Assembly (NCBI GenBank): GCA_052327205.1 | Contig: CM126203.1 | Coordinates: forward strand, 94,426,001 to 94,490,000 | Direction: 5' to 3' | Origin: Somniosus microcephalus | Taxonomy: Eukaryota | Length of the DNA stretch: 64,000 bases | Shown: positions 1-64,000 of the stretch, one piece after another | How the letters are laid out: the number at the start of each line of letters is the position of its first letter | How positions within the stretch are numbered: position 1 is the stretch's first letter | Notes under the pieces: generated by a model | Told to the model about the DNA's origin: nothing | Databases searched by the model: none | Seen by the model: only the letters and a program-made list of their open reading frames with translations | Position numbers and translations under genes: made by a program

Positions 1-283
1 TAGTCGTGTCCTGGATGAGTGTGTATACTCTCGGGCTCGCTTGGGCGTTCAGAACTCTTAGTTTGGATCTCTGAGGGACGCCGGATTCTTCCAGGTAGGA
101 TTCGAAGCAGCCCAGCCAGTGTTTGAAGTCGAGGGCTGAGTTTGCTGCCTGTGGGTTTAGATCCAGGTACGGTGGTTTGAGGGCTTGCAGCCAAGCCGGC
201 TGGTGTGGCTGGTGTAGCCCGGTGTCTGAAAGCTGCTGTGGCTGTGCTTCTGGGAGGGCTTCTGGCTGGCCAGTAGTAGACAT
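1..283 (-). CDS. N-terminus of Gag of a Gypsy LTR retrotransposon (element 0), runs off the window edge
   Basis: Manual translation from ATG at 283: MSTTGQPEA...WLQALKPPYLDLNPQAANSALDFKHWLGCFESYLEE...SKLRVLNAQASPRVYTLIQDT; aligns with Gag N-terminus of element C (LLKPKRLDLDP...FGHWFKCME...VSHRVYPLIQDA). Not in the ORF track. Confidence 0.85.
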   Translation of the reverse strand, partial: MSTTGQPEALPEAQPQQLSDTGLHQPHQPAWLQALKPPYLDLNPQAANSALDFKHWLGCFESYLEESGVPQRSKLRVLNAQASPRVYTLIQDTT

Positions 284-306
284 CTTTAAAATTTAGTCAA
301 TAAAAT

Positions 307-617
307 TGATATACCTATCAATTCGTCCAATAAAAAGCGATGAGTTAGGAACGTAACTAAAGGTTTTTATTGACTAAATAACAGAGTCCATCCTCGTGGG
401 TGATCGGGTCCAACAAGGAGGAATACCAGCCAGTCGACTACCTTTATTCCTGGGCAGGTAGGTGGAGCCATGGGCGGAGTCGGAGGTGGTCAGCCCAGGT
501 ATAACAGCGCGACAAGAGGCGACCTCGTATAGTGATACAACAGTGAGAACAGTGAGAACAATACAACAGTGATAACTATAGTGTAACGATAGTGAACGAT
601 AAAAGTGGTTTACCACA
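307..617 (-). mobile_element. 5' LTR (~311 bp) of Gypsy element 0
   Basis: On minus strand begins TGTGGT and ends TCA, has AATAAA, lies just upstream of the gag ATG; L2 sequence resumes beyond 617. Partner LTR is outside the window. Confidence 0.75.
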
Positions 618-1100
618 CACCCTCCATAATCTTGAACTTATCCAAATTTCTGCTGCCCATATCCTAACTCACGCCAAGTCCCGTTGACTTATCACCCCTG
701 TGCTCGATGACCTACTTCGGCTCCCACTCCGCAACGCCACGATTTTAAAATCCTCATTCTTGTTTTCAAATTCTTCCATGGCCTCTCCCCTCCCTATCTC
801 TGTAACCTCCACCAACCTCCGAGATTTCTGCGCTTCTCCAATTCTAATCTCTTGTGCATTGCCGATTTTAATCTCTCCACAATTGGTGGCCGTGCCTTCA
901 GCTGCCTGGGCCCTAAGCTCTGGAATTCCCTCCCTAAGCTTCTCCGCCTCTCCTCCTTAAGATGCTCCTTAAAACCTATCTCTGTGACCAAATTTTTGGT
1001 ATCCTGTCCTAATATCTCCATATGTGGCTCGATGTTTAATAACACTCCTGTGAAGCGCCTTGGGATAGTTTACTATGTTAAATGCAAGTTGTTGCTGTTG
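618..1100 (+). mobile_element. L2 LINE 3' fragment
   Basis: Similar to the reverse complement of the L2 at 36870-37300 (GGRAFSCLGPKLWNSLP; 3' end GTGAAGCGCCTTGGGA...AAATGCAAGTTGTTG). Confidence 0.75.
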
Positions 1101-2329
1101 AGGATTTTGACAGTAGAGAGAGGAACAGAGGTGAAGACTTTAGGGAAAGAGCACCAGAGAGTAAGAACGATAAACTCAAGACTTTAGCACTGATGGCAGT
1201 GTGGAGGGAGGAAGATTGCTTTTATCATAACATTCCGAATATTTGTTTGCAATAAAATTGATGAGGCAGGGTACTAGCAAATACATCAAACTGCACGCTC
1301 AGTTGAATACGGGCCAGGTTAGCCTGGAGGTGGCGCTGTGGTGTTAATTAAGAGGAGCTTGAGAAGAGAAGTTAGTTTGGGAGTAGAAGTGAGGAATTCC
1401 TGAACAAAAATTTATTGTTGTTACCTCACTTTATAAAACATGATGATTTAATGGTTGCCCCTATGATATAAGAGTATCAACAGCCAATCTGCCAGTGTTT
1501 TTAATCAGCTGTTCCATTTTTTTTGTTAAAAGTGGGACTAATTTATTACTAATATTTAGAAGATAAATTAAAGTATAGAAACTGAGCGTGATAATAAAAG
1601 TGTTATTCTTGTTTATTTGAATCGGTCTAGTCAGAAATAGTAGATCTCGGTTCTCTTTTCTCCAGTTCCATTTTTTTCTATATTTAGATCCTTTCCATTA
1701 TATTTGATTTCTCTCACATTTTTCCTTCTCTCTTTATATCTTTAGATTTACGTCTTTTACTTTCTCCAGAAGGCCTATTTTTGTGTTGGGAGAGTGGGAC
1801 AGCCATGGTCAAATATCCCTAGTGCTACAGGAGATATGTAGGGGATGGTGCCAGGGTAAGACAATGTGCTCTCCTTGCTATCCTGCCCAAAATTAATTAA
1901 ATTCAATCCGAATAAAACCAGCACTCTGATTGGACAGGCAAGCCTAGCATATCTTTCCTGTGGCAGTTACAATTTTTTTCTTGTGAAACATGTAACTTCT
2001 TTCTGCATTTATCACTAGAAAATAACCTCAGCTCGATTCATTTCAATGGGTTCACAATCTATCTCAATTTTTCTCAAAAAACAATAGCTGTATTACTTTT
2101 GGACTTAGAAATGCGCCATCTTGTTAGGAAGCGAGTGTTTCATCACCTGTGTTTTTTGTGTAACTTTACCAACAATTCACTGTACAGTACACAGAGAACA
2201 TGATAATGAGACAGATATAAAACTTTAATTAGAAAATGTAAAACTGTCACCATTGAAAACAAGCCTTCATCTTTTTCATGTTTCTTTTTGTTTTTTATGG
2301 TGCATTTTTTCTTTTTTTAAATTATTAAA

Positions 2330-2453
2330 TAGGAACATAGGAACAGGAGAAGGCAGTTCAGCCGCTTCCGCCATTCAATTAGATCATGGTTGATCTGTAA
2401 CTAAACTCCATCTACTCACCTTGGATTTGTAACCCTTAATACCTTTAACTAAT
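2330..2453 (-). mobile_element. 3' end of an older CR1 LINE; continues at 14709 after the CR1-A insertion
   Basis: GGAACATAGGAACAGGAG tail and CR1 3' motif; 14709 onward continues the same degenerate RT C-terminus. Confidence 0.7.
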
Positions 2454-2546
2454 ACATAGAAACATAGAAGATAGGAGCAGGGGTAGGCCATTCGGCCCCT
2501 CGAGCCTGTTCCGCCATTTAATGAGATCATGGCTGATCATCCAAAT

Positions 2547-5118
2547 TCAGTACCCTGTCCCTGCATCCTCCCCATATCCCTTGATCCCTTTAGCCTTAAG
2601 AAATATATCTAACTCCTTCTTGAATATATTTAATAAGTTGGCCTCAACTGCCGCCTGTGGTAGAGAATTCCACAGGTTCAACACTCTCTGGGTGAGGAAA
2701 TTCCTCCTCATCTCAGTCCTAAATGGCTTACCCCTTATCTTTAGACTGTGACCCCTGGTTCTGGACGTCCCCGCCATTGGGAACATCCTTCCTGCATCTA
2801 GTCTGTCTAGTCCTGTTAGAATTTTATAAGTTTCAATGAGATCCCCTCTCATTCTTCTAAACTCTAGTGACTATAAGCCTAATCGACCCAATCTCTCTTC
2901 ATACGTCATTCCTGCCATCCCAGGTATCAGTCTGGTGAATCTTCGCTGCACTCCCTCCATGACAAGAACATCCTTCCTCAGACAAGGCGACCAAAACCGC
3001 ACACAATACTCAAGGTGTGGTCTCACCAAGGCCCTGTACAACTGCAGCAAGACATCCTTGCTCCTGTACTCGAATCCTCTCGCTATGAAGGCCAACATAC
3101 CATTTGCCTTCTTAACTGCCTGCTGCACCTGCATGCTTACCTTCAGCGACTGGTGCACAAAGACACCCAGGTCTCGTTGCACTTCCCCTTTTCCCAATCT
3201 ATTGCCGTTCAGATAATAATCTGTCTTCCTGTTTTTGCCACCAAAGTGGATAACCTCGCATTTATCCACATTATACTGCATCTGCCATGCATCTGCCCAA
3301 TCACCCAACCTGTCCAAATCATACTGGAGTTTCTCTGCATCCTCCTCACAGCACACATGCCACCCCATCTTTGTGTCGTCTGCAAACTTGGAGATATTAC
3401 ATCTAGTTCCCTCGTCTGGATCATTAGTATATATTGTGAATAGCTGGTGTCCTAGCACCGATCCCTGTGGTACCCCACCAGTCACTGCCTGCCACTCGGA
3501 AAAAGACCCGTTTATTCCAACTCTTTCCTTCCTGTCTGCCAACCAGTTCTCTATCCAAGTCAGTACCTTACCCCCAATCCCATGTGCTTTAACTTTGCAC
3601 ACCAATCTCTTATGCGGGACCTTATCGAAAGCCTTCTGAAAGTCCAAATACACCACATCCACTGGTTCTCCCTTATCTATTCTACCAGTTACATCCTCAA
3701 AAAATTCCAGTAGATTAGTCAAGCACGATTTACCTTTTGTAAATCCATGTTGACTTTGTCCGATCCTGTCACTGAATTTCCTAGTGCTCTGCTATTACAT
3801 CTTTTATAATGGACTCTAGCATTTTCCCCACTACCGATGTCAAGCTTACTGGTCTATAATTCCCCGTTTTCTCTCTACCACCTTTTTTTAAATAGTGGGG
3901 TTACAGTAGCTACCCTCCAATCCATGGGAACTGTTCTAGAGTCTATACAATTTTGGAATATGACCAGCAATGCATCTACTATTTCTAGTGCCACTTCCTT
4001 AAGTACCCTAGGATAGGTCCTGGGGATTTATCGGCCTTCAATGCCGTCAATTTCCCTAACACCATTTCCCTACAAATACTGATTTCATTCAATTCCTCCC
4101 TCTCTTTAGACCCTATGTTCCCCGACATCTCTGGAAGGTTGTTTCTGTCCTCCTTTGTAAAGACAGAACCAAAGTATGTATTTAACTGGTCTGCCATTTC
4201 TTTGTTCCCCATTATAAATTCCCATGAATCTGACTGCAAGGGACCTACGCTTGACTTCACCAATCTTTTTCTCTTCACATATCTATAGAAGCTTTTACAG
4301 TCAGTTTTTATGTTCCCTGCAAGCTTACTCTCATATTCTATTGTCCCCCTCTTAATTAATCCCTTTGTCCTCCTTTGCTGAATATTAAACTGCTCCCAAT
4401 CCTCAGGTTTGCTGCTTTTTCTGGCCAATTTATATGTCCTCTCCTTGGATCTTATGATATCCCTAATTTCTCTTGTTAGCCATGGTTGAGTCACCTTTTT
4501 TGTTTTATTTTTATGCCAAACAGGGATGAACAAATTCTGTAGTTCATCCATGCGATCTTTAAATGTTTGCCATTGCCTATCCACCGTCAACCCTTTAAGT
4601 AACATTCTCCAATCCATCCTAGCCAACTCGCGCCTCATATCATCATAGTTTCCTTTATTTAAATTCAGGACCCTAGTCTCCGAGTCTACTACTTCACTCT
4701 CCATCTCAATGAAGGATTCAATCATATTATGATCGTTCTTCACCAAGGGAATTCGCACAACAATATTGCTAATTAATCCTTTCTCATTACATAATACCCA
4801 GTCTAAGATGGCCTGATCTCTAGTTGGTTCCTCGACATATTGGTCCAGGAAACCATCCCGTATACACTCCAGGAATTCCTCCTCCACAGTATTGTTACTA
4901 ATTTGGTTAGCCCAATCTATATGTAGATTAAAGTCACCCATGATAACTGCTGTGCCCTTATTGCACTCGTCTCTAATTTCCCATTTAATGCAATCCCCAA
5001 CCACAGCATTACTGTTTGGGGGTCTGTATACAACTCTACCCATACAGATTCCACATCATCAGAGCTAATATCCTTCCTTACTATTGTGTTAATCTCCTCT
5101 TTAACCAGCAATGCTACC
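2547..5118 (-). pseudogene. CR1-A ORF2 (APE endonuclease + reverse transcriptase), frameshifted
   Basis: ORFs 3985-5043 (VYRPP, MGDFN, LDWVL), 2871-3722 (LDFQKAFDKV, GVPQGSVLG, FADD), 2547-2852. Confidence 0.9.
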
Positions 5119-5347
5119 TGTGGTGATTATTCTTTGTTTAGTAAGAAGTATTGTGATTGGTTGTTTGTTTCCTGCCTTGGGATATATGCTGTAATCTCAT
5201 TGGTAGTTGATGTCATGTGATTTGTGGTGGCCATCTTAAATTCAGTTCTTTCCAGCCTTTAGTTGGGACTGGGTGTTGAAAGATGTGCTACAGGATTTTT
5301 AAGTTAATAAAGCCTAGATTAGAAAGGCAAATCTATTCTTTATTTCA
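5119..5347 (+). repeat. 5' LTR of element A
   Basis: Direct repeat of 12534-12762, TG...CA, AATAAA at 5306. Confidence 0.95.
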
Positions 5348-5368
5348 ATTTATTAACTTTATGTCAGA

Positions 5369-6967
5369 ATGGAGCGATATCTTCAACCAGAACGATTCAA
5401 TGCTGACCCTAATTCTGCAGGAGTGGATGATAAATGGAAACACTGGTATTGTACATTTTAAAACTTTTTGGGCGTGTTGGATCAAGAGTCTCTAAATAAG
5501 CTGAATATGCTGATCAGCTACATTGCTCCGGATGTGTATAAGTATATTTTGGACTGTAAAACTTACGAAGTGGCTATTTCTACATTGGAAAAGATTTTTG
5601 TTAAACCAAAGAATGAGGTATTTGCACGTCACCTTCTATCTGCCCGTAGGCAGCAGGTGGGAGAATCTTTGGATACTTATTTACAAGCACTTCGGTGCCT
5701 TAGTGTTAACTGTAATTATAAGGCCGTGACGGCTGAAGAATATAAGGAAGAATCGGTACGGGATGCTTTTATTAATGGATTACTGTCTAGATCAATTCGT
5801 CAGCATTTGTTAGAAAATAAGACTTTGGATCTTAAGAGTGCTTTTGAGCAAGCTTCTACATTGGATGTGGCTCAGAGAAGTTCGGATTCTTATGCTCTTT
5901 TTAATCGGCCTGTGACTGTGGTTTCGGCAGTTCCGGATGAAAAGGAATTATGTGGACTTAATAGGAGTGGTTTACTAGATTCTGAAACAGTTTCTACTTC
6001 AGCGGCTGTTGCCTCTAGGATTCAGAAGTGTTATTTTTGTGGGAACGTCCGGCACCCTCGTCTGAAGTGTCCTGCTTGGGAGGCTGTGTGTAGTAAATGC
6101 GGCAAGAGAGGTCATTACGCACGTGTGTGTAAATCATCAGGTTCAATTACCTCCTCTGTGACTATTCAGCCTTTAGATAGGGTGTTTATTGCATCAATTT
6201 CTGCTGCATTTGCTCATGGCCTAAACAAAGCTATAGTTACAGCCCAAGTTAATGGGTTGGAAGTGAAGGCCCTTATAGATACGGGCAGTACCGAGAGTTT
6301 TATAAGTCTTCAGTTTGCAAAGGAGAAGCATTTGAAAATTTCGCCTGTTTCCTATCAGGTGTGTATGGCTCAGACGACTCTCACTTCACAAGTAGCTGGT
6401 TGTTGCCTTGTGAAATTGATTCTTCTAGGTAATACGTATACTGATATACGCCTATCTGTTTTGCCTAATCTCTGTGCGGATATTTTGATTGGTCATGATG
6501 TGCTTCAGTTACACGAGTCTCTTAGTCTTTCATTTGGAGGGACTAAGCCACCTTTATCTATTTGTGGATTAACCTCTTTATCCATTTCTCCATTATCACT
6601 TTTTTCCAATTTGATGCCGGATTGTAAGCCAATTGCTACCAAGTCAAGAAGGTATAGCAGTCAGGATAGAGAATTTATTAATTCTGAAGTTCAACGTCTC
6701 TTATTGGAAGGAATCATTGAACCTAGTTGTTCGCCTTGGCGGGCACAGGTAGTTGTCACGACTAACGAGAGACATAAGAAACGAATGGTGATAGACTATT
6801 CCCAAACTATTAATAGGTATACTCAATTAGATATGTACCCTTTGCCTAAGATTGATCAGCTTATCAATAAAGTATCTCAGTATAAGGTTTTTAGCACTAT
6901 TGACTTAAAGAGTGCTTATCATCAGATTCCTATTGTTAAGAAGGATCAACCATATACGGCCTTTGAA
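5369..6967 (+). pseudogene. Element A gag-protease-RT N-terminal half
   Basis: ATG 5369 (MERYLQPERFNADP), premature TAA 5459-5461, two CCHC knuckles, LIDTGS protease, RT start (SPWRAQ, IDLKSAYHQ), cut at ...TAFE. Confidence 0.9.
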
Positions 6968-9900
6968 CATAAGAACATAAGAACATAAGAAATAGGAGCA
7001 GGAGTAGGCCAATCGGCCCCTCGAGCCTGCTCCACCATTCAATAAGATCATGGCTGATCTGATCCTAACCTCAAATCTTCTATCACTCTGCATCCACCCG
7101 AACCCATGTGATCTCCCGGGAGAGGCGAAAAACCAGATAAAGACCCAATGGCCAATTTGGGAGAAAAAAATCTGGGAAATTCCTCTCCGACCCATCTAGG
7201 CGATCGAAATTCTTCCAGGAGATCACTCTGTCCCTATATTTTCTACAGTACTTACCTTCTGTAAAGGCGATCTCCACCCCAGCCAGGAACAGGAATAAAA
7301 CCATCTCCTGAAATCTAACACAGAATTAGAACACAGTAGGAGCAGAACAAGGCTACACAGCCCCTGGGCCCACTCCACTACCCACAGGGCCATGACCATT
7401 CCGAACCTAGACTCATGTCCAATTTCCTGCCCGCTCCCCGTAACCCTTAATTCCCTTTACTTCTAGGAAACTATCTATTTCTGTTTTAAATTTATTTAAT
7501 GATGTAGCTTCCACAGCTTTCTGGGGCAGCAAATTCCACAAACCTACCACCCTCTGAGTGAAGAAGTTTCTCCTCATCTCAGTTTTGAATGAGCAGCCCC
7601 TTATTTTAAGATTATGCCCCCTAGTTCTAGTTTCACCCATCATTGGGAACATCCTCACCGCATCCACCCGATCAAGCCCCTTCACAATCTTATATGTTTC
7701 AATAAGATCGCCTCTCATTCTTCTGAACTCCAATGAGTAGAGTCCCAATCTACTCAACCTCTCCTCATATGACCACCCCCTCATCCCCGGGATTAACCGA
7801 GTGAACCTTCTTTGTACTGACTCGAGAGCAAGTATGTCTTTTCTTAAGTATGGACACCAAAACTGTATGCAGTATTCCAGGTGCGGTCTCACCAATACCT
7901 TGTACAACTGCAGCAATACCTCCCTGTTTTTATATTCCATCCCCCTAGCAATAAAAGCCAACATTCCATTGGCCTTCTTAATCACTTGCTGCACCTGCAT
8001 ACTAACCTTTTGAGTTTCGTGCACCAGGACCCCCAGATCCCTTTGTACTACAGTACTTTCCAGTTTCTTGCCATTAAGATAATAACTTGCTCTATGATTT
8101 TTCCTGCCAAAGTGCATAACCTCACACTTTCCAGTATTGTATTCCATCTGCCAAATCTCTGCCCACTTACTTAGCCTGTCTATGTCCCTTTGCAGGTTTT
8201 TTATGTCCTCCTCACTCACTACTTTCCGTCCCATCTTTGTATCATCTGCAAACTTTGATATGTTACACTCGGTCCCCTCCTCCAAATCGTTAATATAGAT
8301 TGTAAAGAGTTGGGGACCCAGCACTGACCCCTGCGGAACACCACTAGTTACTGGTTGCCAATCTGAGAACGAACCATTAATCCCAACTCTCTGCTTTCTG
8401 TTAGAGAGCCAATCCTCCACCCACGCCAGAATATTACCCCCAATCCCGTGATTTTTTATCTTGAGCAATAATCTTTTGTGTGGCACCTTGTCAAATGCCT
8501 TTTGGAAGTCTAAATACACTACGTCCACTGGTTCCCCTTTATCCACCCTGTATGTTACTTCCTCAAAAAACTCAAGCAAATTTGTCAAACATGACTTCCC
8601 CTTCATGAAACCATGCTGAGTTTGTCCTATTAAATTATGTTTATCCAAATGTCCCGTTACTGTCTCCTTAATAATGGACTCTAACATTTTACCAACCACA
8701 GATGTTAGGCTAACAGGTCTATAGTTTCCAGCCTTCTGCCTACTACCCTTTTTAAATAAGGGTGTTACATTAGCAGTTTTCCAATCTGCCGGGACCTTTG
8801 CTGAGTCCAGTGAGTTTTGGAAAATTATTACCAATGCATCCACAATCCCTACCGCTACTTCCCTCAAGACCCTAGGATGCAAGCCATCAGGTCCAGGGGA
8901 TTTATCCGCCTTGAGTCCCATTATTTTACCAAGTACCACTTCCTTAGTGATTTTAATCGTATTTAGTTCCTCCCCCCTAGAGCCCCCTGTTTGTCCAGTG
9001 TTGGGATATTCTTAGTGTCCTCTGCTGTAAAGACTGATACAAAATAATTGTTCAGCGTTTTTGCCATCTCCATGTTTCCCACCATTAATTTCCCGGTCTC
9101 ATCCTCTAAGGGACCAACATTTACTTTAGCCACCCTTTTTCTTTTTATATAACTATAAAAACTTTTACTGTCTGTTTTTATATTTTTTGCTAATTTACTT
9201 TCATAATCTATCTTCCCTTTCTTAATCAATCTTTTAGTTATTTTTTGCTGTCTTTTAAAGACTTCCCAATCTTCCATCCTCCCACTAGATTTGGCTACCT
9301 TATATGCCCTTGTTTTTAGTCGGATACTATCCTTAATTACTTTACTTAGCCACGGATGGCTATCTTTTCTTTTACACCCTTTATTCCTCAGTGGAATATA
9401 TTTTTTTTGGAAGTTGTAAAATAACTCCTTAAATGTACACCACTGGTCATGTACCGTCTTACCCTTTAATCTATTTTCCGCTCTCATACATTCATAGTCT
9501 CCTTTATTCAAGCTCAGCACGCTTGTTTGAGATCCAACCTTCTCACCCTCTAATTGAATATGGAACTCAACCATGTTATGGTCACTCATTCCAAGGGGAT
9601 CCTTTACTAGGACATTTTTAATTAATCCTGTCTCATTACACAGGACCAAATCTAAGGTTGCTTGCCCCCTGGTCGGTTCAGTTACATACTGCTCAAGAAA
9701 CCCATCCCTAATACACTCAATGAACTCATCCTCAAGGCTGCTCTGCCCAATTTGATTTGTCCAGTTAATATGATAATTAAAATCCCCCATAATTATAGCT
9801 GTTCCCTTATTACAAGCCTCAACTATTTCCTGATTAATACTCCGTCCAACAGAGTTGCAACTGTTCGGAGGCCTATAGACTACACCCACTAGTGTTTTTT

Positions 9901-10206
9901 TCCCCTTATTATTCCTTATCTCCACCCAAACTGTTTCACTATCCTGCTCCTTTGACCCAATATCATTTCTCTGTATTATAGTGATTCCTTCCTTTATTAA
10001 CATAGCCACCCCACCTCCTCTCCCTTCCTGCCTGTCCTTCCTGATTGTTAAATAACCTGGTATGTTTAATTCCCAGTCATGGTCACCCTGCAGCCATGTT
10101 TCTGTAATGGCCACAAGATCATACCCATATGTCATTATTTGTGCCGCTAACTCATTCATTTTGTTACGAATGCTACGTGCATTCAGATAAAGAACTTTCA
10201 AATATG
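6968..10206 (-). mobile_element. 5'-truncated CR1 LINE (CR1-B) inserted in the RT of element A
   Basis: (GAACATAA)3 tail from 6965 with GAA microhomology; joining 6967 to 10207 restores in-frame TAFE-AGGKLYQF (cf. TAFKANGRLYQF in element C). No TSD. Confidence 0.92.
7413..10200 (-). pseudogene. CR1-B ORF2 (endonuclease + RT) with a frameshift near 8960
   Basis: ORF 8963-10243 (YLNARS, AITETW, MGDFN, SDH) and ORF 7413-8939 (PQGSVLGP, FADD). Confidence 0.92.
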
Positions 10207-12312
10207 GCTGGTGGAAAGCTGTATCAGTTTTGCCGAATACCATTTGGTGTTACTAATGGTGTTGCTTGTTTTCAACGGGCAATGGATGCTTTTATAAGTG
10301 ATAACTCTCTCTCTGACACCTTTTCATACTTAGATGACATCACGGTGTGTGGCAAATCAAGGGTGGAGCATGATTCTAATTTAGAAAGATTCCTTCAAGC
10401 TGCGGAAAAAGTTGGTTTAACTTTCAATAAAGAGAAGTGTACCTTTTCGACCACTGAGGTAAATCTACTGGGGTACATTATCTCGGGAAACAAGATTAAA
10501 CCAGACCCAGAATGCCTGCGACCATTGATTGATTTACCTTGTCCTACTAATTCTAAGGCTTTGCAACGAGTTGTTGGACTGTTTTCTTACTATTCTAATT
10601 GGATTGCAAATTTTTCACAGAAGATCCAGCCTCTTATTCGGGTTACGACATATCCTCTATCATGGGAGGCCAGGACGTGTTTTGATAATTTTAAAAAGGA
10701 TATCCTTGGAGCAGTTGTGCATTCTATTGATGAGCAGGTTCCTTTTGTGATTGAGATGGACGCTTCTGATTTTGCAATTGGGGCTACTCTGAACCAAAAT
10801 GGAAGACCTGTGGCCTTTTTCTCACGTACCTTGAACAATAGTGAAAAAAGGCATTCTTCAATAGAGAAAGAGGCGTATGCAATAGTAGAAGCACTGCGTA
10901 AATGGAGACATTATTTATCGGGGCGACATTTTACGTTGGTAACTGATCAAAAGTCTGTGTCCTTTATGTTTGATGTCAAACATTTTGGAAAGATTAAGAA
11001 TGATAAAATAATGAGGTGGAGGATTGAGTTGGCATGTTACCATTTTGATATAGTTTATCGTCCGGGGAAGGATAATGTTGCTGCTGATGCGCTGTCGAGG
11101 GCTTATTGTTCTGTGATTCACGGAGATACGCTTATTAATCTTCACAATGCCTTATGCCATCCTGGGGTTACGAGGATGATACACTTCGTACGCAGTAAGA
11201 ATTTGCCCTTTTCAGTTGAAGACGTCAAGCGGATGACTTCATCATGTTCTATCTGTGCTCGGTGTAAACCGAATTTCTTTAAGCCTCAACGAGCTCATCT
11301 TATAAAGGCTACTTCTCCTTTTGAACGTTTGAGCGTCGATTTTAAGGGGCCTCTTCCTTCAACTACTCAAAACCGATATATATTTACTGTTGTGGATGAG
11401 TTTTCAAGGTTCCCTTTTGCTTTTCCTTGCGCAGATGTATCAGCTGCTACAGTTATCAAATGTCTGACTCAACTTTTTGTCATCTTTGGGATGCCTGCGT
11501 ATATCCATTCGGATCAGGGAAGTTCTTTTATGTCTTCCCAGTTGAAGGAATACCTTCAGAGTCGGGGAATTTCGACTAGCAGAACTACCCCGTATAATCC
11601 CCAGGGTAATGGACAGTGCGAACGATACAATGGGGTGATCTGGAAGGCAGTTATGTTGGCTTTGACATCCCGGAACCTTAAGAATACACAGTGGGAAATG
11701 GTACTGCCTGATGCCCTGCATTCCATTAGATTATTGCTTTCAACGGCTACTAATGTGACCCCCCATGAAAGGCTCTTTAACTATCCACGGAGATCTACTA
11801 CGGGATATTCGGTACCTTCATGGCTTACTATGCAGGGACCTGTGCCGCTTCGACGCCATGTTAGATTGTCAAAATATGATCCTTTAGTGGAGGAGGTGGA
11901 GCTGTTGGAGGCAAATTCCCAATATGCTCATATTCGATTCCAAGATGGGAAAGAAAGTACCGTTTCAATTAAAGACTTGGCTCCTTGTGGTGGCCAGCCC
12001 TCTTCTGAGGATATTAACAATAGTCATGATTCAGATAATGTGGATGCTGTTACAGATACTACGAATATTTCCAATCCGACTGCAGATAATTATACTTCTA
12101 TTAGTCAGCCCTCGATGGATGTTCATGACCGTCCCAGTTTACCTCCTGATGGGATTTCTAATCCGGAAACCGTTGAAAATCGGGATATGGGTAGCCTTCC
12201 TGCAGAAGATACTTCTGTGTCTCGTGGTGTGTGAGGGCAAGGAATTTCACCAAGGTTAAGAAGGTCGATACGAACAAGATATCCGGTCGACCGATTGAAA
12301 ATGGACTTTTAA
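10207..12312 (+). pseudogene. Element A RT-RNaseH-integrase C-terminal half
   Basis: YLDD, DASD, KEAYA, HHCC, DDE core; in-frame TGA at 12232-12234, after which the frame continues to the family tail LRRSIRTRYPVDRLKMDF* (12312). Confidence 0.92.
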
Positions 12313-12533
12313 ATTGATAGTAATGTTTTAAAATTGTTGAAATATTATATTATATTGTTTTAGTTGAGAGATACTTAATACTTATGTGCAATGTTACTAT
12401 TTGTTGTTGCTCACTTAGTATTGTGTCATGTTGAATAGTTTTATTTTGTCTGTGCATAGTTTTAGTTGTAAATAATTAATTATAAATTGTAAAGGTTATT
12501 TAGGTTGGAGTATATTTTAAAAGGAGGGGTGAA

Positions 12534-12762
12534 TGTGGTGATTATTCTTTGTTTAGTAAGAAGTATTGTGATTGGTTGTTTGTTTCCTGCCTTGGGATAT
12601 ATGCTGTAATCTCATTGGTAGTTGATGTCATGTGATTTGTGGTGGCCATCTTAAATTCAGTTCTTTCCAGCCTTTAGTTGGGACTGGGTGTTGAAAGATG
12701 TGCTACAGGATTTTTAAGTTAATAAAGCCTAGATTAGAAAGGCAAATCTATTCTTTATTTCA
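12534..12762 (+). repeat. 3' LTR of element A
   Basis: Direct repeat of 5119-5347, preceded by PPT. Confidence 0.95.
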
Positions 12763-13134
12763 CTACCCCACCTCATTTTCCTTTTTGCCTGTCCTTCCTG
12801 AATATTCAATACCCCTGGATGTTGAATTCCCAGTCTTGGTCACCCTGGAGCCATGTCTCCGTAATTCCAATTACATCATATCCATTTACATCTATTTGCG
12901 CAGCTAATTCATCCACCTCATTATGAATGCTCCTCGCATTAAGACACAAAGCCTTCAGGCTTGTTTTTTTAACACTCTTAGTCCTTTTAGAATTATTATT
13001 TACTGTAGCCCTGTTTGATTTACACCCTTGATTTCTCTGCCTTCCACTTTTGCTTTTCTCCTTCCTGTCTTTTGTTTCTATCCTTGCTTCCCTTTCCTCT
13101 GTCTTGCTGCACAGGTTCCAAACCCCCTGCCATT

Positions 13135-14085
13135 TTAGTTTAAACCCTCCCCAACAGCACTAGCAAACACTCCCCCTAGGACATCGGTCCCGGTCCCGCC
13201 CAGGTGCAAGCCGTCCAGTTTGTACTGGTCCCATCTCCCCCAGAACTGGTTCCAATGTCCCAGGAATTTGAATCCCTCCCCCTTGCACCATTCCTCTAGC
13301 CACGTATTCATCTGAAATATCCTTCTATTTCTACTCTGACTAGCACGTGGCACTGGTAGCAATCCTGAGATTACTACCTTGGAGGTCCTATTTTTTAATT
13401 TACCTCCTAACTCACTATATTCAGCTTTTAGGACTTCATCCCATTTTTTACCTATATCGTTGGTACCTATATGCACCACGACAACTGGTTGTTCACCCTC
13501 CCCCTCCAGAATGCCCTGCAGCCGCCCCGAGACATCCTTGACCCTTGCACCAGGGAGGCAACATACCATCCTGGAGTTTTGTTTGCGGCTGCAGAAACGC
13601 CTATCTATTCCCCTTACAATAGAATCCCCCAGCACTATAGCTCTCCCACTCTTTTTCCTCCTGTCCTGTGCAGCAGAACCACCCATGGTGCCAGGAAGTT
13701 GGCTGCTGCTGCCTTCCCCTGATAAGCCATCTCCCTCAACAATATCCAAAGTGGTATATCTGTTTGAGAGGGGGATGGCCACAGGGGACTCCTGCACTAC
13801 CTGCTTGCGCCTACTACTCTGCCTGGTGGTCACCCATTCCCTTCCTGCCTGTGCAGCCTTTACCTGCGGTGTGACCAACTCCCTAAACGTGCTATCCACG
13901 ATGTGCTCAGCATCGCGAATGCTCCAGTATGTATCCATTTGCAGCTCCAGCGCCACAATGCGGTCTGTCAATAGCTGCAGCTGGATACACTTCCCACACA
14001 CATGGTCGTCAGGGACACAGGAATTGTCCCTGATTTCCCACATAGCGCAGGAGGAGCATGCCACGGGGCCGAGCTGTCCTGCCAT
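13135..14085 (-). CDS. CR1-A ORF1p: zinc finger/leucine zipper + SGNH esterase domain, intact 316 aa
   Basis: CxxC...CxxC, heptad leucines, GDSI, HIGTND, DGLH motifs typical of CR1 esterase ORF1. Confidence 0.9.
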   Translation of the reverse strand: MAGQLGPVACSSCAMWEIRDNSCVPDDHVCGKCIQLQLLTDRIVALELQMDTYWSIRDAEHIVDSTFRELVTPQVKAAQAGREWVTTRQSSRRKQVVQESPVAIPLSNRYTTLDIVEGDGLSGEGSSSQLPGTMGGSAAQDRRKKSGRAIVLGDSIVRGIDRRFCSRKQNSRMVCCLPGARVKDVSGRLQGILEGEGEQPVVVVHIGTNDIGKKWDEVLKAEYSELGGKLKNRTSKVVISGLLPVPRASQSRNRRIFQMNTWLEEWCKGEGFKFLGHWNQFWGRWDQYKLDGLHLGGTGTDVLGGVFASAVGEGLN

Positions 14086-14294
14086 GAATTACCCTTTAAT
14101 TAATTTAAATCAAATCAATACCACTATTTACACTACAATTAAAGGATATACTCAAGGGCCCTTGGTTACTAGCACTCCCCAATACACAACAGAGACCTTA
14201 GAAACTATAACCACAAAAATTAAGACTGTCTAAATTTTATAAACTATTAATCTTAACTGTCAAACTATATAGTATAAATACTCACCTGGCCATA

Positions 14295-14708
14295 CTCACC
14301 CAATCAGCTGCTTCCTCTTGCCCGCGTCACTTTTTGAATCGTGACGTGGCTCCGGAATGCCGCCACCGGTCTGTAAGATTGGTAAGCCTCACCCAATCAG
14401 TTGCTTCCTCTTGCCCGCGTCACTTCTTGAATCGTGACGTGGCTCCGGGACACCGCCGCCGGTCTGAGAGATTGGTAAACCTCTGAAAGAAAGCCCGCGA
14501 AAGTGAGTTTAAGTACTCACTGTACCGCCGCTCTCTGCTCCTCCCGACGCTGGCCTCTGTAAAAAAAAAGCCCACGAAAGTGAGTTTAAGTACTCACTGT
14601 ACCGCTGTTCTCTGCTCCTCCCGACGCTGGCCTCTGTAAAAAAGCCCACGAAAGTGAGTATAAGTACTCACTGTACCACCGCTCTCTGCTCATCCCGACA
14701 CTGGCCTC
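14295..14708 (-). repeat. Tandem monomers in CR1-A 5' UTR (2 x 93 bp, 3 x ~75 bp)
   Basis: CTCACCCAATCAG...GTGACGTGG at 14295 and 14388; AAAGCCC.CGAAAGTGAGT...GGCCTCT at ~14491, ~14567, ~14641. Confidence 0.85.
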
Positions 14709-15420
14709 TAAAAATCTATCAATCTCAGTTTTGAAATTTTCAATTGACCTATCCTCAACTGCTTTTTGGGGAGACAGTTCCAGATTTCCACAACCTTTTG
14801 TGTGAAGAAGTGCTTTCTGACATCACCCCTGAACAGCCTAGCTCTAATTTTAATGTTATGCCTCCTTGTTCTGGACTCTCCCATCAGAAGAAATAGTTTC
14901 TCTCTATCTACCTTATCAAATCCTTTAATCATCTTAACCACTTAAAAATGATAACCCCTTAATCTTCTATATTCTGGAATCTGCAACCTATCCTCATAAT
15001 TTATCCCTTTTAGCCCCGGTATAATTCTGGTGAATCGGCGCTGCACTTTCTCCAATATCCTTCCTGAGGTGCGTGCCCAGAACTGAAGCAGTGCTCCAGA
15101 TGGGGTCGAACTAGAGCTCTGTACAGCTGTAACATCACTTCCACCCCTTTGTATTCCAGCCCTCTTGAGATAAAGGCTAACATCCCATTAGTCTTTTAAA
15201 TTATTTTTTTGTAGCTTTTAGTGATTTCTGTACTCTGACCCCTAAATCTCTCTGCTCGTCCACAGTTCCTAGCTTCTGGCCATTAAAAAATTACTCTGAT
15301 CTATTTTTCTTAGGTCCAAAGTGGATGACCTCACACTTCCCCACATTGAACTCCATCTGCCAGTTTTGCCCACTCACTTAATCTATCAATATCCCTTTGC
15401 AACTTTCTGCTCCCATCTCT
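14709..15420 (-). mobile_element. Older CR1 RT fragment (continues ~16345-16490)
   Basis: ORF 14708-14941 (KGFDKVDREKLF...FFTQKVVEIWN) and GPQGSLLGPQLFTIFIN near 16450. Confidence 0.75.
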
Positions 15421-16345
15421 TTTTTTAATTCATTCACGGGATGTGGGCATTGCTGGCAAGGCCAGCATTTATTGCCCTTAAATGCCCTCGAGAAGGTGGT
15501 GGTGAGCCGCCTTCTTGAACCGCTGTAGTCCATATGGTGAAGGTACTCCCACATTAGGGAGGGAGTGCCAGGATTTTGACCCGACAATGAAGGAACGGCG
15601 ATATATTTCCAAGTCAGGATAGTGTGTGATTTGAAGGGGAACTTAGAGGTGCTGGTGTTCCCATGCGCCTGCTGCCCTTGTCTTGTTGGGTGGTAGAGGT
15701 CGCAGGTTTGGGAAGTGCTGCCGCAGAAGCCTTGGCGAGTTGCTGTAGTGCATCTTGTAGATGGTACACACTGTAGACATGTTGTGCTGATGGTGGAATG
15801 GGGTAATTAGGCTGCTTTGTCCTGGGTGGTGTCGAGTTTCTTGAGTGTTGTTGGAGCTGCATTCATCCAGGCAAGTGGAGAGTATTCCATCACATTCCTG
15901 GCTTGTGCCTTATAGGTGGTGGAAAAGCTTTGAGGTCACCTGGTGAGTTACTCGCCTCTGACCTGCTCTTGTAGCCACAGTATTTATGTGGCTGGAATGG
16001 TGACCCCCAGGATGTTGATGGGGTGGGATTCCACAATGGTAATGCCATTGAATGTCATGGGGAGGTGGTTAGACTCTCTTTTGTTAGAGATAGTCATTGC
16101 CTGGCGTGAATGTTACTTGCCACTTATCAGCCCAAACCTGAATGTTGTCCAGGCCTTGCTGCATACGGGCATTGACTGCTTCATTATCTGAGGAGTTGTG
16201 AATGGAACTGAACACTGTGCAATCATCTGCAAACATCTCCATTTCTGACCTTATGATGGAGGGAAGGTCATTGATGAAGCAGCTGAAGATGTTTGGGCCT
16301 AGGACACTGCCCTGAGGAACTCCTGCAGCGATGTCCTGGGCCTGA
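15421..16345 (-). mobile_element. 3' part of a second non-LTR retrotransposon family, degenerate
   Basis: A-rich tail at ~15421, degenerate RT including QGSVL and FADD-like sequence; a related piece occurs at ~31850-31990. Confidence 0.6.
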
Positions 16346-16619
16346 GATGTTCTACCCTATTTACTGTGCCAGCTAACTTGGTGTCATGAGTAAACTTAGA
16401 TATATGGTTCTCTATTCCTTCATCCAAGTGATTTATAAATATCGTGAAAAGCTGAGGACCCAGTAGAGATCCCTGGGGGCCTCCAACAGTCATATAGTAC
16501 CAAAAATCAGAACGCGCGGGCCTCCAATTGTAAGTCATTGGGGCTTTTTCTCCTCCCAATTTTTATCCCGCTACCATGCTGCTTACAGCTGCAAAAAGGA
16601 GTAGCAAGATGGAAAGCAT

Positions 16620-17750
16620 GATGGTTTAGGTGGCAGACAGGCTGAGGTAGTGGTGGAGGCAAATAATGTTACAGGGATGGAAGTAGGCAGCCATTTGTGA
16701 TGGAAAGGATAGGGTCTTAGAAGCTTAGCTCGGGGTCAAACTGGAGGCTGAGGTTGTGACCACGTTGGTTCAGCCTGAGGCTGTGGCCAGGGAGAGGGAT
16801 GGAGTCGGTGGTGAGAGTACAGAGTATTGGCCAAAAATGATGATTCCGATCTTCCCAGCTTCCCGCTGTATGAAATTCATGTCTGAATGTCAAATAGCCT
16901 GACAGCATAGAAACAATTAAGGGGTTGAGAGAGGTCGTGGTAAGATAGAACTAGGTGTCATCAGTGTACATGTCAAAGCTAAACCCAAGGCTGCGGACGA
17001 TATCACCAAGGGACAGCATGTGTAAGTGGAAAGGGCCAAGGATGGATCCCTGGGAGACTCTGGATGCGACGGTACAAAAGTGGAAAGAAAAACCACCGAC
17101 AGAGATGCTCTGGCTACCATCGGAAAGGCAAGAGCGGGACCAAACAAGGACAGTCCCACCAAGCTGGACAAAGGAAAAGAGGCTTTGCAGGAAATGATGT
17201 GTTGACCAAGTCACTGGCTGTAGGGAGGTCAATGAATGAGAATGTCATTTGTAATGTTACTTGGGACCATTTAGGTGCTGTGGGATGGGATGGAAACCTG
17301 ACAGAGGGATTCAAACATGGAGTTGTGGAAGAGATGGACAAGGATCTGGGAGGTAACAATACATTCAAGGACTTTGCAAAGGACTGGGAGGTTGAAGATG
17401 GGGGGGGCGGTGCTGTTAGTGATTACAGGGAAATCAAAGACAGGAGTTTTGAAGAGGAATGATGAAGAAAGTACGAGGGAACTATTTACAATGTTAGCTA
17501 GCATGGAGACCAGGAAGGGAAGCTGGGTGCTTAGTTTACTGCGAATGGGGTCAAGGGAGCAGGAGGTAGGTCTCATGAGTGAGATGAGCTTGGAGATTTG
17601 AGAAGAATTGGGATTGGGGGGGCGTGGAATGAGATACTAGACCGAGGGGGTTCAATGCTAGGGTGAAGGGGATGAGGGAGGTTTGGCTTGGCGGGAAGAG
17701 GGGAATGCAGCCAAGAAACGTGAATGGATTGTCTCCATCTTAATGACAAA
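16620..17750 (-). mobile_element. Degenerate L2 LINE RT fragment
   Basis: VSQGSILGP, YTDDT, FDPELSF, RPTSCSLDPI motifs in short ORFs; similar to 37167-37982. Confidence 0.75.
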
Positions 17751-19425
17751 AATCCATGATCAAATGAAATAGGAATAAATGATTATGGGGAGTTCAGTGC
17801 CACATTAACTTACAGGAGCTTTTTACTAGCACTCCTAGAGAACCCCAACTAAACAAACAAGCTACTTGGAGACTTCGTGCCCCTGAAAACCAGGAAGTTG
17901 CTGCCGGAGCCTCAATTCAAAAATTAACCTTGGATCGGTCCAAAATCTACAAACGTGGCATCCCCGAGCCCTCTTTTACAAGATTTCCAGAAGTGATGAT
18001 AGATGTTCTAAATAAGATCCAGCAGAGGTATATTTGAACCCATTTTCTTAGGCTGCTGTTATTCGGGATATAGAAGCCGAGTTAAGTGGGACTCAATATC
18101 TCTTCCTGCTCTTCATCCAAAACCTGTGGCTGGATGTACCAACACTTCTCTGCTTTAGTGGCATTGCACACACATCACCCACGCCACGAGCTTGACTTAC
18201 TTTAAGGGATAAAAATAATTTACCACTAATAATGTAAAAACTGTTCCCTTTTTTTATGAACAGTTGGTTTGAAGTTAACTTCTCAAAGGCCAGGAGTTGG
18301 GACCTAACATATGTGGTGTGTGAGCCATGGAAAGTAAAACCAGCTTATTTGACAATATGTGCATTTATCAAATGAAAATTTTCTAAACACATTCATTGTA
18401 ACAAAATGAGAAAATGCTGGAACTCAAAAGCAGAATCAGTAAAGATCAATAACTTTCACCATCTCAAAATGTGACCAGCAGTTTAAAAAAGCCTGAAAAA
18501 AATCACAAAAACACAGAACCAGGCACATCCCGAACAATGGAGGCTAGATTTTACTTGCTTCCAAATCTCCTCTAGACTAACAGCTCTGGAATAGTGGTTC
18601 TCCCTCTTGCTTTTAGTTATTCATCTATTACTTTCTCCATTCCCCATTCAGCGGAATCCCCACACCACAATCCCACTAGTAGGAGGTGCACAAGAAGGGC
18701 CTATGGTAAGTCTTCCTCGGATTTTCCCTCCCTGCAGGGAAGTAACGTGTCTGCTCACTGCTCCTATTGGCAGATTGCGAACTCACCCCATTGAGAATTG
18801 AGTGGTAAAAAAAACACATGTTTCAACTCTGTGGAACAGATGCTGCTCCAGTGCACTGGCAGCACTGGAATAAAATGATTTTATATCAACACAAAGGTTT
18901 ATGGGAGAAGTTTTTTTTTATTGTATCATCCAATGCAGAATACAGAATAAAAAAAATCTTTCAAAAGAGAATTGGATATACACTTGAAAAGGAAAGATTT
19001 GCAGGGCTATGGGGAAAGAGCACGGGAGTGGGACTAATTGGAGAGCTCTTTCAAAGGGCCGGCACAGGCGCGATGGGTCGAATGGCCTACTTGTGTGCCG
19101 TATGATTCTATGAAAGAACTACAGGCCAGCCATTACAGCACAATGTGGATTACCTACTCTGTTCCAAGATGCTGTGCAATAACAAGAGTTCTGTACTGTT
19201 AACTGACACAAATAGCCTAGGGGGAAGATTGCTGCTGTGTGCTATTTAGAGCAAAATCTTAAGTCGTGAACAAATACAGCATTTATGATTTCACTATGAA
19301 TTGCAAACAGCAGAAATCATCACCACCCACCCCCCTCAACCTTTGTGAAAAAGTTATTTGTAATGTATTTTTATTGTAGTGGTATTGAACTTAAACAAAC
19401 AAAGTGAGGCATGTATATCAAGTCC

Positions 19426-19431
19426 TTTATT
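19426..19431 (-). promoter_or_regulatory. Candidate LSM6 polyadenylation signal AATAAA (second candidate 19370-19375)
   Basis: TTTATT on + strand ~340 and ~400 nt downstream of the LSM6 stop. Confidence 0.45.
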
Positions 19432-19769
19432 CACAACATTTTCAGCAGTGCATTAACTTCTCCCTAAACAGGTATTTAGCTTTATGCACTTCCAAAACAG
19501 GCCAGTGCTTGCCTGGATGACACTTCATGTTTGATACATACATACATCATAGCCATTATCCACTTCTGAGAAAATGTATACCAAAATAAGACAACAAATA
19601 TTTCCAGAAAATGTAAATCATTCTTACTCATGAAAAACTCAGTTATGTACTGCAGATAACCAAAATTTGAAAAGAACTATGGAACAAGACTGACTTTTAA
19701 AAAAAAAAGAATAAAACCATTTTTTTGGTTTTTAAAATCAAAAACAAAATGTTTGGTACACAACATCGT

Positions 19770-19804
19770 CTAAAGTCTTCTCTTCTGTGTGCTTATATAC
19801 AACA
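19770..19804 (-). CDS. LSM6: LSM6 last coding exon (35 nt incl. stop)
   Basis: Polypyrimidine tract + CAG acceptor; encodes (V)LYISTQKRRL*. Confidence 0.95.
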
Positions 19805-20993
19805 CTGAAAGAAAAAGAAAAAATGTAAAGATTCTCTAGTTTTTACCTTCTCAAACTGAGGCAATCCACATATTCCAGCCATGTCATAGAGAGGGAGGCA
19901 GCTTCCTTCTAAACACTCAATGGCAACTTTCCAATAAAAAGGCGATACTGTGACAAGTTTACTGCATTTAATATACTATTTTAAAAATTGAATGCTTTGT
20001 TGCTGAGTAAGCTGATTGGTACGTTGAAGATGAGAAAAGCAACGATGAAGACATGAATCAAGACTGGTTTCACTCATTTTCCTGAGGGAGGTTTTTAAAC
20101 AAGTATTACTTTGTAAAGAGATAGACAGACTAGTTAAACTGCCAGAATAGCATTACATTTATCAGACTTTCTCAGCCTAGAAAGATCCCTGTTCCCAGTC
20201 TCTAAATCATTAAAATTTGTATTATTGGATATTTTGCCAAGAGTTACTTCTCATGGTCCAAGGTCCTTCCTTTTCTTCATTAGACCATCAGAGCAGCACC
20301 TTACATCAAGTAGGTGGAATGCTTGATACAGTAAAAATCGAGGGGGAATTCAATTAAAGGTTATGAATATTTTATATTTTAAATACTTTGATATACTTTG
20401 GAATGCATAATTAGAGGAAAAGCTTCTAAACAAAATCACAGCACCACTGACCGATGATGAGGGAAGGGGAAAATGCCAGGGGCTCAGACGGTCTATTTTG
20501 CTCAGTGACACAAGCAAGCATGGGCCGTTAGGCCAGGTCTCAAAATATTTCATTCTCACAGAAAAACAGGAAGGAAAATACAAGTCCCCAAATGGCTCAA
20601 ATGCCATAGTGTGACTTGGAAAAATATCCAGGAATGAGTTCAGGTAAAGTGGCATTTGTGGATGTGTGAGAAAAAGCAAAGCAAAGCTCACAACTGTTGC
20701 CATAGCAACTCTACCAAGATCACAACAATATCATATTTAAAAGCAAACATCTTATTTTTCTTCTAGAAAGAGGAAGTGACAGAATGAGAAAGAATCAAGA
20801 GACAATAAGAAAAACAGAGTCAGAGAGAACATGAGAGAGACACACACAACAGACAAGCAGAATGACAGTTACAGGAAGATAATTTTTTTCAAAAGCCTTT
20901 GCCTAGAATCAACACCATGGCAGTTTTATAATTTAATATAATGCAAAGAGAATTTTCAGATTCTATTAGGAAGAGAAAAAAAAGTCAATTTAC

Positions 20994-21107
20994 CATTGTT
21001 GCCTCGAATAAATGCATCTCCGTACTTGTTCTTAAGTTGACCATTTACATATTCTTCTGTTTGTTCCAATGCTATATTCATATACCCATCCAGACAAGCC
21101 AAAACAC
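20994..21107 (-). CDS. LSM6: LSM6 middle coding exon (114 nt)
   Basis: CAG...GT boundaries, phase 1 both ends; (G)VLACLDGYMNIALEQTEEYVNGQLKNKYGDAFIRGNN. Confidence 0.97.
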
Positions 21108-21952
21108 CTGGCAAATATGAGACAGGTGCAATTACAATATATTACAACCCAGTTCTAGAATGCTCAATGCGATTGGTTACAATGTCTGGTTATAATACTG
21201 ATTTATACAACCTGGTCACAGTTTGCATAGGACTAAATGTGGATTTGATGGTACATTACATTTTTGCCACGACCTATAGACTTCACTGAGTGACATTGGA
21301 TGGCAGCACAAGAATATCATTCCTTATATTACACTAGAATAAAAACATACAATAAAAGGATACTATCAGAACTATTCCTCTGCAAGATACTCCCTAAAAT
21401 TGACAGTTAATATTGAACTAATCCCAATTTTAAAATGGAAGATTACTAGTTTCACGTGACACTTGAGCTGATGGGAGAATTCATCCCTTCAATAGTTAGA
21501 GCATTCTACTTAAGTGGCACGTTTCATATTTTCATTGAGGAAGACGAGGAGGGAAAGAAGGGGGGAAAAAAAGACAACATCCATCTTGTTACAGTAATAC
21601 AAGTCTTCAGCTAGTTGATAATAGAACAGCATCAGGAATAGATGCTGAAATGCTTTACCATTGTAGGCAGAGGAAGCTATTTATAGGCAGGAGAATCTAG
21701 TACTGAAACACTGAGGATTTAAATTTATTTTATCAAGTGTAAAACAGCCTTTTAGTTTCCACATACAACATGCACCACAAAAATAGCAGCACTGCAAACA
21801 TAACTTGAATGTTCTCAGCAGCAGGAACTCTCTGGTGGTCTCAAGGTAATTAGATTAAGCTTACTTTTTCTCCTCTTAAAAGATATGCCCATTACAACTG
21901 GTCTTTTTACTCTAGCACTTCTTAAGAATCTAAGAGGGCCAATATGTATTAC

Positions 21953-22046
21953 CTCGATAATCCACGCCCGAGTTCAGTTTGACCACCACTGGTCTCCCTA
22001 TGATCTGTTTTAGAAAATCGCTGGGCGTTTGCTTTCGCAGGCTCAT
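21953..22046 (-). CDS. LSM6: LSM6 first coding exon (94 coding nt; exon extends to acceptor at 22069). U6 snRNA-associated Sm-like protein LSm6, 80 aa total
   Basis: MSLRKQTPSDFLKQIIGRPVVVKLNSGVDYR; GT donor at 21952-21951; 94+114+35=243 nt = 80 aa + stop. Confidence 0.97.
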
Positions 22047-22344
22047 TTTGTATCCTTCAGCCTATACACCTGCACAAGGAAAGAAACATGTCCTCAATAA
22101 TACAACTAACATTAATAATTCAAATAGGACTTTTCAAAGGACTGACAAAGGTTTCTGCACATTTGCAAATGGTGCCCATGAGTGGGGGACAGAGAGACAG
22201 AGGCGCACAAATAGGGTGCCAGGTGTGGGCCGAGAACTCTTTTCCCAAAAATTTCAACTGGAGTTCAATAGTTTAATATAATGCAGGGAAAATTTGAGTG
22301 CTTTTAGGAAAAAATTAAAGTCAACTTAATTTGTTTCTTTAAGT

Positions 22345-22710
22345 GCCAACCTTAGGCTCAGTGGTAGCACTCTCGCCTCCGTCAGAAAGTAATGGGTTCT
22401 AGCCCCACACCAGAGACGTGTGCACATTATCTAGGCCGACACTTCACTGCAGTACTCTGGGAGTGCTGCACTGTCAGTGGTGCCATCGTTTAAGCGAGAC
22501 GTTAAACTGAGCTCCTGGTGTCCTGGCCAACATTTATCCCTCAACCAACACCACTAAAATAGATTATCTGGTCATTTATTTCATAGTTGTTTGTGGGACC
22601 TTGCTGTGCACCAATTGAGGCCCTGTTTACCTACATTACACATTACTTAATTTGTTGTGAAACATTTTGGGACATCCTGAGGGTATGAAATGCACTATAA
22701 TTGCAGATTT
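22345..22710 (+). mobile_element. tRNA-derived SINE (Deu/SacSINE-like)
   Basis: A-box GGCTCAGTGGTAG, B-box-like GGTTCTAGCCCC, L2-like 3' end TGGGACATCCTGAGG. Confidence 0.65.
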
Positions 22711-22956
22711 GTTTTTTCTTTCTTTCGCTTTTAAGTTTGGTTACACATAAAGATCTGTAGAAATTGTATTGAGATGCCAGGGAACTCAAGTCAGAGGCTC
22801 TCCATAACCTAATGAAATTACTGGTTGAGCAAGTGAAGATTAGCTCTGCATTTGAACTTCCATACACAATGAGCAGATTGCCAGGCAATAATACAGTTTC
22901 AAAGTAATTATGCCAAGTTTTACCTTAGTCCTGTGCATTAATCCGCCCCTGCTAAC

Positions 22957-24910
22957 ACATAAGGACATAAGAAATAGGAGCTGGAGTCGGCCATTTGGCC
23001 CTTCGAGCCTGCTCCGCCATTCAATAAGATCATGGCTGATCTTCTACCTCAACTCCACCTTCCTACACTATTCCCATATCCCTTAATTACCTTAGTTCTC
23101 CCAAACCTATCGATCTCGGTCTTGAATATACTCAACGACTGAGCATCCACAGCTCACTGGGGCAGAGAATTCCAAAGATTCACAACTCTGAGTGAAAAAA
23201 TTTCTCCTCATCTCAGTCTTAAATGGCTGACCCCTTATTCTGTGACTGTGACCCTGTGTTCTAGATTCCCCAGCCAGGGTAAACATTTTCCCAGCATTAA
23301 CCCTGTCAAGCCCCTTAAGAATTTTATATGTTTCAATTAGATCACCTCCTCTAAACTCTAAGGAATATAGGCCTAGTCTACTCAATCTCTCCTCATAGGG
23401 CAATCCCCTCATCCCAGGAACCAGTCTTGTGAACCTTCGCTGCACTCCCTTCCAAGGCAAGTATGTCTTTCCTTAGGTAAGGAGACCAGAACTGTACACA
23501 GTGCTCCAGGTGTGGCCTCACCAATGCCCTCACCAATGCCCTGTATAATTGTAGTAAGACTTCTTTTACTCTTATACTCTAATTCCTTTGTAACAAAAGC
23601 TAACCTACCATTTGATTTCCTAATTGCTTGCTGTATCTGCATGTTTACTTTCTGTGATTCATGTACAAGGACACCCAGATCCCTCTGAATGCAAACATTT
23701 CCCAGTCTCTCACCATTCAAAAAATATTCTTTTTTGTTTTTCCTACCAAAGTGGCTAACTTCACACTTCCCCACATTGTATTCCATTTGCCATGTTCTTG
23801 CCCACTTGATGTCAGGCTAACTGGCCTATAGTTCCCCATTTTTCTCTTCCTCCTTTCTTAAATAACAGGGTTATGTTTGCTACCTTCCAATCCTTGGGGA
23901 CTGTTCTAAAATCTAGGGAATTCTAGAAGATTAATAACAGTGCATCCACTATCTCTGCAGCTACCTCTTTTAAAATCCTAGGATGCAGGTCATCAAGTCC
24001 AGGGGATTTGTCGCCACTTAGTCCCATTAATTTCTCCAGTACTACGGCTTTACTTATCCTGATTTCTTTAAGTTCCTCATTCTCTCTAGACCCTTGGTTC
24101 CACATTATTTCCAGAATGTTTTTTGTGTCTTCCACCATGATGACAGATACAAAGTATTTGTTTAATGTCTCTGGCATTTCCTTATTCCCCATTATAATTT
24201 CTCCTGCCTCTGTCTCTAATGAGCCCACATTTACTTTCACTAATCTCTTCCTATTTACATACCTATAGAAACGTTTACAATCTGTTTTTAGGTCTCTTGC
24301 TAATTTACTCTCTTTTTTCTCTTTCCTTATCAATTTCTTGGTCCTCCTTTGCTGAATTCTAAAATCCTCCCAATCCTCAGGCTTACTACTCTTTTTGGCA
24401 ACATTATAAACCTCTTCCTTTGATCTAACACTATCTTTAACTTCTCTGGTTAGCCACGATTGGACCACTTTTCCTGTGGGGTTTTTGTGCCTTAAAATAA
24501 TGTATATTTGTTGTAAATTATGTATTAATTCTTTAAATGCTAGCCATTGCTTGTCTACCATCATACCTTTTAATGTAGTTTCCCAATCTACCTTAGCCAG
24601 CTCGCCTCTCATACCTACGTAGTTTGCTTTGTTTAGATTTAAGACCCTAGTTTCAGATTTAACTAAATCACTTTCAAACTCAATATAAAATTCTATCATA
24701 TTATGGTTACGCTTCCCTAAAGGCCCGTTTATTACAAGGTTATTAATTAACCTTTTCTCATTGCACAATACTAGATCTAAAATAGCCTGTTCCATCGTTG
24801 GTTCTTCAACATACTGATCTAGAAAACTATCTTGTATACATTCCATGAATTTGTCCTCCACACTATTACTGCAAATTTGGTTTGCCCAGTCTATATGTAG
24901 ATTAAAGTCT
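22957..24910 (-). mobile_element. CR1 LINE fragment with internal deletion, in LSM6 intron 1
   Basis: ACATAAG tail; ORFs 23107-23460, 23409-23786, 23923-24861 homologous to CR1 ORF2; RT core missing near 23810. Confidence 0.85.
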
Positions 24911-25082
24911 ACAAAATGTTAATGAAGCTGCAGCAATCTACTTTAACAAAGAAGTCTGGTTTAAGAACAAGCAATCTTTATGTTGCTATTGTAATTAGAC
25001 TCTTTTTACAAAACTGCCATCACAATCACCTCATTTCTTCAGTTATACATCATCCTACAGTAATGCATATAGCAAGTTTTTG

Positions 25083-25520
25083 GATGACACAAGAACTGAG
25101 AGGATATACGTATCAGGAAAGGCTGAACAGGCTGTGGCTCTTTTCTCTTAAAAAGAGAAGGCTGAGGGGTGACCTAATAGAAGTCTTTAAAATTATGAAG
25201 GTTTGCTAGGGTAGACGTTTCCACTTGTGGGATAGACCAAACCTAAGGGCCATAAATATAAGATAGTCACTAATAAATCCAATAAGGAATTCAGGTAAAA
25301 CTTCTTTACCCAATTTGGAACTCACTACCACAAAGAGTAGTTGAGGCGAATAGCAGATGCATTTAAGGGGAAACTAGATAAACACATGAGGGGAAAGGAA
25401 TAGGAGACGCAGATAAGGTGAGATGAAGAGGGGTGGGACTAGGCTCGTGTGGAGCATAAACATCAGCATAGACCAGATGGGCCGAATGGCCTGTTTCTGT
25501 GCTGTAAACTCAATGTAATT
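25083..25520 (+). mobile_element. CR1 3' fragment
   Basis: YQERLNRLWLFSLKKRRLRGDLIEVFKIMK and terminal ATGGGCCGAATGGCCTG motif. Confidence 0.75.
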
Positions 25521-25806
25521 CTCTGCAATAGTTATAGAATTCTTATACAAATTATATATTAAGATCTGTCTTTTTATACCAGCAGGTACCTTTAATAAAC
25601 AGTAGAAAAGATGAATGTAAACAGAAAGGAAGATGATTTGAGTTCACCAGGCCCCAGTCACAGCTCAGATACAAACTTCACACAGACACTGAAAACATCA
25701 CGGATTCTCCAAGCAGGCCTCAGGTACTTGCCGCAAGCCCGAGTGAGTGGAGTGAAGCCCAGCTCCTGCTGCACACCACCCAGATAGAATTTCGAACCAC
25801 ACTTAC

Positions 25807-26090
25807 AATTCACTAACTGCTCGATTCGAACGTGGCCCGGACGTTTCCAGAATCTCCCCTCCCAAACTCCACACAATCCACCAATCAATTCGAACGTGGC
25901 CCGTACGGTTCCAGAATCTCCCCTCCCAAACTCCACACAATCCACCAATCGCGTGCCCAAGCACCCGCCTGTCACCGCTACGGAAGCTCTGCTGGAAAAA
26001 AATTGACAAAAAAAGTCGATTCAAACGTTCAAGTTTTGATGTCGTGTAAAGATACCGGAATTGTTTCTCGCGCGCGATTGTGCAACAAAT
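25807..26090 (-). promoter_or_regulatory. Probable LSM6 non-coding first exon and CpG-rich promoter
   Basis: Consensus donor GTAAGT at 25806-25801, local CpG enrichment, CCAAT and CGGAAG motifs, TCTCGCGCGCGA at ~26066; the ATG exon has an acceptor, so an upstream exon is required. TSS not determined. Confidence 0.55.
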
Positions 26091-27208
26091 GTAACTTAGA
26101 AACAGTTGCTATTAACTTTTTGCTCGGCTATGTTTGCAGAATGTTTCGCTACGAATAAATTTATAGTATTTACAAAGGGTATGACACCTAATTTTCAGTC
26201 TCTATACCCAGCTGGCCTCTTATGGCATAATAAAAAGGGAAAAATGCAAATGCTGGAAATCTTAAATTAAAACGAAAACGAGAAATGCTGGAAATATACA
26301 GACCTATGTATTTGCCAGCGTTTTCTACTTTTATCTCATATGGTATAAACATATTGGCCCAGAATTTGTTGATAAAATAACAGTGAGTTTAATGCACACG
26401 GCGTTAATAGTGTGTAAAAAAAAACAGCAATTTGTGGGGAAGAGATACACCGTAAGTTGCAAATCACCACAAATGGCTGGATGATTTGCGCCGCTCCACC
26501 GTTAGCCTTGCAAAAAACGGATCTCACCATCATCCTCCCCATGAGTTTCAAGAAATTGCTGCATTTGCGCTGTTCAAAGGAATTAAGCTTGCTGCAGAAA
26601 GTTAGGGCTGGTTCTTAACAATGTAAGGATCCTTTTAATGACAAGATTTATGTTTCTGCAACGCAACTCAACCTCTCTGGCCCAGAAAGGGAACAATTGA
26701 AACTGCAGAGTCTCATTCCTGCAGGTAGTAAATTGTTTCTAGAGGTTTTCAAATTTTTTATTTAATTTTTTTTCTTGCTTTTCCTTCTAACTTTTTTCTC
26801 TCTTAATCTAATCTTTCCCTCTTTATTTCTCTTTCTGTATCTAATTTGACTCTAATTCACCTTATGTCCATCTCTGCCGTGCCTCTGTTTCTTTATCCTT
26901 CAATCTCATTGGTTAAGGAGATAGTTGAGGTTATGATAAATCACAATATGTGTACAAATCTCTCAAGGACTCGACATGTCACTATTAGCAACTTCAGAGT
27001 ACCACAAAGTCAATATCTATCCAGTGATAGGATGTTGTCATCATGTTTTGCAGGTGCATAAAAACCTGTCTTCCTCCTGGACTTGGTGCAATCCAAAGCT
27101 GTGCACAATCAGTGGGCATGTAGAATGTACCCTACCTAACAATGAGCAGGGATATTAAGCTCTATCAGTTCTCTACAACATTATGGCTGGGTTTGCACCA
27201 CAGGCATT

Positions 27209-27545
27209 CACAGAATCACAGAAACCCCACAGTGCAGATAGAGGCCATTTCAGCCCATCAAGCCTGCACCGACACATATCCCACCTGATGCCTGTAACCC
27301 CTACACCAACACATATCCCACCATATCCCCATAGCCCCACGTATTTAATCCCCCTAACACTAAGGGTCAATTTATCAGAGCCAATCAACCTAACCCGCAC
27401 ATCTTTGGACTGTGGGAGGAAACCGGAGCACACCCACGCAAACACAGGGAGAATGTGCAAACTCCACACAGTCACCCGAGGCCGGATTCGAACCCAGGTC
27501 CCTGGCGCTGTGAGGCAACAGTGCTAACCACTATGCCACCGTACT
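27209..27545 (-). mobile_element. V-SINE (HE1-like shark SINE)
   Basis: tRNA head GTGGCATAGTGGTTAGCACTGTTGCCTCACAGC...GGTTCGAATCC, V-domain GGAGTTTGCACATTCTCCC, CR1-type tail. Confidence 0.85.
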
Positions 27546-28199
27546 GCTGGTTGTTGGAGCTTAAGACAGATCTTAGCATTTAAGAACCACAAAACCTGGG
27601 CTTAGAAATTGGAGTAGGCTGACAACCTGCCGGTGCCACCACGGGCCAAAGTTAATGGCTGCCTGAAATAATAGCGCAGGCAGCACCGGTATTTTGGTGC
27701 TGCCTCCCAATTTAAATTAGCGCAGCACAAAACCTGGAGTGCAACACTGGTTTTCCAGCAGTAGTCTCAGCAGGAGGCTCCATGTAGTATGGCCATAGCA
27801 TCTCTGGAGCAAGAGCAGCATTGTCTTAAAGCTAGCCTGTCATTTTTGAAAGCAGCGTTGGTCCTCTAAAGAGGAACTGCCTTCTAAAATGATAACATTA
27901 AAATAATTTTAAAATAGGCAGTCTTTAGCTCTTATAGCTCAACTGCCTTCTGAAAAAAATAAGCACTAAAAATAATTCCGAAATGGCAGTCTTCAGCACT
28001 CCAGCATTGTGCAGGAGGTCAACACTGCAAGAGAGGTCCTCTACCCATAGGGGCCAGGAGGCCCTCCAGAAAGAACAATGTGGGACCAGATCACCGAGGC
28101 TGTCACTGTCATACAAAAAGTGTGCGTGAAGCATCCCTGCAGAGACGCTGTCAGCGCTTCTTAAAGGGACACACACATCTTTCACAATATCAGGTTTAG

Positions 28200-28632
28200 A
28201 GTAGTTATGGAAAAGGACAAAGAACAATGAAAGGTTAAGCTACTCAGCTGGAAGAGGGCTAATTTCAGTGGGCTGAAAAGAGATCTGGTCCAGGTGGATT
28301 GGAAACAAAGATTATCAGGTAAAACAGTAAATGAGCAATGGGAGGCCTTCAAGGAGGAGATCGTTTGGTACAGATTAGGCACATTCTTATGAGGGGGAAA
28401 GAAAGGGCATCCAAAGCTAGAGTTCCCTGGATGACTAAAGAAATTTGAATTGAAATGAAACAGAAAAAGGAGGCTGATGATAAATACCAGCTTCATAATA
28501 CAGTAGAGAATCAAGCAGAATACAGAAAGTGCAGAAGAGAACTGAAAAAGGTAATAAGAGGGACAAAGAGAATCTATAAGAAAAGATTAGTGGGTGACAT
28601 AAAAGGAAACACTAAAGTATTTTATAAACATA
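28200..28632 (+). mobile_element. Degenerate CR1 ORF2 middle fragment
   Basis: ANFSGL...VDW...EQWEAFK; IKGNTKVFYKH. Confidence 0.6.
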
Positions 28633-28684
28633 CTAGCTGGGGGTGCCCGGCGGTGCCGAGGCTTTTTTAAGGGCATGTTTTTGT

Positions 28685-29140
28685 TGGAAGAGAGAGAGAG
28701 CGAGTTGGGGGGAAGAGAGAGAGTGAGTTGGGGGGAAGAGAGAGAGCGACTGGGGGGAAGAGAGAGAGCGACGGGGGGAAGAGAGAGAGCGACGGGGGGA
28801 AGAGAGAGAGCGACTGGGGGGAAGAGAGAGCGACTGGGGGGACGAGAGGAGAGAGCGACTGGGGGGAAGAGAGAGAGTGACTGGGGGGAGAGAAGAGAGC
28901 GAGAGACAGGGGAGTGAGCACGACTGGGGGTGGAGAGAGAGAGCGAATGGGGGGAAGAGAGCGAGAGACTGGGGGGAAGAGAGAGAGCGACTCGGGGGGA
29001 AGAGAGAGAGCGAGAGACTGGGGGGAAGAGAGAGAGCGAGAGACTGGGGGGGAAGAGAGAGAGTGAGAGACGAGGAGGCGAGAGACGGGGGAAGAGAGAG
29101 AGCGAGAGAGCCTGGACGTAGGGAAGAGAGAGAGAGTTCC
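28685..29140 (+). repeat. Purine-rich minisatellite (~20-bp GAGAGAGCGACTGGGGGGAA) next to the assembly gap
   Basis: About 20 imperfect copies visible. Confidence 0.9.
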
Positions 29141-29160
29141 TGAGGAATGAATGAAGCAGT

Positions 29161-29660
29161 NNNNNNNNNNNNNNNNNNNNNNNNNNNNNNNNNNNNNNNN
29201 NNNNNNNNNNNNNNNNNNNNNNNNNNNNNNNNNNNNNNNNNNNNNNNNNNNNNNNNNNNNNNNNNNNNNNNNNNNNNNNNNNNNNNNNNNNNNNNNNNNN
29301 NNNNNNNNNNNNNNNNNNNNNNNNNNNNNNNNNNNNNNNNNNNNNNNNNNNNNNNNNNNNNNNNNNNNNNNNNNNNNNNNNNNNNNNNNNNNNNNNNNNN
29401 NNNNNNNNNNNNNNNNNNNNNNNNNNNNNNNNNNNNNNNNNNNNNNNNNNNNNNNNNNNNNNNNNNNNNNNNNNNNNNNNNNNNNNNNNNNNNNNNNNNN
29501 NNNNNNNNNNNNNNNNNNNNNNNNNNNNNNNNNNNNNNNNNNNNNNNNNNNNNNNNNNNNNNNNNNNNNNNNNNNNNNNNNNNNNNNNNNNNNNNNNNNN
29601 NNNNNNNNNNNNNNNNNNNNNNNNNNNNNNNNNNNNNNNNNNNNNNNNNNNNNNNNNNNN
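29161..29660. other. Assembly gap, 500 N
   Basis: Run of n. Confidence 1.
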
Positions 29661-30349
29661 GAAGTGTTTGTTGGGTAGGACTGGGGAAAGGTAATAATGG
29701 CAGGGAGCTGAAAGATGGAAGTTCTGCCTCAGTGACAAAAGGTACGGCATATTCTTGGAGCAACGTGAGAGAGCTCTTTGGAAAAGCAAGCTGGTCAGTG
29801 GCAAGGGGTGTGCATTCTTGAAAGTAGTTCTGAGTCACCTCTATCTGTGCTTATTTTTTGGCAAAATTGTGCAGGATGCAGCTGATGATGATGATTTGGA
29901 CACTGACTAAATGGATTGTAGAGCAGTACCCCTGCCTGAATGGTCCATACAATGAGATCTTTGCTTCAGTATTCCTGTGATATGCTCCACGGTAACTCTA
30001 ATGGTAGCATAAGCCTCATATTTGCCTTCTGCTGTTATGTAGGTGTTTCCAAGTGGGTTATCAACCTAATTGGAATAATGCAAAGGGTAGCTTTGGTCTC
30101 ACAACAGCCATCCATTAATTCTCACAGAACTATCAAATAATGCAATAAAAACAGAAAATGCTGGAGATACTCAGCAGGTCAAGCAGCATCTGTGAAGAGA
30201 GAAACAGCCAGCATGGACTGTTAGATATTAAGGACATGGTGGCTGCTCCCTGGATAATGGGCAGTAATGTGCAAGATCACATTTCTGTGCTTTGAAATCA
30301 CCTAAACATTTATGTGGTACTTTAAAAAAAAAAAAATTGTTGTCTGCGT

Positions 30350-30720
30350 TTGGGTTCATGTGGAACCCTACGACCACATGCGTTCCATTTTAAACGCCCT
30401 GAATTCTTGGGAAGCCTGCTCGGCAGTAATAGTTCTGTGTTCTCCCCAGTTGGTCTTCCACTGGAAAAGTGATTAAAGGTGTTTCACCTGGCAAACATAG
30501 TATCAGTCACTTGCTTGTATATTGGAATGGATTGCAGATTGGCATATCTGGCAGATGCACCAGAAGGTTACCTGAGAGGATCTTTTGCATAAATGAGTTT
30601 CACAACTATAGCAAGAGCCATCCAAATCCTTGAAGTTTTGCGTAAATAAGCCTGCAGCAGGTTATACAGCTCAGTCACTGCTTCTGTGGTGAAGCAGCGT
30701 GTTAAAGAAAGGTCTCCTGT
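30350..30720 (-). mobile_element. Highly degenerate PIF/Harbinger transposase remnant
   Basis: RCFTTEAVTELYNLLQAYL...ALAIVVK...YAKGS resembles the HARBI1-like N-terminal region. Confidence 0.45.
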
Positions 30721-33574
30721 GGCATACCCAGGTAGGTGTGACATGGTGTGTCCTTGGATATTGATTGCAGCAAACATAACCTCTGAGGTATTGCAGCAAT
30801 AATTGCCAAAACTCTAGCAAAGTGTGTCATAGTAAACTGACAGCTTCAACAAAAAGGCAAAAAATATAGAGACATAAAAGAATGCAAGATATTCAACACA
30901 CATAGAGAAATGCTGCTTAAGAAAAACTAGATTTTAACATTCAATGAATAACGGCAACCATGCCTTAAGAGGCACTCCAAAACAGACCAGGCCTATTCCC
31001 CTATAATGCACTCATTTTATATGAGTGAATTGCATACTGGGGTAATTTCACCAGCACTTGTGAAATTCAGTATAGGACCCAATTCAAATAGTTTATAGAA
31101 ATGTAAATGTGGGTCTTGCTTGCTGGTAGCACTGACTCTTTGCTCTGCCCAAAATTGCATATCGGAAAATTGCACCGGGAATTGGGTACGCAAGATCTGC
31201 TGTCCAATATAACGATCCACACCTAACATACATAAGAGCATAGGAAAATTTGTGTTTTAAGTCACTATAATGCAAAGACAGAAGTTCCCTGCCAGTCAGA
31301 CTTTTTCATATTTTACTGTGGCCAAATAAATATGGCTATATATGAATCAAAAAGGGAAAGGTTGTTGAGATAGAATCTTTATGGTTATAGGGGTTAAATG
31401 AGTAGGAGGGGGAAAAAGTCTGTTAGAAGGAACACATTTATTTCTCATAAGAATAATCATGAGATTGCTGTCATAACAACCATCTTTTTGATATAAAAGG
31501 CTGTGGGCAAGGTTTGGTTTGCACTCCATTTCAGTTCTCTGAATGACTTAATCTCCAAATAAAAATAACTATTCTCAGCATTTCTCAGCATAGAATATTT
31601 GAAGCATTTGAAAATGACAGGAAGAGGTACAAGCCAACAAAGATAATCAAAACACTGAAAGCAGCAGTGAACATTTCAAACATCTTCAATTTGTTACTGT
31701 AGTTGTATCTCTACAGTATAATTGCTCCTACTGAAGAAAACTAGCATGGCCTATTGAAGGCTGTATCTTGCAAACTCCTGAAATTTATTAGCCATACTTT
31801 TCTAAGAAAATCCACTGTGAGTGTTACTATAAATATATATATATTTTTTTTCAGTATGTGGGACAGTGGCAAGGCTGCATTTAGTTGCCTCAAGAAGGTT
31901 CTTCATGAACCACTGCAGTCCTGCTGATGGTGTTCCCACAATGGTGTTAGGTAGAAGATTCCATGATAGTGACCCAGCAACAATGAAGAATACATAAGGG
32001 GAACTTTAACCCCCCCCCAAAAAGGGTAGGTTGGGGTCAGGTGGGAGGTTAAAGTGTTTAAAAAGAAATTAATCCCAACCCCAATCCACCCACTTCCAGT
32101 TTTAGCGGAGGTGGGAATGGAACGCGGGCAGCCAATCTGCTCCCAGGAGGAGGGTTGCCCATTTCATTATTATAATGAGGCTGGCGTGCCTCAGATTTAA
32201 CCAACATTTCAAATTTAATTAATCTCAAGCCTCTGAGAACCCGCCAGCTAAAGTAAGGTGAGGACCGCTGGATCCAGGAAGTAAGTGCCTTTATACTTAC
32301 TTCCTGAATCCAGCATTCCTGCCTCACCCACAGCCCACGATCGGAGACCCATTTCCCCCCCTCACCCCCCCCCCCCCCCCCCCACCCCCTGCAACGAGGC
32401 CGCTGATCGCCTTCCTGGACTAGAATCTTTGTTAAAAGATGAGATAACAAATCATCTGGATATGAAGTATATAATAAATAATCATTTTGGATTTCTAAAC
32501 GGGAAGGTCATGTTTAACTAACTTTATTCAATTCTTTGAAGTAAAGAGTACACAAAGACAATGCAGTGGATGTGGTAGACATGGACTTTCAGAAGGAGTT
32601 CAATAATGTGCCACATAAGAAACTTATGACAAAGGTCAGGGTGTGTGGAGTTAGGGACCAGGTAGCAGAATGGATTGAAACATGGGGTAGGAGATAGGGA
32701 AGATTCTGAGACTGACAGACAGTGGGAAGTGATGTCCTGCAGGGATCCATGCTGCGAACACTTTTGTTTACATATCAATAAATGATATTGCCCAGAATTT
32801 TAATCTGGAAGTGGGCCGGGAGCAGGGGGACTAGAAAGCAGCCGGGAGAACGGGTTTCCTGCAGGCCCTGCTGAATTTAATGGCTGGAGGATAATCAGGG
32901 CCGGAGGAGTATGGGGTGGAGGGGTGGAGGGGTGGGGGTGGCGGTGGTAGTGGTAGCGGCGATACAGGATCCACGAGGTAAATGGAAAGATACTTACCTC
33001 CTGGATCCAGCAGTCCTCACCTTCCTTTAGCTGGCAGTTTTTCCAAGGCCCAGGAAACCCGACCAGCCCGAGTTATATTTGTAATGGTGGATCATCATGA
33101 GGCACGCCAGACCTTTCCCATGAGGTGGGTCCCCCATCCCTCCTCTATTAAGACCGGAAGTGGGCAGGTGGGGGTCAGGGTTCAGTTTTTTAACTCTAAC
33201 CTCCCACCCGGCCCCAACCCACCTGTTTGTTGGGGTTAAAATTCCCCCCCCCCCCATCGATTCAGGAATTGGAGATGTGGTGTCGAGATTTGCAGATGAT
33301 GCCAAATTGGTAGTGTAGCTAATAATGTGGAAGACATGTACCAAATTAAACAGGCCTGCAGAATGGGTGGATAAATGGCATATAAAATTGAATATAGTGA
33401 AGTATGAGTTGGTTTATTTTGGTAGGAGGATTAAGGAGGGCACTTATTCCTTGAAAGGTAAGGAACTAAATGGGGTAGAGGAGCAAAGAGATCTGGCAAT
33501 GCAGATATTAAATAGTTAAAAGTAGCAGCGCAAGATGATAAGGCTGTAAAGAGTGCAAACAAAGCACTGGGGTT

Positions 33575-35055
33575 CATTTAGAAACATAGAAGATAGGAGC
33601 AGGAGTAGGCCATTCAGCCCCTCGAGCCTGCTCCGCCATTCAATGCGATCATGGCTGATCATCCAAATTCAGTACCCTGTCCCTGCTTTCTCCCCATATC
33701 CCTTGATCCCCTTAGCCTTAAGAAATACATCTAACTCCTTCTTGAATATATTTAATGAATTGGCCTCTACTGCCTTCTGTGGTAGAGAATTCCTCAGGTT
33801 CAACACTCTCTGGGTGAAGGAATTCCTCCTCATCTCAGTCCTAAATGAGTTACCCCTTATCCTTAGACTGTGACCCCTAGTTCTGGACTCCACCGCCATC
33901 GGGAACAGCCCTCCTGCATCTAGTCTGTCTAGTCCTGTTAGAATTTTATAAGTTTCAATGAGATCCCCTCTCATTCTTCTAAACTCTAGCGAATATAAGT
34001 CTAATCGACCCAATCTCTCTTCATATGTCATTCCTGCCATCCCAGGTATCAGTCTGGTGAATCTTCACTGCACTCACTCCATGGTAAGAACATCCTTCCT
34101 CAGGTAAGGCGACCAAAACTGCACACAAAACTCAAGGTGTGGTCTCACCAAGGCCCTGTACAACTGCAGCAAGACATCCTTGCTCCTGTACTCGAATCCT
34201 CTCGCTATGAAGGCCAGCATACCATTTGCCTTCTTAACTGCCTGCTGCACCTGCATGCTTACCTTCAGCGACTGGTGCACAAGGACACCCAGGTCTCGTT
34301 GCACTTCCCCTTTTCCCAATCTATTGCCGTTCAGATAATAATCTGCCTTCCTGTTTTTGCCACCAAAGTGGATAACCTCGCATTTATCCACAATATACTG
34401 CATCTGCCCAATCGCCAACCTGTCCAAATCATACTGGAGTTTCTCTGCATCCTCCTCACTGCACACACGCCCACCCAGCTTTGTGTCGTCTGCAAACTTG
34501 GAGATATTACATCTAGTTCCCTCGTCTAGATCATTAATATATATTGTGAATAACTGGGATCCTAGCACCGATCCCTGCGGTACCCCACTAATCACTGCCT
34601 TCCACTCAGAAAAAGACCCGTCCTGTCTGCCAACCAGTTTTCTATCCAAGTCAGTACCTTACCCCCAATCCCATGTGCTTTAACTGTACTGCTAATCTCT
34701 TATGCGGGACCTTATCGAAAGCCTTCTGAAAGTCCAAATACACCACATCCACTGGTTCTCCCTTATCTATTCTACCAGTTACACCCTCAAAAAATTCCAG
34801 TAGATTAGTCAAGCATGATTTACCTTTTGTAAATCCATGTTGACTTTGTCTGATCCTGTCGCTGTTTTCCAAGTTCTCTGCTATTACAGGTACATCTTTT
34901 ATAATGGACTCTAGCATTTTCCGCACTACCGATGTCAGGCTTAGCGGTCTATAATTCCCCGTTTTTTCTCTACCACCTTTTTTAAATAGTGGGGCTACAT
35001 TAGCTACCCTCCAATCCATGGGAACTGTTCCAGAGTCTATAGAATTTTGGAAGAA
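33575..35055 (-). mobile_element. 5'-truncated CR1 of the CR1-A subfamily, inserted in an older + strand CR1 (32420-33575, 35056-35220)
   Basis: Highly similar to 2454-3960; ORFs 33669-34040, 34074-34649, 34651-35019. Confidence 0.9.
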
Positions 35056-35636
35056 AATTCTCAGGGAATAGAATACAAAAGCAGGGAGGTAATGTTAAAT
35101 TTATATAGAACCTTGGTTAGACCACACTTGGAGTACTGTGTGCAATTCTGGTCTCCATACTACAAAAGGATATTGAAGCACTGGAGAAAAGATTGTTACC
35201 AGAATTGAGAGGATGCAACTATCAACAACAACAACTTGTATTTCCATAGCGCCTTTAATGCAGTAAAACGTCCCAAGGCGCTTCACAGGAGCGTTAAAAA
35301 CAAAATTTGTCATGGTGCCACATTATTTTGTGGCCCCTGCAGGTGCGCACGAGGTGCGTACGCGCCCATAGGGGCCGCACAAGTTCCGGGTTTAGGCATG
35401 CAAAGCGCATGCGCTAAAACCCGGAACTTGCTATTTGCCCAACTTCTGCCCAGCGAATGCCCGTGAAATTCTTACGCATGGTATAAGCAGGCGTAAAGCC
35501 TGCTTTTAATAGCGTAAGACTTTTAAAGGACATAAAAATAAAAAAAATTCGTTTATTTAAACATTATAACACATGTAAAATAAGATACGTTTATCTTTAG
35601 ACCATTTAAAATAAATACATTTATTTTTCAAACAAT

Positions 35637-36492
35637 GGGGGGGAAAATTCGGTTGGTTTGCGCCTCCCGTTAGCACCTTAAGAGGGCGCTAATGGGGCGC
35701 AAAGCAACTAGCGCCCGGGAGCAGCGATGTTTGCGCCACTCGCGGAACTGACTAGACATTTTGTGGTGGCGCTAAACACTACCGCCATGATCTCCTGCGC
35801 TCGCAGATCGTGACATCAGTCGAGCGTGCAACGCCCCGGTAGCGCCCTGGACCGGATATTGAGTGGCGCCCCCTACCTTACCGCCTGCCGCTAGCAACGA
35901 CAGGTTGAGGGGAGTGCTTTGCAGTCGGGAAGGGACTGGGGGAGCGCTATTTAAAGGCGAAAGCTTCCTGCCTTTTTTTGTCGATAACATTTTTGCACCA
36001 CGCTTTCTGAGAGAGAGAGAGAGAGACTTCTGGAGATATTCTACGCTGTGTTGAGGAGTTTTGGGTACTGAGCAACACTTTGCAGGTTCATTTTGATTTG
36101 ACATTCCTTGCATCGATTTAGAAGAGACTATGGGGGCTGCACTCTGAGCTCTCTCCCTGGGCCTCTCCATTGTTCTTTCCAGCAGAATTGATGTACAGGC
36201 CTCTCCAGGCTGAGATTCAAGGCTGCAATGAGCAGGGTTTGGATGGAGAGCAAGATCGACCCTTCCCTTTAAGAACTGGCCGGCACCAGTATGTCTGTGT
36301 TCCATTGCTGGCTGATATCACATGAGCTTCGCCAGCGCTCTGAGGTAGCGCCTCACTCCTCGGCGTTAGCGCCTTAAGAGAGGTGTGCAGTGCCTGATTT
36401 AGCGCTCCAATCACCTCCAGGGACGATATAAGCCAAGTTTGCGCCAGGCCAATAATTGCGCCCCAAACGGGGCAATACTGAATTTCTCCCCC
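35637..36492. mobile_element. Non-autonomous DNA transposon (MITE-like) nested in another GC-rich insertion (~35320-36865) that splits an L2
   Basis: Imperfect terminal inverted repeats GGGGGGAAAATTCGG / CTGAATTTCTCCCCC; L2 3' end at 35225-35310 resumes at ~36870. Confidence 0.5.
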
Positions 36493-36869
36493 TTACATTT
36501 TTGTTTTAAATATTTAATTAAAAGCAATTTTGATTAATTTTAAAAATGTGATTTAAAAAAAATTTATGTTAAGTGTACATGCATTTTTGGGGGTATTCCC
36601 ATTCATACTTATGGAGGTCCCGTATATATGGAATCTCCATATGTATTAATGGGGATTCCCCCTTCTATCATTGGTTGGGCCAGCCCACGTAATCCCAGGG
36701 GCGCTTGCGAACCGCCTGCGCCCCTGGGATACATGGGCCTCTACGCAGGCCTACACATAGAGGCCCAGGAGCGCAAGTGCCTGAACCTCCAGGACCATCA
36801 GGTAAGTTCGTAGATTATTTGCAGGTCGGAGGCATCCGCCCGCGGGAAGCCTCCGACTGCAATTTCAGG

Positions 36870-38005
36870 CCCAAGGAAAAATTAGGACAGATTGGTCAAA
36901 GAGATCGGTTTTAAGAAGCGTCTTAAAGGAGGCAAGAGAGATAGAGAGGCGGAGAGGTTTAGGGAGGGAATTCCAGAGCTTAGGGCAAGGCTGCTGAAGG
37001 CACGGCCACCAATGGTTGAGCAATTAAAATTAGGCGTACTACAGAGGCCAGAATTGGAGGTGCGAAGATATCTCAGGGTGGTGGGGGGTGTTGTGGGGCT
37101 GGAGAAGATTACAGAGATAAGGAGGGGTGAGGACACGGAGGGATTTGAAAAAAAGGATGAGAATTTTTAAATCGTGGCGTTGCTTAACCAGGAGCCAATG
37201 TAGATCAGCGAGCACAGGGACTTGGTGCGAATTAGAACACGGGCAGCCGAGTTTTGGATGATCTCAAATTTACGTAAGGTAGAATGTGGGAGGCCAGCCA
37301 GGAGTGCGTTGGAATAGTCAAGTCTAGAGGTAACAAAGGCATGGATGAGGCTTTCAGCAACAGGTGAGCTGAGGCAAGGGCGGAGACGGGCAATGTTATG
37401 GAGGTGGAAATAGGCAGACTTAGTTATGGCACAGATACATGGTCGGAAGGTCATTTCTGGGTCAAATATGAAACCAAGGTTGCGAACAGTCTGGTTCAGC
37501 CTCAGACAAGTGCTAGGGAGAGGAATGGAGTCGGTGGCTAGGGAACGGAGTTTGTGGCGAGGACCAAAGACAATGGCTTCGGTTTTCCCAATATTTAATT
37601 GGAGGAAATTTCTGCTCATCCAGTGCTGGATGTCAGACAAGCAGTCTGACAATATAGAGATAGTGGAGGGGTCGAGAGAAGTGGGGGTGAGGTAGAGCTG
37701 GGTGTCATCAACGTACATGTGGAAACTGATGCTGTGTTTTTGGATGATATCGCCGAGGGGCAGCATGTAGATGAGAAATAGGAGGGGGCCAAGGATAGAT
37801 CCTTGGGGGACACCAGAGGTAACGATGCAGGAGCGGGAAGAGAAGCCATTGCAGGTGATTTTCTGGCTACGATTAGATAGATAAGAATGAAACCAGGCAA
37901 ATGCAGTCCCACCCAGCTGGATGATGGTGGAGAGGCATTGGAGGAGGATGGAGTGGTCAACCGTGTCAAAGGCTGCAGACAAGTCAAGAAGGACGGGGAG
38001 GAAAT
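36870..38005 (-). mobile_element. L2 LINE RT fragment
   Basis: ORF 37167-37982: SAAFDTVDH, GVPQGSILGP, YVDDTQLY, SRLDYSN. Confidence 0.9.
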
Positions 38006-40059
38006 CAGGAAAGATTGAGCAGACTGGGGCTCTTTACTCCAGAAGAGGGAGGACTAAGAGGAGACGTGCATGTAACTTGTATTATTTACATATCTCAACA
38101 ACTTGTGTGATGACACGCTAAAGTGATATACGCATATATCTCAGGATCTATTTTACAGTACCAAGTTCTTTCAAGACAGTGATGACTTGTGGTGAGTTCA
38201 GCAGTTAGACCAAATTCAAAATCAATAAATCATACTGGGAGAAATCAACTTAGTCAATTTACATTATATTTTTATTCAGGCCTTTTAGGAAAATCCTGAT
38301 GGATCCAATGCATTTAAAACCACATTGATAATTTTGAGTATACTGACAAACATAGCAACATGTGAAATAGATGTGTAGAATAATTTTAAATATGTATTGA
38401 AGAAAAAAATATAGCTGAACATTGGAAAATTTAGAGTAAATTCAGTAAATTTCACCAGATTGAATTAAATTAATGGGAACATAATATCTGATGGGGTCTA
38501 ATGAATCAAAGGTTTGCCAAATAAATGGTTGCTGCTGGCATCCCTATTCTCTCACAGAAAACATTTTCACAGTAGTACAGCTTTGCTAACCTTTGCATTA
38601 GATCGGGAAAAACACTTTTTCTGAGTTTTAATGATACAAATAAAAACTGATTTTTAAAATGATTTTCTCTGAATTTCCCCAGTTATTTTGAGGTCCAATT
38701 TTTACTCCCTAATTTTCTCCTGGTTTTTGAATCTAAAAATAAAACCTGAAAACACTCAAAAACATGTTTTTAAATTGGCAATAAAAACTGACTAATGGTC
38801 CTTATTTGTAACAAATTAAATCATTTACAAAAATAATGAAGTGTTTAACTGATGAATTTTTCTTACAAATACATGGATTTTTTTTTATAACTTTAAATTC
38901 TGATTGAATCCAGTGCTGCCGACTTGGTTGTTCCTCTCCCTTATTTAGGTAGAAGGCAAACACAGTGAGAAAATGAGCCTAGTAAGCTTCTGCAGCCCTT
39001 CTGAAAACAAAACTGAGGACAAACAAACAAACCTATTTCTTATGTGATAGTTTGATTACCTCATCACAAAAATTACTGTGGAGAATGTGTTTTTTAATAC
39101 AGCAAAGTACTATCTTACTTTGAGTATTTTCTGTAAGATTGAATATGTCAAGTGCAATACAATACAAAACCACTTTGGAATGAAGAACCACGCTATCAAG
39201 CACAGTTAGCGATGTTTGTGAAATAGGCTCCATAGCCAATGCAAACTGACGGCCACATTTGTTGCATGCCCTTTGTTGTCCATTTCCTGACTCTTGCTGG
39301 TTGACATTTCTATAAAGATTCTTTTCTTCTGCTGTTAACACTTGAAACTGAATCAGTTATTGTTTATAGATATTCATAATATCAGTATCTCACTTTTGTG
39401 TAATTAATCTTGCATTAACTTTAATAATTGAACTGTACGGGCTGATAACATGGTGTTTTCCTGCCTTTCAAAGAGCACAGGAGTGCATGGTGGGTAACCC
39501 CTGCAACCTCTGGGGCAAAATAGTTTTGTAAAAGGATTATAATGTGCTACTACTTGTTAAGTCTGTGAATTATTTAGTTAATTAAAACAGACTAATGAGT
39601 AACAATAAAAACAGGTCTTTACTGGTTGGAGGTAGGGACTATACTGAATACAAGATTACTGCACAGTGCTTATATACCGGTGTGTTCACCCCCGGTATTA
39701 CGTCTACAGCAGCCTGAGAAAGTAGTACATCTCTTAAGGTGGAACAGGCTTAAGCTCTCTTAAGGTGGAACAGGTTACATACACAACACTCCTCCCTTCT
39801 TAGCTTTATAGTCATCCCCCCCATTTAACATAACGTAATAACATATATACATATATAACTTCATGTTTAACGTAACATATCACAGATTCAGTCTCTGCGG
39901 AAAACAGTTCACAGATTCAATCTCTGTGGTGTAGTCGGTTCACGTTACTCATTCAATAGTCCTTTCATGGATTTAACAGCTTGAACTTCCGAACTGATTT
40001 GGCTCCGTTCGGAGGGACCACGTGTGTGATCTGGTAGAGGTGATAATGGTTCAGATGGG

Positions 40060-42348
40060 TCATCTTCTGTTTTTACTTTTCCTTTTCTGCTTCTTGGAGA
40101 CTCTCTGGGCTCCATTGTCAGCTGCCACAGCTGCCAGCTGCATGCGCAGTTCCTCCTTCTCTTCCTCCTGTTTCCGTCGTAGAGCCAGCTTCTCCCGATG
40201 TTCCGTAGACTTTTGGTGCTCCTCCATGATTTCTGCACTTTGGGAGTCGAAGTTACAAGCTGGGCAGGACAGGACATCGTAATATTCGGTGTCGTCCACC
40301 AGGTCATGGTAATATTCGGTGTCGTCCTGAGCTAGACCAGTGAGAGGGTCGTCTATTTCCTCCATACCCAGCTGGACGTTAGCCAGCTCTTGTTCCAAAT
40401 CCAGACATCTTTCCTGAAGAGACTTCTTCATGTGTACCTCTGCATCCAGCTTTTTCTGGGCTTTCAGCAAGTCGTTTACTAGTGACCTCATTTGTGATTT
40501 TAATACTTCAACTTCCTTTGGAGATTGATCGATCGGACTATGCAATCCCTCTACCGGAGCAGCTGTTTCAGCGGTCTGTTGTTCTACATTGACGTGAGTC
40601 AGCGTACTTTTGGCATCCAATGGCTGCTCTGTTGCAGTCGTTTCAGTCTGTGTCGTCACATCAGCCATCTCAATGACTTTTGAGAGCTCCGAACCCTTTT
40701 CCTTTGAAGATCGCAGCTCGTGTTCAAGTTTTTCCCATTTCAGAGTCTTGTCCCTCAGCATATGGAGTTGGCTGACCGTTAACTCTTCTGACACCAGATT
40801 ATGGCACGCACCTTCAGAACCTGAATCAGCTTTGATTCGTTCGGCCTCCTCGCGCAGATGGTTGGTGTGCTCCTGCTCCATTTTCTCCATCAGTTGCTTC
40901 TGTTGACTTTCCAGATTCTCCCACTCTGTAACAAAGAACTTTTTTATTTCATTCATCTCTTGCTCAAAACGGCGAATCATTTGTTCTAATTGCTGTTGTA
41001 GTTTGAAATGGAGTTGAGTTCGAGCCCAGTGTCCCTCAAAAATGTGCATATCAGTAGACTTGACAGACTCAGAATTCTCTGTTAAACTATGTTGTTGTTG
41101 CTCAGTGGAATTCTGTGCTGAAACTTTGTCTTTTGCACATGGGTTGGTCTTACCATCATCAGTTCTAGAGTCTGGGCTGATTATCTGCACCGAGTTCTCA
41201 CTCTTTATGGCTTTTAGCGAATGCCAGTCCATATTTATGTTTCTAAACCACTCCCGGCCTAGTAGTGGTGGACCTCCCTCCGGTAGCACATATAAGTCCA
41301 TTATTTGACTTCCTTCGCCCTTGTTGGCCACTGCAACCTTTACTGTCCCGATGGGGTACACTCTCTGCCCCGTGTAGGTTGTCAATATAATCTCCGTATC
41401 CTGTAGGGGAATATGTTGGAATAACCTTCTGTAATCTTTCTTATTCATGACCGACAATGCCGATCCAGTGTCCAATTCCATTTTTACTTGGACTCCTTCT
41501 ATCTGAAGAGTAACCCAAATTGTCTGGAGGTCTGCACCCTTACCAACGTTGAGTACCCTTAAGCTAGCCAGTTCAATACTGCTTGCGTCTGAATCGGACT
41601 CCTGTTCGGCCACCTTGTGTACCTTTGCGTATTTCCCTTGCGGTGACTTCTTGTTGCTGGTCTTCTTCGCTGACCTGCATACTCTAGCTATATGTCCAAG
41701 CCTTCCACAAGTTCTACATTCTTGGTTTTTAAACCAACACTGGTTCTGATCATGCGTTGTCTTTCCACAACGATAACATTTGCCAGAACTCACACCCAAT
41801 TTGTGTGCACTGAGCTCCGGTGACCGTAGCTGCATTACTGCCGTGCCTCTCGCTGCGGCTTCGTGTGCTGCTGCCATAGTGACCACCTTCTCAAGCGTCA
41901 GCTCATTCTCCTCGAGCAGTCGCTTTTGTGTATCCTGTTTAAATAAACCACACACAAATTTGTCTCGAAGTGCCTCTGTCAGTCCCGTTCCAAACTGGCA
42001 ATATTTCGCTAATTTACGCAATTCCAGCAAATATTCAGCATTGCTTTCATGCTGTAGCTGCCTTCTGTCGTAAAATTTAAATCGTTCCGCTAGCATCAGC
42101 GGTGTGGGGTTTAGATGATCTTTCAGGACAGTAACAATCTCATCGAACGTCTTATCCGCCGGTTCATCTGGTGATAACAGGTGTTTCAATTGCCCGTATG
42201 TCTTCGCACCCATTAAATTTAATAATGTTAGAGCTTTATCTTGGTCACGAATTTTATTGGCCTTACAATAATTTTTTACTCTTTCAACATATATGGCCCA
42301 ATCTTCGAGGTCACTATCAAAGGTGCTAATATTCCCGTGTTTAGGCAT
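40060..42348 (-). CDS. 762-aa Gag-protease fused to STK10/SLK-like, optineurin-like and DNAJC21-like segments
   Basis: aa1-225 Gag with two CCHC, aa275-378 protease (ELDTGS, LLGREW), aa439-507 STK10/SLK-like coil, aa508-660 OPTN-like coil, aa~675-762 DNAJC21-like C2H2 finger and basic tail; no stops. Confidence 0.9.
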
Positions 42349-42755
42349 TGTAGATTTGCAATTTCTCAGATTTTATTTTCTTTACTTGTTATCAAAGATG
42401 GCGGCTTCCCGCTCTTGCCGTCGTCCTCCGCCCACAAAATGGCGGTTTTCCCGCACTTGGCGGTCTTCACCCGTCCCCCGACGCCGTCTCCCTTCAGCCC
42501 CCGAGTGCGGCCCTTATCAGCGGATGCGATCGATGGCCCAGCTGCGCCTCGCACTTGAAAGCGGCCCGGCCCTTATCTGCCGATCGCTATCGCCCTATAC
42601 CTCTCTCTTCCCCAGTCCTGTCTTCTACTCCGGTTCACAAGCTGATGGAGGCTTCAGGGTCCTAATGCCTGTCACTTCCAGTGGGGTGGTGAGTGGTGAG
42701 GTTTGAAACCTCTCTTCAACCGCCGTGGAATAACTGCCGCAGGGTAAGAACCTGA

Positions 42756-42765
42756 CTCGTCGCCA
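42756..42765 (-). promoter_or_regulatory. Primer-binding site of element B (tRNA-Ser(GCT) type)
   Basis: TGGCGACGAG one base after the 5' LTR; complementary to the ...CTCGTCGCCA tRNA end. Confidence 0.8.
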
Positions 42766-45700
42766 GTGTTAAGTCTGTGAATTATTTAGTTAATTAAAAC
42801 AGACTAATGAGTAACAATAAAAACAGGTCTTTACTGGTTGGAGGTAGGGACTATACTGAATACAAGATTACTGCACAGTGCTTATATACCGGTGTGTTCA
42901 CCCCCGGTATTACGTCTACAGCAGCCTGAGAAAGTAGTACATCTCTTAAGGTGGAACAGGCTTAAGCTCTCTTAAGGTGGAACAGGTTACATACACAACA
43001 CTACTTCTGTTCACAGCATACATATGGTGCAAGTTTCTGATCATGGAAGGCCTGAGTCTGCCTATGGAAACTGCATTTAGCTGTAAATATGATAGAGTTG
43101 GAGGAGAGCCTGAATTGTTAACATCCATTAATTAAAGGGAGTATGGTATCTGCCCCTCCAACCTCACATGCCACGACTCATTAGCCACATTTAAAGGAGT
43201 TCTGTCCTGGAACATAAACTACCTGTAATTCCCAGGAGAGAATGTGGAGCTAAAACCTCCATTCCAGTCCTTCTCCTTGAACAGCCAACATGCATAGACT
43301 CCAAAGAGATTAGAAGTGACCTGAAACTATCCCATAGATGTACTAACACCTTCAGTCTGGAGAGTCATTTGTTTCTCACTAAATTAATTGCTTTGATATT
43401 TTGCTTTGGACTTTGGAAGCTCATTTTATCTCCGTGAGTCGTAAAGAATCGTCCTTGAGATTGCAATTTCTAATGATGAATGGAAAGCTGTGGGTATCAG
43501 ATTTCTAGGTGACTGTTATCTTTTTGGGTCTTTTACTCTAGGATCACTCTCCTAGGTGAATTCCAACTTCCAGTGCCTTTGGGAATGCCTTCACAGCATT
43601 ATTATCCAGATAAAATGTTTGGTAATGTGCCCAGGGCAGTGAATAAAAACCGTGTCTCTCAGTTCTTCTTAAGCTACTAAAATTCTTTTCCTTCCACCAG
43701 ATCTATCTTCAGTCTATGATAAATAGAATATCATATCCCGACCTCAATTTAACTATAAATTATTATTAAATAAACAAGCAAATAAGTAACAATAATATAA
43801 CATACATATATAATATGTGGAAATGCTATGATCTATCCCCTTAATGGGGAAAATAGTAAAAGGTTGTGAATCTAAATACTAACCTGTATTTCTATAAACA
43901 ACTGTTCTGTACATAGCTCTCCTCTTTCTTGTCTTGTTACAAGCTTTGGGAGCTTAGTTTGTTCGATCTAAGTTTGTTCGATCAACTACACTGAGGACTG
44001 TTCTCCATTTGTTCCTTTTGTGTCTCCTGATCTATTGCCAAAGCTCATTAAAAATTAATAGCTGCCAACCTCATTCAAAAAGCAGCAAGCTACCAATTAT
44101 AACTGGATCAATCATGAAGTCTATATATTTGAAAATCATGTTAGATACCCTCTCAAGTCTTCTACAGGGAAACTATAAAAAAAATTGGAAACATATGTAA
44201 AGAAATAGGTTCAGATTGTAGGTAGCTTTTCAAAATCTGATGTATTGTACCTGATTTAAAAATACAGCTGCCAGACCAAAACAAGACAGTATTCCTTCAT
44301 ATTTGTCACAGTGGCACCTAGTAATCACTTGTGGGAGAGTGAACTTAAAATGTTATACTATATCTATCATCTTGCCAGGTCACCTACACCCAGAGATTGC
44401 TAATATTTTGGGGGGTAATTGTGAAGGGGTCTGCAATTTATTCCACGTCTTCTGGGATTCTCCCATGATTTGGGATATTTTAAGCAATGACCTTGTACAT
44501 ATTAGTGCCAATTCAGGTTTTTTTCAGTTATGATGGAGGAAATGCTGTTTCAAATGAGAAGATTGTAACTTTATATATTTTTTGATAGGATGTGGTCTGG
44601 CACTTGTATTTCTGCATCTGGTGCAAAGCGATCAGTATATAGTTGACATGATATCCTGCATTCATAGGTTTTTTTGGAGGGGGTGGTGGAAATATATATA
44701 ATCATCATGACCAAAGAATAGCTAGAGTATCCTAAGTGGATAGGTGTAAAAAAAGTTTCAGCTTGGTATTCTTACCACTGAACATTTTATTAGGTAGTGA
44801 TTTAAATGACAGTGAAGTTGTAATCACCTTAAATGATAGGGAGGTGGGTAAGACTACAGAAGGAGCCAAGCCCATGCAATATCAATGCAGGTGGCTTTGG
44901 AGGCACCTAGAGATTTTACAGGAGCAGAGGCTTCAGCAACCTAGAAAGACTAGTGGGCAGTTGTTCACAGGCAGAGGACCTGTTGTTGTAACTCTGAGCA
45001 CAGTGTAGGTGTGCAGGATAGCAGCAGGCCACCTGCACAGTGTTACTCATTACGCTGCTGCATATTGTGCACTGAGCAGGTCTGGCAAAGATTCAGCACA
45101 CTGACCTTACACAAGGGATGATGCAATGGCAAGTGGGGGGCTTTGACCTTGTAGCACTGTCCAATCTGTCATAGTCATTTGTCCAGAGAAGATGTTGACA
45201 TCTAATCAGAGAGGACGCATGATTAACAGTTCAATGCTACATCTCATCCAAGACATGGTAACCTTATGTAACTTGCCTACTTGAGAGAAGGGTACGGAGT
45301 CATGTAATTAACACATTAGCTGAGATTAACAGTCCGAGCTTATTGGAAGGCACAGTTGCTCAGTTAGGCAGTGATGAAGTCCGTGCAAAACTTTCAGTAC
45401 TAACACCAGACAAAGCTGGCTATGTGAGGTAATTTGTCTGTGATGGCAGCTGGGCAACAACCAGCCTCCTTACCACACAGTACACAAGACTGACAATTAG
45501 GGGAAGGATAAAATTTGTTACAAAGAAGAAAACAGAGTAGGAGTTAAGGGCAGTTTTGCAGACATGTTGGAAGTGAGTAGCAGTGTCCCACACAATTCAT
45601 GTCTGGAGCCACTTTAGAAAGCTGTGAACAAATCAGGACCTACCTGCAGTGTGAACAAAATGAGACCCTCTTAACACTGAAGAAATAGGTAGGTTTAATG

Positions 45701-46135
45701 CTCCAGAAATCACTAGCATAACTATAGTTGGAAAAAGCAGGCTCTCCTCAAAGTATTAAAATTGGCACTTGTGGTGAGATTGAAGTCTGTGGTTTATGTA
45801 TTTAAAAAAAAAGGATCTTCTCATTGTGCAGAAAGTAACGATGTTCCTATTGAACCAAAATTCAGGCCCACCTACTGCTGCAACAAATAATGGCTGTTTA
45901 ATTTTGTAAAGAACGCAGCCCTCCTTCTGATGAGAAAAATTAGGACCTGTTTACTTTCAAAAAATTGGGACCTTCTCTATTGTCAAAGAAGTTATGCAGT
46001 TTGGAAATCACACTGAACCACTTTCACAACTCCCCTCCTGAGAATTTATAACCTGCCAACTAGACACTCTGCCAACTCCCCCCTTGAAATAAGATACTTT
46101 GCTCATCCACCCCATTGATGCACTTTCAAAACCCT

Positions 46136-46880
46136 TAAGACAATCTCCCATCTCTCCACCTCTCGGGCACTCTACCACCTAATCCCCATTGAGGCACTTT
46201 CACAATCCCCTGAGACAATCTCCCATCTCTCCACCTCTCGGGCACTCTACCACCTAATCCCCATTGAGGCACTTTCACAATCCCCTGAGCCAATCTCCCA
46301 TCTCTCCACCTCTCGGGCACTCTACCACCTAATCCCCATTGAGGCACTTTCACAATCCCCTGAGACAATCTCCCATCTCTCCACCTCTCGGGCACTCTAC
46401 CACCTAATCCCCATTGAGGCATTTTCACAATCCCCTGAGACAATCTCCCATCTCTCCACCTCTCGGGCACTCTACCACCTAGTCCCCATTGAGGCATTTT
46501 CACAATCCCCTGAGACAATCTCCCATCTCTCCACCTCTCGGGCACTCTACCACCTACTCCCCATTGAGGTACTTTCACAATCCCCTGAGCCAATCTCCTA
46601 TCTCTCCACCTCTCGGGCACTCTACCACCTAGTCCCCATTGAGGCATTTTCACAATCCCCTGAGCCAATCTCCCATCTCTCCACCTCTCGGGCACTCTAC
46701 CACCTAATCCCCATTGAGGCACTTTCACAATCCCCTGAGACAATCTCCCATCTCTCCACCTCTCGGGCACTCTACCACCTAGTCTCCATTGAGGCATTTT
46801 CACAATCCCCTGAGACAATCTCCCATCTCTCCACCTCTCGGGCACTCTACCACCCAGTCGCCATTGAGGCACTTTGTCAA
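46136..46880 (+). repeat. 75-bp minisatellite, ~10 copies
   Basis: CAATCTCCCATCTCTCCACC recurs at 46141, 46216 ... 46816. Confidence 0.95.
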
Positions 46881-48578
46881 TCCCACACCACACTCCAGCA
46901 TTTCTTCCCAGCCCCGGAGACACTTTTACTTTCTTAGATACTTTACCCCCACCACCACTACTGAGCCACTTTACCCCTCACTATCGTAGTCTGGCACCCC
47001 AACACAGAGCCAGTTTACTCCCCACCGTCATTAAACATCCTGCCTAACCAACCCCACCGGCCACCTTGAAGACTTGCCAACCTCCCCACTGAGGTACTGT
47101 ACCAACCCTACCGCACTTTGTCAACTCCTCCACTGAGGCAGTATTGTAGCCTCCACCCGCCCCCCCCCCCGCCCCCACCAACCAAAGACACTTTTCCAGC
47201 TGCCCCCCTCCCCCCACTGAAGCACTATTCCAACTCCATCTGCTGGGGTACTTTTTGCTCTCTCTCACCCCTCTTCCCCACTAAGGTATTGATCCCCCCA
47301 TTGAGATATTTTTCCAACCTCTCCCCCACTGAGATACCTCTCTAAATTCTTCCCCTTTCCCCTCCACTCTCTGTCTCTCTCCTTCCTCCTCCGCTCTTGC
47401 CATCTCTCCTCTCCCTCTCCCTTCCTTCCTCCACTTCGGTCCAGTTATTCCCCTGCCCTGTAACCCTGCTTGATCTGAAGATAGCACTTAGACTTGACTA
47501 TCCATGTGCTACGTTAGGGAAATTGACTAGATATCTTTAATGTGGAATTAAGAGTTTTGGGGAGGAAAGAACAGCTACCTGTACCATAAGTAAGCCTTGT
47601 AAGATAATAGATAAACAATATTACAAAAATTTTACCTGTGAGGTCTTTAACAAACGTTAATACTTTTACTTTCTGGAAATCATGATATATTGCTTCAGTA
47701 GATTTGCTGCATTACAACATTGACATGTTATCATGCTTATTCTGTAAAAGGACCATGATAAACATCAGAAATTGCATTCTCAATCCCTGACTAGCCATGA
47801 GCAATGCCATGGGGATAATCTGGTGTGTGTATATATAGGTTTTTCCATATGTACATTTCAAAATCTGAGCTTTCATCTGGCCTTTCTGCATCTCTCAAAT
47901 ATACTAGAGAAGACCATAGCTTAATTCCAAAAATACAAAAAATAAATATTTCAAATCTCAAAAAAATGAAGGCAGCAAATCAAAAAAGAAAAAATCACAG
48001 ATATAATAGCTGAAAAATCCCTATCACTTAAATAAAATTAAAAAACTCCTGGAAAATTATTAAAAATACACAACCAATCTTCAGAGTAATTATAAAAACT
48101 AGGTGTAAGAAAAAAACTGCAAAATTAATGAAAAGAGGTACAATGAATCCAATATATAAATTTAAATTTCCTTATTTGCTGAAACAAATTAATTATGGAG
48201 ACGCAAGGGCTTGATGATCATGTTCTGACTGGTCAAGCTTATACCAATCCATATATTCTCCTAATCGTCTCAATCTTTGTGGTAACCTGAATTATAAGTC
48301 TGGAAGGCAAGCAATTTGAGATGTTTTTTCTATGTTAAAGGTATTATATGTTGTTGAAGTTTGGTTGAAGTTTCTCAGTATAATGAAAAAAATCACCTTT
48401 TCACATCCAGGTACAAAAGCAATTTAAAACAGTTGCATCCTTTCATACTGGTTTCATCTTCACACTTCATACCAGTAATGGCGTCAATTTAGATGCTGCA
48501 TGGTGATAATGTTAACATTCCATTTCTCCTTGTATAGACAAAACTATGAAAAGATGAGTACTCAGTTTGTGGCTTAGT

Positions 48579-48730
48579 ACAACAACTTGCATTTATATGG
48601 CATCTCTAATATCTCAAAGTGCTTCACAGTGGCCTAATCAAAAAATAGGCACTGAGCCAAAGAAGGAGGTATTAGCAGGGGTGACCAGAAGCTTGGTCAA
48701 AGATGTGGGTTTTAAAGAGGGTCTTAAATG
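48579..48730 (-). mobile_element. L2 3' end, interrupted by element D
   Basis: ACAACAACTTGCATTTATAT and GGTCAAAGATGTGGGTTTTAA as in the other L2 copies. Confidence 0.65.
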
Positions 48731-50192
48731 TGTAAGATTTGCAAAATTTCTACACTTCCCCGAAGGTTATTAATAAAAGGGGCCCTGCATGGACATTTTA
48801 AATCAAAAAGGGTACCCAAGATGGCGTCCGCGCCTCGTGGCAGAAAGCCTGTGAGATTTTAAAACTTGGACTCTGCGACGCAGGCAGCTTGTGGAGAAAT
48901 CGAAACCAAGGCTGCAGTTTCTGTGAAGAGAGAATTTTGTATTTTGAAACCAGACAGGACTTTGAATTATGTATTAGATCAAATTGGAGACAAATCTAAA
49001 CCCAGTTAGGCCTATAGTTAAGGCCATCAAGCAGTTTGCATAAATAATCGGCAACAGATTAAAGAAGCCATCGAGGCTGGACAGGCCCATCAAGGTGCAT
49101 TAATAACAAAGCAAGTCAATTATCGGGCTGGTAGATGCGATTACCGGCCATCTAAAAACAGTTAGTATAGATTGCTACCATTATTTAAAATAGCCCGCCA
49201 AGATTAAGACAAAGAATTAACCTGATTTGGCGCGCAGATAAGGGTTTTCGAAAGGAGTATAATTGAAGGCCCCGGGTAGCAATCGCTCTCTCTCTGCTCG
49301 CTCTGCTCTTCTGCTCCTCGCCCTCGTGGCTGTTGCTCTTTCCCCGTCCCGCGTTTACCCCCTGGCCTTTGCCCGTGCCTTTCCCCACTCCATCTGGAAT
49401 CGCCCAGGCACTGCATCGGACGGACACGGACAATTCAGGCCAGGCGAGGCAGGACGCAACGAAGGCGAGGAGGCGAGATGAACTGAGGAAGACAACTGAG
49501 GAAGACCAACTGAGGAGACGAACTGAGGAAGATGAACTGAGGACAGGCTTTGAATCATCGGGCCTTCAGTCTCAGCTGACCTGCGACTATCTTCATATAA
49601 ACTCAAACTGTCAGCCGAAGAAGAGGAACCATCATCCCTGCAAGGTAAAGTACCCAAGCAGAGACTTTAACTTTGGGGTACTCGAACCTGGACAACACCC
49701 TTGCAGCACCCAGAGACCACGTGACGACGGCAGGCTCCAGAGAGCACCAAGAGCGAACCCCGAACCCCACCGCTGTTTTGAGTCCAGCAGACCCTTTTGA
49801 TTGGTGAGCATAAATTCTGGCCCCTCATAGCTTAATCTAGGTATAGAGGGTGGGATAAGGATAAGGGGATTGTTAAGATAGTTGTTTTCCCCTCGATGTG
49901 CCGTGTGTTCCCCATTCCCTGTATAAGTATAAGTATAAGTATAGTTATTTGTATTTGCCTGTAATTTTATACACTGGTAACTTCTCATAAGACTGTGTTA
50001 TTTTTCTGTTTAATAAAATCTTGAGTTTTGCTTACATCCAAACCACCTGTCTACTCGAGTCTTTTCTGTATCGCCGCCTGTACCTAAGTCCGGTGTCTAG
50101 AACCCAGGGGTGTGGGAGCGATTCGAACCGCTCACAAACAGTCAGAGGCATAACTGACTGGGCGCACGCACCACCCCACACCACCCCCTACA
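48731..50192 (+). repeat. 5' LTR of element D (~1.46 kb)
   Basis: TGTA...TACA termini, starts where the L2 is cut, AATAAA 50012-50017, followed by PBS. Second LTR not in window, so the left boundary is inferred. Confidence 0.7.
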
Positions 50193-50196
50193 GAAA

Positions 50197-50214
50197 TGGC
50201 GACCGCGGCAGGAC
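50197..50214 (+). promoter_or_regulatory. Primer-binding site, tRNA-Arg(TCG)
   Basis: TGGCGACCGCGGCAGGAC, complementary to the vertebrate tRNA-Arg(TCG) 3' end GTCCTGCCGCGGTCG-CCA as I recall it. Confidence 0.85.
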
Positions 50215-50320
50215 ACCGGCAACAAGGTTGCGATGCAGATTTTATGGGGAACGAGGGGAGGACAGTTCCAACGTCACCGGTAGTGTCTAGGGACGACCCA
50301 GTTGAGAGAGAGGAGACCTC

Positions 50321-51378
50321 ATGACCACCACCCGTAGCGCCAAGTTTCAGCGAGGTTTTGGCAGCAAGTGGGGGGTGGAACCCGGGGTGGAGCCAGAGGT
50401 GGAGGCGGAGGTAGAGCAACCCCCACCAGAGAAGTCGGAGCCGGGACCGATGTGCCCAGCACGGCATCGGAGGTTCGGTCCACCCGCCAATGGCGACATT
50501 GAGGGACCCCTCCAAAACCAGTTCGTATTACCCTTTAACACCCAACAGCTTAGGGCTATGGTCAGCCATCTCCCAAGGCTCTCCGAAAAGGGAGACCCCT
50601 CGATCCACTTCAGGGAAGTAGAGCAAACCGCCAGCGTCAACGACTGCGATGACGCTGAGAAGGCCAAAATGCTGCTATTCTCCCTGGAGAGTAGTCTCCT
50701 CCAATCCCTCTCTGACGAGTGCAAAAGGGGGCAGTGCGGGTATGAGGAGCTTAGAGATGCGGTTCTGGAGGCCATGGGGATGGATGAGGGAAGTCCTTTC
50801 TCCCGTGTGGGGAAGACGATCCAGCTCTCGGGAAACCCCGCAGGCTTTTGCGGACCGGGTGTGGCTGGTGTACCGGAGGGCCTGTCTGGGGACGCCAGAC
50901 TGGGCGTTCCTAAACGGGGATTCCCTGACGCATTGGCTCCGTTGCCTGGTGGCAAACAGCTTGCCACAGGTCCGGGCCAAGGCAGAAGCCTGGTTCGATC
51001 CCAAAAATCCCCAGACCACCGAACTTACGGTAATTAGGCAGCTCACTCTGGCTTACAAAAACGGTAGGGGAGCCGATGCACACCCACCCAAGGGACAGGT
51101 GCATGAGGTAAAACCCGGACCGGGTAGGAAAGATTGGCACCAGGAAGGGAGTAACCCCCCCAACACCAAGACCAATTGTTATGGGTGTGGGAAGGATGGT
51201 CACTGGCGGAAGGAATGCAAAAACCCTTGGAAAGATAACAAGGGAAAGCATCCCACAGGCCCAGCCCAAAAGGCGGGGGCAGGGACCCCTTCCGCAGAGG
51301 TCGAGTCACTTTTGGACGCCATGAGGTCCTTGCTGACTGGCCAGGGGAGAGTAGCAGCTGCCACCGGTGCTCTCACCC
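50321..51378 (+). pseudogene. Element D gag (frameshift near 50830; last codons at 56914-56942)
   Basis: ORFs 50321-51037 and 50649-51413; ETPQAFADRV, CYGCGKDGHWRKEC. Confidence 0.8.
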
Positions 51379-51648
51379 TGATGTGCCTCAATGAATCCGA
51401 GACTCAACGTTAACGGAGCAAAGCAAGGCTTTTATTAACTCGGAAAGTAATACACATTGGAGAAGTGTCTCTCATCCAGAGATCTGCTGTACTGGATGTG
51501 AGACACGCTGGGCCTGCTTAAGTAGGGGCCAGGTATGGGCGGAGCCCTACACACAATACAATACAGGTAAGGAAATGAAACTGAAACTAAACTAAACACA
51601 GAGAATACAGTGCCTGATGAATGGCATATTTCATCACATTCGCCCCTT

Positions 51649-52139
51649 CTACAGATTTAGTCTGTTCGGGGGTTTGGTAGTCCTCTGTGACCGACGTAGC
51701 GGTTGTGGTGCTGCGGGTGTCGGCTGGGTGTCCCCGGTGGCCTCCTGGGTCTCTGCCGGGGGCGCCGCCAGGGTTGTTGAAGGGGTAGTTGGTGGGGGCA
51801 CCGTTGGTCGGTGTTCTTCCGGGGGTGATGAAAGAGTAGTGGGTGGGTAAGAGTTGCTGTGATCGTTGTTGCTGTTGTTGTCGTGGTTGTTGTCGTTACC
51901 GGCTGGGGCGACGTCTTTTATGGACACGGTGTCCTCCCTTCCGTCGACGTGCCGGACATACGCGTATTGGGGGTTGGCGTGGAGTAGGTGCACTGACTCC
52001 ACGAGAGGGTCCGTCTTGTGGCCCCTCACATGCCTTCGTACAAATACCGGACCTGGGGTGGAGAGCCATGACGGCATGGATACGCCTGAGGTGGATTTCC
52101 AGGGAAAGACAAACATTCGTTCATGAGGCGTGGCATTAG
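51649..52139 (-). pseudogene. Element C integrase C-terminus
   Basis: TNATPHERMF...DPLVESVHLLHANPQYA...LRRSQRTTKPPNRLNL*; homologous to element A. Confidence 0.88.
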
Positions 52140-53353
52140 TGTCAGGGTTGGGGAGCCACGGGGCCGTATAAATACGAGGCCGTGCTCTCCGGGTGAGGTA
52201 GGTTCTGGACCCAAGTGCAGAAACCAAACAGGAGGCAAATATACAGTACTTTGTTTGAACTTTACTAGATTCACACATAACTAGATTAACACAGCAATAT
52301 ACATAAGAACTAGAGACAAGAGAACTCGAGACAGAAACATAAGCATACATAAGAACTAGAGACAAGTTACAAGACAGCTAGTCAAGATAGGAACTCAGGA
52401 CAGCTTCCATGAGGAAGCCCACTTGTCTATACTGAGCTTGCGACAAGCTACCACAAGGGGCAATCGGCTTGCCGAGGCAAAACTCCAGACAAGCTACCCC
52501 AAGGGTAATCGGCTTATCAATGCAAAGCTCAAGACAAGATCCCAACGGCTCCCACATAGCAACACGCTTGTCCAAACAGCACCTTACCAAGACAAGCAAC
52601 TAAACAGAACAACAGACTTAAATACATCTTATATCCAGAGACAAGAACACAGACTTAGATACATAGCTCGAGAGAACTAGAACACAGACTTAGATACATA
52701 GCTCGAGAGAACTATGGCAGCCAGCTTGTGAAGGCAAGCTGCCATAGAGCAAAGGCTAGTCACACAGAGCACCTAGTCAAGACAGAGGACATTGTCAAGA
52801 CTAACTCCCTGGTCCACCCTAGTGAGGACTGAGCAAAGAATGAAGCAACAACAGAACTTATATACCAAGAAACCAGGTGAAACCCATGAACAGCTAACAG
52901 GCCGTTAAGAATTAACACAGGGCTAGGAACAATTAACAAAGGCACAAACAAGTGAAGGTGCCAGCGGGCAGGTTGGAGGACCTCCTCGTGGGTCTGCTCC
53001 TGGGCCTGGCCAAGAAAGCCATTAATTGGTCCAGGCAGCGGGCGGTCGAGGGGGTCGTCCGACCGGATTGCCTCCCTCTCTTCCGTGGCCATGTTCGCGC
53101 CCGGGTGGCCCTAGAGATGGAGCACGCGGTGTCCGCCGGCGTGCTCGAGCAATTTCGTGACCGGTGGGCGCCGCGGGGACTGGAGTGCATAATTAGTTTA
53201 AATGAGCAAATTTTAATTTGATTTGTTAAGGTTTATTTAAAGGTTTATTAGAGTTTCGTTTACAGTTTATTTGTTTAACTCATTTGTCTCGCAAAAGAAG
53301 CAAGTGAAGGTGCCATCTAGAGGTTAGGAAAAGGACTGACTGGCACCGTCACA
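52140..53353. mobile_element. Solo LTR inserted in element C integrase
   Basis: TGTCA...TCACA termini, TSD ATTAG (52135-52139, 53354-53358); removal restores LCTATN-ATPHER. Confidence 0.85.
52964..53300 (+). mobile_element. 5'-truncated Tx1/L1-clade LINE 3' end inside the solo LTR
   Basis: 15-bp TSD CAAGTGAAGGTGCCA (52949-52963, 53301-53315); DLLVGLLLGLAKKAI...LFRGHVRARVALE...FRDRWA resembles Tx1 ORF2 C-terminus; T-rich 3' UTR. Confidence 0.82.
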
Positions 53354-56300
53354 ATTAGTGGCAGTACACAATAGCGACCGTATCGAATGGAGCACATCTG
53401 GGAGGACTTCCTGCCAGCGGGAGATAGGGAGGCCCTTGGTCCTTAGAGCTAGAGTGACTGCTTTCCATACTGTCCCGTTCTCTCGCTCCACTTGACCGTT
53501 ACCCCGGGGGTTGTAGCTGGTGGTACGGCTTGTGGCGATCCCCCTGGACAGCATGTACTGGCGTAGCTCTTCACTCATGAAGGACGCCCCCCTATCCGTA
53601 TGGATGTAGCTCGGCATACCGAACAGGCAGAACAGGCTGTTGAGGCATTTAATGACCGTGGCGCTGGTCATGTCTCGGCAGGGGAAGGCGAATGGGAAAC
53701 GGAAGTATTCGTCCACAATGTTCAGGAAGTAAACATTGCGGTCGACTGACGGGAGGGGGCCCTTGAAATCTAAGCTGAGCCGCTCAAAGGGCCGTGTAGC
53801 TTTGATTAAGTGGGCTCTATCTGGGCGGTAGAACCGAGGCACTCAGCGCAAGTGCGGCAGTTCCTGGTCAGAGACCGAACTTCCTCAATCGAGTAGGGTA
53901 AGTTGCGGGACTTTATGAAGTGGAACAGCCGTGTGACCCCGGGGTGGCAGAGGTCGTTGTGGAGGGTCTGTAGCCGATCCCCGGTGGTGCTGGCACACAT
54001 CCCTCGTGAGAGGGCATCGGGGGATTCGTTAAGGGCCCCTGGCCGGTAAATGATGTCATAATTGAAGGTGGAGAGCTTGATCCGCCACCTAAGAATCTTA
54101 TCATTTTTAATCTTCCCCCTCTGTTTATTATTGAACATAAACGCTACCGACCACTGGTCGGTAAGTAGGGTGAAGCGTTTGCCGGCTAGGTAGTGCCGCC
54201 AGTGGCGCACTGCCTCCACGATGGCTTGGGCCTCCTTTTCCACGGAGGAGTGTCTGATCTCGGGCCCTTGGAGGGTCCTCAAGAAGAAAGCTACGGGCCG
54301 CCCCGCCTGGTTGAGGGTGGCCACCAAGGCAAAGTCAGCCGCATCACTTTCCACTTGAAAGGGAGTGTTCTCGTCCACTGCCTGTAGCGTGGCCCGCTCA
54401 ATATCCCGCTTAATGCTTTTGAAGGCGGCATGGGCCTCAGCAGAGAACGGAAAAGAGGATGCTTTCAAGAGGGGGCGGGCTTTGTCGGAGTAGTTGGGGA
54501 CCCATTGGGCATAATAAGAAAATAACCCCAGGCACCTTTTCAGGGCTTTGGGAGTGTTGGGCAGGGGCGGCTCCCGTAGGGGGCGCAATCGGTCGGGGTC
54601 TGGTCCAATTTCCCCATTCTCCACCACGCTGCCTAGTATGCAGAGGCGCGTGGTGTTGAAAACGCACTTGTCCTCGTTGTAAGTGAGGTTGAGTTTTTGT
54701 GCGGTTTTCAGGAACCTCTCGAGGTTCGAGTCGTGATCCTGCTGGTTGTGACCGCAGATGGTGACGTTGTCGAGGTAGGGGAAGGTTGCCTGCAAGTGGT
54801 GGTCATCGACCATGCGGTCCATCTCCCTCTGGAAGACCGAGACCCCATTCGTCACCCCAAAGGGGACTCTGAGGAATTGGTAGAGGCGTCCGTTCGCCTT
54901 GAAGGCGGTGTACGGGCGGTCCTCTGGTCTGATAGGGAGCTGGTGGTACGCTGACTTGAGGTCGATGGTGGCGAACACCCGGTATTGGGCGATTTGGTTC
55001 ACCATCTCGGATATGCGGGGTAGCGGGTAGGCGTCTAGCTGGGTGTATAGATTAACTGTCTGGCTATAATCTATCACCATCCGCTTCTTCTCGCTACCCC
55101 TCACCACCACCACTTGGGCGTGCCACGGGCTGTTGCTGCGTTTGATAATGCGCTCCTTCAGGAGCCTGTCTACCTCGGTCGCGATAAACCGCCTGTCCTC
55201 CCAGCTGTACCTCCTGCTTTTGGTCGCTATTGGCCGGCAGTTGGGAGTAAGGTTCGCGAGTAGCGAAGGCGGCTTTACCTTCAGGGTAGCCAGACCGCAC
55301 ACTGTGAGGGGCGGCTGGGACCCACCGTACTTGAGCGTGATGCTTTGGTGGTGGCACTGGAAATCCAGGCCCAAGATCACGCTCGCACATAGATTCTTCA
55401 TGATTAGTAATTTAAAATTATCGTATACAGTTCCGTTAACGGACAATTGTACCGCGCAGTAACCCATAACGGTCGATGTCTGGGTTTTATCAGCCATAGA
55501 GATGGTGCCCCGAGCAGGGACCACCGTTACAGAGAGTTGTTGTGCCAGTTCCAGGTGGATAAAACTCTCCGTGCTTCCACTGTCAAATAAACATTTAACC
55601 CCGCACCCATTTACCTCGATGTCCACCATTGATTTGGATAGCGGGTGCGGTCTGGTCTGGTCCACTGTGACCGATGCCACTGTAGGGCCCTGATCGAGAC
55701 AAGATGGCGTCCACGCTGTCTGCTCACAAGATGGTGGACCCCACGAGGTCGGGCAAGATGGCGTCCAAGATGGCCGCTCCCACGGCGCACACGCGGCGGT
55801 GGCGGGTTTTCCAGCGGGGTTCCCTCTGCACACCTTCCCGAAGTGCCCCTTCTTACCGCACTTAAAGCAGGTGGTGCCTTTCGCCGGGCACAGGTTTCTG
55901 GTGTGCTTCGGCTGCCCGCAGAAGTAGCAGTTGGGGCCCCGACGCGTCGCGGCTGTCGTAGGGCTTCTGGGGGGAGAGCGGGGCCCCGATGGTGTCGGGC
56001 TGCCGGGCGGGGAAGATGCCTTCCAAGATGGCAGCGCCCTTGGTGCACACGTGGCGGCGTGGGCGGCGCGGGCTGAAGAGTAGGCGTCCGAGTTTCTCTG
56101 GGCCACATCCAGGGATCGCGCTGTGTCCACAGCCTGTTTCAGGTCCAATCCCGTTTTTTCCAGTAATCTCTGCCGGATGTAAGTGGAGCTGAGGCCTGTG
56201 ATAAAGGCATCACGAACAAGCTCGTCAGTGTACACTGCGGCTTTTACATCTTGGCACTTGCAGTCTTTGCCAAGCGTTTTCAGGGTGACTAGGAACTCAT

Positions 56301-56622
56301 CCAGCGATTCCCCAGGTCGCTGTGCGTGACTAGCGAGCAGATGCCTAGCGTACACCTCGTTCATAGGCTGCTGGTAATGCGCCTTTAGGATGTCGCAGGC
56401 GGCCGAGTACGTGTCGGCGTCTTGGATGAGGGGGTAAACCCGGTGGCTTACCCAATTCCGCAGGATTCCGAGTTTCATACTTTCAGCGTCCGTAGCGCCT
56501 GTGATGGCTGCGGAATTGTCCAGGAAGAATTCCATACACTTAAACCAGTGTCCGAATCGTGCCGATGCATCCGAAGCATGCGGGTCCAAATCCAAACGTT
56601 TGGGTTTCAAGAGTTGGTCCAT
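53354..56622 (-). pseudogene. Element C gag-pol (frameshift near 53840)
   Basis: ATG 56622 MDQLLKPKRL; two CCHC, LFDSGS, YLDN, RNase H, HHCC, integrase core in ORF 53324-53842. Confidence 0.92.
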
Positions 56623-56942
56623 TGCATTGAAAATTGAGTTAATAAAATTGATGTGCCTCAATGAATCCGAGACTCAACGTTAACGGAGCAAAGCAAGGCT
56701 TTTATTTACTCGGAAAGTAATACACATTGGAGAAGTGTCTCTCATCCAGAGATCTGCTGTACTGGATGTGAGACACGCTGGGCCTGCTTAAGTAGGGGCC
56801 AGGTATGGGCGGAGCCCTACACACAATACAATACAGGTAAGGAAATGAAACTGAAACTAAACTAAACACAGAGAATACAGTGCCTGATGAATGGCATATT
56901 TCATCACACACCCCATCCGTCCCATCCAACCCACAGCCGTGA

Positions 56943-59900
56943 CTAGAGCCAGCGCAGCCTGTTTATCTGTGTTCTCTCCGATACGATGAGTGGAAAAGAC
57001 CCCTTTTGGAGATGGAGGTGGAGAAGGAGAAGGTGACGAGGACCTATCTGTTAGACACGGGGGCATCATGCACCATGGTCTACTCAGCTAACCCCACCAC
57101 CTCACCTCTCTCCAACGGGGTCCCATACAGTCTATCGGGGTTCACGGGTAGGGAACAGGCTGGCTCGTTTTCCATCCCGCTCACCATTCGGTTAGGACCG
57201 CTCCGCTCCAAGTGGACCTGTGTCCTGATGAAATGGGACGTGGAGGGTGGAAGAGTGGTCCTGGGGGCCGACTTTATTGTAGGCCATGGGATCCTAGTGG
57301 ATTTGAGGAATCACTGCCTTTGGGGGGCAGGTAAAGTAAAGAACGGAGAGGTCGTAGTAATCCCGGGAAAGGAAGGGAAGGGGACACTCTGCACCATGAA
57401 GCCCAAAGAGGATTATAACCTCGGGCTCATGGTCAGCAACACCCCACCAGAATTCCAGGCATTTGTGCAGGCCCACCTGGCCACATTTGCCACTCACAAG
57501 CACGACTGCGGGAGGGTCACAGGGTTTGAGGTCAGCATAGACGGGAACCCTGTGGCCCGACCACAGAAACAATATAACTTCCCCAGGGAAGCAGAGCCGG
57601 ACATGGAAGCAGCCATGTCCTCGTTAGTGCAGCAGGGAGTTCTGAGACCGATAGCTACCCACGTGAATTCTCCATTATGGCCGGTCAGAAAGCCGGACAA
57701 TTCCTGGAGGGCCACGGTGGATTATCGAGTGCTCAATAGTAACATCACAGCCTGCGCACCCACAGTAACAGCAGTTGCCGACCTCATCGGGAGTATTCCA
57801 GCATCCGCGACCACTTTCACGGTGCTGGATATTTCAAATGGGTTTTGGTCCATCCCTGTAAGGAGGGAGGATCAGTACACGTTTGCCTTTACGTTTAAGG
57901 AGCAACAGTACACATGGAACTGTTTGCCTCAGGGCTTCCACAACAGCCCCAGCATTTTCCATCAGTGCATGGCCAACAGTTTGAAGGATTTTAGCCAGCC
58001 CAGACAGTTGGTTCAATATGTGGATGACCTGCTCCTGTTCACTGATTTGAAAGAGGAGCATGGTCCGCTATTGGCCGAACTGCTGGAGCTGTTAGGGCAG
58101 AAGAGTTTCAAAGTAAACCCCAAGAAAGCGCAGATCGGCCAGCAGGAGGTGAAATTCCTCAGTCTGACCGTGTGCACTGGAGAAAGGGCCATAGATAAGG
58201 CTAGGAAGGAGGCGGTACAAGAACTACCGGTCCCTAACACAGTAACGGGTGTGAGGTCGTTTCTAGGGCTAACCGGGTACTGCAGAGACATTATTGAGGA
58301 CTATGCAGCCACCGCAGCCCCTCTGCTCCGACTCCTACACAAGGGAGTGGAGTGGCTTTGGGATGAGGGTTGCCAGGCAGCATTTGTCAGGCTCAAGAAA
58401 GACTTGCAGACCGCGCCAGCTTTAGGGGCCATAGATGGGGGGAAAGAGTTTTTCCTGGAGGTAGCAGCCAGCGGGGACAGCCTGAGTGCTGTGCTGCTCC
58501 AAGAGCGGCACGGCCGGCTGCGGCTGGTGGTCTACTCCTCTGGGATACTCACAGATGTGGAAAGGAGCTATTCCAATTGTGAGCGGCATCTTTTGGCCAC
58601 ACATTGGGCTGTGAAAAGATCATTGATCTTCACAGGCACCTCTCCCATCACCCTCCTCACCCATCACACACCTACCCAGATGCTTCTGGACGGGAGGATC
58701 AAGGATGGGACAGTGAGCAGTGCCCGCATTGCCCGCTGGACTTTGCTCCTCTCACAGATGGATCTAAAGGTGAAGGGTCTCTGTGAGCCAAGGCTTGCAG
58801 CCAACATGGTATATCCTGGAACAGCCCACTGTTCCATTGAAGGGGTTTGGGAAGTAAACACAGGTTTACGGGCCGGGATACATCCCACAGGCTGCGAAAT
58901 CTATGTAGACGGTTCCAGCACGGTATCTGCTGGCGAGCATCTCACGGGGTGTGGGGTTTACGACCCAGCGCAAACATTGCCTTGGCGATTAAGCTCCCCA
59001 GCACCATGAGCGCCCAGCAGGCTGAACTGTCTGCGGTGGTGTACGTTGTTACACACCCCGAAATCTTCCCCACCCCCTATGCGATTTGCTCGGACAGCAT
59101 GTTCACGTGCAATTCATGTACGGAGTACCTGGCCATCTGGTCCCGCCGCGGATACACCTCCGCTAACGGGAGACCCCTCACAGTAAAACCCCTGCTGGAA
59201 AAGATCCTGGCAGCAGTGGGGGAGGAAGGGGAGGTTTTCATCCACAAGGTGAAGGCCCATTCCTCCACAGAACCCCGCGGCCAAGGCAACCAGCAGGCTG
59301 ACTTGCTCGCCAAGGAGGGTGCCCGCACAGGCACTTTCTGGGACCCATTTGGGTCCAGACCCATGGCGGCGGTCAGAGGTAGGGACGGGACCCAAGGGAG
59401 TGTAGGGGTAGCATTAGCCCCGGACCTAAAGACGGTCCAAGCCGAAGACCCTGTCCTAAAAGCAGTCCTCAGCGCTGTAGCTGCGGGAAATGGAGTAGAA
59501 GGTCCGTATGGCACAGCGACCCTCTCCGTTAAAGAGGGCATGCTGTTCCGGGGGGAACAGTGGGTTGTGCCGCAGCAGCACCGGAGGGAATTCCTTCAAC
59601 TGGCCAATGAGGGTCCAGGAGCGGGACACCCCAGGCCTGAGACCACCTGGCAACAGGTGGAACAGGCGGGATGGTGGCCGGGACTCAGGGACGATGTCCA
59701 TGAATTCTGTGCAGGCTGTCTTGTGTGCGCTGCGAACAACCCCGACCCCCACAAAAGGAAAGTCCCTATGGGACACGTCAGGAGGGTAGAGGAACCATGG
59801 CAGTCGATACAAGTCGACTACATTGGGCCCCTGCCCACCGCCCAGGGAGGCTATAAGTACTGCCTAGTCCTGGTGGACGTGTTTACCAAGTGGGTAGAGG

Positions 59901-61150
59901 CCTTTCCCTGCAGAACAGCCACAGCTCTGGGTACTGCCAGGAACCTGGTCCGGGAAGTGTTCTCGAGGTGGGGAGTACCACAGTATGTGGAGTCCGACCA
60001 AGGGAGTCACTTCACCGGACAGGTGATGCAGAACACCCTGATGCTGCTAGGCATTGAAGGGAAATGGCACATGGCCCACAACCCCCAGTCATTGTGGATT
60101 GTAGAACGCATGAATCGGACCCTGAAAGAAAGCTTAAGAAAGGAAACGGTGGACTCGCCCCGTAAATGGGCCGAGGTCCTACTGTTGGTTTTGATGGGGA
60201 TCCGGGCCAGCTAGTCTAAAAGCATGGGGTATTCCCCGTACGAGCTAATAACTAGCAGGGTTATGCGGACCCCTACCCATGTACTAGCCCCGGTGCTCAC
60301 GGAGGGTCAACTCAGGGAGGTAAACCAGGACAGACAGGTTTGCCCGAAACCTCTTTGAGCACCTGAAGCAGGTCCATGAGCAGGCGGCTGGAAACATGGA
60401 AGGCAGCATCGGAGTAACCGATTGCTGCTCGAACCCAGAAAGCACCATGAGTGGGAGGTAGGAGATCAGGTCATGGTAAGAAACTATGCCCGAGTAGGGA
60501 GTTTGGAGCCATTGTACATGGGGCCCTACAGCATTGTAGATAAAGCCAGCCCCATGGTATACGCCGTGAAGATGCCCCGGTGTACAAAATGGTTTCATAT
60601 CAACCAGTGTAAGCTGTTTACACCTGAAAGGGGAAAACAGCCAGTTGGGAAAAGGGCTGAGGATAAAGATCCTCAGCCTGCAGCAGGAGCGAGTTCACAG
60701 ACTGCACAGGCAGGCGCTGTGGCTTGCTTAAAGGGAGGGGCCATCCCGTCCATTGATTGGGACACTCCCCCACTCTTCTGGGATCCAGACGAGGGGAAGG
60801 GACCTGAGGGCGAAAACCCCGCCCCTAACCCAGGTGTAGAGAGGGAGGGACCTGAGGTCGAAAACCCCGCCTCGGACCCAGCCATGGGACCTGGGGGCGG
60901 AGGCTCTCAGCTCGCAGCAGCAGGCTGCGAAAAGTTACCTGCCCCCAGCCCAGGTTTGGGAGGGGTCAAGCCTGAGGGAGCAGCGGTTCGGGTTAAAGGC
61001 CCAGCGGCCAAGAAAGCCCCACCCGTCAAGGCCCCCAGAAGGTCCCCACGGACGCCCCAGCCGAGAAAGCCATGGTCACCTGCCCTCCAGTTATCAAGGG
61101 CCGCCCTTGAGCTAGGGAAGGGCCCAAGGACAGAGGTCCTCAGCCAGTAG
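56943..61150 (+). pseudogene. Element D pol: PR-RT-RH1-RH2-IN with frameshifts/stops
   Basis: LLDTGA, NSPLWPVRKPD, LDISNGF, LPQGF, YVDD, CERHLLA (degenerate RH), IYVDGSS/SAQQAEL/SDS/KVKAH/GNQQAD, IQVDYIGP, SDQGSHF, GPY. Confidence 0.92.
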
Positions 61151-61516
61151 CCACGGGCTGCGAGGGACCAACAGTGAAGGATGGTGCAGTCACGCCGGGG
61201 GTGGCGGTGAGCCGCAGTCCAACCAGGGATTAGCCCGGCCGCCCGGAGACGGGCGGCAGATGTATATAGTTTTAGTTTAAGTTTTGGTTTGTGTTTATTG
61301 TTAAGTTTAATTATTTAGCTTAGGCTTGGGTGTTTTAGTTTAAGTTAAATAAGGTGATGGGTAGTTTTAAGTATGCAACCTGCTAAGAGTGTGTATATTT
61401 GGGGTCGAGGTCGCGGGACCTGACCATGCTTCACCAAGCCAGAGAATCTCTTGGGGGCCTGGCTGCATGTTTTTGTATCTTTTCAGAAAGATTTTCAGGA
61501 TGAAGGGGATCGTGAT

Positions 61517-64000
61517 TGTTGTGTCGGTACCTTTTTACCTAGACACAATTCGAACTCAGAACTCAGAGATTCAAACATGAAGTGCTTTATTCGAAGGGAA
61601 AAGGAAGTTCTGGAGAGTTCCGAACAAAGAGAGCTAAACTTAACCAAGAGAACACCCAACCATTTATCTGCTGTGACAGCGCCACCACAGGTGGGAGGAG
61701 AACACACAATACATAACTTATTCCTCCCCTCTTAAATGGAAGGTCCACATTATTCCTCAACAGGTAAGTTACTTTCAATGCACTCAACGAACCTAGGGTA
61801 GAGGTAGACTGCCTCAACCCCTGACTTTACCCTGGGGTTTATTCTGCCCCAGTCTTGTGGGTAAGTCGCTAAGCCTACAGATCCAAGCATCTTGGAGTCC
61901 GCCGCTCTCTGACAGGATACCGGCGATCATCGCTGGCTTCCACAGCAGTAGGCATTGACACAGGCCTAGATGGAGAAGGTGCCTGTGTCAGTCGAAAGTC
62001 AGGAGCTTGCACAGGTGGAACAGTCTCTTTGACTTCCTGTGTTGGAGAACAGCACTGTGGCAAAGGATGCTGGTTTGCAGTATCATCTGGAAACAGTTCA
62101 GGCCAACCAGCCGTTGGAGCCTCTGTGGCTGTCTCTGCTCCTAGCAACAGTTGATCTGTGTGTCTTCTCCAGACGACGTCCTCAGCAGTCTCAACCATGT
62201 AAGACACAGGGCCCGTCTGCGCGATCACCGTAGCAGGAACCCATTTCGGTCCAGTGTTGTAGTTTCGAGCTAGGACGTGCTCTCCCGGATGAAACCGTCT
62301 CTCCTTGGCTCTTTTCTCTCTCTTTTCAACTTGAGCTTGTTGTTGACGATGGACAATCTGCTCTGCCCTTGGAGGTTTGAATAAGTCAAAACTTCTCCGC
62401 AACTGCCTCTTCATCATGAGCGAAGCGGGGGAAGTTTTCGTTGTGGCATGCGGCTCGTTCCTGTAGGACAACAGGAAGCTGTTCAGACATTGGTGGATTG
62501 AGCCCTGACCTTGCGATGCGTTCATGGCGTGCTTCAAAGTTTGCACAAACCTTTCCACCTGGCCGTTAGTAGAGGGATGATAGGGCGCAGACCTGATGTG
62601 TTGGACACCATTCACATGCAGGAAGGTTGCAAACTCCTGTGATACAAATTGTGGACCGTTGTCACTTACGAGTTCCGGTGAGCCATAACGGCTGAACATC
62701 TCACCAAGTTTCTCAATTGTTTTCTCTGCCGTGGTAGACCTCATCACAGCGACCTCCGGCCACTTGCTACGAGCGTCTACAACCACCATAAACATCTTCT
62801 GTTCGAAAGGACCGGCGAAGTCCACATGTACTCCCTGCCACACTTCTGCAGGCCAATCCCAGGGGTGTAGGGTTGCCAGCTATGGAACATTCCGGACCCT
62901 TTGACATGGGGAACATGTTTTGGCTTTCTCCTCAATATTCCCATCGAGACCTGGCCACCAGAAGTAGCTTCTTGCCATTTCCTTCATCCGAACCATCCCA
63001 CTGTGGCCTGTATGAAGTTGTTGCAGTATAGGTTCCCTCAGAGGTGGCGGAATGATGACACGGCGTCCCCAAAGAAGACAAACTGCCTGGGCGGAGAGCT
63101 CATTTCTTTTTGAAACATAAGGTTTCAAACTAGGAGAATCTCCTATAGCTCTCCCTCAAATGACATTGTCGATTACCTCAGACAGGGCTGGATCGTTGCG
63201 GGTGTACCTTCGCACCTGAACTGCAGTGACAGGTGCTCCCTCCACTTGTCTAAAGTAGAAGATGTCTATCTGACGAGGCTCTGGGGGAGTAACAGGCAAG
63301 GGTAGCCTCGAGAGACCGTCTGCGTTGCCGTGCAAGTCTGATTTGCGATATTTGATGTCGTATGTGTGTCCTGACCACCTTTGCATCCTGCTTGCAGCGA
63401 GAGACGGAATTCCGGTGTGGGGCCTGAAGATTGAAGTCAATGGATGGTGGTCCGTCAGGAGTGTGAACCTTCTCCCAAACAGGTACTGATGAAATTTTCG
63501 AATTCCAAAAACGATTCCCAAGGCCTCGCGCTCGATCTGCGCATAGTTACTCTCGGCCTTGTTCAAGGTGCGTGATGCGAAGGCGATAGGTTTCTCTTCA
63601 CCCGAAGGCATGATGTGGGATATGACTGCTCCCACACCATATGGTGATGCATCACATACTAGCTGCATGGGTAGCTTTGGGTCGAAGTGTGTCAGGGCCT
63701 CCGATTTCAGCAATGCTTTCTTTGCTTGGGCGAAAGCTTCGTTGCACAGTTCAGTCCATTTCCATGTTTTGCCTTGACATAGCAACTGATGTAACGGCTT
63801 CAGCAATGTTGCTAAGTCTGGAATAAACTTCCCATAGTAGTTAAGTAGCCCCAGAAATGAACGTAACTGGCTCACATTCTGGGGTGCTGGGGCCTCCACG
63901 ATCGCCTTGACCTTTGACGGCGCCTTATGCAGGCCAGTAGCGTCAATCACATGCCCCAGGTACTCAACTGAAGACTGAAAGAATTTACATTTGTCTTTAT
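61517..64000 (-). mobile_element. Mag-like Gypsy element E, 3' part (3' LTR ~61517-61720), runs off the window
   Basis: ORFs 63156-63950 (RT end, CDASPYG RNase H), 62880-63128 (HHCC), 61875-62843 (VDFAGPF, SDNGPQF); PPT AAGAGGGGAGGAA 61733-61721; AATAAA 61591-61586. LTR boundaries inferred. Confidence 0.88.

What the first reader, a model, noticed from the sequence alone, without database searches (positions are those of the whole stretch)
5301..5371. Same self-complementary PBS in element A (11 bp)
AAGTTAATAAA (5301-5311) in the LTR pairs perfectly with TTTATTAACTT (5349-5359), one base after the LTR end at 5347; no TGG; gag ATG follows at 5369, only 21 nt after the LTR. The local helix can form only at the 5' LTR.
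Basis: partly seen in the sequence, partly recalled or inferred. Interest (0 to 1): 0.7.

Follow-up and report, generated by a model that had tools for sequence, protein, structure and literature searches.

The report
Retrotransposon primes with its poly(A) signal
In a group of animal jumping genes, the site where copying starts pairs not with a host tRNA but with a piece of the element's own RNA that ends in its 'stop and add a tail' signal, so one small helix probably both starts copying and keeps the RNA from being cut short.

Summary
The 11-bp complement is real (5301-5311 with 5349-5359; 8 of 5000 shuffles reach it). It belongs to a broken Ty3/Gypsy LTR retrotransposon and is a clade-wide feature. 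All 8 relatives with a 5' junction carry it: A, C and a third copy in the window (found by a motif-biased scan), plus 5 of 5 outside loci. The LTRs of different families barely align, yet each PBS matches its own LTR over 11-15 bp. The helix always starts 2 nt after the LTR's CA. Its LTR strand always ends in a poly(A)-type hexamer (AATAAA, ATTAAA or AGTAAA), and the PBS changes in step. No G-U pairs occur. Best reading: tRNA-free self-priming as in Tf1, with the primer cut after the hexamer; hiding the 5' poly(A) signal is a likely second role. It is not a Tf1/sushi element by the tests I could run: no chromodomain and no 'pretzel' flanking helices. I found no description in my searches of the held library, which lacks Repbase and most subscription journals. 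Not shown: transcription start, cleavage, priming, clade name.

The parts
5114..5118 (+). left target-site duplication (5 bp), repeated at 12763-12767
5119..5347 (+). 5' LTR of element A, 229 bp, TG...CA
5301..5311 (+). LTR strand of the helix; inferred self-primer; ends in the poly(A)-type hexamer at 5306-5311
5312..5328 (+). short second stem (5312-5315 with 5325-5328) starting right after the inferred cut site; a similar 4-6 bp stem in 7 of 7 families
   Evidence: post hoc; Fisher p=0.002, single p 0.03-0.29
5338..5344 (+). LTR-internal stretch that competes for the hexamer at both LTRs; seen in A, not conserved
5349..5359 (+). PBS position, starting 2 nt after the LTR's CA; complement of 5301-5311; no TGG
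5369..6988 (+). gag (twin zinc knuckle), protease, start of RT; stop at 5459-5461; ends at the LINE insertion
6968..10200 (-). nested LINE (endonuclease and RT ORFs) splitting A's RT; boundaries approximate
10108..12234 (+). ORF holding the rest of RT, RNase H and integrase; no chromodomain
12519..12533 (+). polypurine tract before the 3' LTR
12534..12762 (+). 3' LTR; its copy of the primer/hexamer stretch starts at 12716
51379..56908 (-). element C, same clade; LTR stretch 56711-56700, PBS 56647-56636, gag ATG 56622; 12 bp perfect against its 3' LTR copy (51441-51430), one mismatch against the 5' copy
1..617 (-). element Z, third family of the clade, cut by the window start; LTR about 617-307, LTR stretch 379-365, PBS 305-291 (15 bp), gag ATG 283

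Best explanation
Tf1-like self-priming in which the primer is the element's own poly(A) signal. SHOWN: a Ty3/Gypsy element with no tRNA-type PBS; an 11-15 bp Watson-Crick helix between PBS and LTR, fixed in register across the clade; the LTR strand always ends in A[A/T/G]TAAA(A); a short stem follows it. [quoted passage not shown] I put self-priming at about 0.8, and self-priming with a real role in 5' poly(A) suppression at about 0.5.
For: Helix in 5 of 5 outside loci with a 5' junction, chosen by protein similarity alone, and in A, C and Z. Shuffles: 0-13 of 20000 each (for C and L002 scored against the 3' LTR copy). Each PBS matches its own LTR best: diagonal 11-15, off-diagonal 3-11. LTRs of different families barely align, and RT-RNase H identities are 43-63%. 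9 of 15 hexamer-anchored columns show more than one pair type, including the hexamer's second base. Native 5' junctions: 75 of 77 cells Watson-Crick, 0 G-U, whereas the second stem has G-U in 5 of 7 families. The helix-bearing elements span the sampled clade: their common ancestor covers 73 of 75 leaves, all but the two outgroups. Precedent: Tf1 pairs its first 11 nt with the PBS and RNase H cuts between 11 and 12 (PMC7175516); about half of Tf1 cDNA keeps a full-length PBS copy at its 3' end (PMC11042837).
Against: No transcript, cleavage or cDNA data. No TATA-like box at the expected distance in any of 7 LTRs, so the start site is unplaced. The Tf1 flanking duplexes are not detected. In A the designed helix has only 0.37 ensemble probability when the RNA starts at 5301, 0.81 with 40 nt more, and the 3' hexamer is predicted paired too. 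In L003 pairing of the hexamer falls to 0.42 if 40 nt of upstream RNA are included. Only 7 families; some column variation reflects indel shifts, not independent events. Host tRNAs could not be searched.
Confidence: 0.75

Rival explanations
1. The helix is only a poly(A) silencer: it hides the 5' hexamer, and priming uses something else, such as a tRNA fragment at another site.
For: The LTR strand always covers the hexamer, and predicted pairing is 5'-biased in 4 of 5 elements with both LTRs. HIV-1 hides its signal in a stem-loop (PMC12789967).
Against: It does not explain why the helix always begins 2 nt after CA and ends flush with the last A, why it has no G-U, or why no other PBS fits in the 18-28 nt before the gag ATG.
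Confidence: 0.1
2. Self-priming only: the hexamer lies in the primer because of a compact LTR or an RNase H preference for cutting after AAA, and the 5' site is silenced by closeness to the promoter.
For: A's hexamer is predicted paired at both ends. The polypurine tracts also end in AA. Promoter proximity appears as a silencing route in reference titles of PMC12789967.
Against: The hexamer varies only as AATAAA, ATTAAA or AGTAAA in 8 families, the pattern of poly(A) signals (recalled), and it is the only such hexamer in the LTRs of A, C and L007. This rival shares the priming step with the best explanation.
Confidence: 0.3
3. The primer comes from the 3' copy of the stretch: the 3' end of the same or the co-packaged RNA, trimmed back to the hexamer, anneals to the PBS.
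For: The same stretch is present at the 3' end of the RNA wherever transcription starts (12716). In C and L002 the PBS matches the 3' copy better.
Against: In L003 and L007 the 5' copy matches better, so these differences look like decay after insertion. The 5' copy lies only 23-58 nt from the PBS. Trimming would remove the R needed for strand transfer on that RNA.
Confidence: 0.07
4. Chance complementarity in AT-rich sequence.
For: A's helix has 1 G-C pair in 11, and 15 of about 19000 random 20-mers reach 11 bp or more.
Against: Recurrence in register with different sequences in 7 families. The tRNA-type element B in the same window gives 6 bp, p=0.38.
Confidence: 0.01

Closest known systems
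Tf1/sushi self-priming chromoviruses (Tf1, Tf2, Tj1, sushi-ichi, plant Tcn1 clade)
   Same: Ty3/Gypsy domain order; no tRNA PBS; PBS next to the 5' LTR complementary to an LTR stretch of about 11 nt (PMC7175516, PMC4600332, PMC6317226, bioRxiv 2022.12.06.519325; passages read).
   Different: No chromodomain in 120 hits or in A and C. Twin zinc knuckle in 82 of 120 hits. Flanking 'pretzel' duplexes not detected. PBS starts at +2, whereas Tf1's appears to start right at the LTR end (my reading). The primer ends in the poly(A) hexamer, which none of the passages I read reports for Tf1/sushi.
TAR/Houba/Osr-1 plant Copia elements, predicted self-priming (PMC6317226)
   Same: Self-primer predicted by the same criterion: 10 bp or more of complement starting 0-5 nt after the LTR.
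   Different: Copia superfamily, plants; integrase lies before RT in Copia (recalled), after it here.
Retroviral 5' poly(A) suppression (HIV-1 stem-loop, U1 snRNP in HIV-1 and foamy virus; PMC12789967)
   Same: A signal in R occurs at both ends and must be silent at the 5' end.
   Different: Here the partner lies outside the LTR and is the PBS itself, so it exists only at the 5' end; those viruses prime with tRNA.
Troyka/Kuafuorterviruses (PMC12440569, PMC11673190)
   Same: Aquatic-animal LTR elements with short LTRs and one Gag-Pol ORF.
   Different: Troyka has CG...CG ends, 3-bp duplications and a longer zinc finger; these elements have TG...CA and 5-bp duplications.
Dictyostelid Skipper (PMC5006619) and fungal GalEa hairpin site (as cited in PMC6934838)
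   Same: No TGG PBS; unconventional priming suspected.
   Different: Skipper has no LTR complement; the GalEa hairpin lies inside the internal region.

Membership tests
Ty3/Gypsy (Metaviridae) | gag-PR-RT-RNase H-IN order between LTRs, with PPT and target duplication | tested here: met
   best solved-structure match is Ty3 Gag-Pol, E 3e-102
Tf1/sushi group | PBS complementary to own 5' LTR, no tRNA | tested here: met
Tf1/sushi group | chromodomain after integrase (usual, not universal) | tested here: not met
   none in 120 precomputed Pfam lists or in the scans of A, C and 4 full-length relatives
Tf1/sushi group | three-duplex 'pretzel' with two PBS-adjacent helices | tested here: not met
   p 0.07-0.96 and 0.57-1.0 in 7 families; a simple best-helix test that could miss short or bulged duplexes
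Tf1/sushi group | primer at the RNA 5' end, freed by RNase H | not testable with these tools
   no transcript data; start site unplaced
Tf1/sushi group | RT/IN phylogeny inside chromoviruses | not tested
   no chromovirus reference sequence was at hand; the tree had only two window elements as outgroups
Troyka | CG...CG ends and 3-bp duplication | tested here: not met
   TG...CA and 5-bp duplications in A, C and L003
Gmr1-like | integrase before RT | tested here: not met
   feature from PMC3601003
named animal Gypsy clades (Mag, CsRN1, Cigr-1, Tor2, MolGy) | RT/RNase H clustering with reference members | tested here: inconclusive
   motif searches of supplements and full text found no reference sequence (unavailable); RT-RNase H is 57% between A and C but 31% and 23% to the window's other two LTR-type pol genes
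tRNA-primed elements | TGG PBS complementary to a tRNA 3' end | tested here: not met
   no TGG at +1 to +5 in 8 of 8; internal tRNA fragments not testable

The most novel reading that the evidence does not exclude
A separate origin of tRNA-free priming in a widespread animal Gypsy clade, where the poly(A) signal itself is the primer. One helix silences the 5' signal while the RNA is made, is then cut out to start reverse transcription, and is copied back into the PBS each cycle. Priming and 3'-end choice would be the same switch, and the clade would lie outside control by host tRNA fragments.
Probability: 0.4. Interest if true: 0.8.

Novelty: new variant of a known kind. Interest (0 to 1): 0.64.

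Why it matters
In the passages I read, self-priming in Ty3/Gypsy is treated as a mark of Tf1/sushi chromoviruses. A chromodomain-less animal clade using it points to a further origin, or to wider ancestral use. That bears on the proposal that hairpin priming came before tRNA priming (PMC3601003). Merging primer and poly(A) signal would be a new answer to the problem of silencing the 5' poly(A) site. The model predicts RNA ends to the base, so CAGE, 3'-end and degradome data can test it. The motif also finds elements that tRNA-based PBS searches would miss: it found element Z here.

Tried and rejected
Troyka: rejected on ends and duplication length. Gmr1: rejected on domain order. Naming the clade: motif searches in three papers' supplements found nothing (one picture-only file unread, three files unread). 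One paper's supplement was unavailable, and a full-text motif search gave only unrelated hits. The ESM Atlas gave only generic Gag clusters. Cluster membership of relatives could not be looked up, so the host range rests on the named hits. Rfam found nothing at 5000-5600; no tRNA genes in the window. Pretzel helices and TATA boxes: not found. The upstream out-of-frame ATG is not conserved (3 of 8 elements). Of 7 loci, L005 (3' LTR only) and L006 (pol fragment, no LTR recognised) had no 5' junction and were left out of the counts. L002 and L003 count as one family (LTRs 91% identical).

Full report
OBSERVATION. The stretch 5301-5311 is the exact reverse complement of 5349-5359. It lies in a 229-bp LTR (5119-5347) identical to 12534-12762, with a 5-bp target duplication and a polypurine tract. 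One base separates the LTR's CA from the complement, there is no TGG, and the gag ATG is at 5369. Eight of 5000 dinucleotide shuffles and 13 of 20000 mononucleotide shuffles reach 11 bp. The tRNA-type element B in the same window gives 6 bp (p=0.38).

THE ELEMENT. A encodes gag, protease, RT, RNase H and integrase in Ty3/Gypsy order, without a chromodomain. It is broken by a stop at 5459-5461 and by a LINE inside RT. Element C (51379-56908, minus) is of the same clade, 57% identical in RT-RNase H. A search with C's pol region gave 1431 proteins, of which 120 were listed. The closest named ones are from rays and a catshark (70-77%), others from a nematode and cnidarians; most are unnamed. The window is therefore probably from a cartilaginous fish (inference). 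None of the 120 lists a chromodomain, and 82 have a twin zinc knuckle.

RELATIVES WITH DNA. One scan of genome contigs with an alignment of 28 polyproteins (27 of the 120 hits plus C) gave 7 loci from 46 pattern matches. They lie in bacterial MAG contigs and look like animal DNA carried along (inference). Five have a 5' LTR-leader junction, L005 has only a 3' LTR, and L006 is a pol fragment. In 5 of 5 the sequence starting 2 nt after the LTR's CA is complementary to the element's own LTR: 14 bp (L001), 10 bp against the 5' copy and 12 against the 3' copy (L002), 14 (L003), 15 (L004), 14 (L007). C gives 12 bp against its 3' copy and has one mismatch against its 5' copy. A motif scan of the window hit 18 sites; two had helices of 9 bp or more: A, and a 15-bp helix at 305 on the minus strand. 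The latter is a third family, Z, with a gag 40% identical to C's. Z was found by the pattern and is not an independent test. Shuffles reaching the observed length: 0, 0, 3, 0, 0, 0 of 20000 for C, L001, L002, L003, L004, L007 (C and L002 against the 3' copy) and 0 for Z.

COVARIATION. LTRs of different families share almost no alignable sequence, yet each PBS matches its own LTR best (11-15 bp against 3-11). Anchored on the hexamer, 9 of 15 columns show more than one Watson-Crick pair type (six families); some of this reflects indel shifts. The LTR strand always ends in AATAAA (A, C, Z, L002/3, L007), ATTAAA (L001) or AGTAAA (L004), in three families with one more paired A, and the PBS follows each change. 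L005's 3' LTR has ATTAAA at a matching place. That these are the common poly(A) signal variants is recalled. In the first 11 pairs of seven native junctions, 75 of 77 cells are Watson-Crick and none is G-U; both exceptions fall in stretches where the element's two LTR copies differ. A 4-6 bp stem begins at the next base in 7 of 7 families and has G-U in five. I noticed it after looking; single p values are 0.03-0.29, combined 0.002. On an RT-RNase H tree of 75 sequences (67 of the protein hits, 4 loci with the helix, L005, A, C and two window elements as outgroups; alternate hits were dropped to thin it), the helix-bearing elements have a common ancestor covering all 73 ingroup leaves. Deep support values are low, and L004 is a long branch.

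MECHANISM. The fixed register is what a primer needs: the last paired A would be the 3' OH, 2 nt from the LTR end. Tf1 pairs its first 11 nt with the PBS and RNase H cuts after base 11 (PMC7175516). About half of Tf1 cDNA keeps a PBS copy at its 3' end (PMC11042837), so a retained primer can re-template the PBS. That would explain strict Watson-Crick pairing beside a stem that tolerates wobble. I infer a start near 5301, a cut after 5311, a short R and a poly(A) site shortly before the LTR end, which lies 23-52 nt after the hexamer. For the second role, the hexamer is predicted 0.93-0.99 paired at eight native 5' junctions and 0.16-0.43 at four of five native 3' LTRs, one of which (L003) has a decayed hexamer.

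AGAINST. In A the hexamer is predicted paired at the 3' LTR too (0.98), through 5338-5344, and the designed helix has only 0.37 probability if the RNA starts at 5301. With 40 nt more upstream RNA, pairing of the 5' hexamer drops to 0.42 in L003 and 0.70 in L002. No TATA-like box lies at the expected distance in 7 LTRs. The two PBS-adjacent duplexes that Tf1 requires (bioRxiv 2022.12.06.519325) were not found.

COMPARISON. It works like Tf1/sushi self-priming but fails the chromodomain and pretzel tests, and its position relative to chromoviruses was not tested. It is not Troyka or Gmr1-like. I could not name the clade. Retroviruses with a signal in R silence it by a stem-loop, by U1 snRNP or through a weak site (PMC12789967); I saw no case using the PBS.

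LITERATURE SEEN. Passages only: PMC6317226, PMC4600332, PMC3601003, PMC6934838, PMC5341516, PMC5006619, PMC7175516, PMC12801592, PMC11042837, bioRxiv 2022.12.06.519325, PMC12789967. PMC6238403: passages, the phylogeny section and a supplement search. PMC8556966: passages and a partial supplement search. PMC12440569: parts 1-2 of 5. PMC11673190: part 1 of 3 and a supplement search. [quoted passage not shown] The searches listed no paper whose title, abstract start or passages read describes a self-primer ending in a poly(A) signal or self-priming in this clade; most listed papers I saw only as listings.

VERDICT. A real, conserved, clade-wide feature; a new variant of self-priming. Self-priming about 0.8, dual role about 0.5. 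Interest 0.64.

Noticed in passing
window 39555-43005 (-): Element B: short LTR element with a TGG-type PBS; its ORF fuses gag-protease to a region with a Pfam PKK hit (E 1.5e-10), and no RT was found. It may carry a captured host sequence.
   Followed up: no
window 50622-51413 and 56943-61150 (+): A retroelement split by element C, whose pol has an RNase H-like connection domain followed by a second RNase H (PF00075), as described for retroviruses, Lokiretroviruses and Odin elements.
   Followed up: no
window about 6968-10200 (-): LINE with long endonuclease and RT ORFs inserted in A's RT although A's LTRs are still identical, so both insertions are probably recent.
   Followed up: partly
window 13138-14088 (-): ORF with a GDSL esterase domain, probably a LINE ORF1 (label recalled).
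   Followed up: no
window 61875-64000 (-): Another Gypsy-type pol fragment, about 30% identical to A and C in RT-RNase H; used as outgroup.
   Followed up: partly
window 45979-47028 and 28665-29101: Tandem arrays with 75-bp and about 21-bp spacing.
   Followed up: no
L001 1-3949; L004 1-3969: Both contigs have overlapping ends and a single LTR between PPT and PBS: one-LTR circles or collapsed repeats.
   Followed up: no
L001-L007: Contigs of bacterial MAGs hold these retrotransposons, often beside tandem repeats; probably host DNA binned in.
   Followed up: no
window 5361; 56627 (-): A and C each have an out-of-frame ATG 8 and 5 nt before the gag ATG, in the same relative frame; L002 has one too, five other elements do not.
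   Followed up: partly
L007 about 5360-5530: The PPT and LTR start appear repeated in tandem before the 3' LTR.
   Followed up: no

What the first reader, a model, noticed from the sequence alone, without database searches (positions are those of the whole stretch)
39555..43000. Intact, recently inserted LTR element whose Gag-protease ORF is fused in frame to a mosaic of three host-gene-like fragments
Seen: identical 234-bp LTRs, CTACT TSD, PBS, PPT and one uninterrupted 762-aa ORF; after the protease there is no RT, RNase H or integrase, but ~380 aa of non-retroviral sequence. Recognised from memory of the human proteins: consecutive blocks resembling STK10/SLK, optineurin and DNAJC21, intron-free and all in frame. 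Inference: serial capture of host mRNAs by template switching, then mobilisation in trans as a unit (identical LTRs imply a young insertion). The blocks look diverged yet the frame is open across all junctions, suggesting selection on the fusion protein or at least on an open frame. This is analogous to gene transduction by acutely transforming retroviruses, but in a vertebrate Mag-type retrotransposon; I do not know of a description.
Basis: partly seen in the sequence, partly recalled or inferred. Interest (0 to 1): 0.93.

Follow-up and report, generated by a model that had tools for sequence, protein, structure and literature searches.

The report
Shark retrotransposon carrying host-gene mosaic
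A jumping gene in a shark genome has swapped its copying enzymes for stitched-together pieces of ordinary shark genes, and has spread to hundreds of places while keeping the hybrid protein readable, which shows host gene pieces being shuffled and multiplied by a parasite on an unusual scale.

Summary
Confirmed, and larger than reported. The 3446-bp element (identical 234-bp LTRs, CTACT duplication, PBS, PPT) encodes Gag-protease fused in frame to pieces of STK10, OPTN and DNAJC21. A further STK10 piece lies out of frame behind the stop. The STK10 and OPTN pieces join host exons at GT/AG, so they came from spliced mRNA. It is one of about 250 or more loci in several young subfamilies, up to 26% apart in Gag. 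They differ in cargo (one lacks DNAJC21, one adds an unnamed coiled-coil block). The window's subfamily put the cargo on a different Gag-protease. A young pol-bearing family with near-identical LTR ends is the candidate helper. Gag and protease are under strong purifying selection (dN/dS 0.17, 0.28). The cargo is near neutral to weakly constrained (0.56-1.3), yet 11 of 11 shared large indels keep the frame. The family is transcribed in two RNA runs. Best reading: a semi-autonomous Gypsy element whose cargo is an in-frame filler replacing pol. Translation and any cargo function are unshown. It works like maize Bs1 and LTR-mediated retrocopies, so it is a new variant of a known kind.

The parts
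43001..43005 (.). target-site duplication CTACT (5' side of the element)
42767..43000 (-). 5' LTR, 234 bp, TG...CA; first 32 nt match the candidate helper family at 31 positions
42756..42765 (-). primer-binding site TGGCGACGAG, shared by the subfamilies; priming tRNA not identified
40060..42348 (-). 762-aa fusion ORF (763 aa in most sister copies; this copy lacks one codon at aa 529)
41569..42348 (-). Gag with two zinc knuckles; dN/dS 0.17 on internal branches
41203..41526 (-). aspartic protease, DTG at aa 293-295; dN/dS 0.28
41027..41204 (-). STK10 piece from the large central exon (aa about 400-478), with an in-frame internal deletion
   Evidence: 94% and 90% nt to host
40826..41037 (-). STK10 PKK coiled-coil piece (aa about 616-686), joining two host exons without the intron
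   Evidence: 95% and 88% nt to host
40355..40834 (-). OPTN piece: 43 nt of one exon, then four consecutive exons joined at their splice sites (aa about 228-384)
   Evidence: 77-92% nt to host
40076..40354 (-). DNAJC21-derived piece: degenerate C2H2 finger with all four ligands kept, and a basic end; host exon not found in the assembly
39948..40074 (-). further STK10 piece (aa about 325-388, internally deleted) that spans an exon junction; out of frame here, holds the ORF's stop; in frame in subfamily B and L047
39911..39947 (-). remnant of the pol C-terminal tail
39789..39804 (-). polypurine tract
39555..39788 (-). 3' LTR, identical to the 5' LTR
39550..39554 (.). target-site duplication CTACT (3' side)

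Best explanation
A semi-autonomous Ty3/Gypsy LTR retrotransposon family. ORIGIN (junctions shown, order inferred): a reverse transcriptase copying a single-ORF Gag-Pol element left its RNA in the pol tail and entered a co-packaged STK10 mRNA at a short homology. It hopped to OPTN mRNA, returned to the downstream part of the STK10 RNA, and went back to the element just after the protease. It left STK10 at the same 11-14 nt where it had entered. That fits one round of copying on one molecule cut by RNase H at the entry point, or a circular template. RT, RNase H and integrase were replaced by about 580 codons of host sequence in frame. Later rounds swapped in DNAJC21 and an unnamed coiled-coil block, trimmed the cargo by in-frame deletions, and moved it onto another Gag-protease (the window's subfamily). 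LIFE CYCLE (inferred): each copy is transcribed from its LTR and makes its own Gag and protease, which favour its own RNA. It borrows RT and integrase from a related autonomous family. ROLE OF THE CARGO (inferred): mainly a soluble, acidic, helical in-frame filler that keeps translation running to near the 3' LTR and ends in a basic peptide like the native pol tail. The benefit would be RNA stability (no long 3' UTR) or delivery of that basic end, not the host proteins' activities.
For: Intron loss at GT/AG for STK10 and OPTN in all 6 of 6 copies compared with the host genes. Microhomologies of 4, 9 and 13 nt inside the cargo, and the same STK10 motif at both element junctions, with a 14-nt overlap of the last and first STK10 blocks. 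At least 70 loci of the window's subfamily; 30 of 38 keep the full frame. At least 150 loci of subfamily C, 74 of 150 with an open frame of 978 codons or more. 15 loci of subfamily B. dN/dS on internal branches: Gag 0.17 (p 2e-34 against 1), protease 0.28 (p 1e-14); cargo 0.93, 0.56, 0.70, 1.34, 0.77, 2.0. 11 of 11 shared or lineage-defining cargo indels of 15 nt or more are in frame, two by compensating frameshifts (my tally); p 0.001 even if microhomology favours frame at 0.55. 5 of 5 ORFs checked end with 7-11 K/R in the last 15 residues, from two different sources. Gag-protease and cargo trees conflict, p-AU 3e-48 and 1e-4. Candidate helper: 78 copies at 98-100%, 26 of 78 with frames of 1304 codons or more, PR-RT-RH-IN order, Gag-PR 83-87% and LTR ends nearly identical. 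RNA covers all 30 of 30 bins in two runs.
Against: The OPTN core and the STK10 PKK piece are somewhat constrained: 0.60 (p 0.0008) and 0.58 (p 0.02) in the thinned set, though OPTN is only p 0.08 on internal branches alone. The four zinc ligands of the DNAJC21 finger are kept in 76 of 76 copies matched. Both point beyond pure filler. In the other direction, small cargo frameshifts are shared by more than one copy (L038/L070; L045/L046 with the same 4-nt loss in L040 and L051), so the frame is not indispensable. Single-copy large indels are also mostly in frame (16 of 19, leaving out three insertions of other sequence), which partly reflects mutational bias; the in-frame share of microhomology pairs is 0.43-0.6. 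The 6 of 7 gene-to-gene joins in native frame are not significant under that bias (p about 0.1). No protein evidence. The helper is a candidate only: its LTR body is 74-77% like the window's.
Confidence: 0.58

Rival explanations
1. The cargo is a working part selected for its protein activity. Coiled coils could dimerise Gag-protease or help it co-assemble with the helper's Gag-Pol. The OPTN and STK10 pieces could act as decoys for host partners. The finger and basic end could bind the element's RNA or bring it into the nucleus.
For: OPTN core dN/dS 0.60-0.70 and PKK piece 0.56-0.58. Zinc ligands kept in 76 of 76 while 39 of 56 columns of that block vary. The OPTN core survives in all subfamilies and across a change of Gag-protease. 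The captured parts are predicted as long helices (low-confidence model), and the added block also looks coiled-coil.
Against: Four of six cargo blocks do not differ from neutral. Subfamily C, the largest, has a frameshifted stretch and helix-breaking changes in the OPTN core. L091 lost 217 codons of OPTN and has young LTRs. The STK10 kinase domain and the OPTN ubiquitin-binding end were not captured.
Confidence: 0.25
2. The cargo is a neutral passenger. Only Gag-protease is selected; the frame stays open because microhomology-guided switches favour codon phase and time has been short.
For: In-frame share of microhomology pairs is 0.43-0.6. Shared cargo frameshifts exist. Polymorphism inside the window's subfamily is neutral.
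Against: Cargo has drifted to 74-92% of the host in subfamilies A and C, yet the dominant form of each keeps one frame. Two compensated frameshifts; 11 of 11 shared large indels in frame. 20 of 20 loci picked by Gag-protease alone still carry cargo, one of them truncated.
Confidence: 0.14
3. A domesticated chimeric host gene, with the copies as by-products.
For: High RNA depth; some constraint on OPTN.
Against: Every fetched copy of the window's subfamily is a young dispersed insertion with LTRs 0-2 changes apart (two with small indels). Private changes are neutral. No older fixed copy was seen.
Confidence: 0.02
4. Assembly artefact.
For: The host OPTN exons carry two extra single bases in this assembly, so local errors exist.
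Against: 37 of 37 loci with their own target duplications; diverged subfamilies; the stretch is held by public runs of three organism labels at word shares of 0.50-0.78.
Confidence: 0.01

Closest known systems
Bs1 of maize (as described in PMC5131818 and PMC13317346, passages; primary paper not held)
   Same: LTR element carrying fragments of three host genes that form a hybrid ORF; secondary retroposition with shared switch points.
   Different: Bs1 has 1-5 copies in Zea and one of three pieces out of frame. Here there are about 250 or more loci in a vertebrate, several active subfamilies with exchanged cargo, and measured selection on Gag-protease.
LTR-mediated retrocopies in animals (PMC5131818, passages)
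   Same: Partial spliced mRNAs flanked by LTR element sequence, microsimilarity at switch points, multi-gene cases, co-transcription.
   Different: In the passages read these are single loci or a few secondary copies, often decaying. Here the chimera founded a long-lived high-copy family that kept one ORF.
TR-GAG and other Gag/protease-only 'semi-autonomous' elements of plants (PMC13570524, passages)
   Same: Keeps Gag and protease, lacks RT, RNase H and integrase.
   Different: Described from plants; no host-gene cargo is mentioned in the passages read.
Host fragments in transposon consensus proteins (PMC3597677, passages)
   Same: Captured fragments inside TE proteins, some under purifying selection (8 of 24 testable cases there).
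   Different: A Repbase-wide survey; no pol-replacing multi-gene mosaic appears in the passages read.
Acutely transforming retroviruses (recalled)
   Same: Helper-dependent genome with host coding sequence fused to Gag.
   Different: No env in the element or in the candidate helper; no catalytic host domain captured.
Intronless OPTN copy listed in a shark genome preprint (10.1101/2024.09.09.611499, section 7)
   Same: Single-exon OPTN copy flanked by LINE or LTR sequence in a shark.
   Different: Treated there as a host gene duplication; no Gag fusion is described and STK10 and DNAJC21 do not occur in its main text. Whether it is this family was not tested; supplements were not seen.

Membership tests
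Ty3/Gypsy LTR retrotransposon | TG...CA LTRs, PBS, PPT, short target duplication | tested here: met
Ty3/Gypsy LTR retrotransposon | Gag with zinc knuckles and aspartic protease | tested here: met
   49% over 390 aa to a 1315-aa Gag-Pol
Ty3/Gypsy LTR retrotransposon (autonomous) | RT, RNase H, integrase in that order | tested here: not met
   absent in the element; present in the pol-bearing relative, so the element is a non-autonomous derivative
Mag lineage | placement by RT tree among named Mag elements | not tested
   no named references on hand; the label is recalled. Nearest named hits are 'K02A2.6-like' single-ORF proteins of about 1310-1330 aa
LTR-mediated retrocopy | intron loss relative to the parent gene | tested here: met
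   STK10 and OPTN exon joins; not testable for DNAJC21, whose exon was not found
LTR-mediated retrocopy | microsimilarity at switch points | tested here: met
LTR-mediated retrocopy | co-transcription with the element | tested here: inconclusive
   RNA depth in all 30 bins, junction bins included, but short reads pooled over many copies
Bs1-type chimeric element | several host genes in one hybrid ORF inside LTRs | tested here: met
Bs1-type chimeric element | low copy number (1-5) | tested here: not met
Bs1-type chimeric element | translation of the hybrid ORF | not testable with these tools
   no ribosome or protein data
TR-GAG | Gag/protease kept, enzymes of pol lost | tested here: met
   works like one, but carries host cargo and is not from a plant
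Acutely transforming retrovirus | env-bearing infectious helper | tested here: not met
   the candidate helper's 3' LTR starts about 90 nt after the pol stop
Acutely transforming retrovirus | captured active signalling domain | tested here: not met
   kinase domain of STK10 not captured

The most novel reading that the evidence does not exclude
A vertebrate retrotransposon family has evolved a modular accessory protein from host coiled-coil and zinc-finger pieces. It uses this protein to assemble particles, bind its RNA or blunt host autophagy/innate signalling, and it exchanges modules between subfamilies as viruses exchange accessory genes.
Probability: 0.25. Interest if true: 0.9.

Novelty: new variant of a known kind. 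Interest (0 to 1): 0.74.

Why it matters
LTR gene capture is known mostly as single or few loci. Here it founded a family of hundreds of young copies with a readable history: first capture, module gain, trimming, change of Gag. That makes an open question testable in a vertebrate: whether captured host fragments pay their way for the transposon or merely ride. The permuted STK10 piece gives an unusually clear record of template switching. Practically, such copies will be annotated as lineage-specific duplications of OPTN, STK10 or DNAJC21, which can mislead gene-family and longevity arguments in shark genomics and confound RNA-seq of those genes.

Tried and rejected
PDB sequence search of aa 381-762: no match. 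No protein spanning Gag and cargo among the 45 hits or the best 150; exact look-ups of two ORFs found nothing. Polymorphism inside the window's subfamily says nothing on selection: 217 of 255 variants are single-copy and pN/pS is 0.5-1.7. Eight matches that seemed to end at position 2684 are full copies split by the aligner. SLK as the source was rejected. The extra block of subfamily C stayed unnamed: no Pfam family, only generic coiled-coil clusters in the Atlas, host gene hidden by copies. A RAI14/ANKRD24-like origin is recall only. Its dN/dS is void because L051 was misaligned there. The DNAJC21 parent: one upstream exon found and none further in 70 kb. The single-sequence fold is low confidence, pLDDT 42, and was not searched. 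No RNA holder was listed in the index; RNA evidence comes from two raw-read runs added by species label. Two low-share runs showed short junction-spanning pieces at depth 2-4: suggestive of the mosaic in other organisms, not proof. Earlier scan findings: none. Literature searches without a description of this family.
Full report
OBSERVATION. The element lies on the minus strand at 39555-43000. Its 234-bp LTRs are identical and flanked by CTACT; PBS and purine tract are in place. The ORF at 40060-42348 has 762 codons. Residues 1-382 are Gag and protease, 49% like a 1315-aa single-ORF Gag-Pol, and the likeness ends at residue 382. Pfam finds no RT, RNase H or integrase but finds PKK at E 1.5e-10. 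The best homologues of residues 381-762 are shark OPTN (69%) and STK10. Residues 660-762 gave 3 hits, all DNAJC21, at E 1e-3 to 2e-2. A less diverged copy, L047, is 77% like DNAJC21 there. The hits place the genome among sharks.

ORIGIN FROM mRNA. The host genes lie at G000:C8 (STK10) and C17 (OPTN). In 6 of 6 copies compared, the cargo follows host exons and skips introns at GT/AG. In the window this gives four OPTN exons in a row and two STK10 exon joins, at 77-95% identity. For DNAJC21 only one upstream exon was found, so intron loss is untested there. The host OPTN has two extra single bases in this assembly. These may be errors, and mis-polishing by element reads could inflate host-to-element identity.

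A FAMILY, NOT A LOCUS. The whole element found 38 copies at 98-100% (37 of 3739 candidates scored). All 37 loci fetched have a 5-bp target duplication, and 30 of 38 copies keep the full frame. A Gag-protease search added 29 loci; 20 of the 29 were fetched and all carry cargo, one truncated. The OPTN block added 3 close and 15 diverged loci at 78-92%. Most of these are complete elements with LTR pairs 97-100% alike. Subfamily B (15 loci) lacks DNAJC21, carries longer STK10 and OPTN pieces, reads through to the pol tail, and in L084 is 96-99% like the host apart from one exon with a deletion. Subfamily C adds about 230 codons of unnamed coiled-coil sequence and has at least 150 loci, 74 of 150 with frames of 978 codons or more. 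The sum is about 250 loci, a lower bound. Gag differs by up to 26% between subfamilies.

HOW THE CAPTURE HAPPENED. In subfamily B the cargo reads STK10 375-478, STK10 616-686, OPTN 131-430, STK10 307-388. The inner joins have 4, 9 and 13 nt of overlap. The last STK10 block ends at the host position where the first begins, with 14 nt in common. That motif also resembles the pol-bearing relative at both exit points, after the protease and in the pol tail. These joins are shown. I infer that the polymerase entered and left one STK10-containing RNA at the same point, either because RNase H cut it there or because it was circular. STK10 and OPTN would then have been taken in one round. DNAJC21 replaced the end of OPTN later, and the C block later still (cargo tree rooted on the host). 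The window's group nests with subfamily C by cargo but lies outside by Gag-protease; both forced trees are rejected (p-AU 3e-48, 1e-4; 15 copies plus outgroup, groups named after the first trees were seen). So its cargo moved onto another Gag-protease.

HELPER. L057 is inserted in a pol-bearing relative with the order PR-RT-RH-IN. It is 83% like the window and 87% like L084 in Gag-protease, and its LTR begins with 31 of the same 32 bases. Its pol found 78 copies at 98-100%, 26 of 78 with frames of 1304 codons or more (my count). This is a plausible source of RT and integrase. It is not shown to be the helper, and its LTR body is only 74-77% like the window's.

SELECTION. I fitted a codon model (GY94, branch lengths scaled from nucleotide trees, stops masked, one frameshifted stretch of subfamily C removed) to 16-41 rows per block. 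On internal branches dN/dS is 0.17 for Gag and 0.28 for protease. For the cargo it is 0.93 and 0.56 (STK10 pieces), 0.70, 0.77 and 2.0 (OPTN parts) and 1.34 (DNAJC21); only 0.56 differs from 1 (p 0.04). In a thinned set the OPTN core is 0.60 (p 0.0008). So the element needs its own Gag and protease, while cargo residues are weakly held. The frame is held more firmly: 11 of 11 shared or lineage-defining cargo indels of 15 nt or more keep it, two through compensating shifts (my tally). Microhomology itself favours frame at 0.43-0.6, which leaves p about 0.001 for this tally but only about 0.1 for the 6 of 7 gene-to-gene joins in native frame. Against a strict need for the frame, small cargo frameshifts recur in several young copies. 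For a protein role, the four zinc ligands are kept in 76 of 76 matched copies. All 5 ORFs checked end in a basic peptide, from the altered pol tail in B and L047 and from DNAJC21 in A and C.

EXPRESSION. Two raw RNA runs, added by species label and not known to be from the window's individual, laid 18120 and 14992 reads on the internal region at 90% likeness or more; 4781 and 2938 were at 99% or more. All 30 bins are covered. In X19 first mates lie mostly on the plus strand, which in most stranded libraries means sense RNA of the element; X20 is weakly biased. The reads pool many copies and subfamilies, and translation is unshown. Runs of three organism labels hold half or more of the words. 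A fourth shows short junction-spanning contigs at low depth.

MECHANISM. Most likely (0.58) the cargo is an in-frame filler in place of pol, in an element that makes Gag and protease itself and borrows the other enzymes. A working accessory protein (0.25) and a pure passenger (0.14) are the rivals. The benefit I propose, RNA stability or delivery of a basic end, is inference from general knowledge of nonsense-mediated decay and LTR polyproteins, not a result.

COMPARISON. It works like maize Bs1 and like the multi-gene LTR-mediated retrocopies of animals (PMC5131818, passages; PMC13317346, passages). In coding content it resembles plant TR-GAGs (PMC13570524, passages). Captured fragments in TE proteins have been surveyed (PMC3597677, passages). 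It fails the tests for a transforming retrovirus. 'Mag' is a recalled label; two papers (PMC2774666, PMC8556966, passages) gave no criteria I could test. A shark genome preprint lists an intronless OPTN copy near LINE or LTR sequence as a host duplication (10.1101/2024.09.09.611499, passages and section 7); its supplements were not seen and may bear on this. Five searches of the held library found no description of this family; Repbase, Dfam and most subscription journals were not searched.

VERDICT. Real, and a new variant of a known kind. What is new is the scale and the history: a multi-gene capture that founded a high-copy, still active vertebrate family with module exchange and a preserved frame. 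Interest 0.74; 0.9 if the cargo proves to be a working accessory protein (probability 0.25).

Noticed in passing
window 5119-12762: A second young LTR element (identical 229-bp repeats, Gypsy-type Gag-Pol pieces on +) interrupted by a CR1-like LINE at about 6975-10250.
   Followed up: no
window 51379-56908: A Gypsy-type element on - with identical 260-bp repeats, nested in another LTR element whose ORFs run over 50306-61150 on +.
   Followed up: no
window 61875-62879 and L056: 3' end of a full-length single-ORF Gypsy element with LTRs 99% alike and stops in pol; only distantly related to the finding.
   Followed up: partly
L104:5056-5730 (G000:C3:354658271-354658948): Intronless copy of the STK10 3' end (aa 753-977, 97%) with no LTR pair or Gag nearby; probably a separate processed retrocopy.
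   Followed up: partly
L080, L081 and neighbours (G000:C17:85.88 Mb): Host OPTN exons carry two extra single bases that break the frame in this assembly; error or real not resolved.
   Followed up: partly
L064 and L068: Two copies have insertions of 686 and 1376 bp at the same point of the STK10 block.
   Followed up: no
L031 (G000:C12:20224464-20231127): Two copies in tandem sharing one LTR, with a single target duplication.
   Followed up: partly
L053:4068-4763: Unnamed 232-aa coiled-coil block in the largest subfamily; RAI14/ANKRD24-like by recall only; part of it is also in L051 and L054.
   Followed up: partly
protein P0139: An unnamed public protein joins a related Gag and partial protease to an acidic stretch and C2H2 fingers, perhaps an independent capture in another organism.
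   Followed up: no
window 45979-47028: Tandem array of 75-bp units.
   Followed up: no
window about 29160-29660: Assembly gap of about 500 N beside a low-complexity repeat.
   Followed up: no

What the first reader, a model, noticed from the sequence alone, without database searches (positions are those of the whole stretch)
40369..40827. Captured block 2: optineurin central coiled-coil fragment
aa 508-660 contains [45 protein letters not shown] and [41 protein letters not shown], collinear with recalled human OPTN ([24 protein letters not shown]...ETQTE...[41 protein letters not shown]). LIR and UBAN are absent. OPTN is an autophagy receptor and TBK1 adaptor (established); a protease-released or capsid-tethered coil interfering with autophagic clearance of particles is speculation.
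Basis: partly seen in the sequence, partly recalled or inferred. Interest (0 to 1): 0.82.

Follow-up and report, generated by a model that had tools for sequence, protein, structure and literature searches.

The report
Shark retrotransposon serially capturing host RNAs
A jumping gene in a shark has replaced its own enzymes with in-frame pieces of host RNAs, first one full turn of a circular RNA and then optineurin and others, and its many copies record each capture step by step.

Summary
The optineurin (OPTN) match is real. It is 69% identical to shark OPTN and is spliced RNA, crossing three host exon junctions. It lies in a young, non-autonomous Gypsy-type LTR element (39555-43000, minus strand) whose RT, RNase H and integrase are replaced by host cargo in frame with Gag-protease.

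Sister copies give the order of events:
1. One full turn of a circular STK10 RNA: exact back-splice junction in 14 of 14 copies, the whole 1,245-nt circle in 2 of 2.
2. OPTN overwrote that junction, with leucine zipper and LIR (1,158 exact junction matches).
3. DNAJC21 was added.
4. The window's subfamily deleted zipper and LIR (1,628 matches).

Short microhomologies mark the switch points examined. Frame is kept at 13 of 14 junctions in DNA-found copies, but OPTN residues show no robust constraint. The family is transcribed. Best reading: cargo captured by template switching and kept as in-frame filler. The autophagy-interference idea is unsupported for this copy.

The parts
39550..39554 (.). 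5-bp target-site duplication (CTACT), left
   Evidence: the same 5 bases stand at 43001-43005
39555..39788 (-). 3' LTR, 234 nt, TG...CA, identical to the 5' LTR
39789..39803 (-). polypurine tract
   Evidence: sequence
39948..40066 (-). decayed STK10 exon 8 and exon 9 remnants, now out of frame behind the stop; the far end of the captured circle
40060..42348 (-). single ORF, 762 aa from the first Met: Gag - 2 zinc knuckles - protease - STK10 - OPTN - DNAJC21; no RT, RNase H or integrase
40063..40347 (-). DNAJC21-derived zinc finger and basic tail, diverged; protein homology shown for P0001 693-769; host exons not found
40355..40834 (-). OPTN-derived block (the finding): coding exon 3 piece 40792-40834, exon 5 piece 40695-40798, exon 6 40525-40696, exon 7 40409-40527, exon 8 piece 40355-40410
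40792..40798 (-). exon 3 to exon 5 deletion junction (6 of 7 nt microhomology) that removed the OPTN leucine zipper and LIR
   Evidence: 1,628 exact matches to the junction, control 0
40826..40834 (-). STK10 exon 12 to OPTN exon 3 switch point, 9-nt microhomology CAAAGCTGA
   Evidence: shown on L078 and the window element
40826..41204 (-). STK10-derived block: exon 9 pieces 41027-41204, exon 11 piece 40950-41037, exon 12 piece 40826-40944 (PKK coiled coil)
41242..41514 (-). aspartic protease with intact DTG motif
   Evidence: (PF13975 E 7e-5, below the curated cut-off)
41674..41787 (-). two CX2CX4HX4C zinc knuckles
41790..42348 (-). Gag capsid region
   Evidence: PF03732 E 0.005, weak; dN/dS 0.13-0.21 against older copies
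42756..42765 (-). primer-binding site TGGCGACGAG; its match to tRNA-Ser is recalled, not tested
   Evidence: sequence
42767..43000 (-). 5' LTR, 234 nt
43001..43005 (.). 5-bp target-site duplication, right

Best explanation
The OPTN block is cargo of a non-autonomous Gypsy-type LTR retrotransposon, picked up by reverse-transcriptase template switching onto co-packaged host RNA.

Shown: (1) An ancestor swapped RT-RNase H-integrase for exactly one turn of STK10 exons 8-12 joined 12-to-8, entering and leaving at the same 14-nt site in exon 9. (2) Spliced OPTN mRNA (coding exons 3-8, with zipper and LIR) replaced the back-splice junction at 9-nt and 7-nt microhomologies. (3) A DNAJC21 piece was added. 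(4) The window's subfamily sits on a different Gag and LTR, deleted the zipper and LIR in frame, and amplified recently.

Inferred: the first template was a circular RNA, and RNase H destroyed the template behind the polymerase, which limits copying to one turn. RT and integrase come in trans from autonomous relatives. The element keeps Gag-protease because it benefits in cis. Selection acts mainly on keeping translation open to near the 3' end (RNA stability, packaging), so the OPTN coil is largely in-frame filler, tethered to Gag or cut off by the protease, with no OPTN-specific job.

Odds: about 0.9 for the origin, about 0.6 for the filler role.
For: Spliced OPTN: 3 junctions in the window copy, 5 in L077 and L078. 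Back-splice junction exact at both splice sites in 14 of 14 loci fetched, out of 39 non-gene rows. Full circle in 2 of 2 fetched, 1,245 nt, a multiple of 3, with no exon 7 or 13 sequence. Microhomology at all 7 junctions displayed. Nested architectures, and a tree of the shared STK10 piece that puts window-type copies inside the DNAJC21-bearing group (support 0.97). An autonomous-type relative has RT, RNase H and integrase between the same protease and the same tail. Own 5-bp TSD in 28 of 30 loci; the other 2 form a tandem pair. LTR-LTR divergence 0.17% in 27 copies. Gag and protease dN/dS 0.11-0.27. Frame kept at 13 of 14 junctions in DNA-found copies against a null of 0.43-0.50, P 1e-4 to 9e-4. 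OPTN residues: only 1 of 8 bias-corrected tests below P 0.05. Unrelated Ig cargo in a sister branch. A premature stop in gag lowers packaging of RSV RNA through NMD (PMC5035971, passages).
Against: Raw dN/dS of the OPTN piece is 0.35-0.52, P 0.0015-0.03, and corrected values stay at or below 1 (0.51-0.95), so weak constraint is not excluded and power is low (36-52 changes). The window subfamily itself has an out-of-frame last junction that leaves about 270 nt between stop and LTR. No inverted repeat was found between STK10 introns 7 and 12 at E 1e-10, and the circular RNA was not seen in RNA. In the tree, the order of the STK10-only and early OPTN branches is poorly resolved. I chose the junctions by eye from the copies at hand, so the in-frame P values are approximate. 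The direct autonomous partner of the window's LTR was not found.
Confidence: 0.7

Rival explanations
1. One reading: the OPTN coil, released by the protease or tethered to capsid, acts as a dominant negative or decoy against host OPTN and protects particles from autophagy or TBK1 signalling.
For: Autophagy restricts L1, Alu and Ty1 (PMC4982230, passages). The family is transcribed in sense in one RNA run. The ORF is intact in 22 of 27 young copies. Raw dN/dS is below 1. Older subfamilies carried zipper plus LIR, and Yamano et al. show that OPTN can recruit ATG9A without its ubiquitin-binding domains (PMC7480101, passages).
Against: The window copy lacks CC1, zipper, LIR, UBAN and zinc finger. 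Its subfamily, the one with the most exact junction matches and the youngest LTRs, is the one that lost zipper and LIR. No robust constraint after correction. Branches without OPTN also amplified (958 candidates).
Confidence: 0.12
2. The cargo has a generic structural job: long coiled coils (STK10 PKK, OPTN) act as a spacer or oligomerisation arm that helps Gag assembly or protease dimerisation, so shape matters but the donor does not.
For: The STK10 PKK helix (exons 11-12) is kept in every architecture mapped while neighbouring pieces are deleted. STK10 piece against host: corrected dN/dS about 0.42, P 0.013-0.015.
Against: That comparison includes purifying selection on the host gene; against an older copy the value is 0.71, P 0.27. 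Much of the cargo is low-complexity linker or Ig repeats.
Confidence: 0.15
3. The STK10 12-to-8 junction came from a linear RNA (trans-splicing, exon repetition or a transient genomic duplication), not from a circle. The OPTN capture is otherwise as described.
For: Dong et al. caution that non-colinear junctions can arise otherwise (PMC4897178, main text). No flanking inverted repeats were found.
Against: Exons 8-12 are single copy in the 80 kb fetched. Entry and exit fall at the same 14-nt site after exactly one unit, which a circle predicts and a linear repeat does not. No exon 7 or 13 sequence in 2 of 2 full copies.
Confidence: 0.1
4. The locus is a domesticated host gene, or an assembly chimera.
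For: Intact ORF and identical LTRs.
Against: 1,628 dispersed exact junction matches. Each sampled single insertion has its own TSD. Private changes are near neutral, pN/pS 0.81. Independent sequencing runs cover all 30 bins of the element.
Confidence: 0.02

Closest known systems
LTR-mediated retroposition (Tan et al. 2016, PMC5131818; passages read)
   Same: Internal ORFs replaced by partial mRNA; microsimilarity at switch points; both LTRs kept; multi-parent chimeras (a mouse 'Super' retrocopy from four genes); further rounds as non-autonomous elements.
   Different: There the cases number 3-15 per species, and 14 of 21 older ones are already broken. Here the cargo stays fused in frame to a conserved Gag-protease, more than 1,000 exact junction matches exist for each of two stages, intermediates survive, and the first template is non-colinear. 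The word 'circular' does not occur in that paper's main text.
circRNA-derived pseudogenes, mouse circRFWD2 (Dong et al. 2016, PMC4897178; main text read, supplements not seen)
   Same: Exact non-colinear exon junction, only circle exons present, association with LTR sequence, multiple copies (33 high-confidence).
   Different: They call the mechanism 'mysterious' and report only enrichment of LTR sequence in the flanks. Here both switch points, the one-turn length and the intact LTR-PBS-gag frame are visible, and the circle is coding in frame.
Maize Bs1 (as cited in PMC5131818; original papers not read)
   Same: LTR retrotransposon carrying pieces of three unlinked host genes.
   Different: A plant element. 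The vertebrate setting, circular RNA origin and stepwise series are not reported in the passages seen.
Acutely transforming retroviruses with gag-onc fusions (recalled)
   Same: Replication-defective, pol replaced by spliced host RNA fused in frame to gag, dependent on a helper.
   Different: No env, germ-line retrotransposon, no sign that the cargo is selected for its host activity.
Optineurin (shark orthologues)
   Same: About 160 residues of the central coiled-coil region, 69% identical to sawshark OPTN.
   Different: No CC1, zipper, LIR, UBAN or zinc finger; not an autophagy receptor.

Membership tests
Optineurin-derived sequence | significant alignment to OPTN orthologues and to the host gene | tested here: met
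Optineurin as autophagy receptor | LIR motif and leucine zipper | tested here: not met
   deleted in the window copy; present in older subfamilies
Optineurin as autophagy receptor | TBK1-binding CC1, UBAN, C-terminal zinc finger | tested here: not met
   no match to OPTN coding exons 1-2 or 9-14 in any of the 52 loci mapped
Ty3/Gypsy LTR retrotransposon | TG...CA LTRs, short TSD, PBS, PPT | tested here: met
   identity of the primer tRNA is recalled only
Ty3/Gypsy LTR retrotransposon | Gag with CCHC knuckles and aspartic protease | tested here: met
   Pfam hits are below curated cut-offs, motifs intact
Ty3/Gypsy LTR retrotransposon (autonomous) | RT, RNase H, integrase in that order | tested here: not met
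   absent from the element; present in that order in the relative in L151, which shares protease and tail; so a non-autonomous derivative
Ty3/Gypsy LTR retrotransposon | placement in a named clade by RT phylogeny | not tested
   no reference RT set at hand; the Gypsy label rests on domain order and Pfam names
LTR-mediated retrocopy (Tan 2016) | intronless host sequence replacing internal ORFs, flanked by both LTRs | tested here: met
LTR-mediated retrocopy (Tan 2016) | microsimilarity at switch points | tested here: met
   9 nt, 7 nt, 8 nt and 6 of 7 nt where both parents are known; DNAJC21 and Ig junctions not testable because host exons were not fetched
LTR-mediated retrocopy (Tan 2016) | co-transcription as one unit from the LTR | tested here: inconclusive
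   short reads cover all 30 bins, sense-biased in X21, but give no full-length molecule
circRNA-derived retrocopy (Dong 2016) | exact non-colinear back-splice junction | tested here: met
   14 of 14 sister loci and 2 of 2 full copies; overwritten by OPTN in the window's own lineage
circRNA-derived retrocopy (Dong 2016) | only exons that lie inside the circle | tested here: met
   no exon 7 or 13 match in L168 and L169
circRNA-derived retrocopy (Dong 2016) | the parent circular RNA exists in cells | not testable with these tools
   needs RNase R RNA-seq; element transcripts carry the same junction and would confound ordinary reads

The most novel reading that the evidence does not exclude
The family is a working sampler of RNAs packaged in shark germ-line particles, and its cargo is selected as protein. 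The captured OPTN zipper plus LIR put an autophagy-engaging module on Gag, either routing particles to ATG9A/LC3 membranes to the element's benefit or exposing them to clearance. Deleting exactly that module then helped the window's subfamily to the youngest burst, while the remaining coil still pairs with host OPTN. That would be a retrotransposon gaining and shedding an autophagy-receptor module within one genome's record. The LIR loss is confounded with a switch to a new Gag and LTR (79% and 73% identical to the older ones).
Probability: 0.15. Interest if true: 0.92.

Novelty: new variant of a known kind. Interest (0 to 1): 0.74.

Why it matters
How circular RNAs get copied back into genomes was left open in the paper that found such copies (PMC4897178). 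This family shows both switch points, a length of exactly one turn and the LTR-Gag vehicle, and so gives a concrete, testable mechanism: template switching onto a packaged circle, ended by RNase H. It also preserves a step-by-step series of at least four in-frame host captures (STK10, OPTN, DNAJC21, titin-like Ig). That is a natural model for how gag-onc-like fusions and shuffled genes arise, and it lets selection on frame be separated from selection on cargo. Practically, over 2,700 exact OPTN-derived junction matches will distort OPTN, STK10 and circRNA quantification in these sharks.

Tried and rejected
- Complex prediction, OPTN fragment with sawshark OPTN 226-400: no verdict (score 0.32, mark 0.34). 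Not used as evidence either way.
- Single-sequence AlphaFold2 model of the ORF: mean pLDDT 42, unusable; no fold search run.
- PDB sequence search found only zinc-knuckle matches and no OPTN chain.
- ESM Atlas gave one hit at 0.81, a lead only.
- No RNA holder was listed in the run index; expression rests on two added raw-read runs.
- Inverted repeats flanking the STK10 circle: none.
- PF21884 located a gene at C17:58.36 Mb that I did not pursue. DNAJC21 exons 1-4 lie at C1:2.65-2.68 Mb, but the zinc-finger exon was not in the 80 kb fetched, so that capture is shown at protein level only.
- Exon skipping as the cause of LIR loss: rejected, both breakpoints are inside exons.
- DNA-level capture of OPTN: rejected, no introns.
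- The C-terminal finger as the OPTN/NEMO zinc finger: rejected, it is DNAJC21-like.
- Raw NG86 dN/dS as proof of selection on OPTN: rejected. Private, post-insertion changes in the same block give pN/pS 0.40 (8 synonymous, 11 non-synonymous).
- The '14 of 15' binomial used a count made before verification; one search replaces it.
- No earlier scan findings. No tRNA genes in the window.
- Literature searches (top 7-20 rows seen of 219, 60, 28, 37 and 8 papers) listed no report of this shark element. Subscription journals, Repbase/Dfam and the supplements of PMC4897178 and PMC5131818 were not seen and may hold similar cases.

Full report
**1. Observation.** The quoted peptides are in a 770-codon minus-strand frame, 40060-42372, first Met at 42348. 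Residues 512-740 retrieved 28 proteins of 1,725 candidates, 26 named optineurin and 2 unnamed with the same domains, best E 2.7e-45. Pairwise identity to sawshark OPTN is 109/157. The host is a shark by inference from these hits; the assembly has 6.4 Gb. I located the host OPTN gene at G000:C17:85871904-85906211 with 14 coding exons. The window block matches coding exons 3 (43 nt), 5, 6, 7 and 8, is 397/444 identical over exons 5-8, and crosses three exon junctions with no intron. So this is reverse-transcribed, spliced OPTN RNA. The assembled host gene has two extra single bases in homopolymers near the exon 5/6 border. I take these as probable assembly errors; this was not checked.

**2. The vehicle.** The ORF lies between identical 234-nt TG...CA LTRs with a 5-bp target-site duplication, a primer-binding site and a polypurine tract. 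It encodes Gag, two zinc knuckles and a DTG protease, but no RT, RNase H or integrase. Of 30 loci fetched, 28 have their own 5-bp duplication and 2 form a tandem pair. In 27 full-length copies the two LTRs differ by 0.17% on average, and 22 of 27 have an uninterrupted ORF. A broken autonomous-type relative (L151) has RT, RNase H and integrase between a homologous protease and the same C-terminal tail that older copies keep. The cargo therefore replaced pol.

**3. Other cargo.** Upstream of OPTN lie spliced STK10 pieces. Downstream lies a DNAJC21 zinc finger: 457 hits of 1,367 candidates with an older copy as query, the named ones nearly all DNAJC21, and E 1e-13 for the window's version. Its host exon was not found. 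In older copies STK10 is permuted: mid exon 9 to exon 12, then OPTN, then exon 8 to mid exon 9. STK10 exon numbers are mine and assume one coding exon before those fetched.

**4. A prediction tested.** The permutation, with both gaps within about 55 nt of exon ends, suggested a circular RNA whose back-splice junction OPTN had overwritten. Searching with the uncaptured end of exon 12 and start of exon 8 gave 958 and 971 candidates; each search scored 40, one being the gene. In 14 of 14 loci fetched, the last base of exon 12 joins the first base of exon 8. Exon 10 gave 88 candidates. Both copies fetched hold the whole circle: exon 9 from nt 146, exons 10, 11, 12, 8, exon 9 to nt 159. That is 1,245 nt plus a 14-nt overlap, in frame, with no exon 7 or 13 sequence. 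Both copies have private breaks in their ORF. Exons 8-12 are single copy in the 80 kb of gene fetched. Entry and exit at one site is what a circle predicts if RNase H removes the template behind RT; this step is inference. Against: I found no inverted repeat between introns 7 and 12, and the circle was not seen in RNA.

**5. Order of events.** Mapping 52 loci plus the two full circles gives a nested series: full circle; circle with an internal deletion; OPTN exons 3-8 inserted; a shorter OPTN form; DNAJC21 added; the window form. Microhomologies are 9 nt (STK10 to OPTN), 7 nt (OPTN to STK10), 8 nt (shortening) and 6 of 7 nt (exon 3 to exon 5). A tree of the shared STK10 piece nests the window-type copies within the DNAJC21-bearing group (support 0.97); deeper order is weakly resolved. 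Exact pattern counts: 1,158 for the spliced exon 3/4 junction next to the LIR and 1,628 for the LIR-deletion junction, with controls 0. Exact counts understate older families more. Older copies have LTR pairs 97.8-100% identical in the 17 of 20 loci where a pair was recovered, so the whole series is recent. The window subfamily's gag and LTR are only about 79% and 73% identical to those of older copies, while its cargo differs far less (dS about 1.0 versus 0.2). The cassette moved to a new chassis. A side branch (4 of the 14 back-splice loci) took titin-like Ig repeats instead (best PDB match titin, E 4e-49; donor gene not located).

**6. What is selected.** Gag and protease are conserved (dN/dS 0.11-0.27). 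The OPTN piece gives raw 0.35-0.52. With the mutation spectrum of 157 private changes it gives 0.51-0.95, with 1 of 8 tests below P 0.05, and the private changes themselves give 0.40 in that block. Protein constraint is thus neither shown nor excluded. The DNAJC21 piece runs above 1, not significantly. Frame is kept at 13 of 14 junctions in copies found by DNA search and 3 of 3 found by protein search, against 0.43-0.50 expected for microhomologies of 6-9 nt within such an ORF (P 1e-4 to 9e-4, approximate since I picked the junctions). The exception is the window subfamily's last junction.

**7. Expression.** At 95% identity, 9,874 of 16.65 million records of RNA run X21 and 8,125 of 14.40 million of X22 lie on the element. 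In X21 the OPTN bins 40334-40657 have depth 735-1,028 for first mates on + against 24-40 on -, which means sense RNA if the library is of the usual stranded kind. X22 shows little strand bias. The runs carry the label of an organism that may not be the window's species, and reads cannot be assigned to this copy. Three coded organisms hold half or more of the sampled words. No Gag-fused form appeared among named shark proteins, a weak negative since repeats are usually masked.

**8. Mechanism.** Best reading: template-switch capture in particles built by the element's own Gag, with RT and integrase supplied in trans, and selection for an open frame rather than for OPTN activity. A premature stop in gag reduces packaging of RSV RNA through NMD (PMC5035971, passages). 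Human OPTN recruits TBK1 by CC1, ATG9A by the zipper at 143-164, LC3 by the LIR around F178, and ubiquitin by UBAN and zinc finger (PMC7595642, PMC7480101, PMC6018216, passages). I place the shark zipper by its position just before the FVEI motif, from recall of human OPTN, not from an alignment. The window copy has none of these parts. Older copies had zipper and LIR, and autophagy does restrict retrotransposons (PMC4982230, passages). Any autophagy story therefore belongs to those copies and to the loss event.

**9. Known and new.** LTR-mediated, multi-parent capture with microsimilarity is known (PMC5131818, passages). circRNA-derived pseudogenes near LTRs are known, mechanism unresolved (PMC4897178, part 1 of 2, the main text). 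Gag-driven packaging of circRNAs is reported for HIV-1 and MLV (10.64898/2026.01.21.700838, abstract only). New here, as far as searches show: a complete one-turn circle inside an intact LTR-Gag frame, serial in-frame captures with surviving intermediates, and amplification to thousands of matches. Supplements of those papers were not seen.

**10. Verdict.** Observation confirmed; interpretation partly supported; new variant of a known kind; interest 0.74.

Noticed in passing
L163:1641-2588 (also L158, L162, L166): Sister branch with titin-like Ig repeats captured in frame inside the STK10 exon 8 piece; best PDB match titin, E 4e-49. Donor gene not located.
   Followed up: partly
G000:C17:85884655-85885539 (L090): The host OPTN gene as assembled has two extra single bases in homopolymers near the coding exon 5/6 border, which element copies lack; probably assembly errors.
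   Followed up: partly
L116 / L152, G000:C3:354658271-354658948: Intronless copy of the STK10 C-terminal region (aa 753-977, 97% identical), outside the circle exons; probably an ordinary processed retrocopy.
   Followed up: no
L151:5600-9930 (G000:C1:2.656-2.660 Mb): Broken autonomous-type relative with gag, protease, RT, RNase H and integrase, lying between DNAJC21 exons; shares the C-terminal tail with the cargo elements.
   Followed up: partly
window 40063-40100 and ORF ends of L094-L113: Most forms end in a basic tail: integrase-derived in older copies, DNAJC21-derived in the window form after a frame change. Possibly a retained nuclear-localisation or RNA-binding signal; untested.
   Followed up: no
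L019 and L022, G000:C12:20.22 Mb; also C11:172.58 Mb and C36:15.34 Mb: Tandem elements: L019/L022 share an LTR with one target-site duplication across the pair; the other two places show matches about 3.2-3.5 kb apart.
   Followed up: no
window 40270-40327: Tandem duplication of about 30 nt in the DNAJC21 piece (DDTEYY twice); its copy number varies between subfamilies.
   Followed up: partly
L105, L106, L101 (ORFs of 1,123, 1,167 and 1,018 aa): Longer ORFs than their siblings; may hold internal duplications or further captures.
   Followed up: no
window 5462-6988, 10108-12234, 53806-56673, 56943-60214, 61875-62879: Other LTR-element pol fragments; 56943-60214 has RT followed by a second RNase H and integrase, a retrovirus-like layout.
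   Followed up: no
window 2871-5055, 7413-10249, 13135-14088, 37167-38033: LINE-type endonuclease and RT frames, and an ORF with a GDSL esterase domain.
   Followed up: no
G000:C41:31.61 Mb (L064, L065): Second CC2-LZ gene, less similar to OPTN; probably NEMO (recalled).
   Followed up: no

Follow-up and report, generated by a model that had tools for sequence, protein, structure and literature searches.

The 64,000 nt stretch of DNA analyzed here (positions 94,426,001–94,490,000 of contig CM126203.1 from Somniosus microcephalus; hereafter, the window) contains at positions 39555–43000 a non-autonomous Ty3/gypsy element, with all its internal features on the minus strand. The element is flanked by the target-site duplication CTACT (43001–43005 and 39550–39554) and bounded by two identical LTRs, the 5′ LTR (42767–43000; 234 nt, TG...CA) and its 3′ pair (39555–39788). 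Next to these are a primer-binding site, TGGCGACGAG (42756–42765), whose first 9 nt are common to the autonomous parent described below and whose primer we take to be a serine tRNA, and a polypurine tract (39789–39801) nearly the same as that of the parent. The LTR pair, the target duplication, the primer site, the purine tract and a parent with PR-RT-RH-IN order place the element among the non-autonomous derivatives of the Ty3/gypsy group, and Pfam found neither a reverse transcriptase (RT) nor an integrase in its ORF. The window consists almost entirely of retroelements, with more gypsy-like pol ORFs and several LINE-like ORFs (61875–63998, 53806–56622, 5507–12234, and 57012–61150); the ORF at 61875–63998 is 52% identical to the Pol of the parent, and a run of N at about 28.7–29.7 kb, either a gap or a withheld stretch, results in spurious ORFs.

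The single ORF of the element (762 aa, 40060–42348) runs from Gag and protease through STK10, optineurin and a DNAJC21 finger to a basic tail. Two Gag CCHC zinc knuckles (aa 188–225, 41674–41787) and an aspartic protease with a DTG motif (aa 279–369, 41242–41514; E = 7e-5) are recognizable, all of them under the Pfam curated cut-offs. Behind them lie two pieces of STK10 exon 9, at 41126–41204 (93.7% identical to the host gene) and, after an in-frame deletion, at 41033–41129 (90.7%); STK10 exons 11–12, with the first half of a PKK repeat (40826–41037, 90.1%), which a 414 nt deletion has brought next to exon 9; a coiled-coil region of optineurin (40355–40834), spliced and with an internal deletion; and a DNAJC21-derived block with a basic tail (40069–40354), whose C2H2 finger is at about 40195–40269. 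A remnant of STK10 exons 8–9 occurs out of order at 39948–40068, mostly behind the stop codon, and is a vestige of the permuted capture described below.

A preliminary description of this DNA had proposed that an STK10/SLK coiled-coil fragment of the PKK type was captured at 41034–40828 (aa 439–507 of the ORF at 42348–40060), without the kinase domain, and both proposals hold. The Pfam family PKK (PF12474) matched the ORF with 48.3 bits (E = 1.4e-12, cut-off 25) over profile positions 1–58 of 139, which is part of one repeat only; the other 11 families that Pfam listed for the ORF had E values of 0.01 or worse, and no kinase family was found by Pfam in the ORF or in its longer relatives. The position in the protein was also right, although the peptide quoted for it begins six residues further in, and the block is not the first piece of cargo in the ORF, as two more STK10 pieces lie upstream of it at 41204–41033. 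Eight of the 14 candidates from a protein search passed, and these were six named shark STK10 proteins, one shark "hypothetical protein" and one unnamed protein. None was named SLK.

The STK10 gene of the same genome is on contig C8, where exons 2–18, in a numbering that presupposes one additional coding exon upstream, were each found once in 100 kb. Its exons 11 and 12 are identical to the block in 186 of 207 nt and 57 of 69 aa, and the block spans the exon 11/12 splice junction (40951/40950) without the intron. By manual count, the first 27 residues share 24 positions with STK10 and 16 with two paralogous loci, which we presume, in a naming of our own, to be SLK-like. These data identify STK10 as the donor and a spliced RNA as the template, and we regard the derivation of the block from STK10 as virtually certain. 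That the match is to SLK or reflects a generic coiled-coil likeness, as the 16 residues common to the SLK-like paralogs might suggest, can be dismissed in view of the 24 of 27 residues and 186 of 207 nt shared with STK10 and of the non-coiled-coil STK10 linker also present beside the block. The block has the sequence and frame of the STK10 (LOK)/SLK kinases (PF12474), its source, but is not a member of that family: it lacks the N-terminal STE20 kinase domain, retains an incomplete paired PKK region (58 of 139 positions) and is fused into a retrotransposon polyprotein. In intron 7 of STK10 there is a distant Gag-PR relative (L051:1177–2455; about 54% aa) that adjoins captured exons.

As for the other cargo, a protein search with the optineurin region gave 27 matches, all named optineurin, the best one, from a shark, at 69% aa identity. 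The DNAJC21 origin of the finger block rests on a protein search with a less altered relative (L074), for which the 120 listed matches were all of the DNAJC21 type (best, a shark DNAJC21 at 69%). Three queries did not find the host DNAJC21 gene in the genome, in which element-borne pieces are abundant: the exons returned by PF21884 belong to another gene, the whole protein retrieved, with a stricter filter, largely element-like matches, and a conserved stretch from its middle retrieved nothing. A PDB sequence search with aa 384–762 gave no matches, and a HMMER search with representatives gave 60, all unnamed except for one optineurin.

The autonomous parent family is abundant and has a single Gag-PR-RT-RH-IN ORF of 1,317 aa (1,316–1,322 aa in ten copies fetched), its PR-RT-RH-IN domain order being that given by Pfam for one copy, L097, to which the Gag-PR of the window element is 74% identical. 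A genome search with the STK10 sequence missing from the window revealed a second family, with 98 matches, mostly intronless, and one intron-containing STK10 locus. We read the founding capture from 12 fetched loci of this family (stage A). In all 11 full copies the insert measures 1,259 nt; it starts in the middle of exon 9, continues through exons 10, 11 and 12 into exon 8 (12|8) and ends at the same point of exon 9. This amounts to one turn of a 1,245 nt circle of exons 8–12 plus 14 nt, with 98.8–99.1% identity to the host exons; the twelfth copy is internally deleted and keeps the exon 12|8 junction. This joint falls precisely at the GT donor of exon 12 and the AG acceptor of exon 8, which have only AG in common, and its 30 nt are exact in eight of the 12 copies and one base off in the other four. 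An independent run, X19, also contains this junction. The length of the circle is a multiple of three and it is free of stops, so that the insert remains in frame. The window copy has lost the non-colinear joint at true splice sites and retains the permuted order alone; its STK10 block is what is left of a circularly permuted capture of exons 8–12.

The insert replaces 2,666 nt of the parent pol gene in eight of nine measurable loci (2,663 nt in the other). At the entry point the parent matches the circle in 10/10 loci, with the 12 nt word TATTGGATGAGG exact in nine of them; at the exit the match, seen in 9/10 loci, is to GATGAG from the same word (6 nt exact, 7 of 8). Random junctions between parent and circle had matches of at least 6 nt with a frequency of 0.0022, and of at least 12 nt in none of 200,000 trials. 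The insert is limited to exons 8–12, with parent sequence on both flanks and no poly(A) tail. Spliced host exons thus replace part of an internal ORF, with microsimilarity at the switch points, as laid out for LTR-mediated retrocopies in the accessible text of PMC5131818, and the window element is a member of this class. We are accordingly highly confident that STK10 was captured by LTR template switching.

Entry and exit at one and the same word would yield nothing from a normal mRNA and exactly one turn from a circle, and the scar makes a circular STK10 RNA the very probable template. The only other template that would explain the single word equally well is a linear RNA with repeated exons 8–12, produced by trans-splicing or from a lost tandem duplication allele and copied with the same two template switches. 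Such an RNA would leave a scar identical to that of the circle. No inverted repeats were detected at E 1e-5 between STK10 introns 7 and 12, nor complementarity in nine intron pairs, so that the complementary flanking repeats of a circularizing transcript were not found either. Additionally, no circRNA read is among the joints listed: the back-splice joint is not one of the 15 listed for two RNA runs (1,786 fall outside these), in which host STK10 was barely covered, and the run for which it is listed, X19, is probably DNA, labeled as another organism and with introns about 99% alike. Against repeated exons, however, each exon occurs once at the host locus and the genome search retrieved one intron-containing STK10 locus; the two longest of 10 introns measured are intron 7 (15.5 kb) and intron 12 (8.0 kb, in which a cassette exon lies), and long introns are common beside back-spliced exons, while linear exon-repeat RNAs are much rarer than circRNAs. 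We therefore consider the linear template distinctly unlikely. Two separate mRNA captures (exons 9–12, then 8–9) whose permuted order arose by chance are strongly disfavored and highly improbable in spite of the repeated captures through microhomology in this lineage, because the 12|8 joint coincides precisely with a donor and an acceptor that have no more than AG in common, all other junctions examined fall within exons and show 4–12 nt of homology, and the insert begins and ends within 14 nt of the same point.

The closest parallel to the circular capture is found among the mouse circRFWD2 pseudogenes, with 33 high-confidence copies, MMERVK10C-int in the figure legends and a mechanism called "mysterious" (PMC4897178). 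Both cases have a non-colinear exon junction in the genome, many copies, LTR sequence alongside and no poly(A). The mouse copies are treated there as pseudogenes; in the shark, by contrast, one can resolve the parent, the two switch points and the whole single turn, the reading frame of Gag-protease continues through the insert, and captures went on in the lineage afterwards. It is established that LTR elements capture spliced host RNA by way of microsimilarity (PMC5131818), and the accessible text of that work also describes, as here, the replacement of part of an internal ORF by spliced mRNA with microsimilarity at the junctions, multi-gene chimeras, in-frame cargo and further rounds of retroposition; a graded series of coexisting stages, several with at least 150 copies, distinguishes the shark family from the animal cases presented in that text. 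Likewise, maize Bs1 is an LTR element in which three host-gene segments form a new chimeric reading frame (PMC13317346, PMC7264820), but these sources, in the portions available, mention no circRNA template for this plant element. Transduced ORFs, unlike the shark family, occur in one or few copies according to the portion of PMC7264820 at hand. Our literature search, which covered few subscription papers, found no report of this shark family, of any one-turn capture with its two switch points, of "circSTK10" or of a retrotransposon with captured optineurin.

Nested shared junctions suggest the order of the later stages, several of which have at least 150 copies each. The 12|8 junction peptide is identical at 150/150 places among the matches listed, and in nine of the ten loci returned with it some 414 nt are missing between exons 9 and 11, at a homology of 4 nt. 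The optineurin sequence that is missing from the window retrieved at least 150 rows; of 18 optineurin-carrying loci fetched, seven contain STK10 and optineurin, and 11 contain these plus the DNAJC21 finger. In L082, six spliced optineurin exons stand in place of the back-splice junction, in frame and with homologies of 9 and 7 nt; the later junctions in general have microhomologies of 4–9 nt and keep the frame. A comparison of L082 with L107–L108 places this capture from 8 nt inside one exon to a few nt before the end of the sixth, and a capture of nearly six whole exons could also stem from a circle, although no reversed junction was seen for optineurin. In the host optineurin exons of L108 (G000:C17, about 85.885 Mb), as assembled, a stretch of 25 nt of coding sequence contains two extra bases in short runs; they break the frame and are probably assembly errors. 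A motif that we take to be LIR-like is kept in stages B and C (L073–L090) and deleted in the window form, which has additional in-frame deletions with respect to the earlier stages and a 16 nt insertion near its end, which leads into the frame of DNAJC21 itself, so that the ORF stops on the basic tail. One stage C copy (L083:2026–6225) reads in frame into a LINE-like endonuclease/RT, in a frame of 1,400 aa that is probably a nested insertion. Four loci (L130–L133) carry a second DNAJC21 finger, strongly diverged, that retains all four ligands and has a basic tail to itself; this two-finger subfamily, with at least 150 matches, has the chimeric optineurin/STK10/DNAJC21 joint, which indicates an origin within the element lineage and not a fresh host capture.

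The Gag-PR of the window element is far from that of the parent (dS 0.62), whereas its cargo lies nearer to the host genes (dS 0.16–0.19). The Gag/LTR backbone therefore probably came by exchange from a sister lineage, which a search with the protease of the window element did not reveal among the 150 matches listed. The element still agrees with the parent in its LTR ends, its primer site and its purine tract. None of the 150 matches listed for this protease, with frames of up to 838 aa, is an autonomous element, so that the helper is a presumed one. The dispersed young copies and the shared cis signals suggest that the element is mobilized in trans.

The peptide of the block is identical at 150/150 places among the matches listed. 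A protease query had 93 of the 150 rows listed on contig C1 (manual count), from which we roughly extrapolate some 1,300 copies in total, provided that the list for this contig is complete. Both LTRs were found in 19 of 20 fetched copies and had 0–3 differences over up to 237 aligned positions, indicating that the family is very young. Two window-type copies (L009 and L010) are 3.2 kb apart on C11, head to tail, and apparently have one LTR in common.

We compared the host locus L047 with the reads of four of the 24 listed runs. At site 6785, the allele of the elements (present in 55 of 58 copies, the other three not being aligned) was found in 330/336 and 300/301 reads of the RNA runs X23 and X24, respectively, and was absent from run X22. 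A joint variant present in 21/21 window-type copies and 0/37 others was found in 157 reads of X23, and the first mates of the joint were 178 to 4 on one strand, which points to sense transcription if the library is stranded as usual. On L047, X23 covered the element exons mostly on one strand and X24 on both, by reason of either antisense transcripts or another library type. Depth at an exon 11 site was 976 and 341 reads in X23 and X24, and the mean depth of the bin for exon 10, which is missing from the deleted forms, was 0.24 and 2.35. The elements are thus transcribed, and their reads outnumber those of host STK10. In X22, the STK10 locus is about 5% different and exon depth is like intron depth, so that this organism seems to be without these families; given this apparent absence (depth being no copy number), the capture would postdate the split from the X22 organism. 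The cargo would then have changed at several times the rate of host DNA, in keeping with numerous rounds of copying.

With a counting method (transition weight 3), dN/dS was 0.23–0.27 for Gag-PR (p below 1e-15), 0.57–0.59 for the cargo against two stage C copies (p 0.04–0.06) and 0.64 for cargo changes in the window lineage (p 0.085); constraint on the cargo is weak and of borderline significance. In 59 copies compared, five of seven shared indels are in frame, the other two canceling out in equal copy number, as against 5/13 of the private ones; the frame is open for at least 740 aa in 44 of the 57 copies that span the ORF, with 20 of the 59 hand-chosen, mostly for long frames. The finger accumulated 21 non-synonymous and two synonymous changes over two comparisons, an amino acid excess with p 0.016 against the other cargo that is not significant against neutrality (two-sided p 0.14). 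All four zinc ligands are unchanged despite 16 replacements in the 23 residues of the finger (P 0.047 with even rates; 0.007 including the second finger), and Lys plus Arg in the last 20 residues went from six in the parent to 9–11 in later stages, via different sequences. These patterns suggest, at about even odds and as the weakest part of our interpretation, that the open frame, the terminal finger and the basic tail are selected, with the coiled coils being largely spacer.

Two other reasons for the persistence of the cargo appear unlikely, and equally so. The coiled coils could be a functional decoy that, once released by the protease, binds host partners of ERM-kinase or autophagy pathways and shields the particle; native reading frames are indeed preserved across nearly all junctions, cargo dN/dS is below 1 and element transcripts outnumber host STK10. 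Nevertheless, deletions took most of STK10 and half of the PKK repeat, 86 optineurin codons including the presumed LIR-like motif are gone from the most recent form, dN/dS for the window-lineage cargo is 0.64 (p 0.085), and the native frames are simply the stop-free ones too. Alternatively, the cargo could act as camouflage at the RNA level, with host-gene sequence raising the cost to the host of silencing the element. The elements are transcribed and 90–99% identical to three host mRNAs, and such a model was proposed for maize in the portion of bioRxiv 10.1101/777037 available, in which, however, capturing elements show no copy-number gain; moreover, the window form has drifted 10% from the host, eroding cross-targeting, and the retained zinc ligands would be left unexplained.

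Our best overall explanation, which we hold to be likely, is that the STK10 block is cargo of a non-autonomous Ty3/gypsy lineage founded by the one-turn capture of a circRNA. In an autonomous parent, one permuted turn of STK10 exons 8–12 took the place of 2,666 nt of pol. A back-spliced STK10 circRNA would have been packaged in the particle of the element, and host circRNAs are packaged by retroviral Gag according to the accessible part of bioRxiv 10.64898/2026.01.21.700838. The reverse transcriptase would have jumped onto the circRNA at a short word common to the integrase end, gone once round, met the word again and jumped back at the 12 nt match behind the protease. The later steps are represented by a series of extant copies and probably followed in this order: the 414 nt in-frame deletion, the arrival of six spliced optineurin exons in place of the back-splice junction, a further deletion, insertion of the DNAJC21 zinc finger, and more trimming with a probable change of Gag/LTR backbone, resulting in the window form. 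This element would move with its own Gag and protease and with RT and integrase borrowed from the parent family. Its coiled-coil cargo may be mainly an open-frame spacer and its zinc finger and basic tail may be selected at the protein level, again at about even odds, in which case they would most likely give the Gag polyprotein an additional module for RNA binding or nuclear targeting.

The work that described circRNA-derived pseudogenes did not settle how circRNAs return to genomes (PMC4897178). The shark family preserves the two switch points together with the parent and the donor gene, and from it one would expect a searchable scar consisting of permuted exons that start and end on one short word inside an LTR element. 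It is also a living exon-shuffling series in a vertebrate, with intermediate stages still extant, and element-borne host exons outnumber host transcripts and could affect the regulation of STK10, optineurin or DNAJC21. More tentatively, and with less than even confidence, the lineage may have built a new working accessory protein, with a coiled coil, a zinc finger and a basic tail, from one circRNA and two mRNAs, and this protein may still be undergoing change under selection, one subfamily having duplicated the finger; the reverse transcriptase would copy packaged circRNAs for one turn by template switching. If this were so, the founding event would be a base-resolved record of an LTR reverse transcriptase copying a packaged circRNA for a single turn.

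What the first reader, a model, noticed from the sequence alone, without database searches (positions are those of the whole stretch)
40060..40368. Captured block 3: DNAJC21-like C2H2 zinc finger and basic tail, with an in-frame 30-bp duplication
[49 protein letters not shown]...[10 protein letters not shown] resembles recalled DNAJC21 ([48 protein letters not shown]...QKLSKKQKKK). All four zinc ligands are kept (CxxC, HxxSxxH) while neighbours drift, and the DDTEYY duplication (~40279 and ~40309) preserves frame, hinting at constraint. It could supply RNA binding and an NLS.
Basis: partly seen in the sequence, partly recalled or inferred. Interest (0 to 1): 0.75.

Follow-up and report, generated by a model that had tools for sequence, protein, structure and literature searches.

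The report
Retrotransposon carrying stolen host zinc finger
A very abundant shark retrotransposon has replaced its own copying enzymes with an in-frame string of pieces copied from host messenger RNAs, ending in this DNAJC21 zinc finger, and it keeps the reading frame and the zinc-binding residues while the rest of the finger drifts.

Summary
Confirmed, and larger than reported. The stretch ends a 770-codon frame in a 3,446-bp non-autonomous Ty3/Gypsy element (identical 234-bp LTRs, 5-bp TSD): gag, protease, then STK10, optineurin and DNAJC21 pieces in place of RT-RNaseH-integrase. The optineurin piece spans five host exon pieces without introns. A motif from it occurs 10,174 times in the genome. 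DNAJC21 origin is settled by a sister lineage whose finger plus flanks matches shark DNAJC21 at 31 of 38 residues. All four ligands are kept in 49 of 49 copies that have the finger, while 17 of 19 other positions vary (p 0.002 to 0.06 depending on the null). No stop is shared where about 15 were expected. The 30-bp duplication is dispensable: 984 copies have one unit. RNA binding is doubtful: finger charge is +4 to +6 in hosts and -4 here. A basic C-terminus was present in all 9 frames checked. The family is transcribed. Mechanism (inferred): a zinc-folded, basic end-module serving the element. LTR capture of mRNA is known; this scale and in-frame constraint were not found in 10 searches.

The parts
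42767..43000 (-). 5' LTR, 234 bp, TG...CA, identical to the 3' LTR
43001..43005 (-). target-site duplication AGTAG, 5' copy (3' copy at 39550-39554)
42757..42766 (-). primer-binding-site-like TGGCGACGAG directly after the 5' LTR (role inferred from position)
41653..42348 (-). gag with two CCHC zinc knuckles; first ATG at 42348; frame open from 42372
   Evidence: zf-CCHC E 0.003; dN/dS 0.09 against lineage B
41242..41514 (-). aspartic protease (LDTGSA motif)
   Evidence: gag-asp_proteas E 6.9e-5
40835..41202 (-). captured block 1: internally deleted pieces of STK10, including part of the PKK coiled coil
   Evidence: 74% over 77 aa to sawshark STK10
40355..40834 (-). captured block 2: optineurin, five host exon pieces joined without introns, with one internal skip
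40063..40354 (-). captured block 3: DNAJC21 acidic linker, first zinc finger, helix and basic tail (the finding)
40270..40329 (-). two 30-bp DxxEYY units with a perfect 18-nt core; old, and lost in frame in many copies
40198..40266 (-). C2H2 finger CxxC-x12-H-x5-H; ligands invariant across lineages, surface acidic in this lineage
40063..40107 (-). basic C-terminal tail in the host frame; stop at 40062-40060
39924..40064 (-). remnant of the integrase C-terminal tail of the parent element; untranslated here, translated in lineage D
39789..39801 (-). polypurine tract
39555..39788 (-). 3' LTR, 234 bp

Best explanation
Block 3 is a piece of DNAJC21 mRNA captured by template switching into a Ty3/Gypsy element and fused in frame as the last module of a Gag-protease-tail polyprotein. 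Shown: the element lacks RT, RNase H and the integrase core, so it must borrow them from a helper (helper not identified). Shown: the tail is a mosaic of host pieces, the family has about ten thousand copies, lineages swap the finger module, and selection has kept the frame open. Supported: selection has also kept the four zinc ligands and a basic C-terminus. Inferred: the tail is translated, and the constraint acts for the element, not the host. The finger serves as a small zinc-folded cap on a long helical tail, and the basic end takes over from the basic C-terminal tail of the lost integrase (nuclear targeting or non-specific nucleic-acid contact in mixed particles). It no longer works as DNAJC21's basic finger in the window's lineage.
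For: Anatomy. Spliced-mRNA capture shown for optineurin. Copy counts 10,174, 2,342 and 984, controls 0. Ligands: 49 of 49 fingers; no shared amino-acid change at 4 ligand codons against 31 at the other 19 (P 0.0013; Fisher 0.0017). Frame: 362 shared substitutions with no shared stop, 13.7-18.3 expected; lineage B has a compensated frameshift inside the optineurin piece. Gag and protease dN/dS 0.09 between A and B, so the protein is made and needed. Basic end in 9 of 9 frames; D loses the host basic tail by a frame change but reads into an integrase-tail-like basic motif. Module swaps between backbones. RNA: 18,895 of 16.65 million records of run X20 laid on the element, depth 467-610 on one strand against 19-39 on the other over block 3.
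Against: Outside the ligands the tail looks close to neutral: N:S 2.31 (optineurin) and 2.48 (DNAJC21 block) against 2.18-3.39 expected under neutrality. The ligand test weakens under other nulls: 58 of 144 optineurin columns are invariant (0.4^4 = 0.026) and 3 of 6 non-ligand Cys/His columns are invariant (about 0.06); there are only about four deep finger lineages. The core Phe, invariant in kind among hosts, is Ser in A, B and C. No translation, zinc-binding or localisation data. The host DNAJC21 finger exon was not found, so intron loss is not shown for this block.
Confidence: 0.55

Rival explanations
1. Passive filler. Only the open frame matters (for RNA stability or to avoid nonsense-mediated decay); the captured residues, ligands included, are drifting, and the ligands have survived by chance.
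For: Near-neutral N:S in the tail; the duplication is dispensable; ligand p is only about 0.03-0.06 under background nulls; tail content differs greatly between lineages (770 against 1139 codons).
Against: 17 of 19 neighbours changed and 0 of 4 ligands; pairwise NG86 dN/dS for the optineurin piece is 0.33-0.49 and 0.48 against host exons; a basic end is reached by two different routes.
Confidence: 0.25
2. Arms-race module. The fold is kept while the surface is driven to change, to escape or engage a host factor, and recombination spreads favoured fingers between backbones.
For: Non-ligand N:S 4.63 against about 2.5 neutral; charge runs from +6 to -4; A against C and A against D dN/dS above 1 in this block (2.67 and 1.13); finger swaps in L165, L180 and L205.
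Against: Only 6.75 synonymous changes, so the excess is not significant; no partner is known; recombination is expected anyway among co-packaged RNAs.
Confidence: 0.12
3. Anti-silencing at the RNA level. The host pieces shield the element or turn small RNAs against host genes, as with TART captures and maize gene capture.
For: Precedent: PMC13534243 (passages read) and 10.1101/777037 (listing only). Optineurin pieces are still 77-92% identical to host exons.
Against: Captures are sense and in frame; the constraint falls on codons, not on nucleotide identity; the finger region is only 81% identical between A and the host-like D, a level at which PMC13534243 found almost no targeting; none of the three genes is a piRNA-pathway gene (own knowledge).
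Confidence: 0.06
4. A host retrogene or domesticated gene that gives extra DNAJC21 or optineurin function.
For: Transcribed; a shark genome preprint lists single-exon OPTN copies near LINEs or LTRs as retrogenes.
Against: Identical LTRs, a TSD and thousands of near-identical dispersed copies; no J domain or zuotin-homology domain; fused behind gag and protease.
Confidence: 0.02

Closest known systems
LTR-mediated retrocopies in animals (Tan et al. 2016, PMC5131818; passages read)
   Same: Partial, intronless mRNA pieces inside an LTR element, several parental genes in one locus, short shared sequence at switch points, further rounds of mobilisation as non-autonomous elements.
   Different: The passages describe a few young loci per species. 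Here one family has about ten thousand copies, intact gag and protease under purifying selection, and a 380- to 750-residue in-frame mosaic tail kept open across lineages about 28% apart.
Crocodilian ERV captures of KIT-ligand and nectin3 (PMC4299795; passages read)
   Same: Host mRNA captured by a vertebrate LTR element, with purifying selection on the captured frame.
   Different: Near-whole single genes in nine and six copies of retroviral lineages, beside pol or replacing env. Here fragments of three or more genes replace most of pol in a Gypsy element.
Acutely transforming retroviruses with gag-onc fusions (recalled, no call)
   Same: Helper-dependent genome in which host mRNA pieces are fused in frame to gag at the cost of pol.
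   Different: Those are somatic, short-lived and selected through the oncogene; this is a germline, env-less Gypsy family with non-catalytic cargo.
Bdelloid LTR retrotransposon extra ORFs, including coiled-coil types (PMC5408684; passages read)
   Same: LTR elements acquiring extra protein modules.
   Different: Separate third ORFs in autonomous elements, not an in-frame replacement of pol by recognisable host exons.
DNAJC21/Jjj1 first zinc finger (PMC6710477; passages read)
   Same: Sequence origin, ligand spacing and the following helix.
   Different: No J domain; basic surface and core Phe lost in lineages A, B and C; attached to Gag.
TART telomeric elements capturing nxf2, piwi or aub (PMC13534243; passages read)
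   Same: Host fragments retained by a selfish element, with higher copy number.
   Different: Non-LTR, 140-235-bp pieces acting through piRNAs; here the signal is at the protein level.

Membership tests
DNAJC21-derived zinc finger (origin) | CxxC-x12-H-x5-H followed by the [8 protein letters not shown]-type helix | tested here: met
   window type 20 of 38, lineage D 31 of 38 identical to white shark DNAJC21
DNAJC21-derived zinc finger (origin) | best extended database match is DNAJC21 | tested here: met
   1 of 4 hits spans residues 21-100 and is DNAJC21; the three better E-values are multi-finger proteins
DNAJC21-derived zinc finger (origin) | intron loss relative to this genome's DNAJC21 gene | tested here: inconclusive
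   two upstream host exons found; the finger exon was not found in C1:2.37-2.67 Mb, which has three 500-base gaps
JAZ-type dsRNA-binding finger (PF12171) | score at or above the gathering cut-off | tested here: not met
   16.2 against 22.6 bits for the window; met by lineage D, 34.4 bits
JAZ-type dsRNA-binding finger (PF12171) | basic helix surface for RNA | tested here: not met
   net charge -4 against +4 to +6 in 119 of 119 orthologue fingers; binding itself not testable
DNAJC21 protein family (functional member) | N-terminal J domain and zuotin-homology domain | tested here: not met
   absent from the 770-aa frame, present in P0010
Non-autonomous Ty3/Gypsy LTR retrotransposon | TG..CA LTRs, TSD, PBS, PPT | tested here: met
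   LTR pairs also found in 20 of 20 fuller copies, 97-100% alike
Non-autonomous Ty3/Gypsy LTR retrotransposon | Gypsy-type gag and protease, no RT, RNase H or integrase core | tested here: met
   gag-protease 44% identical to neighbours with PR-RT-RH-IN order
Non-autonomous Ty3/Gypsy LTR retrotransposon | an autonomous helper sharing LTR ends | not tested
   only distant pol-bearing relatives seen (L050, L126/L127)
LTR-mediated retrocopy (Tan et al. 2016) | intronless partial mRNA flanked on both sides by element sequence | tested here: met
   optineurin exons; protease upstream and integrase-tail remnant downstream
LTR-mediated retrocopy (Tan et al. 2016) | microsimilarity at switch points | tested here: inconclusive
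   7-nt overlap at the internal optineurin skip; the optineurin-DNAJC21 joint cannot be tested without the host exon
TART-type anti-silencing capture | antisense piRNAs that target the parent gene | not testable with these tools
   no small-RNA data; long-RNA reads are mainly on one strand in X20

The most novel reading that the evidence does not exclude
A vertebrate Gypsy family has evolved a new functional protein for itself by serial exon theft: a Gag-protease fused to a long helical tail of host pieces and capped by a re-surfaced zinc finger and a basic end. The tail gives the helper-dependent element its advantage, lineages trade and diversify the finger in a conflict with host or helper, and the family accounts for thousands of apparent OPTN, STK10 and DNAJC21 'gene duplicates' in large shark genomes.
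Probability: 0.35. Interest if true: 0.85.

Novelty: new variant of a known kind. Interest (0 to 1): 0.66.

Why it matters
It shows domain shuffling by an LTR element at very large scale in a vertebrate, with several coexisting lineages that record successive captures, deletions and swaps. That makes the question 'do captured host fragments work for the element as protein?' testable with isolated peptides and public data. It is also a warning for shark genomics: single-exon OPTN, STK10 or DNAJC21 copies near LTRs can be transposon cargo, not retrogenes. One preprint (10.1101/2024.09.09.611499, section 7 read) counts single-exon OPTN copies among gene duplications; whether those are elements of this kind was not tested, and its supplements could not be read.

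Tried and rejected
A DNA search of the own genome with block 3 returned 0 matches; this is the tool skipping very common words, since searches find thousands. PDB sequence searches: 0 hits for the window tail, 1 irrelevant hit at E 0.12 for lineage B's middle. Foldseek on the model: no match at E 0.001, only weak C2H2 and U1-type fingers. The model itself (pLDDT 88-94 over residues 31-80) rests on an alignment in which 12 of 14 rows are DNAJC21, so it is not independent evidence of folding. ESM Atlas gave only generic coiled-coil look-alikes for lineage B's extra pieces; EVI5-like and RAI14/UACA-like labels for them are recalled, not tested. The host DNAJC21 finger exon was not found. YN00 failed in 7 of 23 comparisons and the A-B dS values above 1.2 are near saturation. 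The script stopped with an error after printing the host comparison; the simulation was redone. No RNA holder was listed in the index; raw-read runs were laid instead. Runs X14 and X11 gave 1 and 14 pieces and are not used as evidence. Earlier scan findings: none. Ten literature searches listed no description of this family. Rejected: that the single-unit form is the older one; all 8 distinct single-unit rows lie inside the A+C clade, while B and D rows all have two units (27 distinct rows from 48 copies; midpoint root; label test weak).

Full report
OBSERVATION. The quoted peptide is the last 102 residues of a 770-codon minus-strand frame at 40060-42372. The finger lies at 40266-40198 and the two 30-bp units at 40329-40270. 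The first 14 bases of the finding belong to the preceding optineurin piece.

CONTEXT. The frame sits in a 3,446-bp element: identical 234-bp LTRs (43000-42767 and 39788-39555), TG..CA ends, TSD AGTAG, a PBS-like site and a polypurine tract. Pfam finds a CCHC knuckle, an aspartic protease and a PKK coiled coil, and no RT, RNase H or integrase. After the protease come STK10 pieces (9 of 9 hits are cartilaginous-fish STK10 or unnamed; 74% over 77 residues), optineurin (4 of 4 hits are shark optineurin; 69% over 157 residues) and block 3. The best hits being sharks is the basis for calling the host a shark. The host optineurin gene was located; element bases 2167-2646 run through five host exon pieces at 77-92% identity with no intron, so capture was from spliced mRNA. 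Behind block 3 lies sequence that lineage D translates into an end resembling the integrase C-terminus of pol-bearing relatives. The host pieces therefore replaced RT, RNase H and the integrase core.

IDENTITY OF BLOCK 3. Of 1.84 billion representatives, 4 passed E 0.001; the only one matching in a single long stretch is DNAJC21. The window's finger is weak on its own (Pfam jaz 16.2 bits, cut-off 22.6; 55% over 42 residues to white shark DNAJC21). Lineage D, joined to optineurin at the same point, matches that protein at 31 of 38 residues (E 9e-21) and passes the Pfam cut-off. The host's own finger exon was not found, so intron loss for this block is inferred from the optineurin case.

FAMILY. 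A protein search scored 150 of 17,443 candidates and all 150 were identical to the query. Exact motif counts: 2,342 for a block 3 motif of the window's lineage, 984 for its single-unit form, and 10,174 for an optineurin motif shared by lineages, with reversed controls 0. These are lower bounds. The first 30 of the 10,174 by position gave 6 two-unit A, 6 single-unit A, 8 C, 6 B-type, 3 D and 1 interrupted before the finger. I added 20 more positions, skipping three already known to be A-type, so the 50-copy tally under-counts A. LTR pairs of 20 fuller copies are 97-100% alike: several lineages were active recently. Backbones and fingers are mixed: L205 has a C-type backbone with an A-type block, L165 the reverse, L180 a B-type finger on a C-type backbone. 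Near-identical sequence is held by runs labelled as three organisms (50-77% of words) and small shares by four more; one of these may be the genome's own species.

CONSTRAINT. Ligands: 49 of 49 copies with a finger keep all four (48, plus L227 read). Among 48 copies with an open frame, codon states shared by two or more copies need 31 amino-acid changes at the 19 other positions and none at the ligands (P 0.0013); 17 of 19 against 0 of 4 columns vary (Fisher 0.0017). Against the optineurin background (58 of 144 invariant) the chance is 0.026, and against non-ligand Cys/His columns (3 of 6 invariant) about 0.06. The support is real but moderate, and some changes may be multi-base events. Frame: 362 shared substitutions in the optineurin and DNAJC21 blocks include no stop; 13.7-18.3 were expected. 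The copies were not selected for an open frame: 48 of 50 have one through the finger. Shared indels are in frame or compensated, apart from D's shift at the basic tail. Otherwise the tail is loosely constrained: N:S 2.31 and 2.48 against 2.18-3.39 neutral, pairwise dN/dS 0.33-0.49 for optineurin and 0.56-2.67 for block 3, against 0.09 for gag and protease.

THE DUPLICATION. Two units occur in D, B-type and some A copies; single units occur only inside the A+C clade, through a 30-base and a 33-base deletion. The single A unit has the start of unit 1 and the end of unit 2, as slippage across the 18-nt core would give. The repeat is old and dispensable. Whether it came from the host is open.

RNA BINDING AND NLS. 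Finger net charge is +4 to +6 in 119 of 119 orthologue fingers, +6 in D, 0 to -1 in B-type, -3 in C and -4 in A; the host core Phe is Ser in A, B and C. RNA binding by the window's finger is therefore unlikely. All 9 frames examined end with 8-12 Lys/Arg in 25 residues. A C-terminal nuclear targeting signal on Ty1 integrase is a precedent (PMC2490736, abstract start in listing only), and donor-helper mobilisation of deleted Ty1 elements is described in PMC4974528 (passages).

EXPRESSION. In run X20, 18,895 of 16,654,260 records lay on the element at 90% or more (4,953 at 99% or more), in 30 of 30 bins, with about ten-fold more first mates on the + strand, which in most stranded libraries means sense RNA. 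X21 gave 17,462 of 14,396,404 with a weaker bias. These runs are from organism B, whose relation to G000 is not established, and reads cannot be assigned to this copy. Translation is not shown.

MECHANISM. Shown: capture, in-frame fusion, amplification, swapping, transcription, an open frame. Supported: constraint on ligands and on a basic end. Inferred: the polyprotein enters particles with a helper's enzymes, and its zinc-folded, basic end-module replaces a function of the lost integrase tail. Rivals: frame-only filler (0.25), surface arms race (0.12), RNA-level anti-silencing (0.06), host retrogene (0.02).

COMPARISON AND NOVELTY. It works like the LTR-mediated retrocopies of PMC5131818 and the crocodilian captures of PMC4299795 (passages read) and is a member of that general kind. 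It is not a functional DNAJC21 and, in this lineage, fails the JAZ-finger tests. Ten full-text searches listed no account of this family; subscription journals and repeat libraries were not searched. A shark genome preprint mentions single-exon OPTN copies near LINEs or LTRs, with no main-text mention of DNAJC21 or STK10; its supplements were closed. Verdict: new variant of a known kind, interest 0.66.

Noticed in passing
G000:C7:131988500-131995000 (L192:2039-5455) and other lineage B copies: Lineage B has a 1139-codon frame with about 400 extra residues of further host-like pieces between STK10 and optineurin; they recall EVI5-family and RAI14/UACA coiled coils (recalled, not confirmed).
   Followed up: partly
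L178 (G000:C1:9294899-9297915): A recombinant copy in which an A-type finger is followed by the start of a second, B-type acidic module.
   Followed up: no
L173, L181, L182 (G000:C1, 7.63 and 10.17 Mb): Lineage D keeps a near-host finger and a longer optineurin piece, reads the basic-tail DNA in another frame and runs on into an integrase-tail-like end.
   Followed up: yes
A against B: Synonymous divergence falls from gag and protease (1.7-2.1) through STK10 (1.25) to optineurin and DNAJC21 (0.43, 0.37), suggesting that the optineurin-DNAJC21 cassette spread between older backbones by recombination.
   Followed up: partly
G000:C1:2370001-2670000: Two DNAJC21 exons lie at 2.653 and 2.668 Mb, but no later exon was found in 280 kb downstream; three 500-base gaps lie there.
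   Followed up: partly
L050:5945-9926 and L126/L127: Pol-bearing Gypsy relatives, 44% identical in gag-protease; their C-terminal motif matches the remnant behind block 3. One lies in a DNAJC21 intron.
   Followed up: partly
window 5119-12762: Gypsy element with identical 229-bp terminal repeats, split by a LINE-like element on the opposite strand (about 6975-10250).
   Followed up: no
window 51379-56908 and 50306-61150: Gypsy element with identical 260-bp terminal repeats, apparently nested in another GC-rich gag/pol element whose frames lie on both sides.
   Followed up: no
window 46110-46884: Tandem array, 75-bp unit, 10.3 copies, 95% matches, open in a frame on each strand.
   Followed up: no
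window 61875-62879: Integrase frame of another Gypsy-type element, running off the window's right end.
   Followed up: no
window about 28690-29660: AG-rich degenerate tandem repeat beside an assembly gap.
   Followed up: no
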